From positions 1 to 55,883 of the IMG/VR virus record IMGVR_UViG_3300037961_005406: a stretch of 55,883 nucleotides of DNA; one strand, 5' to 3'. The position numbers and the translations under genes are program-made. This DNA is from a virus. Taxonomy: Duplodnaviria; Caudoviricetes. The notes below the pieces were generated by a model. It worked only from the letters and a program-made list of their open reading frames with translations. It ran no database searches and was not told the DNA's origin. This document shows, piece by piece, positions 1 to 55,883 of the stretch; within the stretch, counting starts at the first letter, position 1; the number at the start of each line of letters is the position of its first letter.

Positions 1-1012
1 TTACTTTACCTTCTGACTCTTCTATAATGTCAGATAAAGCATGTAGTTTAGGATTTTTAAATTCTTTTATCTCTCCGTCATTTGTTTTAACAAAACCATT
101 ACATACCTGGTGTAGTTTAATTATTTCAGTTAATTTATTATTATAAGACACTGCTTCATCTTCTATTATAGCTATAGCAGCTATTCTAAGTCTTTCATAA
201 AAATCTTTTTGTTCATCATTCATTTCTATATATCTTTTAGAATATAATTTATTTGGTAAATCCAAACACTCATCTTTAGTAACTCTGTATGAAAAATTAT
301 TTAGTTTAGTTTCTAGTTCATCTAAATGAACATAATATTTAGGTATTTCTGTATACTTACCATTACCTAAATCTAATTTATGAGTTACACAATATCTATT
401 TCTAAAAGTAAAATAAGAAGAGAAACCTAAATGATTTGGGTTTAAAAAATTACATTGCGTGTATAAATCTAATGGTGATTTAGTTACAGGTGAACCTGTA
501 AGTATTCTTTTGTATTTAGAATAGTCTGCAAGTTTAATAACATTTCTAGTTCTTATTGCTCTGTGGTTTTTTATTGTAGTAGACTCATCTACAATTGTTA
601 AGTTTTCTGGATGATTATATAAAAATTCTGTAGCACCTTTTAATCCTCTAGATGTAGACAATGCTTCTATATTCATACAAAAGATTTTTAATTTACCTTT
701 TGGATCAAAAGATTTTTTTAATTGTTTAGGTTTATCTATGTTCCAAGAATATATTTCATATTCTATATCAGGAGACATGTGTTTTTTTATTTCATCAAAA
801 GCCCAAACTGTGTAAACTGATTTAGGAGCTAGTATTAATACACCTGTAATTTTTTTATTTATCCTCAAAAGTCCTATATTATCTATGGCGACTTTTGTTT
901 TACCTGTACCCATTTCCATGAAAAAAGCGTATGTGGGTTTATCCCAGGCTTTAGAAAGGCAAGTTTTTTGGTGTTCGTATGGTTGTGTTTTAAAGTTAAA
1001 CAAGTTCAACAT
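1..1012 (-). CDS. SF2/SNF2-family helicase (3' end runs off the window)
   Basis: Not in the ORF track. Manual minus-strand translation from ATG at 1012: MLNLFNFKTQPYEHQK...FFMEMGTGKTK (Q motif, Walker A), IVDEST (Walker B), LTGSP (motif III). Confidence 0.9.
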   Translation of the reverse strand, partial: MLNLFNFKTQPYEHQKTCLSKAWDKPTYAFFMEMGTGKTKVAIDNIGLLRINKKITGVLILAPKSVYTVWAFDEIKKHMSPDIEYEIYSWNIDKPKQLKKSFDPKGKLKIFCMNIEALSTSRGLKGATEFLYNHPENLTIVDESTTIKNHRAIRTRNVIKLADYSKYKRILTGSPVTKSPLDLYTQCNFLNPNHLGFSSYFTFRNRYCVTHKLDLGNGKYTEIPKYYVHLDELETKLNNFSYRVTKDECLDLPNKLYSKRYIEMNDEQKDFYERLRIAAIAIIEDEAVSYNNKLTEIIKLHQVCNGFVKTNDGEIKEFKNPKLHALSDIIEESEGKV

Positions 1013-1017
1013 AATGC

Positions 1018-1050
1018 TTGACATATTAGCATTCAGAACTATATTGTCAA
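1018..1050. promoter_or_regulatory. Overlapping divergent sigma70-like promoters
   Basis: TTGACA at 1018-1023 with TATATT 16 nt downstream on +. TTGACA at 1050-1045 with TAATAT 16 nt downstream on -. Sits between divergently transcribed genes. Confidence 0.65.
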
Positions 1051-1069
1051 CACAAAGGAGGTCATATTT

Positions 1070-1612
1070 ATGAACCTAGAACAATTAACAAAGATAAATA
1101 TAAAAACTGACGAAGTAAAAGACATATCCGACGCTTGTAAAAAGCTAACTTCTCAAAATAAGATTGTAGAAAAAACTGAAGATCTTCTTAAATTACAACA
1201 AGAAGAAGCTAGACGTTTATCTGAAGAAGTGATACCAACTCTTATGCAGCAAGCAGGAGTTTCATCAATAACACTTGATGACGGTACTTCGGTTGAGGTT
1301 TCACCTTACTACTATGCGAAAATCCAAGAGGCACACAAAGAAGAGGCCTTCCGATGGTTGCGTGAGAACAATCACGGGGATCTGATAAAAAACAATTTAT
1401 CGGTTTCGTTTGGTAAGGGGGAAGATGCTGATGCAACGAAACTAAAAGAATCGTTGGAGAAGCAAGGTCTGGTCGTAGACCAAAAACAAGACGTTCATTG
1501 GCAAACTCTTCGAGGATTTGTGAAAGAGCAAATTGAGAAGAATAAAACTATACCATCTGAAACTTTTGGATTGTATATTGCTAATCGAACTAAAATAAAA
1601 AGTAACAAATAA
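1070..1612 (+). CDS. Conserved phage replication-module protein, function unknown
   Basis: Strong RBS (AGGAGG). AFxWLRxNxHGDLIK and VHWQTLxGFVKE motifs resemble genes found upstream of phage SSB/primase modules. Confidence 0.75.
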   Translation: MNLEQLTKINIKTDEVKDISDACKKLTSQNKIVEKTEDLLKLQQEEARRLSEEVIPTLMQQAGVSSITLDDGTSVEVSPYYYAKIQEAHKEEAFRWLRENNHGDLIKNNLSVSFGKGEDADATKLKESLEKQGLVVDQKQDVHWQTLRGFVKEQIEKNKTIPSETFGLYIANRTKIKSNK

Positions 1613-1629
1613 CAACTAAGAGGTAAAAA

Positions 1630-2436
1630 ATGGCAACACAAAAAGCCACAAACGCAGTTGCTCAAAAGGCAACAGCACAAGCACCTATGGTTTCAAATAT
1701 GGAACAATTCGCAGGTGCAGGAGCGGAAAACATTACATCAAAAGATGTATCACTTCCGTTTTTAAAAATCCTTACTAATAATTCACCGCAAGTTACTCAA
1801 GGTGACTCGCAGTTTATTAGTGAGGCAAGACCAGGTATGGTAATAAATTCTGTTTTGAACAAACTTTATGATGGTCAAGCAGGATTTAAAGTCATTCCTT
1901 GTTTCTTTAAATTCGAATACGTGGAATGGGCTGATAGAGGCACACAGAATTCTGTGGCACCTATTAATTCGTATCCAGCTGATTCGGATATAATGACTAA
2001 AACAACCAGGGGTGATGATCGAAAAGATAGATTACCTAACGGTAATTATATCGAGCCAACTCATTACCATTACGTGTTAATGGTTGATGAGAATGATCAA
2101 GCTACGACTACTGCTGTTATTGTGATGAAAGCTACTCAGGCTAAAAAGTCTAAGAAGTGGAACTCAATGATGCTTTCTCAAAGAAGGAAAGGCAGTAAAG
2201 GTATGTTCCAACCACCTACATGGTCTCAGATTTATACTCTAAGAACTGTGTTAGAAAAGAACTCTTTGGGTTCTTGGTTCGGTTGGGAGATTGATCATGA
2301 TAAGGATATACCTAACGACACTCTCATGCAGGCAGCGATGTCTTTTTATGAGACGTGTAAAAAAGGTAATGCCAAGGTCAATCTTACCGAGGAACAGCAG
2401 GCACAAACAGGAACAACACCTTTCGAGCCTGCATAA
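1630..2436 (+). CDS. Putative ssDNA-binding / recombination protein
   Basis: RBS GAGG; lies directly before the primase; aromatic-rich core and flexible C-terminal tail ending ...TPFEPA. Confidence 0.55.
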   Translation: MATQKATNAVAQKATAQAPMVSNMEQFAGAGAENITSKDVSLPFLKILTNNSPQVTQGDSQFISEARPGMVINSVLNKLYDGQAGFKVIPCFFKFEYVEWADRGTQNSVAPINSYPADSDIMTKTTRGDDRKDRLPNGNYIEPTHYHYVLMVDENDQATTTAVIVMKATQAKKSKKWNSMMLSQRRKGSKGMFQPPTWSQIYTLRTVLEKNSLGSWFGWEIDHDKDIPNDTLMQAAMSFYETCKKGNAKVNLTEEQQAQTGTTPFEPA

Positions 2437-3983
2437 TGAGTTCACTAGATTTTTTTAGTAAACTCTTTGGTGGATTAACGTCTGCCTACGGTACCTACGA
2501 GCTCTCAGGAGCTCGTAGAGCCGATGGTAAAGCAGAAGGTAGAGCGTTAACCAAAAAGGCAGATGTAACATTAGAATTATTTGCTAAACATCTTAAAGGA
2601 GAATTGTCATTAGGTATCGTACCTATAATGAAAGATAACAACTGTAAGTGGGGTTGTATTGATGTTGATGAATACGATGGATTTAATCCTCTCGATGTCA
2701 TAAAAAAAATTAGAGATTTAAAATTACCACTGTTTCCTTACAGATCTAAGTCTGGAGGATTACACATATTCCTACATATAGATGGTGTAGTACCAGCAAC
2801 AGACATGATTGATAAACTTACTGAACTATCAAGTAGGTTAGGTTTAGCAGATTGTGAAATATTTCCTAAACAGAGAACTATAAATGTTGAGTTAGGTACA
2901 ATAGGTAATTGGTTAAACCTACCATATCAAAATGCACATTTAACAACTCGTCATGCAATAGATGATAACGGCCACTCGATACCCATAGAAAAATTACAAG
3001 AAGCAGTTACACCTTATCTTGTTAAACCAGAGGACTTTTACAAAATAAAATTAGAAGATCTTAACGATGAAGATAAAACATTTTCAGATTACCCACCTTG
3101 TGTACAGAACTTTGTAAAGAATGCTGTTAGGCCTGGTGATGGTAGAAATGAAGCTTTGTTTAATGTTGGTGTATGTATGCTGAAGAAACATGGTAAAGAA
3201 GGTGCATGGGAAGATGAGTTAGGAGAGATAAATAAATCATGGGGTGATAATAAAATAGATCCTAAAGAATTAAAAATAACTGTAATAAAAAGTTTAAGTG
3301 GAGATAAAGATTACAATTACAAATGTTCTTCTCCTATAGCTAAAAAATATTGTGATCAGGCTGCATGTGTAAAAAGAAAATTAGGTATTGGTAAAAAAGA
3401 TTACAATTTTCATGTGGACTCTTTTCAAAAAATAAGCACTAAACCTCCTAAATATATTTTAACAATAGATAAGAAACCTGTAAGACTTACAGGTCAACAA
3501 TTATGTCAGCAACAACTATTAAAAACAGAATTGTTTGATTGTGATATTGTTTGGAAAACTATGAAATCAGAAGAGTTTGGTTTATGGTTAAACTATCTTA
3601 AATCAATTCAAACTGCTGTAGAAGGATATGACTTTACTGATGATGACAAAGATGAGTTTAATTATCTGTTTAGAAACTTTATGGATGATAGTCAGTTAGC
3701 TGATGATATTACTCAAACTCAAACAGACTATATTTTTGAAGAAGAAGGTTATCTATTTTTTAGAGCAGAACTATTTAAAAAGTTTTTAAAGAAAGAAGGT
3801 AACAACTTAAAACCTTTTGAAGTAAAAGAATTATTAATTGACAATGGAGCTGAGTACATAAGACAACATAAAGAATACAAAGGTCGATTGTGGAAAATAC
3901 CAAAACCCGAAACACTTAACATTAAAGAACGTGATGTTAGTTTCAAACAACAGGAAGCCCCTTTTGACCCAGATACACAATAA
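2436..3983 (+). CDS. Archaeo-eukaryotic-type primase (primase-polymerase family)
   Basis: CIDVD (DxD), RSKSGGLH (SxH) and NLPY motifs; C-terminal PPC...GRNEALF...C..C PriCT-like region. Confidence 0.8.
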   Translation: MSSLDFFSKLFGGLTSAYGTYELSGARRADGKAEGRALTKKADVTLELFAKHLKGELSLGIVPIMKDNNCKWGCIDVDEYDGFNPLDVIKKIRDLKLPLFPYRSKSGGLHIFLHIDGVVPATDMIDKLTELSSRLGLADCEIFPKQRTINVELGTIGNWLNLPYQNAHLTTRHAIDDNGHSIPIEKLQEAVTPYLVKPEDFYKIKLEDLNDEDKTFSDYPPCVQNFVKNAVRPGDGRNEALFNVGVCMLKKHGKEGAWEDELGEINKSWGDNKIDPKELKITVIKSLSGDKDYNYKCSSPIAKKYCDQAACVKRKLGIGKKDYNFHVDSFQKISTKPPKYILTIDKKPVRLTGQQLCQQQLLKTELFDCDIVWKTMKSEEFGLWLNYLKSIQTAVEGYDFTDDDKDEFNYLFRNFMDDSQLADDITQTQTDYIFEEEGYLFFRAELFKKFLKKEGNNLKPFEVKELLIDNGAEYIRQHKEYKGRLWKIPKPETLNIKERDVSFKQQEAPFDPDTQ

Positions 3984-5541
3984 AACTTTTAAGATATTTG
4001 GTCCACCAGGTACAGGTAAGACTACGAGACTTATAAAAATAGTAGAAAAACATTTAAGACTTGGAGTATTACCTCACGAAATGGTTTATGTTTCTTTTAC
4101 TAACAAGGCAATTGATGAAGCTGTTGATAGAGTTCTTAAAAAATTTAAACAGTATGATGAAGATGATTTTATTAATTTTAGAACTATACATTCTTTTTGT
4201 AAGAAAGAATTGTCTTCAGTTCCTGTGTTAGACCCAAGAGTTGATATGTTAAAATTCCATACTGATTGGGGAACTATAAGTGCTAACTTTACAGAAGAAG
4301 ATGCAAATCAAAAAGTATTTAGTAATTGGTCTTTAAGAGTATATGACAAAGCTAGAAATATGTTGGTAGATCCTATTAGTTTGTATAAGACAGAACCAAT
4401 AAAGAAAGTCAGACTACAACAGTTCAAAGACATAATTAGAAATTACAAAAAATTTAAAAAAGATAATAAGATGGATTTTACAGATATGGTAGAAAAATAT
4501 GTAGAAGAAATAAATCCACCATCTTACAAAGTATTTATTGTTGATGAAGCCCAGGATTTGACACCTTTACAATGGAAGTTTGTTGACAAAGTAGCAGCTC
4601 AAGCGCACAGAATTTATTTAGCAGGAGATGATGATCAAGCAATTTATGAATGGAATGGTGCTAGAGTTAGAAGTTTTTTGGACTTTCCAGGTAAAATATT
4701 TATTTTAAACAAATCATATAGATTGAATAATACGATTCTTAACTTTTCTAAAGAAATATTGAAGTTTATACCTGAGAGACAGCCAAAAGAATTTACCTCA
4801 ACCAACAAATCTAGTGGCTCTATTAAGACATACAGTAAATTTAACGAGGTTCCCTTTGATACATTAGGAGGAACTTGGTATGTATTAGGCAGAGTTGGAG
4901 ATAACGTAGATGAGTTAAAAGAATATGCTAGGCAAAAAGGCCTGTATTTCCAAGATATGCGAGGTAATAAATCGTTCAATATTAACAAATGGAACGCTAT
5001 TAATCATTGGTTAAATTTACAAAAAGGTGGAACTTTAACTAAAGAAGAGGTAGGTGTTTTGTATGATTTTATTGATCAAATTAAAAAAGGATGGAGAAAG
5101 ATAGACAACAAAGCCTGGTCTGATATTCATCCTAACCAACCTTTAGATCTAGACTTCTTAAAAGAGAATTGTGGGTTAGAGACGAAGCACACTGAATGGT
5201 GGAAGGTCTTGAACAGAAAATTTACTGCTCGAGACTTGGATTATTTTCAAAGTATGTTAAAAAGAAACATTCAATTTAATGAAAAAGCAAAAATTATAAT
5301 CGACACTATCCACTCAGTAAAAGGTGGGGAGGCAGACAACGTACTAATATATGAAAAAGCTAATTGGCCATCTAATTTTTCAACCAAAAACATCAAAGAC
5401 AAGATGGCTGAAGCGCGGGTTTGGTATGTTGGTATTACACGCTCTAAGACATCCCTACATATACTCTCAACTAATCATACATATTTTTTTCCTTTGGGGC
5501 GTCTTGCATCTAATTTCAACAGGAGAACTATAAATGAGTAG
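3931..5541 (+). CDS. SF1 UvrD/Rep-like DNA helicase (exact start uncertain)
   Basis: GPPGTGKT, SFTNKA, TIHS, VDEAQD, GDDDQAIY, SYR, TIHSVKGGEAD and YVGITR motifs. Confidence 0.93.
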   Translation: MMLVSNNRKPLLTQIHNKTFKIFGPPGTGKTTRLIKIVEKHLRLGVLPHEMVYVSFTNKAIDEAVDRVLKKFKQYDEDDFINFRTIHSFCKKELSSVPVLDPRVDMLKFHTDWGTISANFTEEDANQKVFSNWSLRVYDKARNMLVDPISLYKTEPIKKVRLQQFKDIIRNYKKFKKDNKMDFTDMVEKYVEEINPPSYKVFIVDEAQDLTPLQWKFVDKVAAQAHRIYLAGDDDQAIYEWNGARVRSFLDFPGKIFILNKSYRLNNTILNFSKEILKFIPERQPKEFTSTNKSSGSIKTYSKFNEVPFDTLGGTWYVLGRVGDNVDELKEYARQKGLYFQDMRGNKSFNINKWNAINHWLNLQKGGTLTKEEVGVLYDFIDQIKKGWRKIDNKAWSDIHPNQPLDLDFLKENCGLETKHTEWWKVLNRKFTARDLDYFQSMLKRNIQFNEKAKIIIDTIHSVKGGEADNVLIYEKANWPSNFSTKNIKDKMAEARVWYVGITRSKTSLHILSTNHTYFFPLGRLASNFNRRTINE

Positions 5542-5776
5542 TAAGGATATGTTTGACGAAGCTTTTCCAGACGGAAAGCAGGTCGGAGGATCACACTATA
5601 AACAATTTATCATTCAGCCATGGACTTTTATTAGAAAAAATGGCTTGAATCCTTTTCAAGCAAATGTAATAAAGTATGCTTGTAGATATTTAGGTAAAGG
5701 TAAATCAATTGAAGATCTAAATAAAATAAAACATTATTGTGATTTAGAAATACAACACTTAAAGGAGAAAAAATAA
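5534..5776 (+). CDS. DUF3310-like protein
   Basis: QVGGSHY...NVIKYACR..K..IEDLNK..HY signature. Confidence 0.85.
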   Translation: MSSKDMFDEAFPDGKQVGGSHYKQFIIQPWTFIRKNGLNPFQANVIKYACRYLGKGKSIEDLNKIKHYCDLEIQHLKEKK

Positions 5777-5904
5777 TGAGTAATGAAATGACAAAGATAC
5801 TAGAGAACCACTACGAATGGTGCAAACAAAACGGTAGAGATACTTCATGGTACAAAAAAATGAAAAAACAATCCTCTGTAAAGATTGCGAAAAAAAAGCA
5901 GTAA
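5776..5904 (+). CDS. Small hypothetical protein (42 aa)
   Basis: RBS AGGAG, TAATG coupling; MSNEMTKILENHYEWCK... Confidence 0.5.
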   Translation: MSNEMTKILENHYEWCKQNGRDTSWYKKMKKQSSVKIAKKKQ

Positions 5905-5996
5905 TAATAGAAGATAAAAAATATTATTGTGCTGAATGTTACATGAAGAAAAAAAGAATCAAACCAAAAAATTATGACAACAGAATTGGTGTTTAA
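5847..5996 (+). CDS. Small zinc-finger protein (49 aa)
   Basis: Manual translation MVQKNEKTILCKDCEKKAVIIEDKKYYCAECYMK...; two CxxC pairs. Confidence 0.55.
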   Translation: MVQKNEKTILCKDCEKKAVIIEDKKYYCAECYMKKKRIKPKNYDNRIGV

Positions 5997-7848
5997 CCAA
6001 ACAGAATCAGATTGGAAAAGGCCTGAAAGTTATCCTGACTTATCAGATAGATCTATCATAGCAGTTGATTTAGAAACTAGAGATCCAAATATAAAAACTA
6101 AAGGACCTGGTTGGGCTACAAAAGATGGAGAGATAGTTGGTATTGCTGTAGCTGCTGATGGTTTTAAAGGATACTTTCCTATAGGACATGAAGCTGGTGG
6201 TAACATGGATAAAGAAATTACTTTGAAATGGTTCAAACAGTTAATGGAAAACAATGTAGATAAGGTATGCCACAATGCTTCTTATGATATTGGTTGGGCA
6301 AGATCTTTAGGTATAAAACCTAACGGTAAAATTTATGATACGATGATTGCTGGTGCATTAATTAATGAAGATAGATTTAGTTATTCTTTAAATGCATTGT
6401 CTTTTGATTATTTAGGCGAAGTTAAATCAGAAGCACAGCTAAAAGAGAAAGCAGAGGAGTGGGGACTAGATGCTAAACAAGATATGTGGAGATTACCTGC
6501 AGGTTATGTTGGTCCTTACGCTGAACAAGATGCTGAACTTACACTTAAACTTTGGAATAGATTTAAAATAGAAATACAACAACAAAATCTAACAAATATA
6601 TTTAATTTAGAAACAGAGTTAACTCCTATTCTTATAGAAATGAGAGAGCATGGAATAAGAGTAGATTTATCAAAAGCTGATGAACTTAAAAAAAATTTTA
6701 TAAAAGAAGAGAACAAGAGATTAAAACAGATAAAAGATATGAGTGGTCATGACGTTGAGATCTGGGCTGCTGTATCAGTTGCAAAAGCATTTGATGCTTT
6801 AAAAATTCCATATGAGAGAACTGCAAAAACAAAAGCACCTAGTTTTACAACTAATTGGTTACACAACTGTCCACACCCTTTAGCTAAATTAATTAGAGAA
6901 ACTAGAGAAATGAATAAGTTTCACTCTACATTTATTGATTCAATACTTAGATATGAACATAATGGCAGGATTCATGCAGAGATTAATCAATTAAAATCTG
7001 ATTCAGGTGGTACAGCCACAGGTAGATTATCTATGAGTAACCCTAATTTACAGCAGATTCCTGCTAGAAATAAGGAGTTTGGTAAGCATATTAGAGCTCT
7101 TTTCTTGCCTGATGAAGGAAAAAGGTGGGGTAGCTTCGATTATAGCCAACAAGAGCCTAGGCTGGTGGTACACTACGCATCAAGCGTAGATCAGGGTTTT
7201 GAGGGCTCCTATGAGCTTTTAAAGGCCTATGAAAACGATAATGCAGACTTTCACCAGGTTGTAGCAGAAATGGCTGATATACCTAGGTCACAGGCTAAAA
7301 CCATTAATTTAGGCATGTTCTATGGCATGGGAAAGGCCAAATTATCGGCAGAACTAGGTATTGATATAGAACAGGCTAAAAGTATCTTAAATGCTTATAA
7401 TGAAAGAGTGCCTTTTGTTAAGATGCTATCTAATAGATGTATGACTACAGCAGATAAAAAAGGATGTGTAGTAACTATAAAAGGCAGACATTGTAGATTT
7501 GATCGTTGGGAACCTAAGACTTTTGGTATACACAAATCCATGACTAGAGAAGAGGCAGAAAGTAAATATGAACGAGGTATGATTAAAAGAGCCATGACAT
7601 ATAAGGCCTTAAATAGATTGATCCAAGGATCAGCAGCAGATCAGACTAAACAAGCTATGATTAACTGTTACAATAAAGGCCACCGGCCACTACTACAAAT
7701 ACACGACGAATTGTGTTTTAATATAAACAAAGAAGAAGACATAGACGAAATTAAATACGAAATGGAACATTGTTTAGATGACGTGCCTTTAAAAGTGCCT
7801 AGCAAAGTAGATCTTGCTCTTGGGATAAATTGGGGAGAAGCTACATAA
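5974..7848 (+). CDS. polA: Family A DNA polymerase with 3'-5' exonuclease domain
   Basis: ExoI DLET, ExoII HNASYD, ExoIII YAEQD; TGRLS..PNLQQIP; motif A DYSQQEPR, motif B RSQAKTINLGMFYG, motif C IHDEL. Confidence 0.97.
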   Translation: MTTELVFNQTESDWKRPESYPDLSDRSIIAVDLETRDPNIKTKGPGWATKDGEIVGIAVAADGFKGYFPIGHEAGGNMDKEITLKWFKQLMENNVDKVCHNASYDIGWARSLGIKPNGKIYDTMIAGALINEDRFSYSLNALSFDYLGEVKSEAQLKEKAEEWGLDAKQDMWRLPAGYVGPYAEQDAELTLKLWNRFKIEIQQQNLTNIFNLETELTPILIEMREHGIRVDLSKADELKKNFIKEENKRLKQIKDMSGHDVEIWAAVSVAKAFDALKIPYERTAKTKAPSFTTNWLHNCPHPLAKLIRETREMNKFHSTFIDSILRYEHNGRIHAEINQLKSDSGGTATGRLSMSNPNLQQIPARNKEFGKHIRALFLPDEGKRWGSFDYSQQEPRLVVHYASSVDQGFEGSYELLKAYENDNADFHQVVAEMADIPRSQAKTINLGMFYGMGKAKLSAELGIDIEQAKSILNAYNERVPFVKMLSNRCMTTADKKGCVVTIKGRHCRFDRWEPKTFGIHKSMTREEAESKYERGMIKRAMTYKALNRLIQGSAADQTKQAMINCYNKGHRPLLQIHDELCFNINKEEDIDEIKYEMEHCLDDVPLKVPSKVDLALGINWGEAT

Positions 7849-8036
7849 TGCCTTCTAAATTAGATGACTTAGCTCTAGGTAAATGTCCTCATTGCGATAC
7901 CGTTACAACTTTTATACCTACAAGAAAACCAGAAATTTACATTTGTGATTATTGTGAACAGAAAGTTAGACAACATGTAAATGGAAAAGTGCATTGGTAC
8001 AAATTCAGCGAAGTACCATTAGGAAAGTTTGATTAA
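7848..8036 (+). CDS. Zinc-ribbon protein
   Basis: CPHC...CDYC; TAATG coupling to the polA stop. Confidence 0.7.
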   Translation: MPSKLDDLALGKCPHCDTVTTFIPTRKPEIYICDYCEQKVRQHVNGKVHWYKFSEVPLGKFD

Positions 8037-8240
8037 ATAAAATACTAAACCAGATCCAAGTATAAATATTTGAGGAACAAAATTTAATAAAATACTTCCC
8101 TCTCTCCATTTAATACCAACTATTGTCCATAAAATAGCACCAATAAAATGAACTATTACACCCAATGGATATACATCAAAAGAATGTAAACAAATTGCTG
8201 TTAAGATTACAGTTGCAGCTGTGTATTTTAAAAATATCAT
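8019..8240 (-). CDS. Small membrane protein
   Basis: Three hydrophobic segments; ATGA overlap with the upstream oxygenase gene. Confidence 0.6.
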   Translation of the reverse strand: MIFLKYTAATVILTAICLHSFDVYPLGVIVHFIGAILWTIVGIKWREGSILLNFVPQIFILGSGLVFYLIKLS

Positions 8241-8818
8241 TTGAAGAAAATTACTACATTTAAAACTATTCTTATACCAGATTTTATTGGATTTGCACTT
8301 GCATGAAAATGGTTTTTTATAATTAAAAGTTTGTTTGCTTTTGGCTTTATTTTTTTCATTACAGTCAATAATTTAAATTTATCTTTGTATCCTTCATTAA
8401 AAACAACTGTATCTCCATCACTATTATTTAAATATAACAACAAAGAAATATGTTTTTCATCATTGTCTACATGAGGCATGTTGTGTACATCTTTAGTTTG
8501 TATCTTATTATTATTTAATAGTAAATTTATTTTTGCTTTATGTATATAACCCTCAATATTATTATCTTTCATAAGTTTAAGAATTATTGGAATAAAAATT
8601 TCTGCATAAGGTGAATTAATTTTTTTATCTAAAACCAAACCATGAGATAGTTGTGGAGTAATAAAACCGTTTTTAATTGGAAATATTGTATCTTCTATAC
8701 GTGTATATTCTCCTGAATCTAGTCCTAAAAAATAAGGAAAGTTGTCTTTGACGACCAATTCATACATTTGATCAAAAGATTTTTTATCTACAGCATTTTC
8801 AATAATTTTTAGAGACAT
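8237..8818 (-). CDS. 2OG-Fe(II) oxygenase
   Basis: PHVD, LLYLNNSDGDT, distal H (HAS) and R (RIVLN). Confidence 0.85.
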   Translation of the reverse strand: MSLKIIENAVDKKSFDQMYELVVKDNFPYFLGLDSGEYTRIEDTIFPIKNGFITPQLSHGLVLDKKINSPYAEIFIPIILKLMKDNNIEGYIHKAKINLLLNNNKIQTKDVHNMPHVDNDEKHISLLLYLNNSDGDTVVFNEGYKDKFKLLTVMKKIKPKANKLLIIKNHFHASANPIKSGIRIVLNVVIFFK

Positions 8819-8863
8819 GAATAGCCTAGGATATTATATGAAAAAAAACAAAATGCTAGTCTA

Positions 8864-9070
8864 TTAACCAGCTTTATCTAAAAGACCACTCTTTGCATCT
8901 TCTACACTTTGATCATTGATCTTAGTTCGAAGTTCTTTGATCTTTATGTCGATCCACTTCATATCAGGAGTTACTCTGCCCTGAGACAGTGCTTGGTTCG
9001 CCCACTTGGACTCCAACTGAAGTTTCTCCGAGATTAACTTTTGTAGTTGCATCTCTATCAACCTCCTCAA
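8864..9070 (-). CDS. Hypothetical protein
   Basis: Coiled-coil-like ORF with a GAGGAGG RBS near its start; overlaps the upstream ORF. Confidence 0.55.
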   Translation of the reverse strand: MRRLIEMQLQKLISEKLQLESKWANQALSQGRVTPDMKWIDIKIKELRTKINDQSVEDAKSGLLDKAG

Positions 9071-9242
9071 AGGTTAGAAAAAGAAAGTTAGGATCATAAA
9101 GTCCTGCACCATCTTTTTCGGTTAACTGCCCAGAATCATAACTCGCACTAAAAGATTCTAAAGCAGCTTTATCGTCGCTAGCCTCTATAGTTTCATCCAA
9201 ACGAATATCTTTATAGTTGGCTTGGATACGATAAAGTTTCAT
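8964..9242 (-). CDS. Hypothetical protein
   Basis: ATG ORF downstream of a minus-strand TTGACA (about 9280-9285). Confidence 0.6.
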   Translation of the reverse strand: MKLYRIQANYKDIRLDETIEASDDKAALESFSASYDSGQLTEKDGAGLYDPNFLFLTFEEVDRDATTKVNLGETSVGVQVGEPSTVSGQSNS

Positions 9243-9317
9243 AAGAATATCTTATCAAATTTTTTAATGTAAAACAAGTTGTCAATAGGTGCTAAAAGTG
9301 TTGAAAACACTAGCTTT

Positions 9318-9530
9318 TTAGATGGTGGTAGTAGGAGTGCAATGAAATTTTATAAAAATATTGTATTTATTTACATCATCTGAGCCTATTTCTTTCATTT
9401 TATTTATAGATTCTTCATACCCAAAAATAAGGCAATCATACTGACTATTAAATGTTTCTGTCCATTGATACGGATCCATACATGTACCTGCGACCTGGGA
9501 GCAAATTATTAAAGTTAATAATATTTTCAT
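9318..9530 (-). CDS. Small exported Cys-containing protein
   Basis: N-terminal hydrophobic stretch MKILLTLIIC and four spaced Cys. Confidence 0.6.
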   Translation of the reverse strand: MKILLTLIICSQVAGTCMDPYQWTETFNSQYDCLIFGYEESINKMKEIGSDDVNKYNIFIKFHCTPTTTI

Positions 9531-9537
9531 TTAAGTA

Positions 9538-9575
9538 TTGACCTATCTTATTTATCATCTATATAGATAAGATAA
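9538..9575 (+). promoter_or_regulatory. Promoter with overlapping inverted repeat (putative operator)
   Basis: TTGACC at 9538, then TATCTTAT...ATAAGATA dyad; upstream of the AGGAG-led ORF at 9613. Confidence 0.5.
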
Positions 9576-9612
9576 ATATAAATTAATATTAACTAATTAT
9601 ACAGGAGAAAAT

Positions 9613-9891
9613 ATGAACAGTAAAAGTGTCAGCTTCTTAAAACTTGTAAAAGAAGTAGATGAAATACTTAGTAAGATGCATTCTAAAAGTTCTGATGGTG
9701 AACCTATACAACCTGGATCGGATCATTGGAATGAAACAAGAGATAGATTAATGAAAGTACATGTAGGTGGTGAAACTAGATTTATGACCTATCCTATGAA
9801 TTGGAGTTTATCAGAACATTTAATGGTTGATGAATTAAACAGCAGACCTGATGTGCATCCAATGCATGTAAAACTAAAAACAGAATTGTAA
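9613..9891 (+). CDS. Hypothetical protein
   Basis: RBS AGGAG, 92 aa. Confidence 0.7.
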   Translation: MNSKSVSFLKLVKEVDEILSKMHSKSSDGEPIQPGSDHWNETRDRLMKVHVGGETRFMTYPMNWSLSEHLMVDELNSRPDVHPMHVKLKTEL

Positions 9892-10004
9892 TGACAGATA
9901 GTATTGGAATAGCATTAATAATTTTATTTATTTTACTTTTCCCTAAATTTTTTTTAGGAACTGTAGTTGCAATTATTGCATTTTTTATGGGAGTAACAAT
10001 ATGA
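9891..10004 (+). CDS. Small membrane protein (37 aa)
   Basis: MTDSIGIALIILFILLFPKFFLGTVVAIIAFFMGVTI; start/stop coupled on both sides. Confidence 0.6.
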   Translation: MTDSIGIALIILFILLFPKFFLGTVVAIIAFFMGVTI

Positions 10005-10225
10005 CAAAAGATAGACACGCAGATACAAATAACTTTTTAAAAAAATTAAGACGTAAAGATTGGAAAGACAGACGTGTAGCAGCTATAAATAAAATTAGTG
10101 AAAAAAAAGGTTGGAGTTGTAGTGAAAACAATCCTTACTTTGAACAATATACAGTAATTATGAATCCAAATATTAAAACAAAACAACAATGCAAAGAGGA
10201 GTGTAGAAAAAATGGATATAAATAA
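10001..10225 (+). CDS. Hypothetical basic protein
   Basis: ATGA coupling, GGAG RBS. Confidence 0.6.
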   Translation: MTKDRHADTNNFLKKLRRKDWKDRRVAAINKISEKKGWSCSENNPYFEQYTVIMNPNIKTKQQCKEECRKNGYK

Positions 10226-10421
10226 ATGGAAATCAGTAGCAGTAAAAAAAGAAACACACACATTACTTACTGCACTTTGTGGAGAAAAAGAACGTAACCC
10301 TGCTAGGATGATATCTAAATTAGTAAAAGATTATGCTGAATATCAGGCAAAGAAAAAAGGTATGCCTACAGAAAAATATATTGCGACTTTATTAAAAAAG
10401 AATGCGACTAAACAGAGATAA
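10212..10421 (+). CDS. Ribbon-helix-helix DNA-binding regulator
   Basis: KSVAVKKETHTLLTAL...RNPARMISKLV fits the RHH beta-helix-helix pattern. Confidence 0.65.
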   Translation: MDINKWKSVAVKKETHTLLTALCGEKERNPARMISKLVKDYAEYQAKKKGMPTEKYIATLLKKNATKQR

Positions 10422-10902
10422 ACTTCACTCAATAAAAAATGATACAGTTATAGATATTACTGTATCTAACAGACCAGGTTTATATTTTTTATTTAATCAA
10501 GAATATAAATTAATCTATATCGGAGAAAGTTTATTTCCATTAAGTAGAATACTAGATCATTATTGGAAAGCATATTTAGATGGAAAAGATAAAAAAGGTA
10601 TTGGACCTGTATTTTCTTATTTTAGAATAATTAGTGTAGATAATGAAACTAGAATTAGACAACACTATGAAAAACGTTACATAAAACATTACAATCCAGA
10701 GCATAATCATGGAGCAAACAGAGCACCATATAGTTTAACTTGTAAACAAATAAAAGCTCACATAATGATTTATGAAATGTTTTTTAAAAACATGAGCTGG
10801 TACAGATACATAAATGATGAAGTATTAAAAAAAATGTCAGATGGATTAGCACATAAAAAGAAATTAAGAAAATTAAGAGAAAAAAAGAAAACTTGGAGAT
10901 GA
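10402..10902 (+). CDS. GIY-YIG nuclease-family protein
   Basis: PGLYFL...LIYIGES...R..H...E...I..YNP.HN pattern. Confidence 0.75.
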   Translation: MRLNRDKLHSIKNDTVIDITVSNRPGLYFLFNQEYKLIYIGESLFPLSRILDHYWKAYLDGKDKKGIGPVFSYFRIISVDNETRIRQHYEKRYIKHYNPEHNHGANRAPYSLTCKQIKAHIMIYEMFFKNMSWYRYINDEVLKKMSDGLAHKKKLRKLREKKKTWR

Positions 10903-11207
10903 AAAAAACATTATTAAAAATAAATAACATGAAAAGGTTCTGTAAGTGGCTAGATCAAACTAGTGTGCACTTAGATATTGTAAGAACTTTACTATCTCAC
11001 CCATGGGTTATGTCATGGAAAGAGAGAAAAGGTATAGAAAAGCGACTAAAACAAACCCAAGACAGAGATTATTTTTGTTTCAAAAGATCTAAAACTAGGT
11101 TAAGATGGCGTAACATATACACACGTTTTCATCACTATGAGAAAGCGACCGAACTACTAACATATGTAAGGAAACGTTATGCCAGGCAAAAGAATAAAAA
11201 AAGATAA
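10893..11207 (+). CDS. Hypothetical basic protein (ATG at 10899 is an alternative start)
   Basis: ORF in the middle of a translationally coupled operon. Confidence 0.55.
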   Translation: MEMKKTLLKINNMKRFCKWLDQTSVHLDIVRTLLSHPWVMSWKERKGIEKRLKQTQDRDYFCFKRSKTRLRWRNIYTRFHHYEKATELLTYVRKRYARQKNKKR

Positions 11208-11433
11208 TCTAGAACAAGCCCTAGAAATACTTGCAGCTAATCTAAATTCTAAAGATTATTCCAAAGTAACAGGAGTTATGTCCATGTTATTTATAGGCCA
11301 TCAGTTTAATTTAAGTGGTGATGGCTTTGAATTTATTAATTTAGCTGTAAAAATTAAGAAAGAATCTCATAAGAAAACATTTAAAAAAGCTTTACATGGC
11401 AATGTAATTAAGCTAAAACCTAGATCGTCTTAG
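11179..11433 (+). CDS. Hypothetical protein
   Basis: RBS AAGGA; C-terminal NVIKL motif. Confidence 0.6.
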   Translation: MPGKRIKKDNLEQALEILAANLNSKDYSKVTGVMSMLFIGHQFNLSGDGFEFINLAVKIKKESHKKTFKKALHGNVIKLKPRSS

Positions 11434-11464
11434 GACGAACTCTCTTTTTTTTAGTTAATAGAGT

Positions 11465-11498
11465 AGGGGATGTGAGCGGGAGACTGCAATCATCCCCT
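11465..11498 (+). other. Intergenic stem-loop with GAGA tetraloop
   Basis: AGGGGATG/CATCCCCT outer stem enclosing GCGG-GAGA-CTGC. Confidence 0.6.
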
Positions 11499-11553
11499 TA
11501 ACTATTGACTTTAACTTTAATACAACATATTCGTGTAGTTATGGAGCTACTAC

Positions 11554-11985
11554 ATGAACATATCAGCGAAAATTCTAAAAATTATGGGTTTGAACGTAGC
11601 TGAGAAGTTAATAGAAAACACACCAAACCCTGACGTACGCATCTGGCGAGCTGTAATTGCGCTTGCTTTGGAAGATGTAATGATCACAAATCAGAACAGA
11701 ACTGAATCTGTTTTGAAAGGTGATGCTCATGATTGGTTTTGTAGCAACAGTGATGATTTTAAAATGGTATGCTTTCAAGCAGAATTAGATCCTAGGTTTG
11801 TAAGAGAAAGGTATCTTGATGCACTAGAAAAAGGTATAATTAAATTTACAAGAAAACAAAATTTGAATATAAGTTATACAAAAGAATATGAAAAACTTAG
11901 ACGAGCCACTACGAAGGAGCAGCGAAGGAAGCACAACGCAGTTATTGATAAGTTGCGGAAAGCTATATTTGAGTGCACCGATTAA
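11554..11985 (+). CDS. Conserved phage hypothetical protein
   Basis: WRAVI.LALED...AHDWF...F.MVC..A.LDP pattern; GGAG RBS; upstream TTGACT. Confidence 0.7.
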   Translation: MNISAKILKIMGLNVAEKLIENTPNPDVRIWRAVIALALEDVMITNQNRTESVLKGDAHDWFCSNSDDFKMVCFQAELDPRFVRERYLDALEKGIIKFTRKQNLNISYTKEYEKLRRATTKEQRRKHNAVIDKLRKAIFECTD

Positions 11986-12040
11986 TAGTATTGAAAGACA
12001 GTTTTATAAATTTTTATATAAAAAAATAAAATTAAGATAT

Positions 12041-12508
12041 TTAAATTAAAGATTTTTCCCATCTATATTTTTGAACTGAATGAACTTTTGGTTGCCACTC
12101 TCTATTCTTTCTTGTTGTCCAACCTGTACCTTCTGAAAAAGCTCTTGTTGTTTCTTTGTGTGTATATCCTGCAGCTTTTAAACTAATCCCAGATTCTGTT
12201 TCTAATGTATAAGTTAAAATTTTAGTGCCACCCATTTCTTTCCATATCCTAGCACATGCACCATATAAGAAGCTGTTAACATTTTTAATACCTTCTGTGC
12301 ATGTTCTTACAATTTCTCCTGTATAACCATCATCTAATTTTCTTGCTACAGGTCTACCAACAATTGCTACACCAATAATTTGATTGTCATCATCAACAGC
12401 TGCAATACAAAACTTACAGCCAACTACAGTTTTACTATGTCTGTGATGTTTTCTGACATACTCATTTGCTAATCTTAATGTATAAGGTTTAATCCTCACA
12501 GGCCACAC
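12041..12508 (-). CDS. XF1762-family / Mom-like GNAT-fold protein, putative DNA modification
   Basis: ANEYV..HHRH, GVAIVGRPVAR.LDDG, E..R.CT, SFLYGA, TYTL..E.G.SL.AAG motifs. Confidence 0.7.
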   Translation of the reverse strand: MWPVRIKPYTLRLANEYVRKHHRHSKTVVGCKFCIAAVDDDNQIIGVAIVGRPVARKLDDGYTGEIVRTCTEGIKNVNSFLYGACARIWKEMGGTKILTYTLETESGISLKAAGYTHKETTRAFSEGTGWTTRKNREWQPKVHSVQKYRWEKSLI

Positions 12509-13308
12509 ATACCTTCACACTCTTGATTGAATAAATCTCCTTGAGTGTCATTTTTAAATTTAACTTCATCTAAAGGTACACAAGATCTGTGAACATAGTT
12601 TTTTACTTTTGGATTATGTTTACGCATTTCTTTATCGAAGAACACAGCTTCTTTAAATTCGTTAGGTCTCTTATCTCTCATTTCTATCCAGAAATTATCA
12701 TCGTGAAACGGACACCCGATACAGGCCGACTTCACAGGTACATTGAAACCTTTACCTTCATACCATTTTAAACAATCCTGTCTGGTCATTTTCTTTTCTA
12801 ACAATGGCCATCTGTTTTCTTGCCACCAAAACCTAGATGGTTTCATACGCATTACTTCATCCATAGATATACCAATCCAAACCTCAACCCATTGATTTTT
12901 CTTCATTTTTTGTCTTGGTTTGTAGCCTAATATTTCTCTTATTTTCTTTGCAATTGGAGTTATTTTATATTCTCTTGTGCATTGTCTTCGACCCATTCCT
13001 TTTTTACCTTTTTCATTCAAAGTATAAAATGGTGCTGAAGCGAATTGATTACCACCTGGAGACAAAGCTTTTAAGATGTCTTTGTCTAGATCTCCTTTTT
13101 TAGTTATGTGCACAGGATAAGATAGTTTTGTTTTTAAATAATTTAAATGATCTATTACTGTAGATGGTTCCCAACCTGTATCTGCGAATACAGCTGCATC
13201 AGGTTTAACACCAAATGCTCCTTGGTCTGCCATCAAGGCCATAGTGCTAGATTGTACACCAGCTCCTAACGATAAGATTCTTAGACTTGGTTCTTTGTCA
13301 CGTTCCAT
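12496..13308 (-). CDS. PAPS-reductase-like / adenine nucleotide alpha-hydrolase protein, Cys-rich
   Basis: PP-loop-like SLGAGVQS, FADTGWE, CT..YKI.PI, GIS.DE..R, KSACIGCPF, terminal CEGMC. Confidence 0.8.
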   Translation of the reverse strand: MERDKEPSLRILSLGAGVQSSTMALMADQGAFGVKPDAAVFADTGWEPSTVIDHLNYLKTKLSYPVHITKKGDLDKDILKALSPGGNQFASAPFYTLNEKGKKGMGRRQCTREYKITPIAKKIREILGYKPRQKMKKNQWVEVWIGISMDEVMRMKPSRFWWQENRWPLLEKKMTRQDCLKWYEGKGFNVPVKSACIGCPFHDDNFWIEMRDKRPNEFKEAVFFDKEMRKHNPKVKNYVHRSCVPLDEVKFKNDTQGDLFNQECEGMCGL

Positions 13309-14237
13309 ATTGCTCTTCCTATTTCTTCTGCGATTTGCGGGACGATAGAGTTTCCCAATCCTTTAAGTCTGTATACCCGCCCGGGTACCCCATTAGCCAC
13401 TCTACCCACATCGGGTTCAGTGCGCCACCAACTTTCTCCCCTAGATTCCCCTTGCCACGATCTATCTTGCTGTCCTTGTACATGAACTCCCTTGGAGTTG
13501 GCCACATTATGTTCGGATGTGCTACTTGATCGTTTAAACTGATCGGCATTTTCTTGTTCACTTTCATTTGCATTCTTTCCTTCGAACTCGCTCCCCTGTC
13601 GCAATGTGCGTCTGGTGTTCTCCATAACTTCATTGTCGCTGGATCCACTTGTTCTCTCAGGTTCGATGGACGAGATCTTCCCTTCCTTTGACCTTGCATC
13701 AGCTTCTTGGTTCCTTCTTCTGATCTTGGAGGTAAGTGATCCATTGTGTTTGGAGTAGCCCACAATCCAGACTCTTTCTCTTCTATGGGGCGCGCCGACG
13801 CCTGCAGCTGGAATAATAAACGCTTGGACTTCGAAGCCTTCACTTTCCAGGTCAGTGCACACTGTTTCGAATACCATGCCGTCTTGGATGTTAATAATTC
13901 CTCTGACATTCTCTGCAATAATCCAGGTGGGTCTGACTTCTTTAATGACTCTGAACATATCTGGCCAGAGATATCTGTCGTCATTGGTACCTTTTTGCTT
14001 GCCTGCAACACTGTACGGTTGGCAAGGAAAGCCTCCTGTGAGGATGTCAATGGGTTCTTTGATGTCTTTCGCTTCCAATTTTTTAATATCATGATGTATT
14101 GTAACTCCTTTCCAATGTTTTTGCAGCAATAGTCTGCAGTATGGGTCAACTTCACAGAAGCCTACAGTTGTAAAGCCCACTCGTTCTAGAGCTAAACTAA
14201 ATCCACCAATACCGCTAAATAAGTCTAAATGATTCAT
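13281..14237 (-). CDS. C5-cytosine DNA methyltransferase, main (alpha) chain
   Basis: Motif I LDLFSGIGG, IV GGFPCQPYS, VI ENV, VIII HRRERVWIVG, X LGNSIVPQ; no motif IX in this frame. Likely start is MNHLDLF at 14237. Confidence 0.92.
   Translation of the reverse strand: MNHLDLFSGIGGFSLALERVGFTTVGFCEVDPYCRLLLQKHWKGVTIHHDIKKLEAKDIKEPIDILTGGFPCQPYSVAGKQKGTNDDRYLWPDMFRVIKEVRPTWIIAENVRGIINIQDGMVFETVCTDLESEGFEVQAFIIPAAGVGAPHRRERVWIVGYSKHNGSLTSKIRRRNQEADARSKEGKISSIEPERTSGSSDNEVMENTRRTLRQGSEFEGKNANESEQENADQFKRSSSTSEHNVANSKGVHVQGQQDRSWQGESRGESWWRTEPDVGRVANGVPGRVYRLKGLGNSIVPQIAEEIGRAIWNVTKNQV
13319..13984 (-). CDS. Alternative-frame MTase (beta) chain: three WxTP modules plus motif IX-like segment
   Basis: The frame is open for 278 codons inside the MTase gene. 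It contains WATP, WRTP, WPTP and LNPMWVEWLMGYPGGYT. Candidate ATG at 13984 is preceded by AAAGG. Confidence 0.75.
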   Translation of the reverse strand: MTTDISGQICSESLKKSDPPGLLQRMSEELLTSKTAWYSKQCALTWKVKASKSKRLLFQLQASARPIEEKESGLWATPNTMDHLPPRSEEGTKKLMQGQRKGRSRPSNLREQVDPATMKLWRTPDAHCDRGASSKERMQMKVNKKMPISLNDQVAHPNIMWPTPREFMYKDSKIDRGKGNLGEKVGGALNPMWVEWLMGYPGGYTDLKDWETLSSRKSQKK

Positions 14238-14240
14238 CTG

Positions 14241-14436
14241 TGACACTGTTTTTATAGGTTTTACGTAATTTGTCAATCTATATAAGATATTTCTACCTAA
14301 AACACTCTACACAGGACACCAGAATGTCTGACATTTGTGACATAGACCTCTTTTTAGACTATTTACATTGATACTACTTACTTATTTGATGTCACAAACA
14401 CTTTTATTCTGTGACATACACTGACACTAGTGACAC
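14241..14436. repeat. Cluster of (G)TGACA(C/T) repeats in the divergent region upstream of terS
   Basis: Copies at about 14241, 14329, 14337, 14411, 14422 and 14430, one inverted copy at 14389, and a GGACAC variant at 14314. Confidence 0.7.
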
Positions 14437-14505
14437 TAACCACTTATGGACAAAACACCTAAACTTGGATACAGTCTTAATTGAGTTAAAAATATCTTAT
14501 TACAA

Positions 14506-15000
14506 ATGGCTGGAAAAAAGAACACTATAAAAACGATGCATGATCTGACTGCGAAGCAGAGAAAGTTTGTTGATATCTATGTGGCCAATTACGGATTAAT
14601 TAGTAAGACAGAAGCAGCTAAGCAAGCTGGATATGTAGCTAAAGATCCACATACGATTGCATCTAAATTAACTAACCCAAATAGAAACCCCCATGTTGTA
14701 AGATATTTAGAAAAAAGATTAGCTGTTGAAAGAAATAAATATGCTAATCCGTTACGTTCACATAAAAGATTTGAGAAGTTTGGTGATGACGCTGCAAAGA
14801 AAAACCAATTCGCTTCAGCAATCAATGCAGAATTTAGATCTGGCCAATTGGCTGGAATGTATGTTGATAAAAAAGAAATTACAAATAATACTCTGGAGGG
14901 AATGTCACGTGAACAACTTGAAAAACGTTTATCAGAACTCGAAGCCAAAATCGGGGAAGGTAAAAACATCATTAACGTCACGCCAACAGAGGATGGTTAA
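14506..15000 (+). CDS. terS: Terminase small subunit
   Basis: LTAKQRKFVDIYV...TEAAKQAGY...ASKL..P.V N-terminal HTH typical of TerS. Confidence 0.85.
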   Translation: MAGKKNTIKTMHDLTAKQRKFVDIYVANYGLISKTEAAKQAGYVAKDPHTIASKLTNPNRNPHVVRYLEKRLAVERNKYANPLRSHKRFEKFGDDAAKKNQFASAINAEFRSGQLAGMYVDKKEITNNTLEGMSREQLEKRLSELEAKIGEGKNIINVTPTEDG

Positions 15001-15071
15001 AACAGATAAATGGATGGTTGTATTTAATGAAATACATAATTCACATTTATCTATGAATATAGGAAAGGTAG

Positions 15072-15413
15072 ATGTTAAAACAGATGAAGAAGAAATATAA
15101 AGTTGGTAAAACTTATAAAAAAACAATTCCTTTGAATTTTAAAAAGCTCGGTAAAAATATAGAAGATTATCCTTTTGTAGAAATAAATTGGGCTGACATT
15201 GAAGGAGATGCAGGTTGGTCTGATACAAAAAGTTTGTTAAAAAGTAAATTACCCATTTGCGTTTCTAAAGGTTATTTGGTATCACAACGTAATGGAGTTA
15301 CAAGAATATTTACAGATTATATCAAAGCGAAAGACAATGATACTTTTGAAAATATTGGTAACACCACAATTATTCCAACTTCAGTTATTCAATCAATAAA
15401 GGTATTAGGCTAA
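15072..15413 (+). CDS. Conserved phage hypothetical protein
   Basis: V.I.W.DI....GW...C.S.GYL...IP..VI..I motif. Confidence 0.75.
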   Translation: MLKQMKKKYKVGKTYKKTIPLNFKKLGKNIEDYPFVEINWADIEGDAGWSDTKSLLKSKLPICVSKGYLVSQRNGVTRIFTDYIKAKDNDTFENIGNTTIIPTSVIQSIKVLG

Positions 15414-15619
15414 TGGATATGATAATTTATCAAGATGGTGTTTACGAACTAATTACTGTAACAAAAGATATGTTTGAAGGTGCTATCAAACCAGAAATAG
15501 TAGATTGTTTTAGCTTGTGCGATATACTTAGAGATAAATTTACTACCTACCTTGAGGACATTAACAGACATGTTATGAAAGAAGGTGGTGCATACTTTTA
15601 TGGCTGTATGTGCAGCTAA
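15413..15619 (+). CDS. Hypothetical protein
   Basis: TAATG coupling; C..LC...GC.C. Confidence 0.6.
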   Translation: MDMIIYQDGVYELITVTKDMFEGAIKPEIVDCFSLCDILRDKFTTYLEDINRHVMKEGGAYFYGCMCS

Positions 15620-15634
15620 CTTGTCTTATATCAA

Positions 15635-16051
15635 ATGGCATTAAAAAAACGTGAATCTTTACTCTTTCAAAGAGTACGTAAACATATAAAAAAAGCGCAT
15701 TTTACAAGGATAGAAAGCTCAACAATACAAGGTATACCTGACGTACATTGTGTGATGAATAAGCGTATTTTTTGGATTGAATTAAAGTCTACTGAGGACA
15801 AGTTTCCGATACTGTCTAAGTTTCAAATGGCATGGTGTTATGAATACCAAAGACATGGTGGCCATGTTTTCGTGCTGCATCAGGCCCTCTCGCAGAGGTC
15901 TCTGAATCTTTACAAAGTGGCCGGTGAGGTGGATCCCTCGTCTCGTTCCTCGTTTTCTCGTTCCCTCGTTCTCGTTTATAGCTCACCGGACCCACCTCCG
16001 CCGCTGGCCTGGCAGGAGCTGGCCGCTGCGCTTCAGGAAAAAAATGGTTGA
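15635..16051 (+). CDS. PD-(D/E)xK nuclease (VRR-NUC / Holliday junction resolvase-like)
   Basis: ES...RIES....GIPDV....FWIELK...LSKFQ..W motifs. The C-terminal part is encoded by the first CTCGTT array. Confidence 0.8.
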   Translation: MALKKRESLLFQRVRKHIKKAHFTRIESSTIQGIPDVHCVMNKRIFWIELKSTEDKFPILSKFQMAWCYEYQRHGGHVFVLHQALSQRSLNLYKVAGEVDPSSRSSFSRSLVLVYSSPDPPPPLAWQELAAALQEKNG

Positions 16052-16075
16052 CACCATTTCCTCGTTTGATATAAG
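16048..16075 (+). promoter_or_regulatory. Sigma70-like promoter
   Basis: TTGACA-16nt-TATAAG preceded by an A-tract (UP-element-like). Confidence 0.6.
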
Positions 16076-16081
16076 GAATTT

Positions 16082-16207
16082 GTTAATGACAAAGGTGAGG
16101 AACAGCTCTGGCATCCGTCCATGGAGAGATGCAGTGTGGCGCAACTCCTAGCTTATTTGTTTATTTATCATCTGTCATACCACGGGCTAGTCCTTGCTGG
16201 CCCGTGG
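16082..16207 (+). ncRNA. Candidate structured small RNA (alternatively a 21-aa leader peptide)
   Basis: Follows a promoter; ATGACA..GGTGA pairs with TCATC-TGTCAT; inner GCATC/GATGC stem; closing CCACGGGCTAG/CTGGCCCGTGG hairpin. Confidence 0.4.
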
Positions 16208-16435
16208 CCTTAATCAAAACCTCGTTTTCTCGTTTCCTCGTTTAGCAATAGTTCTAGGACATAGCTCACCGTTAGCATCTGGTGCCCAGCAGCCGTCGGA
16301 AGCTGATGCGTGTGGATCCTCGTTTCTCGTTTAGAAATAAGGCTTTTGTTTACAGGTGATTACCTGTGAGCTGGGACCCAGATTTTTCCACCAGAATCTC
16401 CTGAAGCCCTGCTGAAAAAAAAATAAATTTTCTTC

Positions 16436-16465
16436 TTGACTTCTATCCCATGAGGTCTTATGTGT
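16436..16465 (+). promoter_or_regulatory. Repeated early-type promoter TTGACTTCTATCCCA, copy 1
   Basis: Identical 15-mer also at 17438; preceded by an A/T tract. Confidence 0.65.
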
Positions 16466-16471
16466 ATGTCT

Positions 16472-16546
16472 ATGATTATAATATATACAACAGCACTGTA
16501 TCTCCTGATCCTTTTTGGGTCAGGAGTGGTGTCATTTAACTTTTAG
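16472..16546 (+). CDS. Putative 24-aa hydrophobic peptide overlapping a strong hairpin
   Basis: MIIIYTTALYLLILFGSGVVSFNF; contains CTCCTGATCC-TTTTT-GGGTCAGGAG. Confidence 0.4.
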   Translation: MIIIYTTALYLLILFGSGVVSFNF

Positions 16547-16553
16547 GAGAGCT

Positions 16554-16850
16554 ATGCCAAAGACAGATGAACGAGAAAAAGATAATGTTGTTTTCACGTG
16601 TAAGAAGCACGGAAAAGAAACATACTTCAAAATTAAAAAACTTGAGAAGATGAGAAAGATGCGTGAGTACGTATACGTATGGTTTGACGTAGATGGTCTT
16701 ACTGAAAAGATGTGGGTGCGAATCATTTCGGGTGACCGTAAAAAAGGAATGGGTAAATTGGATAACGTTCCAAGCATTCTAGATCATTTAAGGTTAGGAG
16801 ATCTAATCAGATTCGAAACTGACAAGGAGGGAATAACATGGGGACTTTAA
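16554..16850 (+). CDS. Hypothetical early protein
   Basis: AGGAG RBS before MPKTDE; EKMWVRI...GKLDNVP resembles a DUF2314-type motif. Confidence 0.7.
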   Translation: MPKTDEREKDNVVFTCKKHGKETYFKIKKLEKMRKMREYVYVWFDVDGLTEKMWVRIISGDRKKGMGKLDNVPSILDHLRLGDLIRFETDKEGITWGL

Positions 16851-17257
16851 AAATACGCGATTGGCTTCTCGCTGGAGAAGCCAAAGAATATTTTACAATT
16901 AAGGACATTGCTGAGCACGGCTGCGAAGGAGGTGTTTCAGGTTTGATTTACTACAAAGAAACCGCAAGGTTTCACGACGACAATGAGGAAGAGATTTGGG
17001 ATATCATTTCTCGGTTTGCCGATGACAGCGGACAGACATTGATGCAATACCTTTCCGTGGTCGCGAAGGATGCCAGGACTCTCACCGGCCTGAAGAACTC
17101 CCTCGTTTGGATTGCCGTTGAGTCGATAGCTCAAGACATTGATGAAGAGCGCCAGACAGGTGGCCAGCAGCAGCGGACGGGAACGAAAAGCGAATTCATC
17201 AAGCTAATGGAAAAAGGCGAGGTTGATGATAGCTATAATATGCGAGGCAACAAATAA
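16838..17257 (+). CDS. Acidic helical early protein (HGCxGGxSGLIYY family)
   Basis: AGGAGG RBS; IAEHGCEGGVSGLIYYKET..FHD..EEEIW...KNSLVW.AVE. Confidence 0.75.
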   Translation: MGTLKIRDWLLAGEAKEYFTIKDIAEHGCEGGVSGLIYYKETARFHDDNEEEIWDIISRFADDSGQTLMQYLSVVAKDARTLTGLKNSLVWIAVESIAQDIDEERQTGGQQQRTGTKSEFIKLMEKGEVDDSYNMRGNK

Positions 17258-17437
17258 TGTTTGTATTATTTTTACTAATATTTGCCTGTATTCTGTGGCC
17301 TGAAGTTACCTCGTTCTCGTTTTGGATCGTGGTCTCGTTGGTAGTTATGGCTTTCCAGGGAGCTGGCCAGGCGCAGCGGCTGAGCCCAGCAGCTGTCGAA
17401 CCTGTACCTGCTTTTACTTTTTTAGAAAAATATTCGT

Positions 17438-17465
17438 TTGACTTCTATCCCACGTATGATAAGAC
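17438..17465 (+). promoter_or_regulatory. Repeated early-type promoter TTGACTTCTATCCCA, copy 2
   Basis: Identical 15-mer to 16436; followed by an AGGAG RBS and ATG at 17494. Confidence 0.65.
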
Positions 17466-17493
17466 ATATGTAACTAAAAAAAAGGAGAACAAG

Positions 17494-17886
17494 ATGGGAT
17501 TAGATCAATACGCTCACCTGCGTGGGCAAGAATACGAATGGGACGCCAACGATGATAATCAATTCTATTGGCGAAAACATGCGAGACTTCAACAGTTCAT
17601 GGCTAAAGAACACGCAAAACAAAACCCCGTTGAAAAAAATGAGAATGATATGGGATTAGGTTTTAATGGTGGACCGGTGTACATAACTGAAGAAGTAGTG
17701 AGAAAACTAGAAGAGGCGATAGAAAATGATTATTTTGATTATTTTGCTCCTGATGGTTTCTTTTGGGGACAACAGTTCCAAGAACAGCAGGTGAAAGAAT
17801 ACAAAGCACAGGATAAAAAGTTTTTGCAATGGTGTAAGGACATGATTGCGAAAAAGAAAGTTGTTGAATACCATTGTAGTTGGTAG
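17494..17886 (+). CDS. Conserved phage early protein (MGLD...YWRK family)
   Basis: AGGAG RBS; MGLDQY...FYWRKH..LQ.F...GFFWG...Y..SW. The in-frame upstream extension from 17257 may be a separate or fused membrane segment. Confidence 0.8.
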   Translation: MGLDQYAHLRGQEYEWDANDDNQFYWRKHARLQQFMAKEHAKQNPVEKNENDMGLGFNGGPVYITEEVVRKLEEAIENDYFDYFAPDGFFWGQQFQEQQVKEYKAQDKKFLQWCKDMIAKKKVVEYHCSW

Positions 17887-18033
17887 GCGACGACCTGCGA
17901 GGTCTTTTGTCAGAGTAGCTCCTGTTTAGACCTCGCTTTTCTCGTTTCTCGTTTGAAACGCAAACTTAATTTTAACTAATGAAGTTACCAGGATCTGGCC
18001 AGCTGCAGTTCACGGAAACTTCAGGAAAGGAAT

Positions 18034-18216
18034 GTGATGACAGATAAAGCTGACCAATGGATTTGGTATAAAGATAGAACTAACAGAACAAGAAAAATTA
18101 AATTGAAAACTTTATTAAATCGTGTAAATTCCATATCAATTAAAAACAAATACTTTTCTACAAGGAGGGAAGCAAATGGCAGTACAAGATCAAATCGTGC
18201 AGGAAGTGCAAACTAA
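18034..18216 (+). CDS. Hypothetical basic protein
   Basis: AGGA RBS, 60 aa. Confidence 0.5.
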   Translation: MMTDKADQWIWYKDRTNRTRKIKLKTLLNRVNSISIKNKYFSTRREANGSTRSNRAGSAN

Positions 18217-18346
18217 AAATAAAGCGAAAGCTTTTGCGGAACAAAAAGAAATGCGAAAGGAATGTAAAGACTTCATTGAGAAGTGTTCTACTTTTCAGCT
18301 TCAGGAAATTTTTTCCGAAATAAAAAGACTGACAAAGAGGTATTAA
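18176..18346 (+). CDS. Hypothetical protein (56 aa)
   Basis: AGGAGG RBS; MAVQDQIVQEVQTKNKAKAF... Confidence 0.65.
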   Translation: MAVQDQIVQEVQTKNKAKAFAEQKEMRKECKDFIEKCSTFQLQEIFSEIKRLTKRY

Positions 18347-18347
18347 T

Positions 18348-18413
18348 ATGATTGGTTATTTGATAGCTCTCGCTCTCGTTTTTTTCTCGTTGTTTCTCGT
18401 TACCTCGTTTTAA
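18348..18413 (+). CDS. Putative 21-aa hydrophobic peptide encoded by a CTCGTT array
   Basis: GAGG RBS; MIGYLIALALVFFSLFLVTSF. Confidence 0.4.
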   Translation: MIGYLIALALVFFSLFLVTSF

Positions 18414-18657
18414 CCTGTAACCTGGGCAGCTAAATTTTAGCTGCCGAGCCCAGCACCAGATTTTCTTCCTGAATTTTTTAAAATTTTCCTGTGAGGTATA
18501 GGTCGCATTAAGGTCTAAATCTTAATGTGCGTGGCTCTATGGAAGAAATTTTTTTTCAAAATTGGACCAAAATTAAGATTTGCAATTTTTTAAAAAATAA
18601 ATTAATTTAAATACAAATCTAAATTTTTTAGATTAACAACTAACAAAGGACAAAAAC

Positions 18658-19068
18658 ATGACGACACAAAAAGCAAAAAAAGTTCTTTTAGAAAAGAACG
18701 AAAAGCAAGTGTGTAATTCATTTATAGATCAAGCATACTTGTTAACTAAATATCAAACTTTAAAATCGGACACTAAAGAATTAGTAGCTGAATTTTTTTT
18801 AAAGTTAAAACAAAACATAATCATTTTATCTAACACTAGATATATTCAAAAGATTGAAAGAACTCAAAGACGATTTGATAGTAAATCTTTTATTGATTAT
18901 GTTAATGGCAAATCAACAACTGATGAAAAAATTTCATTTAAAGAATTACAAATTCTTTTAAATGGCTTTTATAAACAAATCAAAGTTGTTGAGTTCAAAC
19001 CTTTTGATGATAAACTTGAAAAAGAAAAAATAAAAACTAAAAAAGGAGTAACAACAAATGCCAAATAA
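18658..19068 (+). CDS. Hypothetical early protein
   Basis: AAGGA RBS, 136 aa, follows an AT-rich promoter-like region. Confidence 0.7.
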   Translation: MTTQKAKKVLLEKNEKQVCNSFIDQAYLLTKYQTLKSDTKELVAEFFLKLKQNIIILSNTRYIQKIERTQRRFDSKSFIDYVNGKSTTDEKISFKELQILLNGFYKQIKVVEFKPFDDKLEKEKIKTKKGVTTNAK

Positions 19069-19366
19069 TAACGATAATAACAATAACAATTTGCCCTCAA
19101 TGAGTGTTTTATCTCAAATGATACAAACGCAAATGCAAAACAAAGGACTTGACCAAACTAGAGTGCAATCACTTTTAAATGAAAGTGATAATAACAAGTC
19201 TTTAAATTACCAAATACTGTACAAACTTTTAGAAAGTGCAGTTGAGGAATTTATTTTAATTAACAATGGAAATCCTTTGGCAGATGATTTTAGGAATAGA
19301 GTTGTTAATAAAATGTCAGATGTAGTTAATATGTTGATGGGCAATCAACCCCCAAACAATAGCTAA
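19058..19366 (+). CDS. Hypothetical protein with Asn-rich N-terminus
   Basis: AGGAG RBS, 102 aa. Confidence 0.7.
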   Translation: MPNNNDNNNNNLPSMSVLSQMIQTQMQNKGLDQTRVQSLLNESDNNKSLNYQILYKLLESAVEEFILINNGNPLADDFRNRVVNKMSDVVNMLMGNQPPNNS

Positions 19367-19378
19367 ATAAATTTTACT

Positions 19379-19415
19379 CGTTGGCGTAGTTCCTACGCCA
19401 ACGAAGGCTCTTTTC
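19379..19415 (+). terminator. Stem-loop / probable terminator closing the early gene block
   Basis: CGTTGGCGTAG-TTC-CTACGCCAACG, 11-bp stem just after a stop codon. Confidence 0.6.
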
Positions 19416-19529
19416 CGAAAACTTCTACCTTCACCAATCTCAACCCCCGAACCCCCTTTTTTGCTTGTATTATAGCTGACGCTGGCGCTTTACAATCAAA
19501 TTCACACGTGTATAAACTATAAAATACTT

Positions 19530-20996
19530 ATGAATCTTGATACTTTAACCACTGATCAATTACGAGATCGTGTAGAAAAATTATATATTGAACACATAAA
19601 ACTTTGCCAAGACAATTTTTTATATTTTGTACAATCAGTTTGGCCAGATTTTATATGCAGAAAAGAAAAGGATCCTAAAAAGTGGGGGCACCATCAGCAC
19701 ATTGCATCTGAACTAACAAACATTGCAAGAGGCTCAAAAGGAAGGCTCATTGTTAATATGCCTCCTAGACACACTAAATCTGAATTTGCGTCTTATTTAT
19801 TTCCTGCTTGGTACATTGGAAAGTATCCTAAGAAAAAAATTATGCAGGTATCACACAACGCTGAACTAGCAGGTAGGTTTGGTTCTAAGGTTCGAAACTT
19901 AATTGATAGTCCAGAGTACAAACAAATATTCGGGGATGTTAAACTACGGGAAGATAGTAAAGCAAAAGGTAGGTGGGAAACCAATCATGGTGGTGAATAC
20001 TTTGCAGCGGGTGTTGGCGGTTCGATCACAGGACGAGGGGCCGATTTGCTTATTATCGACGATCCACATACAGAGCAAGACTCATTATCAGATTCTGCTA
20101 TGGAGAGAGCTTACGATTGGTATAACTCTGGACCTAGACAACGTTTACAGCCAGGTGGTTCCATCTTGTTAGTAATGACTAGATGGGCTCAAGATGATTT
20201 AACAGGAAGATTATTGAAGGCTCAATCTGAACCAAAAGCTGATACATGGAAACTTATAGAGTTTCCTGCAATACTTCCTTCAGGTAATCCTGTGTGGCCT
20301 GAGTATTGGAAGAAAGAAGAACTAGAAGCAGTCAAAGCATCTATTACTCCTAGAAATTGGAACGCACAGTATATGCAGGATCCTGTTGCAGAAGAAGGAG
20401 CGATCATAAAAAGAGATTGGTGGATTCCTTGGAAAGGAGAGGTTCCATCTTTGAAACATGTCATACAATCTTATGATACTGCATTTTCTAAAAAAGAAAG
20501 TGCTGACTATAGTGCAATTACTACGTGGGGTGTATTTGAACCTACAGAAGGAGACTCTTGTTTAATTTTATTAGACGCTGAAAAAGGACGATGGGACTTT
20601 CCTGAATTAAAAGCTGTAGCTTTTGAAGCTTACAAATATTGGGAACCTGAGTCTGTTGTAGTTGAGGCCAAAGCAAGTGGACAATCTTTGATACAAGAAC
20701 TAAGACGTGCTGGTATACCTGTGATGGATTTTGTTCCTTCAAGAGGAAAAGACAAACATTCTAGAGTTAATGCTTGTGCTCCTGTATTTGAGTCTCAAAA
20801 TATTTATTATCCTGATGGTGCTCATTTTGCAGAGGAAGTTATTGAAGAATGTGCAGCGTTTCCTTTTGCTCAACACGATGACTATGTGGATTCTATGACT
20901 CAAGCTGTGTTAAGATATCGTCAAGGAAATTTCGTTTCAACTTATTTAGATGAACCCGAAGGTATGCGAGTTGAAAGAGATTATAAGTATTATTAA
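19530..20996 (+). CDS. terL: Terminase large subunit
   Basis: NMPPRHTKS (Walker A), GRGADLLIIDDP (Walker B), MTRW; RNase H-like SYDTA...DYSA...HDDYVDS. Confidence 0.96.
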   Translation: MNLDTLTTDQLRDRVEKLYIEHIKLCQDNFLYFVQSVWPDFICRKEKDPKKWGHHQHIASELTNIARGSKGRLIVNMPPRHTKSEFASYLFPAWYIGKYPKKKIMQVSHNAELAGRFGSKVRNLIDSPEYKQIFGDVKLREDSKAKGRWETNHGGEYFAAGVGGSITGRGADLLIIDDPHTEQDSLSDSAMERAYDWYNSGPRQRLQPGGSILLVMTRWAQDDLTGRLLKAQSEPKADTWKLIEFPAILPSGNPVWPEYWKKEELEAVKASITPRNWNAQYMQDPVAEEGAIIKRDWWIPWKGEVPSLKHVIQSYDTAFSKKESADYSAITTWGVFEPTEGDSCLILLDAEKGRWDFPELKAVAFEAYKYWEPESVVVEAKASGQSLIQELRRAGIPVMDFVPSRGKDKHSRVNACAPVFESQNIYYPDGAHFAEEVIEECAAFPFAQHDDYVDSMTQAVLRYRQGNFVSTYLDEPEGMRVERDYKYY

Positions 20997-20998
20997 TT

Positions 20999-23299
20999 AT
21001 GGCTTTAGACTCGAACAAAATTGCAGATAATTTTATTGATCAAATCAAACAAGGAAGTTCTCCAACTCCTAAAATAGATAACACTGTTGTTGTAACAGAT
21101 GACACGGATCCGTCGGCGATTGGCGGGTTAGCTGCTTTAGGTGCTACTATTGTTGGAGCTGGTGTCCTAGCAAAAAGAATACCTGGAGCTAGAACGTTAT
21201 TACAAAATTTAAAAAAAGATATCACACCTAATAAAACATTCACACCTAACAAACCTGTAGAAGAAATTGCAGATATACCAACGGCCACCGGACAATCATC
21301 AGAACTAATTACAACACCAAGTAAAGAATTAGTTATAGGTCGTTCAAGAATAGGTGAAGTACAAAACATTCCTTTTACACAAGGTAAAGGTTACACCGAA
21401 GCAAATCCATTAGTAGGATCAGCTACCTTCGATAGAATTATGGAGGCGCCATTTGAAAAAGGTACCGCTAAACAATGGTCTGATTGGCTAGTGAAAGCAA
21501 ACAGAGCAGATTTAAAAATAGCGACAGGTCCGTTGGCAGGTGTCTCACGTAGAGTTTCACCTGATGAGTTAGATGAATTAAATATAATTAAATTTGATAA
21601 ACAAGGAAAAGGTGAGTCTGGTTTTTTAAAAATCATGGACGATCAAAACATGGAAGTGGATAGAGAAACTCTACTAGAGTTAGTTAAGAACTCTCCCGTT
21701 AATAAATTAAAAACAATAAGATTAGGAGTAAGAGGAGATCCAGAAGGTGATTTCATATCTATTCAATCATCGTTTCGTGATGCAGTAAATAAATCAGGAG
21801 TCGATACAAGTAGGGGTACTGCACAGATATCGGAGTTTGTAGAAAGAATTAATAATAATTTAAGAAAAGTTATTAATGGATCTTATGCACAAAAAGAAGC
21901 TATTCCTTCAGGAATTTATACAGAGATTCAAGACGATTTAGTTAAGATAGGAAGACTAGTGGATAATCCACAAGACTTTTCGAAAATCTTAGTTAACTTC
22001 AATAGAGACTTAGGTAAATATAATTCATATAGTATGAAATTAGATAAACCAGAATTTTTAAGATTTAGAAGAGATAAATCAGAAAATCCAAATTTCTATC
22101 CTACTTACAAAACAGGTATGGGTTACACTTACAAAATGGATGCGGGAGAAAACTTTGTTGAAGATGTAGTTTTCTATCCTGGAAGAGTGCCTAACACTAC
22201 AACAGGAAAATTTAGTCCAATAGATGAAGTGCATTATATTGATAATGAAATAGGATTTATAAGATATGATGATTTAGCTAATCCTAAATTAAATGAAAGA
22301 TTTGGTTTGAAACCAAATGCAAGACATTTAAGAATTTCAGAAATACAAACAGACATACACTCTCCACAATTTGGTGACAACAAAGCTAGTTATTTTAAAC
22401 GTAAGATAAATCCTTTTAACAGAGATGCAGAACTAGAAATTTTAAAAAAACAAAGAGCTGAACTATTAGCAAAAAAAGAACCTTTCGAAGAACTTGGTAG
22501 AGGTATTTCAGGATTGACTAAAAATCAAAGGCAAGAACTTGCAAGAGTTAATTATGAGATTGGACAATTAGAAAAATCTGGTTTATCTAAATTAATAAAT
22601 AACCAACCAATAGAATATACAACAGCAGCTCCTTTGGCTAGATCTTGGCCTGATTATGCTGCTAAAAGTATTTTAAGAACAATGGCAGAAAGAGGAATCA
22701 ATGCTGTTTCTGTAGTTCCTTCTCCAATGAACAAAGCAATCAAGATGCCTTCCTTCAGCACTTTAGGAGATGAGATAAATTATGGTTTGATGGATGGTAA
22801 AGCGTTAATAAAAACTGCTGATGGTTCAATTAAAAAAACAAACCAGCTAGCAGTTAATGTAGCTCCTTTTGCAAAGTTAGCAAAACAATATGGTGCTAAG
22901 TTTGAATTGTTTCCTATGCCTAAAAGCAATCCAGATAAACCTTTTAAAGTAATAGCAGAATATACTACTAGAGGAGGAAGAGATGGAAAAAATATTAAAG
23001 CTGAAAGAATACATTACAATAAAAAAATAGGAGATCAGTACGTTTACGAAGATCATGTTGGAGCAGCTAATACTATGGATGAAGCATTAGAGATTATGAA
23101 AAACAGAGAAGGTGTTATTGGAGACAGAGGTAAATTAATTATAAAAGAAATAGGTAAAGATAATCCTGATTTATATGAGAAAGTACCTACACTAATTGCT
23201 TCTGATGATGTATTAAGAAAATTTTTATTACCAATGAAAGCTTATATGAAGGTTGGTGGATTTGTAGACAAAACTAATATATTTAAAGGCCTATTATAG
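20999..23299 (+). CDS. Large putative internal virion / ejected protein
   Basis: 766 aa; SEIQTD motif and AP...WPD..K segment recalled from phage polyvalent/ejection proteins; N-terminal hydrophobic helix; C-terminal MKVGG tag. Confidence 0.55.
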   Translation: MALDSNKIADNFIDQIKQGSSPTPKIDNTVVVTDDTDPSAIGGLAALGATIVGAGVLAKRIPGARTLLQNLKKDITPNKTFTPNKPVEEIADIPTATGQSSELITTPSKELVIGRSRIGEVQNIPFTQGKGYTEANPLVGSATFDRIMEAPFEKGTAKQWSDWLVKANRADLKIATGPLAGVSRRVSPDELDELNIIKFDKQGKGESGFLKIMDDQNMEVDRETLLELVKNSPVNKLKTIRLGVRGDPEGDFISIQSSFRDAVNKSGVDTSRGTAQISEFVERINNNLRKVINGSYAQKEAIPSGIYTEIQDDLVKIGRLVDNPQDFSKILVNFNRDLGKYNSYSMKLDKPEFLRFRRDKSENPNFYPTYKTGMGYTYKMDAGENFVEDVVFYPGRVPNTTTGKFSPIDEVHYIDNEIGFIRYDDLANPKLNERFGLKPNARHLRISEIQTDIHSPQFGDNKASYFKRKINPFNRDAELEILKKQRAELLAKKEPFEELGRGISGLTKNQRQELARVNYEIGQLEKSGLSKLINNQPIEYTTAAPLARSWPDYAAKSILRTMAERGINAVSVVPSPMNKAIKMPSFSTLGDEINYGLMDGKALIKTADGSIKKTNQLAVNVAPFAKLAKQYGAKFELFPMPKSNPDKPFKVIAEYTTRGGRDGKNIKAERIHYNKKIGDQYVYEDHVGAANTMDEALEIMKNREGVIGDRGKLIIKEIGKDNPDLYEKVPTLIASDDVLRKFLLPMKAYMKVGGFVDKTNIFKGLL

Positions 23300-23352
23300 A
23301 TTTTGTCTAAAAAATGCTTTACACTGTACAGATAATTCTATAGGAGGAAATA

Positions 23353-23814
23353 ATGAGTTTAAAAAAGAAACTAAAGAAGATTGGTAAGGCAGCAGTAATG
23401 GCTGGTGCAGCTTACGGAGCTTCAAAAATGTTAGGTCCAAAATCAAGTGGATTTCTATCATCAGGCGCTGCTGGTGGACAAAGATTACCAAAAGGTGATG
23501 CGTTCGCTAGAGCAAGAAAACTAATGACTTCTAACGAGGCAGTTAAAGGCGTTAGATCACCAATGAAAAAACCAAGCTTTTCAAAAAGAGTAATGGATGC
23601 AGTTAATGTATACAGAAAAAAAGGTTTAGATACAGGTCGTGGTCCTGGTATTAAAAGAACTGATTCATTAGCTGACAAAGTGTTAAGCGGAAACGTAATG
23701 GGTTTAACTGATATGGGTGGAGCTAAATACGGAAAAATGATAGAAGCCAAAAACGGTAAATACGTTAAGGCACCTTGTAAATTAGGAAGAAATAAAAAAA
23801 CATTAATTACGTAA
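23353..23814 (+). CDS. Basic Gly/Lys-rich protein, probably virion-associated
   Basis: AGGAGG RBS; AKYG and AKNG motifs. Confidence 0.7.
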   Translation: MSLKKKLKKIGKAAVMAGAAYGASKMLGPKSSGFLSSGAAGGQRLPKGDAFARARKLMTSNEAVKGVRSPMKKPSFSKRVMDAVNVYRKKGLDTGRGPGIKRTDSLADKVLSGNVMGLTDMGGAKYGKMIEAKNGKYVKAPCKLGRNKKTLIT

Positions 23815-23817
23815 TAA

Positions 23818-26157
23818 ATGGCTATTGAAACTGATAACCCAACCAACGAAGAAGTTGAAGTTGAGGAAGAGGCAGTTATTTCATTACCACCTGAAGAAGG
23901 TGAAGAAGTAACTGAGGAACCTGAACAAGATTTCTATGGAAATATTGCTGAGACAATTGATGATAAAGCATTATCTCAACTAGCTTCTGACTTAATTTCT
24001 GAATACCAGAAAGACAAAGAGTCTAGAAAAGAATGGGAAGATACCTATAGAAATGGTTTAGATCTTTTAGGATTTAAATACAAGTCAACAACACAACCAT
24101 TCAAAGGAGCAAGCAACGTTACTCATCCATTGTTGTCTGAAGCGGTTACTCAGTTTCAATCCCAAGCTTACAAAGAGTTACTTCCAAGTGATGGTCCTGT
24201 AAAAACTAAAATAGTTGGATTACAAAATGAAATGGTTGAAGCTCAAGCACACAGAGTAAAAGATTTCATGAACTATCAGATCATGGAGAAGATGGAAGAA
24301 TATACTCCTGAGTTTGATCAATTATTATTTTATCTACCACTTGCAGGTTCTGCGTTCAAGAAGATATACTATGACGCTCTGATGGAAAGAGCTGTTTCAA
24401 AATTTATTCCTGCAGAAGATTTAGTAGTTCCTTACTTTGCAACTGACCTAAAAGATGCTCCTAGAATTACACACGTACTAAAACAATCAGAAAATGATCT
24501 GTTAAAAAAGATGGCTTCAGGATTCTACAGACAAGTAGATTTGATGAAACCACAAAAGAAAGATAACAAAATTCAAGATAAGTATAATGAACTAGAAGGT
24601 GTTAAACCTGTTGAAACAAACGATTACATTTATAGTGTTTTAGAAATGCATGTTGATTTAGATTTATCAGATTACATTGCAGATAACGAAGAAGATAAAA
24701 TTAATATTAAAATTCCTTACATTGTAACTATAGAAGAAGGAACAAGAAAAGTATTATCTATATACAGAAACTATAAACCTGAAGATCCTAAATTTACTAG
24801 AAAAGAATACTTCACACATTTTAAATTCTTACCTGGTTTAGGTTTTTATGGCTTTGGTTTGATTCACATGATCGGTGGCCTGTCTAGAACAGCAACTACA
24901 GCTCTAAGACAACTACTTGATGCAGGTACATTATCAAATTTACCTGCTGGATTTAAGTCTAGAGGTATGAGAATCAGAGATGATGACCAACCAATACAGC
25001 CTGGAGAGTTCAGAGATGTGGATGCACCAGGTGGAAACATTAGAGATCAGTTTCAATTACTACCTTTTAAGGAGCCAAGCACAACTTTATTCAACCTTTT
25101 AGGTTTTTGTGTTGATGCAGGAAGAAGATTTGCATCAATTGCCGACATGCAAGTGGGTGATAGCAACCAACAAGCTGCTGTTGGAACAACAATTGCTCTA
25201 TTAGAACGAGGTTCTAGAGTAATGTCAGCTATTCACAAGCGTTGTTACTATGCAATGAAGCAAGAATTTAAACTTTTAGCTTCAGTTATTGCAGAATATT
25301 TACCTCCAGAGTATCCATATGCAGTTTATGGAGCAGAAAGAATTATAAAAGTAGCAGATTTTGATGAAAGAGTTGATATTTTACCTGTTGCAGACCCAAA
25401 TATCTTCTCAATGTCACAAAGAGTGACGTTAGCACAGACACAATTGCAAATTGCACAGTCAAATCCACAAATTCACAACATGTATGAGGCTTACAGACGT
25501 GTTTATGAAGCTTTAGGCACTAAAGAAATACCTCAAATACTAAAACCAGACCCAAAACCTTTTCCAAAAGACCCTGCAATGGAAAATATGGAGGCATTAC
25601 AGATGCAACCACTAACAGCTTTTCCAGAACAAGACCATGATGCTCATATTGCAGCGCATTCAGCGTTTATGAGAACTAGAATGGTGCAGATTAACCCAAT
25701 GGTGTATGCAAATTTACAAGGACACATCTCTCAACACGTGTCTATGAAGGCTTCTGCCGAAGTTATGGCTATGATGCAACAAGATCCTAACACTGCACAG
25801 ATGATGCAACAGAATCCACAACAATTTAAGGTAATGTTTGACTCTGAAGTAGCAAAAAGAGTAGCTCAAATAACAGCTGAGCTAGCACAGAACGAAAATA
25901 TGGCTGATATGCAAAAACAAGATCCTGTGGTTATGTTGAAACAAAGAGAATTAGATCTTAGAGCCATGGATTTACAAAGACGTGCTTCAGAAGGTAGTAT
26001 GAAGTTAGAACAAAATTCAGATCAATTTGATGAAAGACTTGATTTTGATAAAATGAAATTAGAACAACAAGATGAGCAATCTGATAAGAGATTAGAAATT
26101 GCTCGAGAAAAAATGGAGAAACAAAATGTCGGGAAAAAAGCACGGACTACAAGATAG
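23818..26157 (+). CDS. Portal protein
   Basis: 779 aa after terL; SRKEWE...HPLL.EAV.QF...LPLAGSAFKK.Y...GFYGFG...QLLDAGT pattern of podovirus portals. Confidence 0.9.
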   Translation: MAIETDNPTNEEVEVEEEAVISLPPEEGEEVTEEPEQDFYGNIAETIDDKALSQLASDLISEYQKDKESRKEWEDTYRNGLDLLGFKYKSTTQPFKGASNVTHPLLSEAVTQFQSQAYKELLPSDGPVKTKIVGLQNEMVEAQAHRVKDFMNYQIMEKMEEYTPEFDQLLFYLPLAGSAFKKIYYDALMERAVSKFIPAEDLVVPYFATDLKDAPRITHVLKQSENDLLKKMASGFYRQVDLMKPQKKDNKIQDKYNELEGVKPVETNDYIYSVLEMHVDLDLSDYIADNEEDKINIKIPYIVTIEEGTRKVLSIYRNYKPEDPKFTRKEYFTHFKFLPGLGFYGFGLIHMIGGLSRTATTALRQLLDAGTLSNLPAGFKSRGMRIRDDDQPIQPGEFRDVDAPGGNIRDQFQLLPFKEPSTTLFNLLGFCVDAGRRFASIADMQVGDSNQQAAVGTTIALLERGSRVMSAIHKRCYYAMKQEFKLLASVIAEYLPPEYPYAVYGAERIIKVADFDERVDILPVADPNIFSMSQRVTLAQTQLQIAQSNPQIHNMYEAYRRVYEALGTKEIPQILKPDPKPFPKDPAMENMEALQMQPLTAFPEQDHDAHIAAHSAFMRTRMVQINPMVYANLQGHISQHVSMKASAEVMAMMQQDPNTAQMMQQNPQQFKVMFDSEVAKRVAQITAELAQNENMADMQKQDPVVMLKQRELDLRAMDLQRRASEGSMKLEQNSDQFDERLDFDKMKLEQQDEQSDKRLEIAREKMEKQNVGKKARTTR

Positions 26158-26395
26158 TTACAAAAAATTAAGAATGGGCGGAATGATGTACTACAAAACA
26201 GGTGCGCTTTCCGATAAACAAAAAGCAATTGCAGCTAAAGCACCTCCTGCTAATAAAATAGACGGAAAAGACTTTGCAGTTTTAAGAGCTGAAAAAGCAA
26301 AAGACAGAGGCATGGGTTTACAAGATGAAAAGATGAAACCAGGTAAAGTTATGAAAGCTAGAGTTGGTAGATCAATTGAAAAAATAAAAAGATGA
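26126..26395 (+). CDS. Small basic protein
   Basis: GGAG RBS before MSGKK; LSDKQKAIA...KIDGKDFAVLR; RMGG tag. Confidence 0.65.
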   Translation: MSGKKHGLQDSYKKLRMGGMMYYKTGALSDKQKAIAAKAPPANKIDGKDFAVLRAEKAKDRGMGLQDEKMKPGKVMKARVGRSIEKIKR

Positions 26396-26574
26396 TTAAA
26401 AAACATACAGTTTCTGGCAAAAGATCAGGGCCACCTCCTTTGAGTGGCCCAAACCCCCAAGTTCCTCCTGTAAAACTAAATAGTGGTGGAGAAATGGTTT
26501 GTCCTCACAGACCTGATGGTATTAGAGGTATGGGTGCTGCTATCAAAGGAATGAAATTTGTAGGAGTTAGATAA
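26392..26574 (+). CDS. Small conserved phage protein
   Basis: SGPPPLSGPNPQ and RGMGAAIKG.KF motifs; NSGG tag. Confidence 0.7.
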   Translation: MIKKHTVSGKRSGPPPLSGPNPQVPPVKLNSGGEMVCPHRPDGIRGMGAAIKGMKFVGVR

Positions 26575-26954
26575 TGTGGTTTCAAGCAATTAAATTAGCG
26601 GTATCTGCAGGAAGTAAGATATACGCTAACAAGCAAAAGGCAAAAGTAGCAATGTCAGACGCACAATTGCTACACGCAGAACGTCAAGCACGTGGTGAGG
26701 AAGCTTACCAAGGTAAGTTGTTAGAGGCACGTCAATCAGATTATAAGGACGAGGCGGTTCTCGTGATCTTGACACTCCCAATTCTGGTTCTTGCATATGG
26801 GGTCTTCTCCGATGACGCTCAGGCGATGGATAAGATAAAAATTTTCTTTGAACATTTCCAGGCACTCCCGTCCTGGTTCACAAATCTCTGGATCCTTGTC
26901 GTAGCTTCGATATATGGAATTAAGGGGACTCAAATATTCAAGGGAAAAAAATAA
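26574..26954 (+). CDS. Holin-like membrane protein
   Basis: Two hydrophobic helices; KDE...P.WF.......SIYG; basic C-terminus. Confidence 0.65.
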   Translation: MWFQAIKLAVSAGSKIYANKQKAKVAMSDAQLLHAERQARGEEAYQGKLLEARQSDYKDEAVLVILTLPILVLAYGVFSDDAQAMDKIKIFFEHFQALPSWFTNLWILVVASIYGIKGTQIFKGKK

Positions 26955-27091
26955 TGTGGAAGTGGATTAAAAAATTATTTAAGAAAAAAAATCCAATTAA
27001 TGATGATACTTTAGATAAAATGTCTAAAGGAGATCGTAAAAAATTAAAAAGCGAAGGTAAGATTAACTCTATTTACAAACCATACTATTAA
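26954..27091 (+). CDS. Small basic amphipathic protein (45 aa)
   Basis: TAATG coupling; MWKWIKKLFKKK... Confidence 0.55.
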   Translation: MWKWIKKLFKKKNPINDDTLDKMSKGDRKKLKSEGKINSIYKPYY

Positions 27092-27106
27092 TATATAAGT
27101 CCTTAT

Positions 27107-27325
27107 ATGATAATAGATTATCCATTAATAAAAAGACTTACTGAAAAGAAAATAGACTCCTTAAAAGACACTCTAGTGTATACCGTTGACAATTTAGAGA
27201 AACTTCATTATATTAGAGGACAAATCAAAGGCCTAGAGTCTTTGCTTCAGGATCTTAAAGACCTGCAAGAAAAACAGGAGCAACTAAATGACCAAGAACT
27301 TAGAGACTTCGAAGGAAGTACCTAA
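27107..27325 (+). CDS. Small conserved protein upstream of GroES
   Basis: Y.RGQIKGL pattern. Confidence 0.65.
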   Translation: MIIDYPLIKRLTEKKIDSLKDTLVYTVDNLEKLHYIRGQIKGLESLLQDLKDLQEKQEQLNDQELRDFEGST

Positions 27326-27755
27326 AAGAACCGAAGCGTTACTTGACGCTTATAAATCCAAAGATGAAATCAACGAAACTCAGTTAGATGTTAAAGCTAT
27401 CGAAAGCAATAAAAGTCTTTTAGATAGATTACCAACACCAACGGGTTACAGACTTTTAGTTTTACCGTACGCGGGACCTAAAAAAACTAAAGGAGGAATT
27501 TATCTTGCGGATACTACCCAGGAAACAATACAGATGACTACCGTATGTGCATACGTATTGAAGATGGGGGATCTATGCTACAAAGACAAAGAAAAATTTC
27601 CAGAAGGTCCTTGGTGTAAAAAAGGAGATTGGATAATTTTTGGACGTTATGCTGGATCTAGATTTAAAATAGAAGGCGGAGAAGTTCGTATTCTAAACGA
27701 TGACGAGATAATCGCCAAGATAAACAACCCGGAGGATATCTTGCACGCATATTAA
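27288..27755 (+). CDS. groES: Co-chaperonin GroES
   Basis: PTGYRLLV...KTKGGIYL...GD..IFGRYAGS...EVRILNDDEIIA. Confidence 0.92.
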   Translation: MTKNLETSKEVPKRTEALLDAYKSKDEINETQLDVKAIESNKSLLDRLPTPTGYRLLVLPYAGPKKTKGGIYLADTTQETIQMTTVCAYVLKMGDLCYKDKEKFPEGPWCKKGDWIIFGRYAGSRFKIEGGEVRILNDDEIIAKINNPEDILHAY

Positions 27756-27782
27756 AACATACGCAATTAAACAGGAGCTACT

Positions 27783-28763
27783 ATGGAAATACAAGAAGAT
27801 GTAAAAAAATCTCCAGAAGTCGATATAGACACAGACGGAGTAAAAGAAGAATCTATTGAAGTTGAAGAACAGAAAGTAGAAACTTCAGAAACCGAATTAC
27901 CAAAACATGAAGTTGATTTAGGTTATACAGAACCTAAACCAGAAGGCATTGAAGGTATCAAGGTTGAAACTGTAAAAGAAGAAGAAACTAAACCAGAAGT
28001 AAAAGAAGAAAACCTTTCTGAAGTTTCAGAAAAAGTTCAAAGAAGAATAAACAAACTTACTTTTAAAGTAAGAGAATCTGAAAGAAGAGAAAAGGCTGCT
28101 TTAGACTATGCAAAAAGTTTACAGAAAAAACTTGATGATACCCAAAGTCGTTTTTCTAAAACTAGTAAAAGTTATATAGAACAATTTTCGGCTAGAGTTA
28201 CTGCAGAACAAGAGGATGCTAAAAAAGCTTTAAGAGATGCAATTGCTGAGCAAGATGCTGATAAAATAGCAGATGCAAACTCTAGAATAGCTCAATTAGC
28301 TGTTGAAGCAGAAAAAGTTAAAATAACTCAAGCTGAAGAGGACGCAAAACAAGAGAAAGCTAAAGTAGAACAACCAATACAACAAGCACCTCAACAAACT
28401 ACTCAACAAGAACCTTCTCCAAAAGCAAAAGGCTGGGCTGAGAAAAATGAGTGGTTTGGTAGTGATAAAATTATGACAAGCGCAGCATTCCAAGCTCACA
28501 ACGATCTTGTAGAGCAGGGGTTTGACGCAGAGAGTGATGAGTATTATAATGAAATTGATAAAGTTATGAGAGAAAACTTTCCTCATAAATTTAATCAACA
28601 ACAGGAGCAAAAGAAACCCGTCCAAACTGTTGCTTCTGCACAAAGAAACCAAAGCGGACGCCGATCAGTGAAACTCACCAAGTCACAAATAGTTATCGCT
28701 AAAAAACTAGGGGTGCCACTAGAGGAATACGCAAAATACGTGAAGGAGAATGCAAATGGATAA
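27783..28763 (+). CDS. Capsid scaffolding protein
   Basis: Acidic coiled coil upstream of the capsid genes; W...N.WF core; C-terminal LT..Q..IAKKLGV..EEYAK. Confidence 0.75.
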   Translation: MEIQEDVKKSPEVDIDTDGVKEESIEVEEQKVETSETELPKHEVDLGYTEPKPEGIEGIKVETVKEEETKPEVKEENLSEVSEKVQRRINKLTFKVRESERREKAALDYAKSLQKKLDDTQSRFSKTSKSYIEQFSARVTAEQEDAKKALRDAIAEQDADKIADANSRIAQLAVEAEKVKITQAEEDAKQEKAKVEQPIQQAPQQTTQQEPSPKAKGWAEKNEWFGSDKIMTSAAFQAHNDLVEQGFDAESDEYYNEIDKVMRENFPHKFNQQQEQKKPVQTVASAQRNQSGRRSVKLTKSQIVIAKKLGVPLEEYAKYVKENANG

Positions 28764-29229
28764 TGAAATAAAAAGAACCTCACGCGAGTCTGAAACTAGA
28801 AACCAAACTAAGAAACCTAGTGCTTGGGCTCCACCATCGAGTTTAGATGCACCACCCGCTCCACAGGGCTATGCCCATCGTTGGATACGAACGAGTGTGG
28901 CTGGGTTTGAGGATACAGCTAATGTAACCAAAAAACTTAGAGAAGGTTGGGATTTTGTTAGAGCAGAGGAGATTAAAAACTCACCTGACGTACATAAATA
29001 TCCAATCATCAATCAGGGACAGTATCAAGGGTGTATAGGAATCGGTGGCCTTGTGTTGGCAAGGATACCTGAAGAGATATTGAAAAGCCGTGCTGAGTAT
29101 TTTTCAAAACTTACTCAAGATCAAATGACAGCGGTGGACAATGATCTAATGAAGGAACAACGACCTGAAATGCCAATCAATATTGAGAGGCAATCAAGAG
29201 TTACCTTTGGTGGTAGTCGTAAAAAATAG
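28756..29229 (+). CDS. Conserved head-module protein
   Basis: WAPPSSLDAP...GY.HRWIR...KLREGW motif; AGGAG RBS. Confidence 0.7.
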   Translation: MDNEIKRTSRESETRNQTKKPSAWAPPSSLDAPPAPQGYAHRWIRTSVAGFEDTANVTKKLREGWDFVRAEEIKNSPDVHKYPIINQGQYQGCIGIGGLVLARIPEEILKSRAEYFSKLTQDQMTAVDNDLMKEQRPEMPINIERQSRVTFGGSRKK

Positions 29230-29292
29230 TTTTTTTGCATTACCTACCCGATGTAGCTTGGATAATTAAAACATTAATAGGAGAAAACAACT

Positions 29293-29871
29293 ATGGCAAA
29301 CGTAGCAGAAAAGTTCGGTCTTAGACCGTACAGAAAACTAGACGGTACACCATTAGTAGGAGCTCAAAACAGATACACGATTGCATCAGGATACAGTGAC
29401 GCGATTTTCCAGGGAGAATTGGTTGAACCATTAGGAACAGGAAATATCCAAAGACACGGTCCTAATACATCGGATGCTGTTATTGGCGTTTTCAACGGAT
29501 GTTTTTATACAGATCCAACTACTCAAAAGCCAACTTATAGCAATTACTACCCAGGTGGTATTGCTGCTTCGGACATCACTGCATTTGTCATTGATGATCC
29601 AGACGCAGTATTCTTAATGGATGCTGATGCGGCTTTCACTAGAGCAGATTTGTACAAGAATTATTCGGTGACAAATACTACAGGTGTAACACAAACAGGA
29701 TTATCGAAACAACAACTTGATGTATCGGTATCAGGAACAGCAACTACTTTCGCAGTTCAAGCGATTGATATTTCTCAAGATCCTGATAACTCTGACACAA
29801 GTTCAGCTAACGCAAATATTCTTGTTAGAATCAACAATCACTTCTTTAGAAGTGGCACAGGTATAGCGTAA
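29293..29871 (+). CDS. Capsid decoration / minor capsid protein
   Basis: MAN....FGLRP...GVF.GC.Y.D...DDP; directly upstream of the MCP. Confidence 0.7.
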   Translation: MANVAEKFGLRPYRKLDGTPLVGAQNRYTIASGYSDAIFQGELVEPLGTGNIQRHGPNTSDAVIGVFNGCFYTDPTTQKPTYSNYYPGGIAASDITAFVIDDPDAVFLMDADAAFTRADLYKNYSVTNTTGVTQTGLSKQQLDVSVSGTATTFAVQAIDISQDPDNSDTSSANANILVRINNHFFRSGTGIA

Positions 29872-29886
29872 TAAAGGAGAATAACT

Positions 29887-30807
29887 ATGGCAATATCACG
29901 AGCACAACTAGTTAAAGAACTAGAGCCAGGTTTGAATGCTTTATTCGGCCTGGAATACAGTAGATATGAAAATCAACATGCGGAGATTTTCCCTACTGAA
30001 ACATCTGACAGAGCTTTCGAAGAGGAAGTAATGTTAAGCGGTTTCGCTTCAGCACCGGTTAAACAAGAAGGTGCAGGAGTAACGTTTGATTCAGCGGGTG
30101 AAACTTTCACAGCTAGATACTCACACGAAACTGTAGCATTAGCGTTCTCAATTACTGAGGAAGCAATCGAAGATAACCTGTACGACAGATTAGCTGCAAG
30201 ATACACAAGAGCTCTTGCAAGATCTATGTCGAACACTAAACAAGTAAAAGCAGCGTCAGTGTTAAACAACGCACAGAAAGCAACCGGTTTCAACGGTGGT
30301 GACGGAGTTTCTTTAATTAACTCTGCACACCCTCTTGCAACAGGTGGAACTTTCTCAAACGTTTTAGCAGTGGCTGCAGACCTTAACGAAACTTCACTTG
30401 AGCAATCGTTAATTGACATTGCATCATTTGTAGATGAAAGAGGACTAAAAATAGCTACTCAAGGTAGAAAAATGGTAATTCCAAAAGAATTACAATTCAC
30501 TGCTGAGAGAATTATGAAGTCTCCTCAAAGAGTCGGCACTGCTGATAACGACATCAACGCAATCGCTAACATGGGTATGGTTCCAGAAGGATATGTTGTA
30601 AATAACTTCTTATCTGACACTGATTCATACTTCTTGTTAACTGATGTTCCTAACGGTTTTAAACACTTCGTAAGAAGTCCAATTAAAACTGCTATGGAAG
30701 GTGATTTCGATACAGGAAACGTAAGATTTAAAGCTAGAGAAAGATACTCTTTTGGATTCTCTGATCCAAGATGTGTATTTGGTAACGGAAACTTACCTAC
30801 TAGTTAA
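29887..30807 (+). CDS. Major capsid protein
   Basis: MAISRAQLVKELEPGLNALFGLEY...DFDTGNVRFKARERYSFG.SDPR; strong RBS; followed by a terminator. Confidence 0.92.
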   Translation: MAISRAQLVKELEPGLNALFGLEYSRYENQHAEIFPTETSDRAFEEEVMLSGFASAPVKQEGAGVTFDSAGETFTARYSHETVALAFSITEEAIEDNLYDRLAARYTRALARSMSNTKQVKAASVLNNAQKATGFNGGDGVSLINSAHPLATGGTFSNVLAVAADLNETSLEQSLIDIASFVDERGLKIATQGRKMVIPKELQFTAERIMKSPQRVGTADNDINAIANMGMVPEGYVVNNFLSDTDSYFLLTDVPNGFKHFVRSPIKTAMEGDFDTGNVRFKARERYSFGFSDPRCVFGNGNLPTS

Positions 30808-30830
30808 TAGTAATTAAAATTACTAACTTA

Positions 30831-30862
30831 AAAGGGGCGGAGTTTACTCTGCCCCTTTTTTT
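30831..30862 (+). terminator. Rho-independent terminator after the MCP gene
   Basis: AAAGGGGCGGAG-TTTA-CTCTGCCCC followed by a T-run. Confidence 0.85.
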
Positions 30863-30891
30863 ATATATAATAAAAATACCTAGAATAAATT

Positions 30892-30934
30892 ATTATGTAG
30901 ACTGACTAGGCAGACGGTATAGAGACTACATAAT
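30892..30934 (+). other. Structured 5' leader element
   Basis: ATTATGTAG/CTACATAAT 9-bp stem enclosing CTG-ACTAGG-CAG and ACGGTATAGAGA. Confidence 0.5.
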
Positions 30935-30958
30935 GAACGCTATACAAAGGAGAAAATT

Positions 30959-31504
30959 ATGGCAAATACTACATTTGACGGGCCAGTCAGATCAAAAAAT
31001 GGCTTTATTAATTTAGGACCTGCTGCAGTAAAAGCAGTTACTTTAGCAACAGATTTAACTGTTGCTGACCATGCTGGAAGATTAGTAACAATGGATCCAG
31101 CAGCAACACCTACTGCAATAACATTACCTGCAATTATTTCAACTGCTGATTCTGCTATCGCAGGACCAGGAAGTGATCCAAATAATAAAAACACAATAGG
31201 TACAACTTTTGAAATTCTTTTTATTGATGATTTCACAGGAACTATTAAAACTGCTAGCACAGATGACAAATTTATTGGTGCTGCTACAATCGGTATTGAT
31301 GCGTCAGTAGCCGGTAAACAATTTGTTGTAGCAACTAATGATAATGAAGTTAATCTTAATGGTGAAGCAGGAGCATCTGTTGCCACAACAGGTGGTCTAA
31401 AAGGTTCAAGAATTAAATTTACTGCAATCGCAGCTAACTTATATGCTGTAGAGGGTCAGCTTGTTGGTTCTGGATCAATTGCAACACCTTTTGATGCACA
31501 GTAA
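30959..31504 (+). CDS. Virion structural protein (head fibre/decoration-like)
   Basis: MANTTFDGPVRS.NGF N-terminus; Ala/Thr/Gly-rich. Confidence 0.7.
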   Translation: MANTTFDGPVRSKNGFINLGPAAVKAVTLATDLTVADHAGRLVTMDPAATPTAITLPAIISTADSAIAGPGSDPNNKNTIGTTFEILFIDDFTGTIKTASTDDKFIGAATIGIDASVAGKQFVVATNDNEVNLNGEAGASVATTGGLKGSRIKFTAIAANLYAVEGQLVGSGSIATPFDAQ

Positions 31505-31514
31505 TAATTAATTA

Positions 31515-31534
31515 GTGGCTCCTTCGGGAGCCAC
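31515..31534 (+). terminator. UUCG-tetraloop hairpin (terminator or RNA-stabilising element)
   Basis: GTGGCTCC-TTCG-GGAGCCAC; no U-tract. Confidence 0.6.
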
Positions 31535-31551
31535 AACTATAGGAGAAAATT

Positions 31552-31842
31552 ATGGGTGGAGGAAGTTTTTCATCAGATCAATCGAGTGCTCATGCAACAT
31601 CCACAGCTCAAATGGTAGCTACGGGTAAAAGAGCAAGACTTACTTCGATACAAGGAAAAGGAAACAGTGCGAGTGGTTCTGTCATTTTTAGAAGTGGTGG
31701 TGCTACAGGAAGCGTAATTGCTACTTATCTTTTTGGAGAAGAAGGTTTAGATATGTATCTTCCTGGTAATGGTATTTTGTTTGAAGAAGGTATTCATGCA
31801 ACTATATCAGGAACAGGTGGTGTAACTATTACATTTACGTAA
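31552..31842 (+). CDS. Small virion structural protein
   Basis: LPGNGILF..GI motif; AGGAG RBS. Confidence 0.65.
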   Translation: MGGGSFSSDQSSAHATSTAQMVATGKRARLTSIQGKGNSASGSVIFRSGGATGSVIATYLFGEEGLDMYLPGNGILFEEGIHATISGTGGVTITFT

Positions 31843-31843
31843 G

Positions 31844-32164
31844 ATGGATTATTACGCTGATTTAGGATTAGAGATAGAATTTTTTAAGAGAGGTGGTATG
31901 CCTGCTCGTAATAAGAAAAACTATCGTAGCACTAAATCAGGTGCAGGAATGACTAGAGCCGGTGTTGCTGCTTACAGAAGAATGAATCCTGGTTCTAAAC
32001 TAAAAACAGCTGTCACAGGAAAAGTTAAAAAAGGATCTAAAGCAGCCAAACGTAGAAAATCTTATTGTGCAAGAAGTGCTGGACAAATGAAAATGCACAA
32101 TGTAAATTGCAGTAAAACTCCTGATAAGAGAATATGTGCTGCAAGGAGAAGATGGAAATGTTAA
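31844..32164 (+). CDS. Small basic protein (DUF6321-like)
   Basis: GMT.AG...YRR.NPGSKLK...RRKSYCARS...RRWKC. Confidence 0.7.
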   Translation: MDYYADLGLEIEFFKRGGMPARNKKNYRSTKSGAGMTRAGVAAYRRMNPGSKLKTAVTGKVKKGSKAAKRRKSYCARSAGQMKMHNVNCSKTPDKRICAARRRWKC

Positions 32165-32857
32165 ATGGCTTATTTAAATGCAAATCTACCTCCAATATAT
32201 TGTAAAGTAAGAAAGGAATATCTTTATGATTTTAAAAAACATCAAGGAGGCTATAGTGACTGTGTTATCTTTGGCCTTACTTCCATTTCAGGTCGTGCAC
32301 TCTTATTTAACATTATGTTACCCAATGGCGCGTGCTTTTGGCGCTTGCCTATATCAGCGTTTTTTCAAAAAGAGTTCGATAGAGCCTCTGTGCCGGATAT
32401 GCAGACGCACGAATTGGAACTGTGGAACTGTTTCAGTTATTGGCCTAGTGTTCATAGCTTCGATTGGTTGGCTGGTATAAAAGGCAAATATCTAGGTTTA
32501 GACAAAAAATTTTATCACGGAGAATATCTATTTACTATTGATTGGGGACACCCAGATGTTAATATATTGAATGTTGAACATTCTGAAATTCCTCAAGAAC
32601 ACAAGTGTGCACATATATTGGCTCTTGATAACGGTAATTATGCAGCTCAGCCTAATAATCGCATTCTGTGGCATGTTAACAGTTACACTACTGACACATC
32701 TTGGCCTGACTATAAAGTCCAAACTACGTATTGGGATGCAGAAAACAGTGGCATGGTTACAGAAGATAGTGATAAGATGTTTTATGAAATGGAAGAAAAA
32801 GAAAAATCAGTAAGTGAATTATTACAAGAAGGTTTTGAAAAAGAACAAAATGATTGA
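32165..32857 (+). CDS. Conserved phage hypothetical protein
   Basis: YLNANLP...VRKEYLYD...RLPISAF...LWNCFSY...QPNNR. Confidence 0.75.
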   Translation: MAYLNANLPPIYCKVRKEYLYDFKKHQGGYSDCVIFGLTSISGRALLFNIMLPNGACFWRLPISAFFQKEFDRASVPDMQTHELELWNCFSYWPSVHSFDWLAGIKGKYLGLDKKFYHGEYLFTIDWGHPDVNILNVEHSEIPQEHKCAHILALDNGNYAAQPNNRILWHVNSYTTDTSWPDYKVQTTYWDAENSGMVTEDSDKMFYEMEEKEKSVSELLQEGFEKEQND

Positions 32858-33225
32858 TAAATGGATATACGCTTTTTTTGGGGGACTAGACAAAATGTGT
32901 TCTTTCATGGATAATTTATGGAACTTTTTTACTGCACCAAGATGTAAATGTGGTAAAAAGAAAACAGGAGCTAAAAATGATAGATAAGATAAAAAATGCG
33001 TGGGCTCATTATTGGGCAGATCACAAAATTGGTTTAGCTATCGTTGCTGCAATAGTAATAGCAGCAATATGGCTTGGTTAATAATAAACAATAAAAGTTC
33101 CGGCAATAGTCGGAACTTTTACAGAGGTAAATATGGAGCTAAACAGGATGAACTACTATTTTACAGGTACTCTTATTCTGTTATTAGTTTTTTTAGCTCT
33201 ATGTGGAGGACCAACAGGTTATTAA
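32850..33225 (+). other. Three tiny ORFs (32850-32987, 32977-33081, 33133-33225), two with a TM helix
   Basis: MIDKWIYAFFGGLD...; MIDKIKNAW...GLAIVAAIVIAAIWLG; MELNRMNYYFTGTLILLLVFLALCGG; RBSs or coupling present. Confidence 0.5.
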
Positions 33226-33226
33226 A

Positions 33227-33391
33227 ATGAGAGATACAAAAGTATTAGATAGATTTAGAGAAAAAAGTGAAAAAAAATATAAAGAAATGCTACTATTTCA
33301 AAATTTAAAAAAAGAAGTTAAAATAGGAGCTAATGGAACACAATCTTATATTATCAAAAAAGGAATAAACAAAGGAAAGAAACTTGGCTAA
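33227..33391 (+). CDS. Small basic protein
   Basis: MRDTK...GANGTQSYIIKKGINKGK. Confidence 0.55.
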   Translation: MRDTKVLDRFREKSEKKYKEMLLFQNLKKEVKIGANGTQSYIIKKGINKGKKLG

Positions 33392-33761
33392 TAAACCACT
33401 CAACATAGGAGAAGAAGCACGGGTGCAGATGCCGATGAAGACGGTTGCTAGCTTGATCGTGCTCGTTGCAGCTGGCGTGTTCGCTTATACGGAGCTTACG
33501 GCCAGGTTAGTTTCACTAGAGACATCACGTGAGTTGTTTGAAAATGATTTGTTAAAGCGAAGTGAACAAGTCCCCATAGATCAGGAGCAACATTTTTTAA
33601 TCGAGGATTTGTACAAGTCCGTTGAGAAAATGGAAGAGACTCAAGAGATGAATATGACCAATAAAGTAAATATCGAGTTTTTAAGAGAGCAGCTTGATCA
33701 AGCATTGTCTGATATCGAAGAGCTGAAAGATAAAGTTAGAGCAAACGGGAGTCACGAATGA
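33384..33761 (+). CDS. Membrane-anchored coiled-coil protein, possibly lysis-related
   Basis: One N-terminal TM helix followed by a coiled coil. Confidence 0.6.
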   Translation: MANKPLNIGEEARVQMPMKTVASLIVLVAAGVFAYTELTARLVSLETSRELFENDLLKRSEQVPIDQEQHFLIEDLYKSVEKMEETQEMNMTNKVNIEFLREQLDQALSDIEELKDKVRANGSHE

Positions 33762-33976
33762 CAGAGATGGTGATAGCTTTACTTATGATAATCAACGGAG
33801 AGATCAAGGAGGCACGTATCCAGAATTCAATGTCTGAATGTCTCAAGGGTTCACGTGTAGCAAAACGTCAGTTAAAACCAGATAGCAAAGTAAAGTATCA
33901 GTGCCTAAAGTCGATGGCTGAATTAGAGTTGAACATAGATGGTAGCAAAAGTATTAAGAAATTAATTTTGAAATAA
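33758..33976 (+). CDS. Small protein with two Cys
   Basis: ATGA coupling; MSECLK.....R...Y.C. Confidence 0.6.
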   Translation: MTEMVIALLMIINGEIKEARIQNSMSECLKGSRVAKRQLKPDSKVKYQCLKSMAELELNIDGSKSIKKLILK

Positions 33977-33985
33977 AACTTTTTT

Positions 33986-34582
33986 GTGCAAATTATTCCG
34001 ATATTTTCTAAACCAATTTATATTAATAAAATAAATATAGAGACCAAAAAAATTTTTAACATTTTAAATAATTTTCATTTAAGTAAATCAAGAGACGATT
34101 CTAAATCTAGTGATATTGCAATAAATTACAATGTACTTAATATGGCTGAATTGAATGAATTAAAAGAAAAAATTGTAATATCTTATGAAGACTTTCTTAA
34201 CAACAATTTACATTATAAAAACAAATTTAAAATAACCACTTCTTGGATAACTAGAACTTTACCAGGCCAAAAATCACACGCTCACAATCATTTAAACAGT
34301 ATGTTTAGTGGTGTATTTTACGTACAAACTAAAAAAAATTGTGGAAAAATTCAATTTCAAAATTTATTTAATAAAACTTTTCATTTAAATATAAAAAGTT
34401 ATAATATCTACAATTCTGATTTTTGGGATATAGAACCATCAGATGGTTTAATTTTAATTTTTCCTTCTGAGATATATCATCAAGTATTAGAAAATTTTTC
34501 TGATCTTGAAAGAGTTTCAATAGCTTTTAATTTATTACCTATTGGAAAAATTGGAGAACATGATAGTCAATTAAAATTATGA
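33986..34582 (+). CDS. 2OG-Fe(II) oxygenase (HxH type)
   Basis: HAHNHLNSMFSGVFY...LIFPS..YH.V...RVSIAFN. Confidence 0.85.
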   Translation: MQIIPIFSKPIYINKINIETKKIFNILNNFHLSKSRDDSKSSDIAINYNVLNMAELNELKEKIVISYEDFLNNNLHYKNKFKITTSWITRTLPGQKSHAHNHLNSMFSGVFYVQTKKNCGKIQFQNLFNKTFHLNIKSYNIYNSDFWDIEPSDGLILIFPSEIYHQVLENFSDLERVSIAFNLLPIGKIGEHDSQLKL

Positions 34583-36114
34583 TTAAAAAAATAGTTATCG
34601 TTGGAGGAGGCACAGCTGGTTGGATAACTGCATCCATACTTATATATAAATTAAATCCAAAAATAAAAATTTCGTTGATAGAATCTAAAGAAATACCAAT
34701 TGTTGGAGTCGGAGAAAGCACGACAGGGACTATTTCTCAACTAATAGATGATCATACTCATTTAGGAGGTATAAGAAATTTTTTAAAAGAAACAGGAGCC
34801 ACTTACAAATATGGTATTAGACATGTGGATTGGTTACGAAAAAACCATTCATTTGTTAGCCCCATAGGATCTTCTTTTGAAAGATGGAAAAAATATCCAA
34901 CAGAAGACTATGACCATATTAGAATTTATCATGTGGCAGAAAAATTAAATTATGTAATACCACTTCAAAATCAATTGATGCTTCAAGATAAATTATATTA
35001 TGTAAAACATGGAGATAAATATCAAATGATGCATGATTTAGATGATGGTTTACACATAGATGCCTTTAAAACTTCAGATTATTTTAGAAAAAAATGTTTA
35101 TCTACAGGCAGAATAACAAGAATTGAGGATACAATTCAAAGTTTTATCAAAAATGATCTTGGTGGTGTTAAAACTTTAAAATTAAAATCTGGTAAAGAGT
35201 TAGACGCTGATTTATTTATTGATTGTTCTGGATGGCATAAAACTTTAATTAAAGATATGGGAGTAAATTTTGTTTCTTATGAAAATAATTTATTAACAAA
35301 TAGAGCTATTTTATTTCCTAAAAAAAATAAGGAAAATGATATACTGAAAAATCATCTTACAGCAACTGCAAGAAAATACGGTTGGACATTTGAAATTCCT
35401 TTACAAGAAAGAACAGGAAGAGGTTACATAATAAATCGGCATATGGTTTCCGATGAGGATGCAGTTAAAGAAATGAATGAGTGTTTTAATGAGGAGATTG
35501 AAGTTAAAAAAACAATAAACTTTGAAGTAGGTAGACTTAATAATTTTTGGATTAAAAATGTTTTAGCAGTAGGGCTATGTTCTAATTTTATAGAACCTTT
35601 GGAAGCTACCGGTTTACATACAACAATTGAACAAGTCGAACATTTTTGTGATTATTATTTAAATGATACTTTGGATTTATATGATTATTATTTACAAAAA
35701 AATTACAACGATCACATTACAAGTTTTATTGATGATATAAGAGATTTTATTTTACTTCATTATCAAACAAAAAGAACTGATACAGATTTTTGGATAGAGT
35801 CTTCATCTAAAAAAAGATGGACAGAAGAGTTTAAAAGAAAGATGTACACTTGGAAAAAAAGAATGCCAAGAAAACACGATTATCATCACAAAGGTAGATT
35901 ACACGGTTTAAGTAATGCTTTGTGGTTACAAGTTGGTCATGGTTATGAAATTTTTGATAGTGAAATAGCAAAAAAAGAGTTAGAATATTATGGATTATAT
36001 GATATAGCCAAACAGCAATTAAATGAAATAGGAGTTTTTTCTAAGTATTGTGTGGATAATGCTATGACTACTAATGACTTTTACAAACTACTAAATAATG
36101 GTAAAATAAATTAA
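34579..36114 (+). CDS. Flavin-dependent tryptophan-halogenase-like protein
   Basis: GGGTAGW, IVGVGEST, FIDCSG, GWTFEIPL (WxWxIP variant), FIEPLEATG. Confidence 0.9.
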   Translation: MIKKIVIVGGGTAGWITASILIYKLNPKIKISLIESKEIPIVGVGESTTGTISQLIDDHTHLGGIRNFLKETGATYKYGIRHVDWLRKNHSFVSPIGSSFERWKKYPTEDYDHIRIYHVAEKLNYVIPLQNQLMLQDKLYYVKHGDKYQMMHDLDDGLHIDAFKTSDYFRKKCLSTGRITRIEDTIQSFIKNDLGGVKTLKLKSGKELDADLFIDCSGWHKTLIKDMGVNFVSYENNLLTNRAILFPKKNKENDILKNHLTATARKYGWTFEIPLQERTGRGYIINRHMVSDEDAVKEMNECFNEEIEVKKTINFEVGRLNNFWIKNVLAVGLCSNFIEPLEATGLHTTIEQVEHFCDYYLNDTLDLYDYYLQKNYNDHITSFIDDIRDFILLHYQTKRTDTDFWIESSSKKRWTEEFKRKMYTWKKRMPRKHDYHHKGRLHGLSNALWLQVGHGYEIFDSEIAKKELEYYGLYDIAKQQLNEIGVFSKYCVDNAMTTNDFYKLLNNGKIN

Positions 36115-36115
36115 T

Positions 36116-36592
36116 ATGAATCTTTCACGTAACTTTACTCTTCAAGAGCTAATTAAATCTGACACTGCAATCAGGTTGGATATAAATAATAATCCAAACT
36201 CTGGTCAAATAGAAAAACTAAAAGCACTTTGTGAAAATATTTTGCAACCCGTTCGGGATCACTTCGGTAGAGTTAAAGTGACTAGCGGATTCCGTAGCGA
36301 GCAGCTGTGCCTAAAGATAGGTAGCTCAGTCAACAGTCAACATGCCCGTGCAGAGGCTGCGGATTTTGAAGTGATGGGAACAGACAATGCAGAATTAGCT
36401 GATTGGATCAATCAGAATCTAGACTACGATCAATTAATATTGGAGTTCTACACTCCTGGTGAGCCGAACAGTGGGTGGATACATTGCAGCTATACACCTG
36501 ACCAACCAAGAAAACAATTCTTACACGCGTACAAATCAGAAGGTAAAACTAAATACAAACCTGTGATTGGTAAAGCTAAAGATTTGGTATGA
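36116..36592 (+). CDS. Peptidase M15 endolysin (Zn D-Ala-D-Ala carboxypeptidase-like)
   Basis: LSRNFTL.E...SGFRS...SQH...AAD...WIH.S. Confidence 0.9.
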   Translation: MNLSRNFTLQELIKSDTAIRLDINNNPNSGQIEKLKALCENILQPVRDHFGRVKVTSGFRSEQLCLKIGSSVNSQHARAEAADFEVMGTDNAELADWINQNLDYDQLILEFYTPGEPNSGWIHCSYTPDQPRKQFLHAYKSEGKTKYKPVIGKAKDLV

Positions 36593-37128
36593 TTAACGTA
36601 ATCCAACATTTAGAAAAACCTTTACTAATACAAAGCACTTTTATTAAAGCAAAAATAGGCGATTTCGATTCAGAATATTTTATAAACAAAATAGAACATT
36701 CTTTAAAAGAAGATAATTCAAAAAATAATATGACAAATGTAAAAGGTCAAATGACTAATTGGACAGCATTTGTAAATGATGAATATTTATCGAAAATAAT
36801 TTTTAATTTTTTAACTCATATAGAATATAATTTTGAACAAAATTTACAGTTGATAGAGGCTTGGGGTATAAAAATGCAAGAAAATAATTATACAAAACTT
36901 CACAATCATAGAAGATGTGATTGGTCTGCTATACTTTATTTAAACGATTGTTCTACTCCTTTAATTTTTCCAGAATCAAATATGGAAGTATATCCAGAAG
37001 CAGGATTGTTCGTTTTTTTTAGTGGTTTTATGAAACACCAAACTAGAACAATTAAAAAAAATGAGGTAAAATATGCCATACCTTGTAACTTTAATTTAGT
37101 TGGTTTACCACAATATAACAAAGATTAG
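36589..37128 (+). CDS. 2OG-Fe(II) oxygenase (HxH type)
   Basis: WG...HNH...SAILYL...F....H...KY...N. Confidence 0.75.
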   Translation: MINVIQHLEKPLLIQSTFIKAKIGDFDSEYFINKIEHSLKEDNSKNNMTNVKGQMTNWTAFVNDEYLSKIIFNFLTHIEYNFEQNLQLIEAWGIKMQENNYTKLHNHRRCDWSAILYLNDCSTPLIFPESNMEVYPEAGLFVFFSGFMKHQTRTIKKNEVKYAIPCNFNLVGLPQYNKD

Positions 37129-37135
37129 GAGAGAA

Positions 37136-37279
37136 ATGACAATATCAAGATCACAAATATCCAAACAAGTTGATGGCAAATTAAGAGGTGCCAGAGATGA
37201 AAAGAAAAAAGATAAAAAAACAGTTAAAAAAAATAAACCCCTTAAAAAGAATCCTCTTAGCAGGACATTTACTGTTTAG
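37136..37279 (+). CDS. Small basic peptide (47 aa) with MCP-like N-terminus
   Basis: AGGAG RBS; MTISRSQISKQVDGK... Confidence 0.6.
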   Translation: MTISRSQISKQVDGKLRGARDEKKKDKKTVKKNKPLKKNPLSRTFTV

Positions 37280-37349
37280 GCAAAGAGTGGTACAATCTAA
37301 GAAGTTGTACAACCGAAAAAGGCTTAAACATGACAAAACTATGTGCTAG
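37197..37349 (+). CDS. ArfA-like small basic protein (50 aa)
   Basis: GAGGT RBS 7 nt upstream; MKRKKIKKQLKKINPLKRILLAGHLLFRQRVVQSKKLYNRKRLKHDKTMC. Confidence 0.55.
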   Translation: MKRKKIKKQLKKINPLKRILLAGHLLFRQRVVQSKKLYNRKRLKHDKTMC

Positions 37350-37692
37350 AGGCAAAGCGGCCGCTAAAAGAAAATTTAAAGTATACCCGTCTGCATATGC
37401 GAACGCATACGCTAGTAAGATTTGTGCGGGTAAAATAAAAGATCCATCAGGAACTAAAAGAAAAGATTGGGGACCTAAAAAAGCTAGTAAAGGTGCAGAT
37501 ATAAAAATTAAAAAAGTTGCAAAAGCTTTACACAAAGCATCAGGATTACATAAACAACAAGCTAAAACATTAGAATCAATAAAAGCTAATAAAGGAGCTT
37601 ATACAGGTTCTTATATGAAAAGCGAGATTGCTGGAGAACCTGCATCTAATGAAAGTTTAGTTTCATACTATGGAGACATGATAGATGTCTAG
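37330..37692 (+). CDS. Small basic protein
   Basis: AKRKFKVYPSAYAN motif (DUF5872-like). Confidence 0.7.
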   Translation: MTKLCARGKAAAKRKFKVYPSAYANAYASKICAGKIKDPSGTKRKDWGPKKASKGADIKIKKVAKALHKASGLHKQQAKTLESIKANKGAYTGSYMKSEIAGEPASNESLVSYYGDMIDV

Positions 37693-38071
37693 TCGAGGAA
37701 CTTGTTGGGAAGGATACGTCCAAAAAGGAATGAAGAAAAAAGGAGGACGAATGGTTCCTAACTGTGTGCCTGCTGGTATGAAAAGAGGTGGACTCAAACA
37801 ATGGTTTCAAGAAAAGTGGGTAGATATTGGAGCAAAAAAGAAAGATGGTAAGTTTCAAGAATGTGGAAGAAAATCAGCTTCTGGTTCTAAAAGAAAATAC
37901 CCCAAGTGTGTTCCACTTGCAAAAGCTAGAGCTATGTCTAAATCACAAAGATCATCAGCTGTAGCAAGAAAGAGAGCTGCAGGTAACACAGGACCAAAAC
38001 CAACTAATGTAAAAACAATTGCTAAAGCAAGCACGGGTGGTATGGCAGATTATTATAGAGGTATAGTTTAA
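37685..38071 (+). CDS. Small basic protein
   Basis: CWEGY...VPNCVP; GLKQWF.EKWVDI...CGR...YPKCVP. Confidence 0.75.
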   Translation: MSSRGTCWEGYVQKGMKKKGGRMVPNCVPAGMKRGGLKQWFQEKWVDIGAKKKDGKFQECGRKSASGSKRKYPKCVPLAKARAMSKSQRSSAVARKRAAGNTGPKPTNVKTIAKASTGGMADYYRGIV

Positions 38072-38298
38072 TGGCTTACGATTACGCAAAAAAATATTAT
38101 AAAAATGCAAGTCCAACAAATAAAAAAAGATTTAACGAAATCGTAGATGATTTACGAATAGATATGTCTTTTGATTCCGCTATTAATGAAGGTTTAAGAA
38201 AAATAAGAGAAGAAATTAGAAATACATCTGGAGGAAAAAAATTTAATACAGGTGGTATAATACTAACTAAAGATAATTACTATAAGGATTTATTATAA
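38071..38298 (+). CDS. Hypothetical protein
   Basis: TAATG coupling; FNTGG and C-terminal YYKDLL. Confidence 0.65.
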   Translation: MAYDYAKKYYKNASPTNKKRFNEIVDDLRIDMSFDSAINEGLRKIREEIRNTSGGKKFNTGGIILTKDNYYKDLL

Positions 38299-38987
38299 TG
38301 GCAAGTTCTGGAACTACAGCATTTGATTTAAACATTGATGAGATTATAGACGAAGCTTACGAAAGATGTGGAGTGTCTACAGAATCTGGTTATGATTTAA
38401 AAAGAGCAAGAAGAAATTTAAATTTATTGTTATCTGAATGGGGTAATAGAGGATTACATCTTTGGAAAGTAAAAAACAAAGAACAACTTTTAACTGCAGG
38501 AACATCTCAATACGCAACTCCAAGTGATTGTAGCGATGTGTTAGAAGCTTATATATCTACAGGAACAGGAAATGGACCAACAATAACAGATGTGTCTTTA
38601 ACAAAAACTGACAGATCTAACTATGCTGCATTACCCAACAAAGGTGCTACAGGTCAGCCATCACAGTATTATGTAGATAGACAAATTACACCACAAATAT
38701 ATTTGTACCAAACACCAGATGCAACTACTTATACTTATTTAAAATACTACTACATTGGTAGAATTGAAGATGCAGGAGGATACACAAAAACTCCAGACGC
38801 ACCTTTTAGATTTTTACCTTGTATGGTTGCAGGTCTTGCATACTATGTTTCTTTTCTAAAAGCTGCAGACAGAACTCAAATGTTAAAATTAGCTTATGAA
38901 GATGAAATGAAAAGAGCACTAGATGAAGATGGTTCTAGAACTTCTTTGTATATTTCACCACAAACTTACTTTGGAGATGGAGTGTAA
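38298..38987 (+). CDS. Head-tail connector / adaptor protein
   Basis: SGTTAF.L.I.EII.EAYERCG...ARR.LN.L..EW.NRG...P.RFLPC...GLAYY. Confidence 0.75.
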   Translation: MASSGTTAFDLNIDEIIDEAYERCGVSTESGYDLKRARRNLNLLLSEWGNRGLHLWKVKNKEQLLTAGTSQYATPSDCSDVLEAYISTGTGNGPTITDVSLTKTDRSNYAALPNKGATGQPSQYYVDRQITPQIYLYQTPDATTYTYLKYYYIGRIEDAGGYTKTPDAPFRFLPCMVAGLAYYVSFLKAADRTQMLKLAYEDEMKRALDEDGSRTSLYISPQTYFGDGV

Positions 38988-39346
38988 TGGGATACGCATC
39001 AGGAAAACAATCTCACGCAATATCAGATAGATCTGGACAATCTTTTCCTTATAAAGAAATGGTTAGAGAATGGACAGGTGCATTAGTTCATATATCTGAG
39101 TTTGAACCTAAACATCCTCAAATAAGAAGAAAAACAGTTAAAGCAGATGCAATAGCTTTACAAAATTCTAGATCTCAAGATTTTAATTTAACTTCTGGAG
39201 GATCTAGATTTACAACAGTTAATTTAAAATTACCTGGTGAGTTTGCTTTTGAATCTTCAGGAATGAAACCTGATGATGGATCAGAACAAAATAGACAAAG
39301 ACAATTAATTGGTATTTTAGGTACCGTAACAGTGAGTATTACATAA
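38987..39346 (+). CDS. Conserved phage hypothetical protein
   Basis: YASGK...AISDRSG..F.Y.EM..EW.G..VH..EFEPKHPQ. Confidence 0.7.
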   Translation: MGYASGKQSHAISDRSGQSFPYKEMVREWTGALVHISEFEPKHPQIRRKTVKADAIALQNSRSQDFNLTSGGSRFTTVNLKLPGEFAFESSGMKPDDGSEQNRQRQLIGILGTVTVSIT

Positions 39347-39999
39347 TGGCTATTACACATTCAGCATTTTTAACACAAGTAAGAAACTACACAGAAGTAG
39401 ACTCCAATGTGTTATCTGACACTATCATTGATCAATTTATTAGAGTAATTGAAGTAGATGTAGCGGGTAAGGTTGATTACGACGATCTTAGAAAATATGC
39501 TAACTCTAATTTTACAGCTGGTAACAGAGCTATATCTATGCCATCTGATGCCATGATTTTAAGATCTATTGAACACATTGATTCAAGTGGTAACAGAACA
39601 TTTTTAGAAAAAAGAGAGACAAGTTTTATATCAGAATTTAATTCAACAGGCACTCAAGGCACTCCTAAATATTTTGCTAATTGGGATGACTTTAATATTA
39701 TTGTAGCACCCGTTCCAGCTTCTGCGGATACAGTTCAAATAAATTATATAAAAGATCCGCCTCATTTTAATTCTACCACGAATACTTTTTTATCTACTTA
39801 TCAAGATCCCATGTTATTACATGGTGTACTTACAGAATGTTTTTCATACCTAAAAGGACCTATGGATCTGTACAACTTATATAAAAGCAAGTATGATGAA
39901 GAAGTACAAGCTTTTGCCCTACAACAAATGGGCAGAAGAAGACGAGGAGAATACGATAGTGGGGTACCTAGAGTTAAGATACCTTCACCATCACCATAA
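39346..39999 (+). CDS. Tail adaptor (tail tubular protein A-like)
   Basis: Position in the tail module; GTPKYFA...VAPVP...LL.G.L.E..Y.K motif. Confidence 0.7.
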   Translation: MAITHSAFLTQVRNYTEVDSNVLSDTIIDQFIRVIEVDVAGKVDYDDLRKYANSNFTAGNRAISMPSDAMILRSIEHIDSSGNRTFLEKRETSFISEFNSTGTQGTPKYFANWDDFNIIVAPVPASADTVQINYIKDPPHFNSTTNTFLSTYQDPMLLHGVLTECFSYLKGPMDLYNLYKSKYDEEVQAFALQQMGRRRRGEYDSGVPRVKIPSPSP

Positions 40000-40017
40000 A
40001 ATTAAAGGAGAAAAATT

Positions 40018-40461
40018 ATGGCTATTACAACAAATGCAATTTGTGATTCTTTTAAAAAAGAATTACTACAAGGAAAGCATGACTTTGATACATCTTCTGA
40101 CACATACAAGTTAGCGATGTACACAAGTTCTGCAACTTTAGGTAAATCAACTGAGAACTACACAACTAATAACGAAGTATCATCATCAAACTACACAGCT
40201 GGTGGCGGAACTCTTGTTAACCAAGGTGTGAAAGTTTCATCATCTGTGGCTATTACAGACTTTGCTGATTTATCTTTTCAAAACGTAACTCTTACTGCAA
40301 GAGGTGCTTTAATTTACAACACAACAACTGACGGTGGATCAAACACTACTGACGCTGTTGCTGTATTAGATTTCGGTGGTGACAAGACTGCAACTTCTGG
40401 AACATTTACAATTCAGTTTCCTGCATTCACAACATCTGCTGCGATTTTAAGATTAGCATAA
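40018..40461 (+). CDS. Virion structural (tail) protein
   Basis: SFK.ELL.G.HDF...YKLAMY...YTAGG..L...ARGALIYN...LDFGGDK. Confidence 0.7.
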   Translation: MAITTNAICDSFKKELLQGKHDFDTSSDTYKLAMYTSSATLGKSTENYTTNNEVSSSNYTAGGGTLVNQGVKVSSSVAITDFADLSFQNVTLTARGALIYNTTTDGGSNTTDAVAVLDFGGDKTATSGTFTIQFPAFTTSAAILRLA

Positions 40462-40482
40462 TAATTATGGGAGCCCGATTCA

Positions 40483-41793
40483 GTGACAACAAAAACATTT
40501 ACTGTTACAGTTTCTAACCCTGGATCGGGTAACCGATATTATATAGACGGAGTTTTACAAGCTACTGTCTCTTTAGCTTATGGTGCTACCTATCGTTTTG
40601 ATCAATCAGATTCTTCAAACGCAGGCCACCCTTTAAGATTTTCAACTACCTCTGATGGTTCTCATGGGGGAGGTTCTGCATATGTTCCCGGTATTACAGT
40701 AGTCGGAACTCCAGGTTCATCTGGAGCGTACACAGAATTTTTCGTAACTGAAGTTGGTCCACCATCAACAATGTATTATTATTGTACGCAACACTCAGGT
40801 ATGGGTGGAGCTGCGAATTTAACCTCTAATTCTTGGGGTGGTTTATCTTGGGGCAATGGCACTTGGGGTGATCAAGGTCATATTGATTTTTCAGCTACAG
40901 GACAATCTTTAACTTCAAGCATTGGAACTTTACAATCAGTTACAGGAAACTCTATTGTTCAACCAAGTGGACAACAACTTGCTTCATCGCAAGGAACAAC
41001 AGTTGGTGGTACGTCAGTTACCGTTCAAGTAACGGGAAATTTAGAATCAATGGGTGTTGGTCAGGTTGTTTCTGGAATAGGTGTCCTTACAACAGGATCA
41101 TCTATGAACTCAAGTATAGGAGCTGCTACTGTAGATGAATCTACACTTACCGGAGAAGGTTGGGGTAGAGATGCATGGGGATCTTTTGCATGGGGTGTAA
41201 ATTACTCGGTAGCTGTAACAGGCCAATCTTTAACATCAACAATTGGAAATGAAACAGCGTTTACAGATGTGACTGTTGATGTCACGGGACAATCGCTTAC
41301 GTCTACACAAGGATTAATATCATTAAAAGGAGATTTTGGTATTGTAGTTTTTGCTGCTGAAGATCAATTAGATTTTAGTATTGGAACTTTAACTTTTGAT
41401 GCTGACGCTAATGTTTCTGTTTCCGGTATTTCTATGACAGCATCACCAGGAACCGCAGTTGGAGGATTAAAAACACCTGTTGATGTATCTGGAATTCAAG
41501 CTTCAATGAGTATAGGAAATATCTCTCTTGTTCAAACGACCACAGAATCAGTGTCTGGAATTGCTGCGACCATGACACTTGGACAACATGCAGAAATACC
41601 TGGTCAAATGATAGGTGTTTCAGGACTATCTATGACTTCATCTTTGGGGGAAGAAGAAGTTATTGGAGGAGCTTTAGTAATTCCAACAGGCATACAGTTG
41701 ACAGGTTCTGTAGGAAGTCCTAATATTACTGCGTGGGCAGAAATAGATTTAGGAGTCAACAATGTTTGGACACCCGTTGATCTAGCAGCTTAA
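40483..41793 (+). CDS. Tail fibre/spike-like protein with N-terminal cupredoxin-like domain
   Basis: YRFDQSDSSNAGHPLRFS...YYYCTQHSGMG, then WG and V.TGQSLTS.IG repeats; GTG start. Confidence 0.7.
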   Translation: MTTKTFTVTVSNPGSGNRYYIDGVLQATVSLAYGATYRFDQSDSSNAGHPLRFSTTSDGSHGGGSAYVPGITVVGTPGSSGAYTEFFVTEVGPPSTMYYYCTQHSGMGGAANLTSNSWGGLSWGNGTWGDQGHIDFSATGQSLTSSIGTLQSVTGNSIVQPSGQQLASSQGTTVGGTSVTVQVTGNLESMGVGQVVSGIGVLTTGSSMNSSIGAATVDESTLTGEGWGRDAWGSFAWGVNYSVAVTGQSLTSTIGNETAFTDVTVDVTGQSLTSTQGLISLKGDFGIVVFAAEDQLDFSIGTLTFDADANVSVSGISMTASPGTAVGGLKTPVDVSGIQASMSIGNISLVQTTTESVSGIAATMTLGQHAEIPGQMIGVSGLSMTSSLGEEEVIGGALVIPTGIQLTGSVGSPNITAWAEIDLGVNNVWTPVDLAA

Positions 41794-41828
41794 ATAATGT
41801 ATTATACATATTACTAAGGAGATTTTTT

Positions 41829-43052
41829 ATGGCATCAAGTTATTCAAGTGATCTTAAACTAGAGTTGATGGTAACCGGTGAAAACGCTGGTACTTGGGGT
41901 GACAAAACAAACACAAACTTAAACTTAATTCAACAAGCTGTAGCTGGATTTGAACAAATTACTCTTTCTTCTGGAGGAACTGTAGCACTTGTAATGTCGG
42001 ATGGTGCTATATCAAACGCTAGAAATTTAGTAATTAAATTTGCTACTGCAACAATCGCAGCGAGCACTGTTTGTACTATACCAGATTCTATAGAAAAATT
42101 TTATATCTTTGATTGTTCAGGATTAACAAATCCATCAAACTTAACAATTAAAACTGCTTCAGGAACAGGATTTACTCCTGACGCTGCAAAAATTTATGCA
42201 GCATATTCTGATGGAACAAATTTAAATGAAGTGTCATTAGACACTTTAGGTGGCACAGTAGCTGCAGCACAAATTGCTGATAGTGCAGTGACTACTGCAA
42301 AAATTGCAGATGATGCTGTTACTTCAGCTAAGATAGCTGACGATGCTGTTGTGACTGCTGCGATTGCAGATGATGCTATTACTACTGCCTTGATTGCAGA
42401 CGATGCTGTTGGTGCCGATCAACTTGCAAACACTGCCGTAACTGCGGGATCTTATACAACTGCAGACATTACTGTTGATGCTCAAGGAAGAATCACTTCT
42501 GCTGCAGATGGATCAGGAGGTGGCGGAGGAATGTTTTTAAGAGTTCAAAGTGCTGGATCAACATCGGGTACTTTTACTTCTGCTGCTGGATCTTCAAATT
42601 ACGCTGCCTTTGCGTGGGCAGGAGGCGGTGGAGGAGGAGGCTCCTTATTTAATTGGGGAAAAGCTGGTGGTGCTGGAGGAAATGGTGGCTATGGTTACTA
42701 CCATGGCACTCTTACAGGTAACACTGCATATCCTTATTCTGTTGGAGCTGGTGGAAACGCTGGAGGACCTGCATCTGCGGGAAGCGCTGGTGGTGCTACA
42801 ACTTTTACAAATTTATTTACAGTAAATGGAGGTGGCGGTGGAAATGCTCCGTCTATGAACGCAAATGGAAATACGGGTTCTGCAGGAAGTGCTCCAGGTG
42901 CTGCTATTGTATTTGCTCCTAAAACTTTTATGATCGTAAGTGACTTAGGTGGTGGTGGACCAGGTGGTCCATTTGGTCCTGGACAACAAACAAATCCAGG
43001 AACTGCTGGAACTGCTGGCGGTATTATTTTTTATGAGAATAGTTTAACATAA
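41829..43052 (+). CDS. Tail fibre protein
   Basis: MASSYS.L.LELM.TGENAGTWG..TN.NL anchor; (A/K)IADDAVT repeats; Gly-rich tip. Confidence 0.8.
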   Translation: MASSYSSDLKLELMVTGENAGTWGDKTNTNLNLIQQAVAGFEQITLSSGGTVALVMSDGAISNARNLVIKFATATIAASTVCTIPDSIEKFYIFDCSGLTNPSNLTIKTASGTGFTPDAAKIYAAYSDGTNLNEVSLDTLGGTVAAAQIADSAVTTAKIADDAVTSAKIADDAVVTAAIADDAITTALIADDAVGADQLANTAVTAGSYTTADITVDAQGRITSAADGSGGGGGMFLRVQSAGSTSGTFTSAAGSSNYAAFAWAGGGGGGGSLFNWGKAGGAGGNGGYGYYHGTLTGNTAYPYSVGAGGNAGGPASAGSAGGATTFTNLFTVNGGGGGNAPSMNANGNTGSAGSAPGAAIVFAPKTFMIVSDLGGGGPGGPFGPGQQTNPGTAGTAGGIIFYENSLT

Positions 43053-43062
43053 GGTATTTAAA

Positions 43063-43518
43063 ATGGCATATTGTATATTAAACCCAAATGAATCTAACAA
43101 ATTAAACATTCATAGAATTGCTGAAAATGAAGAAGAAAAAAATTTGTTTCATACTACTGATAATTTTATAGTAGTAGATTTAAGTGATGAAGACTTTAAC
43201 AAAATAAAAATTAATACTCATTTTATATCAGGATATTCAGAAGAAAATGGTTATCAGCTACAAGCACAAGAAACAAATGATCTTGGTATTTTTAATAAAG
43301 GATCTCTTCAAAGTCATTTAAATTTTTTAAGTTCTTCTATTGCAAATTATTTAAGTAATAATAATCAAGAGAGCTCAATCAGATCTTTTTGGGAAACTTA
43401 TAAAGGTGTAATTGACGGTTTTGATGTAGAATCATTAACTTATCCTACTAATTTTTCTTGGGAAAAATATTGTCAAGATAACGGAATACCTTTTAAAAGT
43501 ATTTTACAATTACCATAA
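43063..43518 (+). CDS. Putative tail fibre assembly chaperone
   Basis: Acidic protein directly after the fibre gene; W..Y...YP motif near the C-terminus. Confidence 0.5.
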   Translation: MAYCILNPNESNKLNIHRIAENEEEKNLFHTTDNFIVVDLSDEDFNKIKINTHFISGYSEENGYQLQAQETNDLGIFNKGSLQSHLNFLSSSIANYLSNNNQESSIRSFWETYKGVIDGFDVESLTYPTNFSWEKYCQDNGIPFKSILQLP

Positions 43519-43536
43519 TATTTATTATAAAAGGTT

Positions 43537-44253
43537 ATGTTTTTTCAAAATATAACTTTTAGTGCTCCTAAAAATTATTTAAATAATACTAAAGATTACC
43601 CAAAACCAATTAAACTAAATATACCTCATTGGTTTAAAGATTTAGAGCACACAAAAAATAATTTTACTGTTAAAGGTTGTGTGCCTTTTTTAGAAACCTT
43701 AAAAACGGGTTATGTCTTGAGTTTACCCCAAGATTTTATTTTACAATATGATTCATTAGGTGAAATGAACTTTCAACCTTCTCAAGAATCAAACAGTCAA
43801 TTACCTTTAAACAAGCGTGGTACTCATCACATACATTCAATAAAACAATTTGAAGGCTCTCCTATACAAAAAACCAATTTAAACTTTTCTGTTAATAAAA
43901 TAATAAACCCGTGGATAATTAAAACACCTCCTGGATATTCATGTTTGTTTATGTCTCCATTAAATAATACAGATGATAGATTTAGTATAATATCTGGTAT
44001 AGTAAATACAGACACTTATGACCAGCCTATAAATTTCCCTTTTAATATAAATGGTGATAAATATCCTAATCAAGACACTGTATTAAAAAAAGGTACTCCT
44101 TATGTTCAAATAGTGCCTTTTAAAAGAGACTCATGGAAAATGAAAATTAATAGCTATAATACAGAAAAATTAGATTTAGATATTTACAATTTTTTTTTAA
44201 AAATTTACCACAAATATAAAAATAAATTTTGGACAAAAACAATATGGAAATAA
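43537..44253 (+). CDS. Conserved marine phage protein (DUF6065-like)
   Basis: P.WFK...KGCVPFL....GY...NPWIIKTPPGYSCLF..P.N...SGIV.TD.Y..INFP. Confidence 0.65.
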   Translation: MFFQNITFSAPKNYLNNTKDYPKPIKLNIPHWFKDLEHTKNNFTVKGCVPFLETLKTGYVLSLPQDFILQYDSLGEMNFQPSQESNSQLPLNKRGTHHIHSIKQFEGSPIQKTNLNFSVNKIINPWIIKTPPGYSCLFMSPLNNTDDRFSIISGIVNTDTYDQPINFPFNINGDKYPNQDTVLKKGTPYVQIVPFKRDSWKMKINSYNTEKLDLDIYNFFLKIYHKYKNKFWTKTIWK

Positions 44254-44819
44254 AAAATTATATATTAGAATTTGAAAATATCTTAACAAAAGATGAATTT
44301 AATATATTTGAAAAATGTGTTAAAGACAATATTTTTTCTTTTCAAGAAGCTAAAGTTTATGAAACTAATGAAACTGATCAAGCTGTGAATACAAATTTAA
44401 GAAAAACAGAGACATGTCCTTTTTTTAATTTAGGCGTAGAAAGTATGACTGTGGTTTTTTGGGCAAATAAATTAAAAAATATTTTTAATAATGCTTTAAA
44501 AGATTACGCTAAAATCACAAATACTCACATTGATGCAAAAGTAAATACTATTGAATTATTAAAATATAAAGTAGGTGGTTTTTTCCTACAACATACTGAT
44601 CACGTTACAAAAAATCCAAGAGCTATAAGTTTTATTTACTTTTTAAATGATGATTACGAAGGTGGTGATTTAATTTTTAGATTACCTCATGGAGAAAATT
44701 TAAAAATAAATACTAAAAAAAATAAACTTTTAGTTTGGCCTAGTAATTTTTTGTATCCACATGAAGTTATGAAGGTCACTAAAGGTATAAGATATTCGAT
44801 AGTAGCATGGGCAAATTAG
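44244..44819 (+). CDS. 2OG-Fe(II) oxygenase, prolyl-4-hydroxylase-like
   Basis: LLKY..GGF...HTD...LNDDYEGG.L...PSNFLYPHEV..VTKG.RYSIV.W. Confidence 0.9.
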   Translation: MEIKNYILEFENILTKDEFNIFEKCVKDNIFSFQEAKVYETNETDQAVNTNLRKTETCPFFNLGVESMTVVFWANKLKNIFNNALKDYAKITNTHIDAKVNTIELLKYKVGGFFLQHTDHVTKNPRAISFIYFLNDDYEGGDLIFRLPHGENLKINTKKNKLLVWPSNFLYPHEVMKVTKGIRYSIVAWAN

Positions 44820-45367
44820 GTGTAGATTTTAATTATTTAAAAATAGAAAACTTCTTAAAAGAAGATATTCTTGAAGTTCTTAAACATTATTGTGAAATGA
44901 AAAACAGAGTGGTTGATGAAAAGCACTTATTAAATAATCCCATAAGTAAATTGACTTGTGCTGAGTTATCTTATTACGGAGAACCTTTAATGGATTCTAT
45001 CTTATTATATTGTCAAAAAAAAGTTGAACAAAATTCAAATAGAACTATATTGCCTTCTTATTCTTTGTGGAGAACATACACATATGGTAGTTATCTTTTA
45101 CCTCACATAGATAGACCTTCATGTGAGATTAGTGTTACAATTCACTTAAATGGAGATGGGACTGATTGGCCATTTGAAATAGAAGATACTTCTATCAAAA
45201 CTAAACCTGGTGATGGTATTATATATCTAGGAAACAAAGTTACACATGGTAGAAAACAATTTTTAGGAGATTTTCAAACTCAACTTTTTTTACATTATGT
45301 TGATGCAAATGGTAAATTTAAAGATTTTGAAAAAGATAAAAGAGCAACATTAGGAGTAGTAAAATGA
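44807..45367 (+). CDS. 2OG-Fe(II) oxygenase
   Basis: L.PHIDRPSCEISVT...PGD..IY.G...H.R...QLFLHYV. Confidence 0.85.
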   Translation: MGKLGVDFNYLKIENFLKEDILEVLKHYCEMKNRVVDEKHLLNNPISKLTCAELSYYGEPLMDSILLYCQKKVEQNSNRTILPSYSLWRTYTYGSYLLPHIDRPSCEISVTIHLNGDGTDWPFEIEDTSIKTKPGDGIIYLGNKVTHGRKQFLGDFQTQLFLHYVDANGKFKDFEKDKRATLGVVK

Positions 45368-45585
45368 GATTTATACAAAATGGAAAAGACGGAAGCTGTA
45401 GAGTAATTTTTTCTGAACAAGAAAAAAAAATAATAAACGAAAAAGGCGAGTTTATGTTAGATGCAATGGCATTAAGACATTTTAGTAATCATCTTATGAG
45501 AATAGTTCATGAATTTTATAAACTATTTCCAGAAGAAATAAAACATAAACAGACTTTTGAGGACTCGGAGTGTGAAGGAAAATAA
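45364..45585 (+). CDS. Hypothetical protein
   Basis: ATGA coupling, AGGAG RBS. Confidence 0.6.
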   Translation: MRFIQNGKDGSCRVIFSEQEKKIINEKGEFMLDAMALRHFSNHLMRIVHEFYKLFPEEIKHKQTFEDSECEGK

Positions 45586-46054
45586 AATTTATAAATGCAT
45601 AAATAATTTTATTGAAAATGATAAGACAAGAAAAATAAATCATATTTTAAATTTGCCGTCTTTCCCTTGGTATAAAACATCTTATAAAAATACTTTTACT
45701 CATATTCTATTTCAAGATGGGAATCCCATAAGTTCATTTGTAGATTTACTTGAAGGATTTCCAGAACAGATAAAAGAAAATATTTTTTTTTCTCAACTTT
45801 TTTTAATAAGTAAAAAAGATAAAATTGAAAAGATATTAGAAAAACCATTTGAAGAAAAAGCTAATCAATTTACAAATTTAATATATTATGTAAATAGTTG
45901 CGATGGCGAAACATTGATAGGTTCTGTTGCAAAATTTAAGTCTGTGCAAAATAGAGCAATATTTTGTTCTTCACATTTGTCAATTAATGAAACAAACTGC
46001 ACTGATGAAGATTTTAGAATAATTTTGTACATTACTTATAAAACTCATGATTAA
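45572..46054 (+). CDS. Degenerate 2OG-Fe(II) oxygenase-like protein
   Basis: FPWY...IYYVNSCDGET...NRAIF...R I as in 8237-8818, but HxD and the distal H are not evident; likely GTG start. Confidence 0.55.
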   Translation: MKENKIYKCINNFIENDKTRKINHILNLPSFPWYKTSYKNTFTHILFQDGNPISSFVDLLEGFPEQIKENIFFSQLFLISKKDKIEKILEKPFEEKANQFTNLIYYVNSCDGETLIGSVAKFKSVQNRAIFCSSHLSINETNCTDEDFRIILYITYKTHD

Positions 46055-46544
46055 ACCAAATTTATCACCAAAATTTTTAGATTGGGTAAGAAGTAATGAT
46101 TTTTCAAATAAAATTTTGTTAGAATTAGGTAGTGGAGATTCAACAATTTTTTTTTCTCAATATTTTAAAAAAGTATACTCATATGAAGATGATGTAAATT
46201 ATTATGAAAATTTAAAAAAAAATTTATCTAACAATGTAGATTACAAATTATTTAATAAAAACATATTTAAAGATATTGATTTTAAAAACAAAGTATCTGA
46301 GAGTGACGTATTTTTAATAGATAATCATCTGGAAAGAATTCCAAGAGATCAATTTGCTTTTTACATTCATAAAAATAAAAAACCATTTTCAATAATAGTT
46401 TTAGATAATGGAGATTGGAATTACAAAGCTTATGAATTTTTAAGATCTAATTATTATTGTTATGATTTTTTAAAAATTGATGAGACAGAAAATAACGAAC
46501 TTACGCAAACAACTGTGTTTTTTCACCCAAGAATTAAAAAGTAA
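46047..46544 (+). CDS. Class I SAM-dependent methyltransferase-like protein
   Basis: LLELGSGDST...SYE...FLID...IVLDN. Confidence 0.75.
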   Translation: MIKPNLSPKFLDWVRSNDFSNKILLELGSGDSTIFFSQYFKKVYSYEDDVNYYENLKKNLSNNVDYKLFNKNIFKDIDFKNKVSESDVFLIDNHLERIPRDQFAFYIHKNKKPFSIIVLDNGDWNYKAYEFLRSNYYCYDFLKIDETENNELTQTTVFFHPRIKK

Positions 46545-46585
46545 AGATACTTTAAATACATTGATCTATAGTATATAATATCGTT

Positions 46586-48745
46586 ATGCCTTTAACAAAA
46601 GTAAATATAGCTCCAGGATTTAATAAACAAGTCACTCAAACAGGTGCCGAAGGCCAATGGACTGATGGTGATTTTGTTAGATTTAGATACGGACTACCTG
46701 AAAAAATAGGTGGTTGGGAACAGATTGTAGACAATAGTTTAGTAGGAGCTGCAAGAGATCAATTTGTATGGGCAGATTTAGATGGCAGAAGATATGCAGC
46801 TATAGGAACTAATAAACTTTTAGTTATATATTATGAAGGTGCCTTTTATGATATTACACCACTTGGTACAGCTTTAACAGGATGTACATTTGACACCGTA
46901 AATACTTCAGCGACAGTTACTGTAAACAAACCTGCACATGGTTTAGAACCTGGAGACATATTTTTATTTTCATCTGTCACACCTCCAACAGGAGCTGGTT
47001 ATTCTGCAGGAGATTTTACAACAAATCCTTTTCAAGTAGTTACTGTTCCAGGAAGTGATGAGTTTACTATAACTATGGCAAGTGCTGCTGGAACTACGGT
47101 GAATGCAAGCGGATCAGCTATAGTTACACCTTATATAAAACCTGGTGCTTTAGGTTTTACTTATGGCTTTGGTTGGGGCACAGGATTATGGGGAGGTGGC
47201 CAACAAGTATTTAGCACATTGAATGGAGCTTTATTAGATGACACAGCAGGTACAGGTGGATCGGGAACCTCAATTACGCTTGCATCAACTACAGGCTTTC
47301 CATCATCAGGAACAATAAAAGTTGGAGCAGAATTTATTTCATACACAGGTATTTCATCAAATGATCTCACAGGAATTACGAGAGCTGCAGCGGGAACAAG
47401 ATCTGCACACTCGAGTGGATCAGGTGTTGAAGTATTTACAGGATGGGGAATAGCTTCACTATCTCAAACTTTAACAACAGATCCTGCTTCATGGTCATTA
47501 GATAATTTTGGAGAACAATTAATTGCAACTATTAAAAATGGTCAGTCTTTTTCATGGAATCCAATTAACTCTAACCCCAATGCTCTTACAACAAGAGCTA
47601 CAGTAATTAGTAATGCACCAACAGCTTCCGTCATGTCATTAGTTTCAGATAGAGATAGACATTTAATAATGCTAGGAACCGAGACAACCATTGGTTCTAC
47701 AGGAACACAAGACAAATTATTTATAAGATTTTCTGATCAAGAAAATATTAGTAACTATACACCTACCTCAGTGAATACTGCTGGAACATTTAGATTAGAC
47801 TCTGGAACCAAAATTGTAGGAGCTGTAAAAGGAAAAGATTATACATTTATTTTAACAGATAATGCTGCGTACGTTATGCAGTTTGTTGGTCCTCCATTTA
47901 CTTTTTCTATTAGACAAGTTGGGTCTAATTGTGGATGTATCGGTCAACACGCTATGAAATATGTTAACGGTGCAGTTTATTGGATGGGAGAATCTGGCGG
48001 TTTTTTTGTTTATGATGGTACAGTAAAATCTTTACCTTGCGCAGTTGAAGATTTTGTATTTACAACTAAAAATGGTAGTAATTTAGGAGTCAACTATCAA
48101 AATGGTGAATCAGTTTTTGTTGGTTTAAATCATCTTTATGAAGAAATTACATGGTTTTATCCAAAAAGTGGATCTGATTTTGTAGATAGATGTGTTACTT
48201 TTAACTATCAAGATGGAACATGGGTAACAGGATCTTTGGCGAGAACGACTTGGGTAGATGCTAATTTATATGACGTACCTTATGCAACGGAGTATAACTC
48301 TACAGGAACACCTACTTTTCCTACAGTACAAGGTATAACAAATATAAATGGATCTACAATTTATTATGCTCATGAAACAGGAGTAGATCAAGTAGATACT
48401 TCTGGAAACAAAACTGCTATTCCAGCATTTATAGAATCAGGAGATTTTAGTTTAAATCCTGACGGCACAAACGCTGAAATATTTATGAGTATGAGAAGAT
48501 TTGTTCCTGATTTTAAAACCATTCAAGGAAATGCTCAAGTAACAATATTGCTTAGAAATTTTCCTGTAGACACAGAAGTATCGTCTCCATTAGGCCCATT
48601 CACGGTCACCGGATCAACACAAAAGGTAGATACAAGAGCAAGAGCTAGATTTGCTAGTTTAAAAATAGCTAACACATCGACTGATGAAAATTGGCGTTTT
48701 GGAACTTTTAGAGCTGATATACAACCAGATGGAGCTAGAGGATAA
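46586..48745 (+). CDS. Tail tubular protein B / nozzle-like protein
   Basis: 719 aa; VRFRYG.PEKIGGW...IRFSDQE...TAG.FRL...EITWFYP...RFVPDF...R.RAR; beta-propeller-like composition. Confidence 0.8.
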   Translation: MPLTKVNIAPGFNKQVTQTGAEGQWTDGDFVRFRYGLPEKIGGWEQIVDNSLVGAARDQFVWADLDGRRYAAIGTNKLLVIYYEGAFYDITPLGTALTGCTFDTVNTSATVTVNKPAHGLEPGDIFLFSSVTPPTGAGYSAGDFTTNPFQVVTVPGSDEFTITMASAAGTTVNASGSAIVTPYIKPGALGFTYGFGWGTGLWGGGQQVFSTLNGALLDDTAGTGGSGTSITLASTTGFPSSGTIKVGAEFISYTGISSNDLTGITRAAAGTRSAHSSGSGVEVFTGWGIASLSQTLTTDPASWSLDNFGEQLIATIKNGQSFSWNPINSNPNALTTRATVISNAPTASVMSLVSDRDRHLIMLGTETTIGSTGTQDKLFIRFSDQENISNYTPTSVNTAGTFRLDSGTKIVGAVKGKDYTFILTDNAAYVMQFVGPPFTFSIRQVGSNCGCIGQHAMKYVNGAVYWMGESGGFFVYDGTVKSLPCAVEDFVFTTKNGSNLGVNYQNGESVFVGLNHLYEEITWFYPKSGSDFVDRCVTFNYQDGTWVTGSLARTTWVDANLYDVPYATEYNSTGTPTFPTVQGITNINGSTIYYAHETGVDQVDTSGNKTAIPAFIESGDFSLNPDGTNAEIFMSMRRFVPDFKTIQGNAQVTILLRNFPVDTEVSSPLGPFTVTGSTQKVDTRARARFASLKIANTSTDENWRFGTFRADIQPDGARG

Positions 48746-48909
48746 TGGCTAGAGTAGATATTGTAATACCTGAACCTACACCGATATATACTGAAGAAAA
48801 CCAAAGGCAGGTAACCCAGTCTTTACGAACGATGCAAGATAAGTTAAACACTTCTTATCAACAAGAATTAAAAAATGAACAAGATTCCTTTAATTATTTT
48901 TTATCATGA
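48745..48909 (+). CDS. Small virion-associated protein (54 aa)
   Basis: TAATG and ATGA coupling; MARVDIVIPEPTPIY... Confidence 0.6.
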   Translation: MARVDIVIPEPTPIYTEENQRQVTQSLRTMQDKLNTSYQQELKNEQDSFNYFLS

Positions 48910-49244
48910 CAATTAGATACAAAAGCGATACGTTTAATTTAGACACAACTAATGTGACTACTATTTTAACCTGCCCAAATGATGCAACAATACTAGTTAA
49001 AAATATTGAAGCAGTTCATAACACAGCAAGCAATGTGGATACTGACTTATTTATTAGAAAATCTGGTGCGGGTTCAGATATACAAGTTGCACATAAACAA
49101 TTAAACAAGGAAACTTTTAATTTTGCACTACAAACTATAAATTTAGAGGCTAGTGATATTCTAAAAATGCAAGCAGACACTGCTAATGAAATTTCAGGAT
49201 TAGTAAGTTATGCCTTAATAGATAGATCACAGGAAAATGGCTAG
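48906..49244 (+). CDS. Small virion structural protein
   Basis: T.P...T..VK.I...INLEASDILK pattern. Confidence 0.65.
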   Translation: MTIRYKSDTFNLDTTNVTTILTCPNDATILVKNIEAVHNTASNVDTDLFIRKSGAGSDIQVAHKQLNKETFNFALQTINLEASDILKMQADTANEISGLVSYALIDRSQENG

Positions 49245-49365
49245 ACAAAAATTTGTAAATTTTGTTCCACGTCCGAAACCTCCTAAGAGGCCAAGAAGAC
49301 ATAAAAAAAGACTTAACAAAAGTGAAAAACGCAGTTATAAAAGATATAATAACCAAGGTAGATAA
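49237..49365 (+). CDS. Small Pro/Arg/Lys-rich peptide (42 aa)
   Basis: MARQKFVNFVPRPKPPKRPRRHKKRLNKSEKRSYKRYNNQGR; coupled on both sides. Confidence 0.6.
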   Translation: MARQKFVNFVPRPKPPKRPRRHKKRLNKSEKRSYKRYNNQGR

Positions 49366-50021
49366 TGTATTTTCCAATAACTGTTGTAGATAATTTTTAT
49401 AACGATTTTAATAAAATTATTAAATATGTAAATAATTTAGAGTTTTATGAAAAAACTCAACACACAATGCCAGGATTGCAAACACAAAATTTAAAAGATT
49501 TAAATATAAATTTATATAAAGAAGTTATAAGTAAAGTTCTTGCTACTTATTATAATAGATTCACAATTGAAAATATAAATTTTGAATGTCGTACCTCATT
49601 TGAAAAAATGATACCTTATGGTAAGGATTATAATAAAGAAGGTTGGATTCATTCTGATGATACAAACAAATTATCAGGCATTTTATACCTACAAGGAGAT
49701 TTAGATGACGGTACTTCTTTTTATAAAAACAAAAATGTGGGTTTATTTGATAAGGAGAAATTAAAATATAAGCATGCTCTTTATGGGGGAGAATTAATAA
49801 GTCCAGATTTATATAATAAAAATTTACAAAATCACAATTCACAATTTGAGGAAATACTAAATATACCTTGCATTCCAAATAGATTAGTGTTATTTGATTC
49901 TTCTATGTTGCATAAAAGTAATGGATTGGGTAAAATAGAAAAACCAAGAATTATACAAACTTTTTTCTTTGGTTCTATTTTGGCAGATAGTTTTCCTATT
50001 CCAGAAATAAAAAGATATTGA
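49365..50021 (+). CDS. 2OG-Fe(II) oxygenase (DUF6445-like)
   Basis: VVDNFY...PG...WIHSD...GILYL...GTSFY...NRLVLFDS..LH....R..Q.FF. Confidence 0.8.
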   Translation: MYFPITVVDNFYNDFNKIIKYVNNLEFYEKTQHTMPGLQTQNLKDLNINLYKEVISKVLATYYNRFTIENINFECRTSFEKMIPYGKDYNKEGWIHSDDTNKLSGILYLQGDLDDGTSFYKNKNVGLFDKEKLKYKHALYGGELISPDLYNKNLQNHNSQFEEILNIPCIPNRLVLFDSSMLHKSNGLGKIEKPRIIQTFFFGSILADSFPIPEIKRY

Positions 50022-50031
50022 GGAGGATATA

Positions 50032-50232
50032 ATGAGTGATTTACCAAAAATACCAGCAGTTGCCAAAGAGATTATAAAAAATAAAAGAACAGGTAAGGTT
50101 TATGATAGTAAAGATCATTTTGATGCTGATGTTGCTGATCCCAATACTGATACTACTGTGGATGATTTTAGACAGGACTTAGAAATTAAAGTTACACGAG
50201 CTGGCAGTATTGGTGCAAAAACAAAAAAATAA
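50032..50232 (+). CDS. Conserved small phage protein
   Basis: GAGG RBS; NKRTGKVY...ADV.DPNTDT. Confidence 0.65.
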   Translation: MSDLPKIPAVAKEIIKNKRTGKVYDSKDHFDADVADPNTDTTVDDFRQDLEIKVTRAGSIGAKTKK

Positions 50233-51161
50233 TGAAACCAAGAGGCGCAACAGAAATACAACAAGAGTTTCTTGAAAAATATGTATCTAAAGATTTATTA
50301 GATAAGTTTCAAATATGTACATCTATACCAGGAAAAGTTCCGTTAGACCCCAATAAAATAAATATACTTTGGCAAAAAAATTCTTGGGATCAACCAAACC
50401 TTCAAAGTTTTTTTAGAGACAAAAATAGACACCACGAATACGATTGGTATATTTTTAATTCACATTGGTGTTATGAAAAATTTAGATATTTTTTTCAAAT
50501 ACCTGAAGACAAATCTATTGTAATTAAAAATGGTGCTAGTCATTTTCCAAAAAGAAAAATATATAAAAAAGGAGATCCTATAAAAATTATACACCATTGT
50601 ACTCCTTGGAGAGGTCTTAATGTTTTGTTACTTGCAATGCAATATGTTAGGAATAAAAACGTAACTCTCGATGTCTATAGTTCAAATCAAGTGTATGGAA
50701 GTGAATTTGCTAAAAGAGTAAACAAAGACACAGAGGCTTTGTTTGATCAAGCAAAAAAATTACCAAATGTAAATTATATAGGATACAAACCAAATGAATA
50801 TATACTAGAACATATGACAGATTACGATTTATTTGTTTACCCATCCATATTTGAAGAAACCTTTTGTGCTTCTGCTCTAGAAGCACTTGCTTCAGGAGTT
50901 CATGTTATAACAACAAACTTCGGAGCTTTACCTGAAACTTGCGCAGAATGGCCTGTGTATGTAAATTATACAGGTAATTTACAAATGTTAGCTATTACAG
51001 TTGCTAATGCCATAGATTCAGCTGCTGAATATTTACACACGGATACAATACAAAATCATTTAGAAGAACAACAAAAATACTATAAAAAATTTTATAGTTG
51101 GGATAAAAAAGCTATGGAATGGACAAACTTTTTGAAAGGAGCTATAAGTGTCAAGCAATAA
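50232..51161 (+). CDS. Glycosyltransferase (GT-B, family 4-like)
   Basis: FNS.W...I.NG...TPWRGL...YPS.FEETFC.SALEA.A.G...TT..GALPET. Confidence 0.88.
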   Translation: MKPRGATEIQQEFLEKYVSKDLLDKFQICTSIPGKVPLDPNKINILWQKNSWDQPNLQSFFRDKNRHHEYDWYIFNSHWCYEKFRYFFQIPEDKSIVIKNGASHFPKRKIYKKGDPIKIIHHCTPWRGLNVLLLAMQYVRNKNVTLDVYSSNQVYGSEFAKRVNKDTEALFDQAKKLPNVNYIGYKPNEYILEHMTDYDLFVYPSIFEETFCASALEALASGVHVITTNFGALPETCAEWPVYVNYTGNLQMLAITVANAIDSAAEYLHTDTIQNHLEEQQKYYKKFYSWDKKAMEWTNFLKGAISVKQ

Positions 51162-52023
51162 ATACATTAATGAAGATACATATCAAACATTACAAGAAGT
51201 AAATATTGAACCTCAATCAAATTACGAAAAATCAATAGAACCATTGTGGAAAGAAAATAAAGATCAATACAAAGATGTAGAGGTTTTTGTTGCAACACCT
51301 GTTCATAGTGAAGTTTCTATACATTACACACAAGCTTTAATAGAATTTCAACAAGAGTGTTTTAAAAACAGACTTAAAGTTTCTTTTCATTTAATTAAAT
51401 CATCTTTAGTAACACAAGGAAGAAATTTATCTGTAGCTGGGTTCTTAGAATCAAGAGCAACTCATTTGTTGTTTATTGATTCAGATATATATTTTCAAGG
51501 TAAATCTATATTTGCCATGCTAAAAGCAGATAAACATATTATATCTGTACCTTATCCTTTAAAAACTTTAATGTGGGAAAAAGCATTTGCTAAAATGCAA
51601 GAAGGTAAAATAAAATCACCTGATGATATTAGAAGAGCTTTACATACTTATCCTATGAAAGTTCCTGATCCTAATAATATAAAACTTGATAAAGGTATTA
51701 TGGAAGTTACTGATTCTCCAACAGGATGTATGTTAATTAAAAGAGAAGTAATAGAAAAAATGATAGAGAAATATCCTGAAAAAGAGATAGTACAAAAGAC
51801 TGTTATCAATGGTAAGTATGTCAACAAACCTAATATGTGGAACTTTTTTGATACCTTACATGATCCTAAAGAGAAGACTTATAATGGTGAAGATTTTGCT
51901 TTTTGCAAGCTATGGAGAGATCTAGGTGGTAAGTGTCATGCATATATTAATGATGCCATAGTTCATGTAGGAGAACACCAATATCAAGGTAAGTTTTACG
52001 ATGAGTTGATATCAGCCAAGTAA
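51148..52023 (+). CDS. Glycosyltransferase-like protein (GT-A fold)
   Basis: VATP...SSLV..GRN...THLLFIDSD (DxD)...TGCMLIKR...GEDFAFC..W. Confidence 0.8.
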   Translation: MSSNKYINEDTYQTLQEVNIEPQSNYEKSIEPLWKENKDQYKDVEVFVATPVHSEVSIHYTQALIEFQQECFKNRLKVSFHLIKSSLVTQGRNLSVAGFLESRATHLLFIDSDIYFQGKSIFAMLKADKHIISVPYPLKTLMWEKAFAKMQEGKIKSPDDIRRALHTYPMKVPDPNNIKLDKGIMEVTDSPTGCMLIKREVIEKMIEKYPEKEIVQKTVINGKYVNKPNMWNFFDTLHDPKEKTYNGEDFAFCKLWRDLGGKCHAYINDAIVHVGEHQYQGKFYDELISAK

Positions 52024-52058
52024 AATGATATTATTATCCATATTTAAGAGAAAAAATT

Positions 52059-52988
52059 ATGGATCCATTTACTATAGCATTAGCCACATTTGGTGTACAA
52101 AAACTTCGAGGAAAATCAACTAAAAGATCTTTAAGAGATGCTTTATTTGCTGGAGGTCTAGGTCAACTAGGTGGCATGGCAGGTGTTGGTGGACTTAAAT
52201 CATTCGGCACAGGACAGATAGCAGGAAATACAATAGGTCAACAATTTATGAATACAGCACCTATGAGACTCGCAAGTAGTATTAATCCTTTTGCACGAAA
52301 ACAACTTCCTGGACCTGATGTGATTACAGGTGGAAATCAATCTAAAGGATTAGCTGAATTTTTACCAAAAAGCACAGCAGGTAAGGTTAGTTTATTTGCT
52401 GGTAGTATACCTTTATTATCAGCTTTAGGTGATGACGAAGTTGTAACAAATCAAATGCCTGCATATAATAAAAATTACAAAAAATTAATTGATAGTGGTT
52501 TTGCAGGAACACCTACAGGTTTTATGACTAGAGCATATAATGCAGATGGTTCTTTTTCTGATACACCATTAGAAGACGCAAGCACTTATCAATCCGTAGA
52601 AGAAATACTAGATGAAGATCAAAAACCTACAGGATTAAAGACAGGTGGTATTGCAAACATACAAAAATTTAATGAAGGAGGTCACACAGCCTTACCTTCA
52701 AAAGCGTCTCATGATGAGAAAGATCCAAGTAATTATGTAAGAGCTCATGGCTATGTTACAGATGCGGCAGGTGTTGGAGACGAAAATGAAGATACTATGT
52801 TAGCTCAACTAGCTGATGGTGAGTTTGTATCTAGATCTGCAGCAGTAAGAGGAGCAGGAATTTTAGCAGGAGCTAGTGTTTCAAATAGAGAAGAACAAAG
52901 AAAAAAAGGAGCTGAGTTTTTCTATGAACAACAAAGCCGTTTTAAAAGAATTATGGATTTATTAGATGCAAGTAGAAAAGACAATTAA
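52059..52988 (+). CDS. Internal virion protein with C-terminal GEFV domain
   Basis: Gly-rich hydrophobic N-terminus; LKTGG, FNEGG, then G.G....DT..AQLADGEFV....AVRG.G. Confidence 0.65.
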   Translation: MDPFTIALATFGVQKLRGKSTKRSLRDALFAGGLGQLGGMAGVGGLKSFGTGQIAGNTIGQQFMNTAPMRLASSINPFARKQLPGPDVITGGNQSKGLAEFLPKSTAGKVSLFAGSIPLLSALGDDEVVTNQMPAYNKNYKKLIDSGFAGTPTGFMTRAYNADGSFSDTPLEDASTYQSVEEILDEDQKPTGLKTGGIANIQKFNEGGHTALPSKASHDEKDPSNYVRAHGYVTDAAGVGDENEDTMLAQLADGEFVSRSAAVRGAGILAGASVSNREEQRKKGAEFFYEQQSRFKRIMDLLDASRKDN

Positions 52989-53427
52989 ACCTGAAGTAGA
53001 TGTTTTGTGCATCAAACCAAAAGAGGTAGATACATTCTGGCCTCTTGTAGAGTTTTTAATTGCTGAAGCATTAAAGTTTAGTGGTCAATATGCAGATGCT
53101 AAACATATTAAACAATTAATAAAAAAGAACATAATGCATTTATGGATTATGTTTGGAACAGATGAGGATGGAGAAAACAAAGTTTTTGGTTGTTGCACAA
53201 GTAGATTTTTTGACAATCCTAACTACAAAGAATTACAAGGATTAATATGTACAGGTAAGAAAATGAGTCTTTGGTCAGATAAATTAGTAAATCAATTAGA
53301 AGAGTTTGCTAAAATAAATAACTGTAAAAGAATTACAGCTTTGATGAGACCTGGATATAAAAAAGTTATGAGTAAATATGGTTGGAAAATTAAACATTAT
53401 GAATTTCAAAAGGAGTTAAAGAAATGA
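52966..53427 (+). CDS. GNAT-fold-like protein in the internal-protein module
   Basis: W..V..LI..AL...LW...G...W...LE.FAK..NC..I....RPG..K; position comparable to T7 gp13. Confidence 0.55.
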   Translation: MQVEKTIKPEVDVLCIKPKEVDTFWPLVEFLIAEALKFSGQYADAKHIKQLIKKNIMHLWIMFGTDEDGENKVFGCCTSRFFDNPNYKELQGLICTGKKMSLWSDKLVNQLEEFAKINNCKRITALMRPGYKKVMSKYGWKIKHYEFQKELKK

Positions 53428-54317
53428 GTATATTCGGCGGCGGAGGAGGCGGCGGAGGCGGTGGCACTCAGCCTTCTACAACAACACAATACATAAGAGA
53501 AGCACCAGGTATAGAGGAAAGAAAACTTGGTTTGATGGACATTGCTTCATCACTTGCTCAAACACCTGTTAATATCCCTGCTATTAATGTTGCCCCAATG
53601 GGTGCTTTAGAGCAACAAGGTATTACAGCTTCTGGAGTTACAGGTGTTGGTCAACCAACAGTTAGTTCTGCTGTATCAGGAGTACAAGGAGCAATGGCTC
53701 CTGTAGGTGCACAACAAATTTCACAATTTTTAAATCCATATCAATCTTATGTTACAGATGAAATTGGAAGACAATCACAAATGATGCAAAACCAATTAGG
53801 TGCACAAGCAATAAGATCGGGAGCATTTGGTGGTGGAAGAGAAGGAGTTCAACAAGCAGAACTTCAAGGTAGAGCATTAGAAGCCATGGGTAGAGCGCAA
53901 GCTCAAGGTTTTAACACTGCGTTAGGTGCAGCTCAAAACCAACAAAGAATAGGATTACAAGGTGGTCAATTATTAGGTGCATTAGGTCAGCAACAACAAA
54001 ATATGGCGCAAGCAGATATTAATCAGTTGATGGCTGCGGGTGGTTTACAAAGACAGTTAGGTCAACAAGCTTTAGATGCACAAAGACAAACTGAATTACA
54101 AAGAGCATACGAACCATTCCAAAGAGCTGAGTTTTTAAAAAATATATATGCTGCTGGACCAACATCTCAATCTGCTTTAACGCAAACTACTACGCCAGCG
54201 GCCACCGGCAACCCATTAGCACAAGCGGCGGGAGCAGGACTTGGAGCATATGCAACTTATTCGATGTTAAATAAAAACCCTACAGCCGCGTCAATGGCCT
54301 TGGGTAGAACAATATAG
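53424..54317 (+). CDS. Internal virion / DNA-transfer protein
   Basis: Gly/Gln/Ala-rich; FLNPYQ..V...GAFGGGR...L...G..Q. Confidence 0.7.
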   Translation: MSIFGGGGGGGGGGTQPSTTTQYIREAPGIEERKLGLMDIASSLAQTPVNIPAINVAPMGALEQQGITASGVTGVGQPTVSSAVSGVQGAMAPVGAQQISQFLNPYQSYVTDEIGRQSQMMQNQLGAQAIRSGAFGGGREGVQQAELQGRALEAMGRAQAQGFNTALGAAQNQQRIGLQGGQLLGALGQQQQNMAQADINQLMAAGGLQRQLGQQALDAQRQTELQRAYEPFQRAEFLKNIYAAGPTSQSALTQTTTPAATGNPLAQAAGAGLGAYATYSMLNKNPTAASMALGRTI

Positions 54318-54325
54318 GTAGTTTA

Positions 54326-55883
54326 ATGGACAAAACATTAAACAGGCCTCTATTTAAAAAAAGAGCACAGGAGATTCATCAACAAGTGAATCCTAAACAA
54401 GTGCCTAAATTTTTCTTAGGTGGGATTATGTCAGCAGGTCAAATGGCAAGTAGAGCTATAGCTCCTGCTTACAATTTTCTTGCACCTAGAGTTTCTGCTT
54501 TTATGAACAAACCTGCAGTTGCAACAGGCTTAGTTGGACTAGAAGGTTATGGTATTGGAGTAGGATCTAGAGATATGGCAGAAGGTATTGTTGAAGGAGA
54601 CACAGGTAAATTTTTACAAGGTGCTTCTCTTGCTGTGCCTGGTGCTGCTTTCTTACCATCATCTGCAAAACGATCTGGTATACAAGCTTTAAGAGAAACA
54701 GGAGAATATTTAACTCCTAGAATGACAGGAGCTACACAATCATTAGTTAGAAATCCTGGAAAGACGGCCATAGGATCTATTGGAACAGGTATTACAGGAG
54801 CTATGTTATCTCCAGACGTTATTTCTGAAATTAAACCATCAGAAATGTCTAATGAAGATTATGCAAAAGATATTCAAGAAAGATTAATTTATCAAGAAAG
54901 ACCTAAATACGAACCTGATCCTAAAAAAAGAGTTACAGAAAATTTAAAAGAGTACAGAGAGAAAGCAAAAGATTTTCAACCAAAAGTTATTGGTATTGAA
55001 AATCCATTAACTGAAGGTGAAAAACAATTAGATGCACAATTAAAACAAATTAATTCTATTAACGAAGTTGCAGATAAATTAGGTATTAATCCAAATGAAG
55101 CAACAGAAGATCAGTTAAAACAAATAGCTGTTGAATCAAATGTAGATCTTAGCACTTTACAGAAAATGGTTACTCCAAAAGATGACAGTATCACACCTCC
55201 TGGAAATGATGGTGTTCCAATTATTACAGGTAATGAAGGTGAAGCAGAAACTCAATACTTAGTAGATAAAAGAAAAAGAGATGTTGCTGGAGGTAAAGAA
55301 ATATCTAATTCAGGAACTTTAGCAGGTCAGTTCCAAGAGTTTAAAAATAAATTAAATGAAATTACAGGTTCAAGTAATGAGAACTTAAATAACTTGTTAA
55401 TGATGAGAGCTGCAGGTCAATTGCTTGCAGGTAAATCACCTGAATCAGGTGTGAGAGGATTTTTAGATATTGCAGGTCAAACAATGGGATCTACAGCTGA
55501 TGTGCTTATTGGTCTTAAAATGAAACAACAAGATTCAGATATGAAATTAGCACAAGCTTTCTTAAAAATGAAATCTGATAAAGCTAAAGGCCAAGGAATG
55601 TTAACAGGTGGAGATAAAACAGTTAGAGTAAGTGATCCAAGTGTACCAGGTGGTTTTAGAAATGTCAGAGTATCTTTAGGTAAAGACAATAAGTTTTATG
55701 AAAGAATTTTAAACCCTGATGGATCACAAGGTTTTGTTGAAGCAAACTTTACAGGAACTGATGTAAAAAGAAATGATGAGAAACTTAACAAAGCTTTAAT
55801 GGGTCTAGAAGACAATAGACGTGGTGGTAAAATGGTAGAGTTTGTAATTCAAAATGCATCACAAGGTGGTACTAAAGCTGCTA
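54326..55883 (+). CDS. Large internal virion protein (runs off the window)
   Basis: Not in the ORF track. Starts MDKTLNRPLFKKR...PKFFLGGIM; appears open to the window end. Confidence 0.7.
   Translation, partial: MDKTLNRPLFKKRAQEIHQQVNPKQVPKFFLGGIMSAGQMASRAIAPAYNFLAPRVSAFMNKPAVATGLVGLEGYGIGVGSRDMAEGIVEGDTGKFLQGASLAVPGAAFLPSSAKRSGIQALRETGEYLTPRMTGATQSLVRNPGKTAIGSIGTGITGAMLSPDVISEIKPSEMSNEDYAKDIQERLIYQERPKYEPDPKKRVTENLKEYREKAKDFQPKVIGIENPLTEGEKQLDAQLKQINSINEVADKLGINPNEATEDQLKQIAVESNVDLSTLQKMVTPKDDSITPPGNDGVPIITGNEGEAETQYLVDKRKRDVAGGKEISNSGTLAGQFQEFKNKLNEITGSSNENLNNLLMMRAAGQLLAGKSPESGVRGFLDIAGQTMGSTADVLIGLKMKQQDSDMKLAQAFLKMKSDKAKGQGMLTGGDKTVRVSDPSVPGGFRNVRVSLGKDNKFYERILNPDGSQGFVEANFTGTDVKRNDEKLNKALMGLEDNRRGGKMVEFVIQNASQGGTKAA

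Follow-up and report, generated by a model that had tools for sequence, protein, structure and literature searches.

Do the three overlapping genes that run against their neighbours in this phage genome serve a single DNA modification, or are they separate modules that happen to be expressed together? The window, meaning the whole stretch of DNA that was analysed, is 55,883 nucleotides from a Caudoviricetes virus (IMG/VR record IMGVR_UViG_3300037961_005406). The cassette consists of three minus-strand open reading frames at 12041-12508, 12496-13308 and 13281-14276, each overlapping the next end to start. The flanking genes are on the plus strand, one ending at 11985 and the next starting at 14506. 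These coordinates and strands agree with an earlier note on this DNA, which had described an operon-like set of three co-oriented, overlapping genes opposite to their neighbours. The stop-to-start overlaps make translational coupling possible. The outermost frame, a methylase gene, is open to 14276, and its likely start is the ATG at 14237. Between the cassette and a plus-strand small-terminase-like gene lies a divergent intergenic region (14238-14505), which was assigned by position only and is presumed to be the cassette promoter region; in a sister phage (L148) its counterpart directly abuts the PAPS-reductase-like gene that is second in this cassette. A consensus scan of this region found no minus-strand promoter. 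Scans of 11800-14700 gave six promoter-like sites where 9.1 were expected and one terminator-like site where 1.8 were expected, none of them useful for the cassette. Overall it appears that the 2.2-kb minus-strand unit is probably one transcript stacking three separable DNA-modification (counter-restriction) modules, each able to work alone.

The first module is a C5-cytosine methyltransferase, and the larger of its two proteins, alpha (13281-14237, minus strand), has the expected motifs in its translation. Alpha is 318 amino acids from ATG 14237, with the frame open from a TTG at 14276, and its relatives begin MNHLDLFSG. It matches PF00145 at about 7e-56 to 8e-56 (6.7e-56 over residues 1-239) with 190 bits against a cut-off of 22, TIGR00675 with 166 bits, above the cut-off of 100.65, and phrog_363 over its full length (9.6e-86). 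The segments FSGIGG, PCQ, ENV, HRRER and GNSIVP occur in that order; we take the underlying patterns FxGxGG, PCQ, ENV, RxR and GNxxxP to be C5-methylase motifs I, IV, VI, VIII and X. A hydrophilic, low-complexity linker lies between motifs VIII and X. The motifs are present in 31 of 34 relatives, and residues G9, G11, G12, P71, C72, Q73, E109, N110, V111, R153, R155, G295, N296 and P300 are invariant (alignment A3).

A second protein, beta, is encoded within the alpha gene. Its open reading frame (13319-14155, 278 codons) uses the +1 frame of the same strand and is contained entirely within the alpha frame of 13281-14276. The frame is open from 14155 and the start is uncertain; from ATG 13984 the product is 221 amino acids (13319-13984, minus strand). 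Beta matches phrog_1008 (2.2e-28), a methyltransferase family other than that of alpha, and has at least 1769 relatives in databases. Searches against Pfam (E up to 10) and, by profile, against PDB sequences gave no match. The conserved parts are an N-terminal SGQxC...LTWK...LFQLQAS, the W-x-T-P repeat modules and a C-terminal LNPxWVEWLMGYPxGYT, represented in the window by LNPMWVEWLMGYPGGYT, which we take to be motif IX-like from its likeness to the motif IX pattern. All 34 distinct loci compared keep the +1 nesting, as do 78 of another 80. The beta frame is under selection of its own, because the normalised codon entropy of conserved alpha residues is lower in the overlap (0.478 in 45 columns) than outside it (0.714 in 43 columns; Mann-Whitney p 5.6e-5), showing synonymous constraint, and because across the linker region conservation is higher in beta than in alpha (45% versus 30% identity between relatives). 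The earlier note had named a split C5 methylase. PF00145 and TIGR00675 uphold the family, but the gene is not in consecutive pieces, as the alpha frame is open throughout and beta is nested in +1. Programmed frameshifting from alpha to beta and back, which would give one canonical chain, was rejected as the main reading, since both frames are fully open and the first 83 or so residues of beta overlap alpha motifs IV-VIII, have their own constraint and contact alpha in the model described below. Database variants with fused frames (P0031, P0053 and P0096) are possibly real and possibly sequencing errors.

The two proteins are predicted to form a complex. The model of alpha with beta scored 0.89, and the best of three controls scored 0.01. 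Of 80 solved complexes 58 reach this mark, and of 110 mismatched pairs 2 do; these counts apply only roughly, since the alignments used here were our own. At least 73% of the contacts are common to the model runs, with partner pLDDT of at least 65. In the model LNPMWVEWLMGYPGGYT packs on the motif X region of alpha, and the alpha linker has no confident contacts. The pass of this model may reflect resemblance to solved single-chain C5-methylases.

Judged from its sequence, the methylase is a nested alpha/beta gene pair with the layout of M.EcoHK31I. The beta subunit of M.EcoHK31I is 176 amino acids long, compared with 221 in the window. The likeness drawn here is one of layout, and the beta of the window differs in its conserved W-x-T-P repeats and in overlapping alpha motifs IV-VIII. 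M.EcoHK31I of E. coli is a heterodimeric C5-cytosine methyltransferase (Lee, Kam & Shaw 1995, as cited in PMC2836561). According to passages of PMC2836561, its beta is likewise encoded entirely within the alpha gene in a different frame; alpha carries motifs I-VIII and X, while beta carries motif IX, is required for activity, has a partly dispensable N-terminus and uses internal starts. The same passages say that alpha holds the target-recognition domain too, whereas the variable region of the window alpha is the low-complexity linker. By this layout alpha and beta would assemble to make 5-methylcytosine at sites set by the W-x-T-P modules of beta, which would supply a small target-recognition domain and the motif IX-like segment. 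A literature search on overlapping-frame phage cytosine methylases returned nothing relevant, which is no proof of absence from print.

The middle gene (12496-13308, minus strand) encodes a PAPS-reductase-like protein of 270 amino acids that is probably an SspD-like PP-loop ATP pyrophosphatase with an Fe-S site. The PAPS-reductase-like identity proposed earlier holds, with a match to phrog_424 at 3.4e-47 and a Pfam PAPS_reduct (PF01507) score just under the cut-off (21.2 bits, cut-off 22.5). In the PADLOC search, whose library has no curated cut-off, the SspD model matches residues 11-248 (1.7e-12, 45.6 bits), and no DndC model match was listed. The P-loop is a variant, SLGAGVQS, and six cysteines are invariant in the family (C110, C179, C196, C199, C264 and C268; alignment A2), with C264 and C268 in a C-terminal ECEGMCG tail. 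The structure model (pLDDT 91.9) has the PP-loop fold. PAPS/APS reductases, TilS, NcsA and LarE are tied in fold comparison at Z 11.5-12.6, and Foldseek gives PAPS/APS reductases, TtuA, NcsA and LarE the same fold at E 4e-6 to 6e-4, with 9-17% identity and TM of about 0.4-0.45. Since all of these families tie, the fold alone picks no substrate. The only solved sequence relative of the family is PDB 21fy 'PptA' (profile E 9e-4), which is outside the fold libraries compared and for which a literature search found no paper. A 30%-identical relative is present in Vibrio phage 434O48-1, from oyster.

The middle gene has the SspD model match, the PP-loop fold and conserved cysteines in common with SspD and DndC, enzymes of DNA phosphorothioation. 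SspD and DndC have partner genes, whereas the middle-gene family in phages is mostly a lone gene. Among the 62 other window ORFs of at least 90 amino acids there was no PHROG match to a cysteine desulfurase, SspB/SspC or DndD/DndE, and host-encoded partners are possible. A 2026 paper places phage PAPS reductases in anti-defence hotspots and cites Piel et al. 2022 (Nat Microbiol) for a phage PAPS reductase that evades Dnd (passages of PMC13551039). As cited in those passages, that gene is, like the middle gene, a lone gene in a variable region, though it may belong to another subfamily. An SspD/DndC-like enzyme of this kind would use ATP to adenylate its substrate and then transfer sulfur, and it would most likely act on phage DNA or blunt phosphorothioate-based defences (Dnd/Ssp).

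It is very unlikely that the middle gene has a purely metabolic role, as a genuine PAPS/APS reductase that raises sulfate assimilation in the host and is unconnected with DNA. PHROGs does label the family 'moron, auxiliary metabolic gene', several phage papers annotate it so (for example, passages of bioRxiv 10.64898/2026.02.18.706556), and the top VIA Z of 12.6 is to a PAPS reductase (7rge), tied with other PP-loop enzymes. However, the PAPS_reduct score falls short of the Pfam cut-off, and SspD is the best match in the defence library. The six invariant cysteines and the variant P-loop are unlike CysH, which has a single catalytic cysteine in an ECGLH tail. Of 14 family members scanned, six are fused to DUF6339 and one to a winged-helix DNA-binding domain, and the gene is placed constantly amid replication and DNA-modification genes.

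The third gene (12041-12508, minus strand) encodes an XF1762-family protein that is, by its modelled fold, a compact Mom-like GNAT. The product is 155 amino acids from GTG 12508 or 152 from a second GTG at 12499; the latter, which forms a GTGA overlap with the stop codon of the gene before it and is where relatives start, is most likely the start to judge from the sequence. The XF1762/Mom-like identity given in the earlier note was borne out by NCBIfam XF1762_fam (NF045478; 174.5 bits, cut-off 50, with residues 6-151 aligned to positions 2-143 of the 143 in the profile) and by phrog_1384 'Mom-like' (1.9e-30). The structure model (pLDDT 90) is a GNAT fold whose top Foldseek match is Mu Mom (8bv8, E 1.6e-8), with a VIA Z of 15.8, rmsd of 2.6 and 151 of 155 residues aligned over chain range 37-222; generic GNATs nearly equal this (Z 15.7-14). 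The Pfam Mom model (PF25680) gives 14.1 bits, below its cut-off of 27.1, over profile positions 3-75 of 202, and some XF1762 relatives at 50-60% identity carry a precomputed PF25680 match. PDB searches by sequence and by profile gave no match to Mom, the link being seen by fold comparison and hhalign only. In the profile alignment (hhalign probability 35%) H22, R68 and S79 align with Mom H58, R111 and S124, the last two of which are essential in Mom, and these positions are invariant in the XF1762 family. The C-terminal half of Mom gave no usable alignment with the XF1762 profile, and no residue-level counterparts of Mom D149, R151 and Y159 could be placed.

XF1762 and Mom both have an insertion before the last strand of the GNAT fold. 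That of the XF1762 model is two helices at 122-146, about 25 amino acids, and is shorter than the essential HTH-like insertion of Mom (residues ~175-209, about 35 amino acids). XF1762 is also smaller overall (155 amino acids compared with 241) and is without the first ~36 residues of Mom. Mu Mom makes N6-carbamoylmethyl-adenine from Gly-tRNA, and passages of PMC13219725 describe it as a single-enzyme system in which Mom alone moves glycine from Gly-tRNA to adenine in double-stranded DNA. XF1762 may by itself add an acyl or aminoacyl group to a DNA base; by analogy with Mom, the target would be N6 of adenine and the donor a charged tRNA. A literature search for the name 'XF1762' found no paper.

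The presence and absence of the three genes in relatives is independent. The sister phages L148 and L149 are syntenic relatives, with blastn segments 74.5-87.5% and 66-82% identical to the window, respectively, and L148 matches window positions 6750-19941. Both keep the PAPS-reductase-like gene alone at the cassette site, and the methylase and XF1762 stretches are cleanly missing. Window positions 13300-14233 (methylase) are replaced by 8 nt in L148 and 71 nt in L149, and positions 12033-12499 (XF1762) by 135 nt and 12 nt. In related marine contigs each of the three genes is found in one common accessory slot, flanked by a UvrD-like helicase on one side and DUF3310/DNA polymerase A on the other, and each is seen alone there.

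Counts over a wider set of loci agree. The loci were the best 80 of 521-565 confirmed stretches; they are mutually related, which means that the counts do not represent independent events, and many contigs are short, so absence is limited to the flank covered. XF1762-centred loci numbered 111 after 143 were merged on identical XF ORFs. Within the flank covered, 68 of the 78 viral XF1762 loci have neither partner, four have the PAPS-reductase-like gene nearby and eight have a C5-methylase N-domain. The corresponding figures for prokaryote genomes are 22, 5 and 6 of 29, and a partner is found in 0 of 3 annotated-phage loci. Among the 75 PAPS-reductase-like loci (merged from 80), 23 have the methylase and 50 have neither gene; XF1762 is in three and absent from the other 72. 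It is absent from all 80 beta-centred loci, 19 of which have the PAPS-reductase-like gene. In the GenBank phage collection 32 records have an XF1762 relative and 58 a PAPS-reductase-like relative, and among the matches listed, which are all 32 of the former and 40 of the latter, the two occur together only in Pelagibacter phage HTVC034P, where they are not adjacent.

These distributions bear on the main claim of the earlier note, that all three enzymes jointly install one uncharacterised hypermodification, which is extremely unlikely. The genes are co-oriented, overlapping and probably co-translated, the three families are co-located above random-draw expectation, and the trio is found again, spanning a few kb, in two to three further lineages. 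It occurs within about 4-5 kb in contig L081/L173 and in Micromonospora prophages L069, L071 and L078, as it does in Puia prophage L066 and in L138 if a weak PAPS-reductase-like match is counted. However, gene order varies wherever the trio co-occurs, differing from the window in L081, L069 and L066, and Mom works without a partner enzyme (passages of PMC13219725). The neighbourhood co-occurrence that the earlier note had proposed to measure thus came out against a joint pathway, and the genes assort independently. The evidence favours the alternative that the note kept in reserve, in which anti-restriction genes that work independently have collected at a single hotspot.

More speaks for a narrower link that joins only the nested methylase and the PAPS-reductase-like enzyme. 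These two could form a two-step pathway with XF1762 independent of it, a reading that is unlikely, at perhaps one chance among several. For example, 5-methylcytosine at beta-specified sites could then be adenylated and thiolated in the manner of TtuA, which thiolates already methylated U54 in tRNA. Alternatively, the DNA-recognition subunit of the methylase could aim a phosphorothioate-type sulfur transfer. The fold of the middle gene ties with the Fe-S thiolases NcsA, TtuA and LarE. The methylase and PAPS-reductase-like gene adjoin in 24-31% of loci (19 of 80 beta-centred and 23 of 75 PAPS-reductase-like-centred), compared with a methylase in 8 of 78 XF1762 loci (Fisher p 0.002, uncorrected for relatedness). 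When loci with 1.5 kb or more of flank on each side are taken, the pairing is found in 14 of 44 beta-centred and 13 of 41 PAPS-reductase-like-centred loci. The pairs have several orders and spacings, with at least six arrangements and two PAPS-reductase-like subfamilies. A divergent subfamily lies 160 nt upstream of the methylase in L258, L269, L270, L276 and L283, and the pair is adjacent in Micromonospora prophages too.

Other observations weigh against the two-step pathway. At the cassette site L148 and L149 have the PAPS-reductase-like gene but no methylase, and, within the flank covered, the methylase is absent from 52 of 75 PAPS-reductase-like loci and the PAPS-reductase-like gene from 61 of 80 methylase loci. 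Beta occurs in 63 GenBank phage records, 48 of which are Paenibacillus, and none of their organism-name first words recurs among those named for the PAPS-reductase-like matches (10 more first words are unnamed). Both genes are in an accessory slot where anti-defence genes accumulate, and their adjacency is equally consistent with a functional link and with a hotspot. In a more specific proposal, phage DNA would receive a sulfur-containing mark from the joint action of the methylase and the SspD-like Fe-S PP-loop enzyme, with beta selecting the sites and XF1762 adding a second, independent layer. This is decidedly improbable; the mark could be thiolated 5-methylcytosine or a site-directed phosphorothioate.

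Three separable modules on one transcript remain the preferred reading, and the locus would then show a marine phage that stacks three chemically different DNA-marking routes, whose genes are gained and lost singly. The nested methylase also has consequences for annotation. Gene callers pick one of the two frames, so that relatives are filed as 'hypothetical', as truncated methylases or as frameshifts. Once the alpha/beta nesting, so far known from M.EcoHK31I, is recognised, the annotation can be corrected across a family that has at least 1769 relatives in databases. The lone phage SspD-like enzyme, for its part, recurs beside the nested methylase, which provides a concrete two-gene lead on its role. 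If true, a methylase-guided sulfur mark would be a DNA modification not yet described.

The three genes of the cassette form a minus-strand block between the replication and packaging modules of the phage. The methylase ORF (13281-14276), the PAPS-reductase-like ORF (12496-13308), and the XF1762 ORF (12041-12508) overlap end to start. On one side lies the plus-strand replication module (primase, helicase, and DNA polymerase A by PHROG matches, 2.4-7.8 kb), and on the other the packaging and structural module, which begins near 14.5 kb; the plus-strand neighbours end at 11985 and begin at 14506. The earlier note had described three overlapping, co-oriented genes opposite to their neighbours, and both this layout and the family names it gave to all three genes are confirmed, the latter by profile matches. 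The virus record of 55,883 bases has an estimated completeness of 92%, and ARAGORN found no tRNA or tmRNA gene in positions 1-55883. Six ORFs have hits to phrog_81, 61, or 274, whose annotation is 2OG-Fe(II) oxygenase or "DNA endonuclease V". One is on the minus strand (8237-8818) and five on the plus strand (33986-34582, 36589-37128, 44229-44819, 45557-46054, and 49365-50021), and as a paralogous set they are unusually numerous in a phage of 56 kb. Auxiliary-gene-like ORFs are found at 32165-32857, 34579-36114, 44807-45367, and 27288-27755, with products matching phrog_3704 "ferredoxin" (1.4e-78), a tryptophan-halogenase-like protein (1.1e-102), a ferrochelatase-like protein, and a GroES-like co-chaperonin.

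The methylase is a nested pair of reading frames and not the split gene proposed earlier. It matches PF00145 (E 8e-56) and TIGR00675 (166 bits), and the alpha frame (13281-14237 from its ATG) is open over the full gene, with motifs I, IV, VI, and VIII followed by a linker of about 100 hydrophilic, low-complexity residues and then motif X. Nested within alpha in the +1 frame is a second ORF, beta, of 278 codons (13319-14155), which matches a separate methyltransferase PHROG, phrog_1008, at 2.2e-28. Beta starts with a conserved stretch, continues with W-x-T-P modules that vary in number, and has a C-terminal LNPxWVEWLMGYPxGYT, which we read as a putative motif IX from its likeness to that of M.HhaI. 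A methionine at MT(T/I)DISGQ is common among relatives though not universal, and the start of beta, here taken as the ATG at 13984, is uncertain. The G+C content of the methylase stretch (13001-14000) is 43.9%, against about 27-39% around it, which could reflect dual-coding constraint or foreign origin.

The nested layout is widespread. A large protein database yielded 1769 beta-frame relatives at E <=0.001 among 2024 candidates, and beta occupied alpha's +1 frame in each of the 34 distinct loci that yielded both parts and in 78 of the 80 loci of a further beta-centred sample. A tblastn search with the beta frame matched 63 GenBank phage records, and in 23 the match spans at least 80% of the frame. 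Paenibacillus phage Tadhana has the two frames annotated as nested CDSs; in Lacticaseibacillus phage R23.9 both are open and just one is annotated. In KT997847 (L001, 3920-4848), a deep-sea Autographiviridae contig, beta is intact (195 aa) and alpha is fragmented into pieces of 80 and 188 aa, either a broken alpha or a sequence error. In three database variants (P0031, P0053, P0096) the alpha and beta frames are joined in frame, at three separate junctions (from alpha motif IV to beta, from alpha motif VIII to later beta modules, and from beta to motif X); such proteins could be natural single chains or products of misassembly.

To test whether the nested frame is under selection of its own, codon use was compared along alpha at columns where a degenerate residue is common to at least 70% of 31 sequences, three of the 34 having been left out for lack of motifs. 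Over the 43 columns upstream of beta's ATG, normalised codon entropy was 0.714. It was lower, 0.478, over the 45 columns in which alpha motifs IV-VIII are overlapped by beta (one-sided Mann-Whitney p 5.6e-5), and 0.560 over the 14 columns of the beta C-terminus (p 0.015), as expected if beta is itself selected. The leucine of alpha D-L-E-S is encoded by TTG or CTG in 30 of the 31 sequences, preserving an invariant tryptophan of beta. Among the 420 of 465 sequence pairs less than 75% identical, the fraction of identical codons at identical residues was 0.50 before beta's ATG, 0.64 in the motif IV-VIII overlap, 0.74 in the linker, 0.57 over the beta C-terminus, and 0.49 past beta's stop. In the linker region relatives are 45% identical in beta versus 30% in alpha.

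Alpha and beta are predicted to form a complex. Their model scored 0.89, whereas none of three controls exceeded 0.01. Of 80 solved complexes 58 attained that level, as did two of 110 mismatched pairs, counts that are approximate here because the alpha/beta run used our own alignments. At least 73% of contacts were common to the runs, and partner pLDDT was at least 65. Beta 57-60 is modelled against alpha 138-143, in the motif VIII region, and beta 186-210 against the motif X region; the alpha linker (164-266) made no confident contact in the model. The result may reflect resemblance to solved single-chain methylases, even though beta on its own has no match in Pfam or among PDB sequences. The layout is that published for M.EcoHK31I. 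According to PMC2836561, its beta is encoded wholly inside alpha in another frame, internal starts are used, alpha carries motifs I-VIII as well as X, beta carries motif IX, and both are required. The window differs in that its beta appears to hold the whole recognition domain.

The middle gene belongs to a PP-loop family with 4652 matching cluster representatives at E <=0.001. It matches phrog_424 at 3.4e-47, and its 21.2 bits against Pfam PAPS_reduct are slightly below the cut-off of 22.5. Across 42 aligned members the variant P-loop SLGAGVQS is invariant, as are six cysteines, of which the final pair lies in a C-terminal ECEGMCG tail. The predicted structure (pLDDT 91.9) adopts the PP-loop fold, on which PAPS and APS reductases, TilS, CysD, NcsA, and LarE are tied (Z 11.5-12.6). 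In a defence-system library the gene matches SspD, a PP-loop enzyme of DNA phosphorothioation, at 1.7e-12. The sole solved sequence relative of the family is PDB 21fy chain C "PptA" (profile E 9e-4), similar across the DC...CxGC region; a literature search for it turned up no paper and no function. Among 14 relatives scanned, six are fused to DUF6339, which is N-terminal in these proteins of about 540 aa (P0249, P0275, P0279, P0310, P0356, P0359), and one (P0340) carries a winged-helix DNA-binding domain. PMC13551039 (2026) places phage PAPS reductases in anti-defence hotspots and credits Piel et al. 2022 for Dnd evasion by a phage PAPS reductase.

The last gene very likely encodes an enzyme that works like Mom, transferring an acyl or aminoacyl group to a DNA base on its own, as judged from its predicted Mom-like fold, the aligned Mom residues, and Mom's solo activity. 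It matches NCBIfam XF1762_fam at 174.5 bits (cut-off 50) and a PHROG named "Mom-like DNA modification protein"; its score against Pfam Mom, 14.1 bits, is below the cut-off of 27.1. The family has 2144 relatives at E <=0.001 among 2159 database candidates, with H22, H24, G51-R52-P53, R56, D59, E65, R68, S79, and Y82 among its invariant residues. The predicted structure (pLDDT 90) is a GNAT. Mu Mom (8bv8) is its best Foldseek match (E 1.6e-8) and its best VIA match (Z 15.8, rmsd 2.6, 151 residues aligned), tied with other listed GNATs at Z 15.7 and below, which align over at most 139 residues. Aligned by profile to Mu Mom (probability 35%), H22, R68, and S79 fall on H58, R111, and S124; for Mom D149 and R151 no counterpart could be placed. 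According to PMC13219725 (2026), R111 and S124 of Mom are essential and H58 is important, an HTH-like insertion (175-209) is essential, and Mom alone moves glycine from Gly-tRNA onto adenine N6 in dsDNA. At 155 aa against 241, XF1762 is smaller than Mom, and its two-helix insertion (122-146) is shorter too.

The clearest result on whether the three genes belong together comes from two syntenic sister phages. Blastn aligns L148 with window 6750-19941 (segments 74.5-87.5% identical) and also aligns L149 with the window, in segments 66-82% identical. Both have the PAPS-reductase-like gene in the same place and orientation. The L148 alignment skips from window 14234 to 13299 and from 12500 to 12032, and that of L149 from 14277 to 13308 and from 12500 to 12049, so the methylase and XF1762 are precisely absent there.

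Neighbourhood counts were made over the available flank of each locus, as contigs are fragments; each wider sample comprises the best 80 of 521-565 confirmed stretches, with a bias towards relatives, and contains loci that share ancestry and are not independent events. Among 78 viral XF1762 loci, four have the PAPS-reductase-like gene nearby, eight the methylase, and 68 neither; the numbers are five, six, and 22 among 29 loci in prokaryote genomes. The three XF1762 loci counted in annotated phages have neither nearby by our profiles, and in two of these phages other methyltransferases are annotated close by. PAPS-reductase-like viral loci (n=75) have the methylase in 23, XF1762 in three, and neither in 50, and beta-centred viral loci (n=80) have the PAPS-reductase-like gene in 19 (12 at E <1e-30), XF1762 in none, and neither in 61. 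When at least 1.5 kb of flank was required on both sides, XF1762 loci (n=39) had one PAPS-reductase-like gene and six methylases, PAPS-reductase-like loci (n=41) had three XF1762 genes and 13 methylases, and beta loci (n=44) had 14 PAPS-reductase-like genes. In related marine contigs one accessory slot, bounded by a UvrD-like helicase and DUF3310/DNA polymerase A, takes each gene singly or combined. All three occur on contig L081/L173, in the order methylase-XF1762-PAPS, and in three Micromonospora prophages, as PAPS-methylase-1.3 kb-XF1762. With a weak PAPS-reductase-like match they also occur in a Puia prophage (L066) and at locus L138; the order in L081, the Micromonospora prophages, and Puia is unlike that of the window.

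The proposal that the three enzymes act together in DNA hypermodification is not supported, since the sister phages keep the middle gene alone and most loci lack the partners. A two-enzyme pathway of the methylase and the PAPS-reductase-like protein is unlikely, and it is retained because their adjacency is too frequent to dismiss: they are neighbours in 24-31% of loci, across several arrangements and involving two PAPS-reductase-like subfamilies, while 10% of XF1762-centred loci have a methylase (Fisher p 0.002, uncorrected). The second, divergent subfamily (E 1e-8 to 1e-11 to the profile) lies 160 nt upstream of a nested methylase in five viral contigs (L258, L269, L270, L276, L283).

The sister-phage synteny and the neighbourhood counts favour the note's fallback, independent anti-restriction genes at one hotspot. 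Each gene is dispensable for the other two and Mom, the known relative to which XF1762 is compared by analogy, requires no partner, so the cassette probably stacks independent counter-restriction modules in a single transcript. Overall the three families tend to gather at one type of site, and their common theme is marking DNA against restriction.

Follow-up and report, generated by a model that had tools for sequence, protein, structure and literature searches.

A predicted two-chain phage C5-cytosine DNA methyltransferase encoded by nested same-strand reading frames, with a variable array of WxTP modules

The window, the whole 55,883-nucleotide stretch of viral DNA that was analysed (Duplodnaviria; Caudoviricetes; IMG/VR record IMGVR_UViG_3300037961_005406), carries on its minus strand two reading frames, here termed alpha and beta, that overlap over most of the length of a methyltransferase gene (Table 1). 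The alpha ORF runs from 14276 or 14237 to 13281, and the second frame, +1 with respect to alpha, is free of stops from 14155 to 13319 (278 codons counted from a GTG); the third frame has 23 stops across the beta region. These coordinates and frames, first assigned in a sequence-only reading of this DNA, were confirmed when the window was checked again. The locus is predicted to encode a heterodimeric C5-cytosine DNA methyltransferase in two nested frames of one strand and one mRNA, with a probability of roughly 0.8.

Table 1. Features of the nested methyltransferase locus (positions in the window).
Feature	Position	Strand	Remarks
Alpha ORF	13281..14237	minus	318 aa from ATG 14237; in-frame upstream TTG 14276 possible; predicted catalytic chain
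Alpha motif I (FSGIGG)	14202..14219	minus	F7, S8, G9, G11, G12 invariant in 52 alpha sequences
Alpha motif IV (PCQ, catalytic Cys72)	14019..14027	minus	P71, C72, Q73 invariant in 52 alphas
Alpha motif VI (ENV)	13905..13913	minus	E109, N110, V111 invariant in 52 alphas
Alpha motif VIII (APHRRER)	13773..13793	minus	A149, H151, R153, R155 invariant in 52 alphas
Alpha spacer	13431..13754	minus	about 108 hydrophilic residues; sequence unconstrained, yet stop-free
Alpha pre-X segment (WW.TEPDVGRVANGVPGRV) and motif X (RLKGLGNSIVP)	13323..13430	minus	placed by alignment and complex model
Beta ORF	13319..14092	minus	257 aa from ATG 14092; frame open back to GTG 14155; +1, nested wholly within alpha
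Shine-Dalgarno-like AGGAG	14105..14109	minus	lies within alpha codons, 12 nt before beta ATG 14092
Beta N-terminal tail	13985..14092	minus	36 aa, K/S-rich; no protein-level constraint; pLDDT <50 for residues 1-35
Beta N-domain	13763..13984	minus	residues 37-110; overprinted on alpha motifs VI-VIII; doubly coded
WxTP module 1 (WATPNTMD...SNLREQVD)	13625..13762	minus	46 aa; type A, the commonest, usually first
WxTP module 2 (WRTPDAHCDRG...ISLNDQV)	13505..13624	minus	40 aa; type B
WxTP module 3 (WPTPREFMYKD...NLGEKV)	13421..13504	minus	28 aa
Beta motif IX-like helix (LNPMWVEWLMGYPGGYT)	13370..13420	minus	shares bases with alpha pre-X segment

Motifs I (FxGxGG), IV (PCQ), VI (ENV), VIII (RxR) and X (GN) are all held by the single alpha chain, which matches the Pfam family PF00145 over residues 14-252 (8e-56, 190 bits against a cut-off of 22); because this match covers profile positions 1-242 of 324, the part of the model with motifs IX and X is unmatched. 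Alpha also matches NCBIfam TIGR00675 (1.5e-48, 166 bits, curated cut-off 100.65) and, over its full length, phrog_363 of PHROGs (9.6e-86). In the pre-X segment and motif X, residues W271, G283, R287, R290, G295, N296 and P300 are invariant in 52 alpha sequences. Between motifs VIII and X, alpha has neither a constrained target-recognition domain nor a motif IX, and the only constraint on this stretch is that of the beta frame.

The Trp codons of the three beta modules lie at 13762 (WATP), 13624 (WRTP) and 13504 (WPTP), and LNPMW follows from 13420. Eight residues of the motif IX-like helix (L225, N226, P227, V230, E231, L233, M234 and G235) are conserved in at least 90% of 77 sequences, and the earlier suggestion that the second frame bears WxTP modules and a motif IX-like end is borne out by this conservation and by the model of the complex described below. 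Searches of Pfam and NCBIfam with beta returned no match; against PDB sequences, the sole match to beta was a photosystem I subunit (E 0.0042), a spurious repeat hit, and the 77-sequence beta profile gave none. Alignment of the beta profile by hhalign to the one-chain methyltransferases of Streptococcus phage Javan240 and Bacillus phage SPbetaL2 had probabilities of 0.3% and 0.1%, respectively, the matches in the ESM Atlas were unnamed viral clusters only, and the AlphaFold2 prediction of beta alone (mean pLDDT 55, pTM 0.28) was too poor for a fold search. Since beta has no detectable sequence or profile similarity to solved structures, nor any detected by hhalign to canonical one-chain methyltransferases, the term motif IX denotes a motif-level resemblance together with the model, and since hhalign found no similarity, the WxTP modules are not claimed to be homologous to canonical recognition domains.

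The openness of both frames is beyond chance as judged from shuffle controls in which either protein was kept. When codons were sampled afresh for an unchanged beta protein, none of 5000 shuffles gave an alpha frame without stops, and the mean was 6.8-13.6 stops in 115 codons. In the converse control, which preserved the alpha protein, the beta frame stayed open in 8.6% of trials that permuted synonymous codons within the gene (113 codons) and in none of 5000 trials that drew codons from the window's own usage. A map of constraint, in which diversity was computed for alpha codon positions 1/2/3 across 19 unique loci with three modules, divides the gene into five segments that are in turn alpha-only, dual, beta-only, dual and alpha-only. 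Diversity is 0.20/0.13/0.36 in alpha-only DNA (14243-14109), 0.13/0.05/0.16 in the first dual segment (13973-13758), 0.37/0.18/0.13 in the beta-only segment (13757-13428; p=4.7e-15 for position 1 versus position 3) and 0.21/0.12/0.14 in the second dual segment (13427-13344). At the beta N-domain, the median diversity of alpha third positions falls from 0.39 to 0.105 (p=1.6e-9); in the region of the beta tail, diversity at alpha position 3, which is beta position 2, is 0.39, equal to that of alpha-only DNA. Thus, the stretch of alpha that had been read as filler lacking a motif IX is an unconstrained, stop-free spacer, as the codon-position diversity bears out, and about 100 codons are doubly coded; the dual-frame constraint that a coding second frame would show is present in both dual segments, and that both frames are coding is supported.

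Both frames are conserved among relatives. In all 84 viral or phage loci (80 IMG/VR contigs, the window and three GenBank phages, with beta identities of 28-93%), the alpha frame has no stop across the beta match, and the third frame has 6-34. Among 80 bacterial loci from genomes and metagenome-assembled genomes of many phyla, both frames are open in 75, with 4-28 stops in the third frame; in two of the five exceptions alpha ends after motif VIII and motif X is in the beta frame, and the other three have one alpha-frame stop each. The suggestion that the second frame would stay open in homologs therefore held for 84/84 viral or phage and 75/80 bacterial loci. An artefact of assembly or sequencing was rejected as the source of the pattern, which recurs in these same loci. 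The beta stop precedes the alpha stop in 69 of the 76 loci with an intact 3' end, and the same layout is found in distant elements, namely Paenibacillus phage Likha, Lacticaseibacillus phage R9.1, phage C75C1 and a Citrobacter plasmid. Databases also contain hybrid ORFs that switch between the frames (P0032, P0054, P0097, P0137, P0196 and P0214); these are probably indel errors, and some may be natural fused forms.

A signal for a separate beta start is present. Each of the 75 unique loci with an intact 5' end has a beta-frame ATG upstream of motif IV, and in 45 of the 75 it is preceded at 5-13 nt by GGAG or GAGG, as compared to 153 of 1323 (11.6%) for all other ATG triplets of the same ORFs. 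In the window, the gap of 12 nt between AGGAG and ATG is long, which counts against reading this ATG as the start. The sequence-only reading had placed the beta start at ATG 13984; this codon is not conserved (ATG in 36, GTG in 8 and another codon in 31 of the 75 loci), and on these counts it was rejected as a general beta start. From the conserved codon and its upstream motif, beta likely starts at ATG 14092 rather than at 13984.

The modules vary in number and order. Homologs have one to eight WxTP copies per beta, with three in the window, and 198 betas comprise 99 architectures, so that the variable copy number expected of homologs in the earlier reading is found. Module sizes range from 28 to 57 aa. 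Module 3 is missing from one relative (L014) and replaced by other modules in two others (L009, P0005).

The family is large and unevenly annotated. Beta has 1769 homologs at E<=1e-3, and its profile matches 32,484 representative clusters (50% identity) at the same threshold; beta also matches phrog_1008 (1.3e-28). Both phrog_363, of alpha type, and phrog_1008, of beta type, are labelled "DNA methyltransferase", and the labels are silent on their being two readings of one gene. The exact 318-aa alpha is present in NCBI, JGI, ENA and Tara sources. The claim that gene callers would miss the second frame holds in part: the window's exact beta is absent from the NCBI, JGI and Tara sources that hold alpha, but it is present in ENA-derived gene calls, its type is represented by phrog_1008, and in Paenibacillus phage Likha both nested CDSs are annotated in GenBank. 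In the passages covered here, a Paenibacillus phage paper lists two DNA-cytosine methyltransferase genes and leaves their overlap unmentioned (PMC6070908), and in a limited library no paper was found on a family-wide nested beta ORF in phage C5-methyltransferases.

Modelling of alpha with beta gave a score of 0.90, as compared to 0.00 for the best of three controls, a pass that may reflect a memorised likeness to the many solved single-chain C5-methyltransferases, of whose fold the two chains are halves. Of 80 solved complexes, 58 reached the 0.90 mark, as did 2 of 110 mismatched pairs; these counts are only rough because the alignments made for this analysis were used. The runs share at least 72% of contacts, with partner pLDDT of at least 66, and pair alpha 139-143 with beta 94-96 and alpha 290-300 with beta 230-236. 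In the model, beta motif IX packs on alpha motif X and a beta hairpin packs on the motif VIII strand of alpha, and the assembly of the two chains that had been put forward for modelling is to that extent supported.

The precedents named in the sequence-only reading, M.EcoHK31I and M.AquI, agree with the literature as far as the cited descriptions go (PMC2836561, PMC3404938). M.EcoHK31I of E. coli HK31 (YGGCCR) is described as a heterodimeric C5-methyltransferase in which beta lies wholly within alpha in another frame, alpha has motifs I-VIII and X, beta has motif IX and both chains are required; beta needs its N-terminal part to associate with alpha, its translation uses internal start codons, and the predicted target-recognition domain is placed in alpha (PMC2836561, PMC3404938). 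Taken from these descriptions, the likeness is one of layout: beta of the window is also nested in alpha, with motifs I-VIII and X in alpha and a IX-like motif in beta. The difference is that the variable region of alpha in the window is an unconstrained spacer, whereas the conserved modules are in beta. A query with an enterobacterial beta returned matches whose source names were only "hypothetical" or "uncharacterised", none pointing to M.EcoHK31I. M.AquI (CYCGRG) is described as a two-chain enzyme split in the variable region, with a chain of motifs I-VIII and a second chain (PMC3404938). It is resembled by two relatives of the window's beta (L134, L148) and by genes of mycobacteriophage Zaka and Arthrobacter phage Abidatro, in which motifs IX and X are in the second ORF; in the window, by contrast, alpha retains motif X, the whole of beta is nested, and the bases for motif IX also encode the alpha pre-X segment. 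The multispecific C5-methyltransferases of Bacillus temperate phages (the SPbeta, SPR and phi3T group) have tandem short recognition units between motifs VIII and IX, and the three tandem modules of the window resemble these in architecture only. The recognition units of that group are about 40-50 aa long, similar in size to the modules of the window family, but those enzymes are one polypeptide in one frame, as in SPbetaL2, to which the beta profile has the hhalign probability given above. That the locus is a variant of the known nested methyltransferase layout, in a very large phage and prophage family, is well supported.

A single chain, with no separate beta, could instead be produced if ribosomes were programmed to shift twice, by +1 into the module frame once past motif VIII and by -1 back into the motif X frame once past motif IX. 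It would have the canonical order of motifs I-VIII, variable region, IX and X, and two of the hybrid database ORFs join alpha motifs I-VIII to the modules (P0054) or beta to motif X (P0097). Such a product is very improbable, because constraint on the beta frame starts about 70 codons upstream of the shift that would be needed (within the dual segment 13973-13758), the beta-frame ATG is conserved in all 75 loci and is often behind a Shine-Dalgarno-like motif, and motif X would come only about six residues after motif IX. A reading of the window sequence at the two junctions found no slippery heptamer of the form X XXY YYZ at either and no frameshift signal, which also speaks against frameshifting, as does the description of M.EcoHK31I as an enzyme that functions as two separately encoded chains (PMC2836561). 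If both chains are made, beta might instead act separately, for instance as a regulator or DNA-binding accessory, leaving alpha to methylate by itself in a relaxed or non-specific way; the spacer of alpha could loop out, and no homology of beta to canonical target-recognition domains or to motif IX was detected. This arrangement is unlikely, if somewhat less so than frameshifting, given that alpha is without any constrained variable region or motif IX and that the model sets the beta helix on motif X and the hairpin on motif VIII, subject to the same caveats on its score. In the relatives L134 and L148, motif X is fused in frame behind motif IX of beta, which ties beta to the methyltransferase fold.

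That only one frame is functional and the second is a by-product of chance, composition, assembly error or gene decay has next to no probability. The 8.6% of synonymous alpha permutations that leave the beta frame open would allow it, and the +1 reading of a conserved gene appears conserved anyway; against this, alpha was open over the modules in 0/5000 shuffles, both frames are kept in independent loci (84/84 and 75/80), and the position-specific diversity flips from an alpha to a beta pattern inside one ORF. The shuffles, the locus counts and the diversity map already contradict this explanation.

In the heterodimer predicted here, alpha would supply the AdoMet-binding, catalytic large domain (motifs I-VIII) and the motif X helix, linked by the spacer of about 108 residues, which would exist only as the other reading of beta DNA and have no sequence constraint of its own; because the spacer is stop-free, motif X would remain attached to alpha. 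Beta would be initiated independently at ATG 14092 behind the internal AGGAG and would form the small domain, with the hairpin of its N-domain docked on the motif VIII strand of alpha, a DNA-facing WxTP array and a motif IX helix on motif X. The two chains would assemble, and the modules would read the DNA sequence. Modules are proposed to be gained, lost and reshuffled by multiples of three bases, so that neither frame would break. A tentative extension, which is possible but rather doubtful, is that the WxTP modules are interchangeable cassettes, each adding a target, that phages shuffle to make multispecific anti-restriction methyltransferases within a doubly coded gene whose spacer reading is disposable.

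The locus is a strong statistical case of long same-strand dual coding in phages, in which a nested ORF some 770 nt long has been conserved across phyla and purifying selection acts on both frames of about 100 codons, evidence of a kind that is missing for most claimed overlapping genes. The nested two-chain methyltransferase, previously known from one E. coli enzyme, is now a large family, and because beta is unevenly annotated, predictions of specificity from alpha alone would miss the recognition chain. If the cassette proposal is true, the beta N-domain would be a subunit interface overprinted de novo, with one set of bases (13823-13805), read in two frames, giving both the docking strand of beta and its partner strand in alpha; few same-strand nested gene pairs of prokaryotic viruses would be longer or more widespread, and the accepted account of M.EcoHK31I, with the target-recognition domain on alpha, would need revision. 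The module array could be used to test how phages diversify their methylation specificity in the face of host restriction.

The methyltransferase locus lies on a phage contig of 33.9% GC that carries genes for primase, helicase, DNA polymerase, terminase, portal, head and tail proteins, and on re-reading, the coordinates that the sequence-only reading had given for both overlapping frames and for the Trp codons of the WxTP modules proved correct. The alpha chain matches C5-cytosine methyltransferase profiles (PF00145, 8e-56; TIGR00675, 1.5e-48; phrog_363, 9.6e-86). The double openness of the alpha and beta frames is more than chance. With the beta protein fixed and codons re-drawn by synonymous permutation within the gene or from the codon usage of the window, none of 5000 trials left the alpha frame stop-free, and the 115 module codons held 6.8 to 13.6 stops on average; with alpha fixed, 8.6% of the permutations within the gene, and none of 5000 sequences drawn with the codon usage of the window, left the beta frame stop-free. 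Over beta, 23 stops interrupt the third frame.

Features of the methyltransferase locus and of other genes in the window
Feature	Position	Strand	Description
Alpha ORF	14276 (TTG) or 14237 (ATG) to 13281	minus	C5-cytosine methyltransferase; motifs I (FSGIGG), IV (PCQ), VI (ENV), VIII (APHRRER), ~108 hydrophilic residues, WW.TEPDVGRVANGVPGRVYRLKGLGNSIVP = motif X
Beta frame	open 14155 to 13319	minus	+1 versus alpha; three WxTP modules
Probable beta start	ATG 14092	minus	AGGAG 14109-14105, 12 nt upstream
WxTP Trp codons	13762, 13624, 13504	minus	modules of beta
Beta C-terminal end	from 13420	minus	LNPMWVEWLMGYPGGYT
Alpha-only constraint	14243-14109		diversity at alpha positions 1/2/3 0.20/0.13/0.36
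Alpha-only constraint	14092-13985		third-position diversity 0.39; first 36 beta codons
Constraint in both frames	13973-13758		diversity at alpha positions 1/2/3 0.13/0.05/0.16
Beta-only constraint	13757-13428		diversity at alpha positions 1/2/3 0.37/0.18/0.13
Constraint in both frames	13427-13344		diversity at alpha positions 1/2/3 0.21/0.12/0.14
Alpha-only constraint	downstream of beta stop		third position most diverse
PAPS-reductase-like gene	12496-13308	minus	phrog_424 3.4e-47; PF01507 just under its cut-off
Mom-like DNA modification gene	12041-12508	minus	phrog_1384 1.9e-30
Five paralogous ORFs	8240-8818, 33986-34579, 36589-37125, 44229-44816, 49365-50018		2OG-Fe(II) oxygenase or 'endonuclease V' PHROGs
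Tryptophan-halogenase-like ORF	34579-36111
Ferrochelatase-like ORF	44807-45364

By word-indexed search, beta has 1769 protein matches at E<=1e-3, and 118 of the 120 homologs listed lack a Pfam domain. An alignment of 77 betas (the window, 61 full-length sequences hand-picked from those 120, and 15 derived from loci) gave a profile that matches the representatives of 32,484 clusters (50% identity) at E<=1e-3 and of 2,155 at E<=1e-30. Of 600 candidate stretches in IMG/VR, 585 passed confirmation; the best 80 of these, together with the window and three GenBank phages (Likha, R9.1, C75C1), make up 84 viral loci, none of which has an alpha-frame stop within the region matching beta, against 6-34 stops in the third frame. 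With a loose motif X pattern, 71 of the 84 gave a hit in the alpha frame; seven of the 13 missed are cut at a contig end, and the six complete ones, read individually, carry LGNSL, a variant outside the pattern used. Among the 76 loci with a complete 3' end, the beta stop precedes the alpha stop in 69, and beta overruns it in seven. Of 600 candidates in bacterial genomes and MAGs, 480 passed confirmation, and the 80 best, from Bacillota, Bacteroidota, Alpha- and Gammaproteobacteria, Planctomycetota, Patescibacteria and others, have an open alpha frame in 75 cases. Two of the exceptions (L134, L148) resemble the split of M.AquI, in that alpha stops after motif VIII and the pre-X segment and motif X follow motif IX in the beta frame; the other three (L101, L147, L169) have one alpha-frame stop each. 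In L169, from an Oscillospiraceae MAG, an HNH-like CxxC...HH segment is inserted just before motif IV of alpha and the stop lies within GGFP*PCQ, which looks like insertion of a mobile endonuclease into the nested gene. A single chromosome of a Roseovarius MAG has five copies of one nested locus (L155-L159), and because these are scattered at different positions they suggest a multicopy prophage or mobile element.

Codon-position diversity was computed for 20 of the 84 viral loci, chosen for an identity of 60% or more, a module count of exactly three and completeness at both ends; 19 are unique, and their nucleotide identity with the window is 64-87%. Upstream of about 13985 the diversity looks like that of an ordinary alpha gene, and thus the first 36 beta codons are without protein-level constraint. 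Over alpha motifs VI-VIII (13973-13758) the median third-position diversity falls from 0.39 to 0.105 (p=1.6e-9), and selection acts on both frames. From 13757 to 13428 the pattern flips to that of a gene read in the beta frame (position 1 versus position 3, p=4.7e-15); here the alpha "filler" varies freely, with stop avoidance its sole constraint. Constraint returns in both frames at 13427-13344, where the motif IX of beta shares its DNA with the pre-X segment of alpha.

The number of WxTP modules varies among homologs, as the sequence-only reading had proposed should be checked, and the modules are also reshuffled. Beta frames of the 84 viral loci and the 120 proteins listed from the first search yielded 198 unique betas with one to eight copies: three in 92, four in 48, two in 33, five in 14, six in seven, seven in two, and one and eight in one each. 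Even close relatives differ, with two in L014, three in the window, four in L009 and seven in L077. Single-linkage clustering at 45% identity or more, with typing confined to modules of 20-90 aa, sorted 402 unique modules into 45 rough types, and the betas into 99 distinct architectures. Type A (WATPNTMD...SNLREQVD) is first in 73 of 81 occurrences across distinct architectures and second or third elsewhere; type B is found at positions 1-4. Some homologs (P0048, P0087, P0105) carry an additional domain, roughly 100 aa long ('...HWFR.D..GF.HPS.EDW..IK..L...'), after motif IX, and others (the L045 beta, P0216) carry it within the module array; this domain pushes beta beyond the alpha stop in some loci.

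ATG 13984 had been proposed as the beta start, but it is not conserved: among 75 unique loci complete at the 5' end, the aligned codon is ATG in 36, GTG in eight and another codon in 31, including the closest relatives of the window (L004, L005). All 75 have a beta-frame ATG 5' of motif IV, preceded at 5-13 nt by GGAG or GAGG in 45; for the remaining ATG triplets of these ORFs the figure is 153 of 1323 (11.6%). The 257-aa product from 14092 is present as an identical sequence in ENA-derived gene calls; exact products from 14155 or 13984 were not found in the protein collection searched. Annotation is uneven: two overlapping methylase CDSs are annotated in GenBank for Likha and several mycobacteriophages, and PGAP annotated only alpha in a Citrobacter plasmid with both frames.

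Several database ORFs (P0032, P0137, P0196, P0214, P0054, P0097) are hybrids that jump from the alpha to the beta frame at varying points near motif IV, connect alpha motifs I-VIII with modules, or beta with motif X. Since both frames are open, such hybrids are expected as products of single-base indels; some may be natural fused variants. From 1654 phage records matching the alpha N-domain, 12 were hand-picked, non-randomly, out of 40 'spread' rows. Five of the 12 encode canonical one-frame enzymes (Javan240, phiMMP03, SPbetaL2, RB16, Wphi), one a frameshifted copy (CPRSA), and six carry, in the +1 frame, PTP-type modules or a segment resembling motif IX (Zaka, Abidatro, Gudmit, S9-5, a Nodularia phage, a Ralstonia phage). 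In the P22-like Salmonella phage S9-5 (L090, 1801-2545), a 247-aa +1 ORF ending in LNPQWVEWFMGWPIGWTEL covers the entire 245-aa methyltransferase gene, starting 4 nt after the alpha start and ending 10 nt after the alpha stop; only alpha is annotated. In two of the canonical one-chain enzymes, of Streptococcus phage Javan240 (L086, 1946-2371) and C. difficile phage phiMMP03 (L092, 1910-2371), the +1 frame is open for 142-154 codons over motifs IV-VIII, with similar ends ('...SL(S/L)DILE..V.E.(F/Y)FLS.EKV'); these frames may follow from the conservation of alpha or represent a further family of nested ORFs.

A complex of alpha (alignment of 52 rows) with beta residues 30-257 (alignment of 77 betas) was modelled with a score of 0.90, against 0.00 for the best of three controls; 58 of 80 solved complexes attained the score mark, as did 2 of 110 mismatched pairs, counts that are only rough because alignments made in this analysis were used. 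Runs agreed in at least 72% of contacts, with a partner pLDDT of at least 66. Because many single-chain C5-methyltransferases have been solved, the pass may reflect likeness to the single-chain fold rather than binding of this pair. The best-defined modelled contacts join alpha 139-143 (the strand before motif VIII) to beta 94-96, and alpha 290-300 (motif X) to beta 230-236 (motif IX); the first two strands would be encoded in two frames by the same T-rich DNA (13823-13805). Within the module array, only the first residues of module A (110-119) and residues 149-151 touch alpha with confidence; the alpha interface of the model names neither module B nor module C. Modelled alone, beta has a mean pLDDT of 55, with residues 1-35 disordered.

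The methyltransferase gene is the first of a three-gene minus-strand block in which successive genes overlap by 13-28 nt; the PAPS-reductase-like and Mom-like genes may provide a second DNA-modification activity. The oxygenase-, halogenase- and ferrochelatase-like set elsewhere in the window consists of auxiliary genes typical of marine phages.

According to published descriptions, M.EcoHK31I has two chains, with beta wholly in another frame of alpha; alpha carries motifs I-VIII, motif X and a predicted recognition domain, and beta carries motif IX (PMC2836561; PMC3404938). By those descriptions, the nesting and the motif split are common to M.EcoHK31I and the window, but in the window the sole constrained sequence between motifs VIII and X is that of beta. 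M.AquI is split in the variable region, and its second chain retains motifs IX and X (PMC3404938), a layout present in relatives but absent in the window.

The nested two-frame methyltransferase is a real and robust observation. Enzymes of this nested two-chain kind are already known and the ORFs are partly present in databases; in the literature searched, which had limited coverage, no description was found of the family size, the dual-coding signature or the way the modules behave as cassettes. The preferred reading of the gene is a nested two-chain C5-methyltransferase of the M.EcoHK31I type, with a predicted recognition array on beta and an alpha spacer without sequence information of its own; assembly of the chains and specificity set by the modules are predicted features of this nested enzyme, and multispecificity is a possible one.

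Follow-up and report, generated by a model that had tools for sequence, protein, structure and literature searches.

A phage gene overlapping its two neighbors probably encodes a divergent ArfA-like peptide

Introduction

Does a marine phage carry its own factor for ribosomes that stall in the infected cell? In some bacteria, stalled ribosomes can be rescued by a reserve factor, ArfA, which is of rather narrow taxonomic range. The question is raised by a 50-aa open reading frame, here called ORF B, in the virus record IMGVR_UViG_3300037961_005406 (IMG/VR; Duplodnaviria, Caudoviricetes), the whole of which, 55,883 nucleotides in length, was analyzed and is hereafter called the window. The initial annotation had described ORF B as an ArfA-like peptide that is devoid of the GKGS segment of E. 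coli ArfA. In this study, we examined whether ORF B is a gene, whether its product belongs with ArfA and what the product may do.

Results

The features of the locus are as follows.

37136..37279, plus strand: ORF A, 47 aa, homologue of HTVC023P gp50, in the -1 frame relative to ORF B, with its stop inside ORF B
37183..37190, plus strand: Shine-Dalgarno-like AAGAGGTG, 6 nt 5' of the ORF B ATG, a candidate ribosome-binding site by sequence reading
37197..37349, plus strand: ORF B, 50-aa ArfA-like peptide plus TAG stop (ORF listing, frame conservation, pN/pS and family HMM)
37205..37233, plus strand: lysine-coding A-runs in the A/B overlap (A6, 37205-37210; A7, 37214-37220; A8, 37226-37233)
37236..37331, plus strand: ArfA-like core, residues N14-H45 of ORF B (hhalign against N14-H45 of E. 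coli ArfA)
37268..37296, plus strand: promoter-like site inside ORF B, TTTACT, 17 nt, TGgTACAAT (9/12 matches plus TG)
37330..37692, plus strand: gene C, 120 aa, phrog_27331, the first 20 bases of which overlap the last 20 of ORF B

The ORF listing contained ORF B as initially described, together with a GTG-started version of 53 aa (37188..37349, plus strand). The ATG at 37197 opens a frame for a 50-aa peptide with the core INPLKRILLAGHLLFRQRVVQSKKLYNRKRLKH, and the normal stop and lack of a long hydrophobic tail that had been claimed for it were both found, the C-terminal end being an ordinary TAG at 37347-37349 with no such tail. The good ribosome-binding site, also claimed, is represented by AAGAGGTG, and GAGGTG or CAGGTG is located likewise, 6-7 nt 5' of a possible B-frame ATG or TTG, in the overlap DNA of relatives. 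The peptide is very basic, with K, R or H making up 42% of its residues, and residues 1-13, MKRKKIKKQLKKI, include a lysine run and have no alignable counterpart in ArfA. ORF A, which has AGGAG at 37127-37131 upstream of its start, was 74% identical to HTVC023P over 46 aa by tblastn (E 1.3e-15), and the pN/pS of its N-terminal part, read in frame A, was 0.36. The two ORFs share the first 83 bases of ORF B, which sits in the +1 frame across the 3' end of ORF A. ORF B would most likely be translated from its own AAGAGGTG and ATG, nested in the 3' end of this 47-aa gene, and we infer an independent start for it. ORF B is located between the lysis gene and a series of genes for structural and small basic proteins. 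The 47-aa ORF A and the in-frame A/B fusions of relatives had been missed in the initial annotation. A resemblance of the gene A N-terminus to that of ArfA, seen by eye, was dropped because no alignment supported it.

To assess whether ORF B is a real gene, 83 sources were examined, which were the window, HTVC023P, 023Pt_psg01 and 80 related IMG/VR loci fetched with gene C as the anchor. The B-frame motif and the frame were conserved in 29 of them. In the block 3' of the gene A stop, the pN/pS for 27 distinct copies was 0.26 in frame B, a value biased downward because the loci were chosen by the B-frame motif, compared with 1.45 and 1.61 for the remaining two frames, and in the same block Arg was retained while its codon took five forms, as were Ser and Pro with four forms each. 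For the A/B overlap block, inclusion of loci devoid of B gave 0.59 for frame A and 1.72 for frame B, and the constraint there looks tighter on frame A. ORF B matched the family HMM with an E of 3.2e-15 among the 1447 stop-to-stop ORFs of the window. Furthermore, a 31-member profile retrieved 529 proteins at E<=0.01, mostly stand-alone ORFs of 42-65 aa, and an exhaustive search with the B-family profile yielded 345 representative clusters (50% identity) at E<=0.001. A tblastn search of 50,697 phage records with the 50-aa peptide, a short and low-complexity query, gave nothing at E<=10, and a profile search of three records recovered relatives. Taken together, the retained frame, the coding pattern of substitutions and the size of the family amount to the conservation in related phages that had been put forward as a check, and ORF B is almost certainly a real phage gene. 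With regard to its start, an ATG in frame B behind a good ribosome-binding site was found in the window and, in all, in 18 of the 29 sources; 11 of the 29 have no frame-B ATG 5' of the motif, and in these GAGGTG or CAGGTG precedes a possible GTG or TTG start, so that independent initiation is not assured family-wide.

We then compared the peptide directly with bacterial ArfA. The E. coli ArfA core given in the initial annotation proved to be exact, being residues 13-45 of K-12 ArfA (b4550) as translated from NC_000913.3. The motifs said to be shared with it were recovered by BLASTP of the peptide against E. coli ArfA as LFRQRVxxxKK, with 8/11 residues identical (E 0.002 for a single comparison), and by alignment of the N14-H45 core. 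An ArfA HMM was built from 30 natural ArfA cores selected for KGKGS[YF]; they came from 30 loci taken from an order-level set that matched in 111 of 301 genomes, a class-level sample of E. coli's class having matched in only 4 of 300, and 120 ArfA proteins and 80 loci were left out of the profile because all were close enterobacterial relatives. This HMM scored the peptide at 11.7 bits, which was equalled by 1 of 5000 peptide shuffles, and placed ORF B as the top match among the 1447 stop-to-stop ORFs of the window (E 0.066), and some family members scored at chance level, among them L021, with 1222 of 5000 shuffles reaching its score. By hhalign, 28 phage cores aligned with the 30 ArfA cores over 29 columns with a gap at GKG and a P of 3.4e-5, a value that would correspond to an E near 1 if taken database-wide, and the ArfA case rests on the intermediates described below. 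With 148 sequences, the P was 1.3e-4 and the alignment was unchanged, and none of 300 column shuffles reached the hhalign score (real, 23.8; best shuffle, 21.0). The KGKGS[YF] segment, present in 30/30 natural ArfA cores as they were selected on it, is absent in the ORF B peptide. The absence of GKGS that had been claimed is seen in the hhalign gap, which falls in the same place, and natural families, gp30 among them, mix both states.

The Pfam ArfA model (PF03889; gathering cut-off, 25.5 bits) gave no match at E<=10 for the peptide, for the fused relatives or in a six-frame search of the 55.9-kb record, scanning NCBIfam with the peptide and four relatives yielded no relevant match, and a phmmer query of PDB chains with P0001, a fused relative, was empty at E<=10. 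The profile match that had been suggested as a check of ArfA-like identity was thus not obtained with Pfam ArfA for the peptide itself, and the identity is supported by hhalign, the shuffles and the intermediates.

These intermediates belong to the HTVC027P gp30 family, comprising 45 distinct proteins from 80 loci. By hhalign, this family matched ArfA at a probability of 96.6% (E 5e-10) and the B family at 97.6% (E 3e-12), with 0/150 shuffles reaching the score in either comparison. KKG[KR]GS[YF] is present in 32 members and absent in 13, and the 32 GKGS-bearing members alone matched ArfA at 97.3% and the B family at 96.7%. The existence of intermediates with and without GKGS indicates that the difference at this segment is a simple deletion. 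At E<=0.01, 32 of the 45 members matched PF03889 and 23 matched DUF7230. Both the gp30 gene and ORF B occur in HTVC023P-type phages, the core NP[IV]AK..R....[YF]K..V[IV]..KK is common to them, and the 13 of 45 members without GKGS read KK-[LIVK]Y[ND]RK, as does the ORF B peptide. The gp30 protein differs in having its own N-terminal module of approximately 25 aa, KWDGRSRPxxDxY..W.RIF, and its gene differs in lying on the opposite strand, beside the gene for the small terminase. No gp30-type gene was found in the window, where the best match of the gp30 HMM among the 1447 ORFs was ORF B (E 0.063).

The representatives retrieved by the B profile, 132 in number, linked the same families. PF03889 matched 6 of them and DUF7230 51 at E<=0.01, two of the latter exceeding the 27-bit cut-off, and P0321 reached 26.9 bits against the PF03889 cut-off of 25.5 although it has no GKG. 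In P0301 and P0321, an ArfA-like N-half is joined to a short C-half. The ORF B peptide matched phrog_20887 over residues 13-44 (E 3.2e-4, 21.6 bits), as did 27 of 31 relatives at E<=0.01, and 13 of 31 relatives matched DUF7230 (PF23876; cut-off, 27 bits) at E<=0.1, with no match to the latter for the ORF B peptide or in the six-frame search of the record. In a named-cluster search of the ESM Atlas, DUF7230 came first (0.93) and an ArfA cluster ranked 19 (0.91). Both DUF7230 and phrog_20887 are of unknown function, and a literature search for DUF7230 returned no mention. The B branch is thus phrog_20887 and, for relatives, Pfam DUF7230, without the GKG(S) insert of bacterial ArfA, and, judging from these profile relationships, the ORF B peptide is very probably a member of the ArfA superfamily.

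The DNA and RNA signals within ORF B were also evaluated. The GTG-ATA-CAA codons are nearly invariant across 27 loci, as are the synonymous sites of TTG-TAC, and GTG accounts for only 13% of the Val codons in the window. Promoter-like sites around ORF B were not enriched (4, vs 6.2 in shuffles). The region folded with a z of -2.75; an RNA alignment of 19 copies contained only a near-invariant 8-pair hairpin, with compensatory change in 0/8 pairs and an unconserved outer stem. A regulatory RNA at ORF B was rejected because the hairpin has no covariation and the outer stem is not kept.

Discussion

The relationship of the ORF B peptide family to ArfA suggests that this SAR11 phage probably acts on stalled host ribosomes. 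E. coli ArfA places a mid-region, His21-Glu30, in the A site and binds RF2 Trp319 by a hydrophobic patch of Leu19, Leu24 and Phe25 (PMC5378476). The mid-region motif (three to four hydrophobic residues, L-F-R-x-R-V and then KK) is present in ORF B, with 29-31 columns aligned by hhalign, in which the counterparts of the patch are I19, L26 and F27 and that of the basic tunnel segment is K35-H45. Within the patch region, only the equivalents of L20 and F25 are steady in the wider B family. The tunnel segment of ArfA, aa 31-48, is active if cut at Asn47 and inactive if cut after Met40 (PMC5378476), and ORF B has 19 residues after V31, 8 of which are K, R or H, and lacks three residues relative to ArfA in the stretch that leads to the aligned His45. 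By analogy with ArfA, it is fairly likely that the peptide would bind the ribosomal tunnel or A site. Its middle (ILL..HLLFRQRV) would occupy the A site and touch a class-I release factor, upon which the nascent chain would be released and the ribosomes would be back in the pool during infection. The overall explanation, in which ORF B is real and its ArfA-superfamily product acts in an ArfA-like manner, is one that we narrowly favor, and release-factor-dependent rescue as such is a tentative proposal, toward which we are slightly disinclined. Prediction of a complex of the peptide with E. coli RF2 scored 0.01 (mark, 0.32) with no controls, which is no verdict either way.

It may alternatively be that the peptide binds the ribosome as ArfA does with no release, plugging the mRNA tunnel or A site or holding the release factor compact, and modulates or shuts down host translation. 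For opening and activating RF2, E. coli ArfA needs Ala18 and an ordered N-terminal minidomain (aa 2-16), and its A18T mutant is inactive, with RF2 bound and no release (PMC5378476). Ala18 aligns to Arg18 in ORF B, where the minidomain has no counterpart; the conserved part consists of the mid-region and tunnel segment, and many family members have just 2-5 residues before NP. However, bacterial ArfA N-termini are variable too (L166, L167), P0301 and P0321 pair their ArfA-like N-half with a short C-half, and working ribosomes are needed by the phage. We regard such plugging as unlikely.

A further alternative concerns the product rather than its activity: the functional protein could be a fusion of approximately 69 aa, joining the gene A N-terminus to the ArfA-like core through a +1 ribosomal shift or the loss of one A in transcription at the A-runs (37205-37233), with the 47-aa and 50-aa ORFs as unshifted read-outs. 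The A-runs are hypothetical sites for such a shift or slippage, a run of six or more being present in every source that has an A/B overlap, and in 28 of the 29 sources ORF B is in the +1 frame of an upstream ORF that terminates within it. Among 121 family proteins, 16 have the A N-terminus (M.I.R.Q...) fused in frame to the core, and some of these recur, the P0237 cluster having 14 members and P0240 occurring on 7 contigs of up to 65 kb. The sources that have no frame-B ATG before the motif would also be explained, and the gene A C-terminus (KKNPLxRTFTV) itself bears the start of the ArfA-like motif, which fits the split of a once-fused gene. On the other hand, frame B has its own ATG and good ribosome-binding site here and in most sources, with possible GTG or TTG starts elsewhere, many relatives are stand-alone ORFs starting just 5' of NPIAK, and at seven distant loci the overlapping upstream ORF is a gene different from A. 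Furthermore, the fusion points vary by contig, and P0001, P0002, P0005 and P0128 are singletons and might stem from homopolymer errors. The A-runs were free of indels in contigs from two DNA runs and in a single contig from an RNA library, contigs being blind to rare variants; the RNA-library contig spans 37223-37395 and may reflect DNA carry-over. The A8 run is interrupted by 37232 A>T in other samples. On balance, both the fused product and its formation by shift or slippage seem doubtful. An extension of this idea is that the DUF7230/phrog_20887 branch, a very large family of marine-phage peptides, consists of minimal ArfA derivatives from which the GKG loop, the RF2-activating N-terminus and tmRNA control have disappeared. 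In pelagiphages of the HTVC023P type, which are reported to outnumber all other pelagiphage groups (PMC12753301), the peptides would be made conditionally by the A-run shift or slippage, and the output of the ribosome-acting module would track the state of host translation. The product might depend on a release factor different from RF2, or keep ribosomes for phage use instead of simply rescuing them. We rate this extension as quite unlikely.

If the likeness to ArfA reflected ancestry only, the product could be a small basic nucleic-acid-binding or virion-associated protein that has no role at the ribosome, as its high content of basic residues, its location beside small basic and structural proteins and the absence of an assigned function for DUF7230 and phrog_20887 would allow; this is improbable, since the conserved positions are those of ArfA in the A site and tunnel, beyond mere charge, and relatives occur in other contexts, such as gp30 beside the small terminase gene. 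It is highly improbable that ORF B is untranslated, with only ORF A real and the conservation 5' of gene C due to a promoter, leader or ribosome-binding site: although HTVC023P annotates the A homologue only and has the B frame closed, and although the promoter-like site, the nearly invariant synonymous sites despite the rarity of GTG for Val and the folding of the region point that way, the family turns up as separate ORFs in hundreds of other contexts and also fused in frame, has synonymous switches at Arg, Ser and Pro codons and is tied to ArfA, the hairpin shows no covariation and promoter-like sites are not in excess.

Divergent ArfA-like peptides of this kind are common in marine phages, as the 345 clusters found exhaustively indicate, and the phages bearing them include relatives of the most abundant SAR11-infecting group. 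DUF7230 and phrog_20887 thereby gain a testable hypothesis for their function. If the peptides act on stalled ribosomes, these phages would bring their own rescue or hijack factor into a cell in which host mRNA is probably degraded by the phage, which would bear on the upkeep of translation during infection of the ocean's most abundant bacterium and would make natural ArfA variants of minimal form available for work on how a release factor is turned on when no stop codon is present. In addition, the nested +1 layout, along with the in-frame fused relatives, offers a compact example of gene overlap or recoding.

Compared with E. coli ArfA, the ORF B product is likewise a small basic peptide with the motif order N-x-[IL]...L...[LF]-F-R-Q-R-V...K-K...Y-x-R-K..K-H, and differs in having no G35-K36-G37 and in having two extra residues (A22 and G23) before HLLF. 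E. coli arfA is expressed from a non-stop mRNA under tmRNA-dependent control (PMC10107115), whereas ORF B has an ordinary stop and no hydrophobic tail to be removed under that control, and it would therefore escape regulation of this type. It also differs in being phage-encoded, its closest cultured phage relatives infecting an alphaproteobacterium. ArfT of Francisella, which can use RF1 or RF2, and BrfA of Bacillus subtilis are also small and enable a release factor to work in the absence of a stop codon (PMC6299226, PMC6881298); likened to ORF B by description, they are functional analogues only. As for phages, a search of the literature on their ArfA-like proteins found no experimental data on them. 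For HTVC027P gp30, an ArfA domain and expression both early and late in infection have been reported (PMC12753301), and g10 of the Citromicrobium phage RXM, the host of which is a marine alphaproteobacterium, is a phage ArfA-like gene as ORF B is, the likeness being by annotation alone (PMC8953757). ArfA genes have thus already been annotated in marine phages (PMC12753301, PMC8953757), and ORF B is a further variant among them.

ORF B in its genomic setting

The window derives from an HTVC023P-type pelagiphage. The 3-kb stretch around ORF B, the 50-aa ArfA-like ORF, matched Pelagibacter phage HTVC023P (75% identity, with 59% of the stretch covered) and gave weaker matches to further pelagiphages; the record, a virus contig of 55,883 bases, has a completeness rating of 92%. 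ORF B was present as quoted in the initial annotation, with its start, stop, and upstream ribosome-binding-site-like element, in the following arrangement read from the sequence.

37136 to 37279, + strand: ORF A, 47 codons, preceded by AGGAG
6 nt 5′ of the ORF B ATG, + strand: AAGAGGTG, ribosome-binding-site-like
ATG 37197, TAG 37347-37349, + strand: ORF B, 50 codons
37330..37692, + strand: gene C, starting within the last 20 bases of ORF B
5′ neighbours of ORF B: tryptophan-halogenase-like gene; M15 peptidase (endolysin); 2OG-Fe(II) oxygenase
3′ neighbours of ORF B: small basic proteins without assigned function; structural-module gene

ORF A lies in the −1 frame relative to ORF B and overlaps its first 83 bases; neither ORF A nor the A/B and B/C overlaps had been described in the initial annotation. 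The corresponding place in HTVC023P is annotated with gp50 (46 aa), a homologue of ORF A, not of ORF B, with 74% identity. Just 5′ of ORF B, at 34579-37128, the M15 endolysin is flanked by the halogenase-like gene, which matches phrog_2928 (E 1e-102), and the 2OG-Fe(II) oxygenase, which has no counterpart at the corresponding HTVC023P position. On the other side, at the N-terminus of gene C (37364-37450, KLCARGKAAAKRKFKVYPSAYANAYA...), two marine DNA runs showed a rise in summed contig depth from about 7 to 1400-2600 across the gene's first 40 codons; this N-terminal segment is therefore common to a very large number of other organisms in the samples. At least 600 related stretches were found, and 569 of those listed encode a relative.

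Conservation of ORF B

Anchoring on gene C, we collected 80 IMG/VR loci; the 260 bases on the 5′ side of the anchor were translated in three frames. Of 83 sources, 29 carried the motif NP[IL][AK][KR].L....[FY][RK].[KR]V[IV]QSKKLYNRK in frame B (the window and 28 of the 82 loci in the set at the motif count), and one further locus, L025, had a variant. The motif persisted in sources where the upstream ORF ends in a quite different sequence. Conservation in related phages, a check proposed in the initial annotation, was thus observed, and the ORF was absent from some relatives: in HTVC023P and several loci, ORF A stands alone with a shorter stretch before gene C, and in one locus, L058, frame B is interrupted by stops in the three-frame translation.

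In a gap-free block of 15 codons, mostly past the ORF A stop, the pN/pS among 27 distinct copies was 0.26 in frame B vs 1.45 and 1.61 in the other frames, the frame B value being biased downward because the loci were chosen by the B-frame motif. Synonymous codon switching is sounder evidence for ORF B than this ratio: in the 27 copies, Arg is conserved via CGA, AGA, CGT, CGC, and AGG, and Ser and Pro are each conserved via all four codons. Searching protein collections, the window peptide (the ORF B product) as a lone query matched 6 proteins, and a profile of 31 family members matched 529 at E≤0.01, mostly stand-alone ORFs of 42-65 aa starting a few residues ahead of NPIAK. Searched exhaustively with HMMER, 1.84 billion representatives gave 345 family matches at E≤0.001. 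Among the 31 members, 27 matched phrog_20887 and 13 matched Pfam DUF7230 (E≤0.1), both families without assigned function.

At the DNA level, a spurious frame covering the promoter or leader of gene C would be a conceivable but unlikely reading of ORF B: a promoter-like TTTACT-17-TGgTACAAT lies inside it and its codons GTG-ATA-CAA are nearly invariant, although GTG accounts for just 13% of Val codons window-wide. However, the hundreds of stand-alone and fused homologues are inexplicable by a spurious frame, and a predicted hairpin (z −2.75) showed no covariation and had an outer stem that is not conserved. Among the 27 distinct loci, the synonymous sites of GTG-ATA/GTA-CAA and TTG-TAC are nearly invariant at 37285-37315, a stretch that includes the extended −10-like TGgTACAAT, 34 nt upstream of gene C, and may be under a second, DNA-level constraint, for example as a promoter for downstream genes.

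Relationship to ArfA

The ArfA core given in the initial annotation is indeed residues 13-45 of E. coli K-12 ArfA. Direct tests of the window peptide against this ribosome-rescue factor were weak or negative. The proposed HMMER check gave no Pfam ArfA match at E≤10 for the window peptide, and the same was the case for the fused relatives and the six-frame translation of the whole record; an NCBIfam search returned nothing relevant, P0001, one of the fused relatives, had no match in the PDB, and BLASTP against E. coli ArfA, as one comparison, aligned only LFRQRVxxxKK (E 0.002). With a profile of 30 distinct natural ArfA cores from genomes matching PF03889, the window peptide scored 11.7 bits, equalled by 1 of 5000 shuffles, and the relatives L008, L032, and L021 scored 12.7 bits (0/5000), 8.6 bits (5/5000), and just 0.2 bits (1222/5000), respectively. 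In the reverse search, E. coli ArfA scored 8.6 bits (3/5000). Profile-profile comparison of 28 phage cores with ArfA gave a probability of 72% (P 3.4e-5, 29 columns) and reproduced the alignment of the initial annotation, including its gap at GKG; the score of 23.8 was equalled by none of 300 column shuffles (best 21.0), and the reversed alignment scored 7.1. With 148 family sequences, the probability was 53% (P 1.3e-4), with the alignment unchanged. Given the many families that a reader could have named, this direct profile match alone would be suggestive only.

Family linkage was provided by HTVC027P gp30; PMC12753301, on pelagiphage transcriptomes, states that it "contains an ArfA (PF03889.18) domain" and reports high expression both early and late. 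The match of this 58-aa protein to Pfam ArfA (20.2 bits, E 4e-4) fell short of the cut-off of 25.5; its core resembles the B family in the N-half (NPVAKEVRTPKYKSQII) and ArfA in the C-half (KPKKGRGSFKR). For gp30, a set of 80 IMG/VR loci yielded 45 distinct family members, of which 32 carry KKG[KR]GS[YF] and 13 do not; 10 of these 13 have KK-[LIVK]Y[ND]RK, as in the window peptide.

Profile-profile comparison of the gp30 family with ArfA and the B family
All 45 members: vs ArfA 96.6%, E 5.1e-10; vs B family 97.6%, E 2.7e-12
32 GKGS-bearing members: vs ArfA 97.3%; vs B family 96.7%
13 members without GKGS: vs ArfA 57.5%; vs B family 98.3%

Neither whole-family score was equalled in 150 column shuffles. 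Singly, at E≤0.01, 32 of the 45 members matched PF03889 and 23 matched DUF7230; the corresponding numbers were 6 and 51 among the 132 of the best 150 B-profile representatives taken into the Pfam scan. One of these six, P0321, exceeds the ArfA cut-off (26.9 bits) with KKSYNRK and without GKG, and P0301 combines an ArfA-like AAALANPLFRKRI with a B-like KSKKVYNRKK. In a language-model search, the top rank went to DUF7230 clusters (0.93) and rank 19 to an ArfA cluster (0.91); the low recognition value of this search makes it a lead only. Taken together, these sequence comparisons lead us to conclude that one superfamily comprises ArfA, the gp30 type, and the DUF7230/phrog_20887 type, and that the window peptide is a divergent member below the curated thresholds of both the ArfA and DUF7230 Pfam families. 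The ArfA-likeness claimed initially was thus upheld through gp30 and P0321 at the family level, whereas the window peptide itself falls under the Pfam thresholds.

Overlap with ORF A and mode of expression

Frame B is +1 of the upstream ORF, whose stop lies inside B, in 28 of 29 sources. The overlapping ORF belongs to the A family in most sources; seven distant loci instead have another gene, of 91-127 aa, in this position, and their A homologue lies farther upstream. An ATG, derived from the ORF A Asp-Glu codons, precedes the motif in 18 of 29 sources; the other 11 have no ATG before it, although they do have GTG or TTG codons with GAGGTG or CAGGTG ahead of them. Of 121 family proteins, 16 join the A N-terminus (M-A-I-T/S-R-S/G-Q...) in frame to the ArfA-like core, and these include clusters present on several contigs. 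The ORF A C-terminus (KKNPLxRTFTV) bears the first part of the motif and is also conserved in phages that have no ORF B. This arrangement would fit a once-fused gene split by a frameshift into A and B.

Given its good ribosome-binding site and how many of its relatives stand alone, ORF B is more likely to be initiated separately, at its own site. The less likely alternative would be slippage of the transcript, or a +1 shift, in the lysine A-runs A6, A7, and A8 (37205-37233). These A-runs were reproduced without indels in two DNA runs, as assembled contigs, in which rare slippage is invisible. Assembled contigs from other samples carry A>T at 37232. Contigs from other samples also have 3-nt insertions (ACT, or AG plus A) at 37327-37329, just 5′ of the gene C ATG, which lengthen ORF B by one codon, so that it reads KHDDKTMC, as in most relatives, with both frames kept.

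Related ORFs were observed elsewhere. In HTVC023P, which is without ORF B at the usual place, a 40-aa ORF (MKKKNLIAKLLR...KKKYNRKK; MN698239.1 ~30917-31039; L280:1516-1638, +; B-family profile E 5e-7) lies entirely within the gene for the annotated 461-aa acidic protein gp46, in the +1 frame, and may be a second nested ArfA-like gene. Phage 023Pt_psg01 has a 52-aa stand-alone ArfA-like ORF (MKRNPVAQQLRTPKFKPKKVESKKKYNRKKE...; L279:1501-1659, +) adjoining a homing-endonuclease-like gene in an early-gene context; the module position is therefore not fixed among HTVC023P-type phages. Among protein representatives, the core is fused in frame to an M15 peptidase end (P0264) or an unrelated 90-aa N-terminal part (P0244), or has in-frame C-terminal extensions (P0245, ~95 aa; P0246, ~190 aa), and the short hydrophobic tail of P0321 resembles that of bacterial ArfA.

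Comparison with E. coli ArfA and earlier phage annotations

According to Demo et al. 2017 (PMC5378476), the mid-region of E. coli ArfA (His21-Glu30) lies in the A site and residues 31-48, almost half of them basic, in the mRNA tunnel; a cut at Asn47 is tolerated, whereas one after Met40 is not. Leu19, Leu24, and Phe25 contact RF2 Trp319, Val198, and Phe217, and Ala18 packs in the N-terminal minidomain, the ordering of which opens RF2; the A18T mutant retains RF2 binding without release (PMC5378476).

Residue equivalences, E. coli ArfA: window peptide (alignment of 28 phage cores with 30 ArfA cores)
N14: N14
I16: L16
L19, L20: I19, L20
L24, F25: L26, F27
R26, Q27, R28, V29: R28, Q29, R30, V31
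K33, K34: K35, K36
Y39: Y38
R41, K42: R40, K41
H45: H45

In the window peptide, Ala18 is not kept and Arg18 stands in its place, G35-G37 are missing, A22 and G23 form an insertion without ArfA equivalent, and a lysine run, MKRKKIKKQLKKI, contrasts with the N-terminal minidomain. In the wider B family, the only steady equivalents are L20, F25, R/K26, R/K28, V29, KK, Y, and RK. By this residue-by-residue comparison, the window peptide seems to have recognisable counterparts of the elements by which ArfA sits in the A site and tunnel, but not of those that switch RF2 on. The window peptide could possibly be a tunnel plug or modulator without release, or a basic peptide with a non-ribosomal role.

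In the literature, we found no paper mentioning DUF7230, and ArfA was found paired with pelagiphage only in PMC12753301. Phage ArfA has been annotated earlier, as annotation only, in HTVC027P (PMC12753301) and Citromicrobium phage RXM (PMC8953757). What is new here is the assignment to the ArfA superfamily of a more divergent, GKG-less branch, which is large and shows +1 nesting together with in-frame fused relatives.
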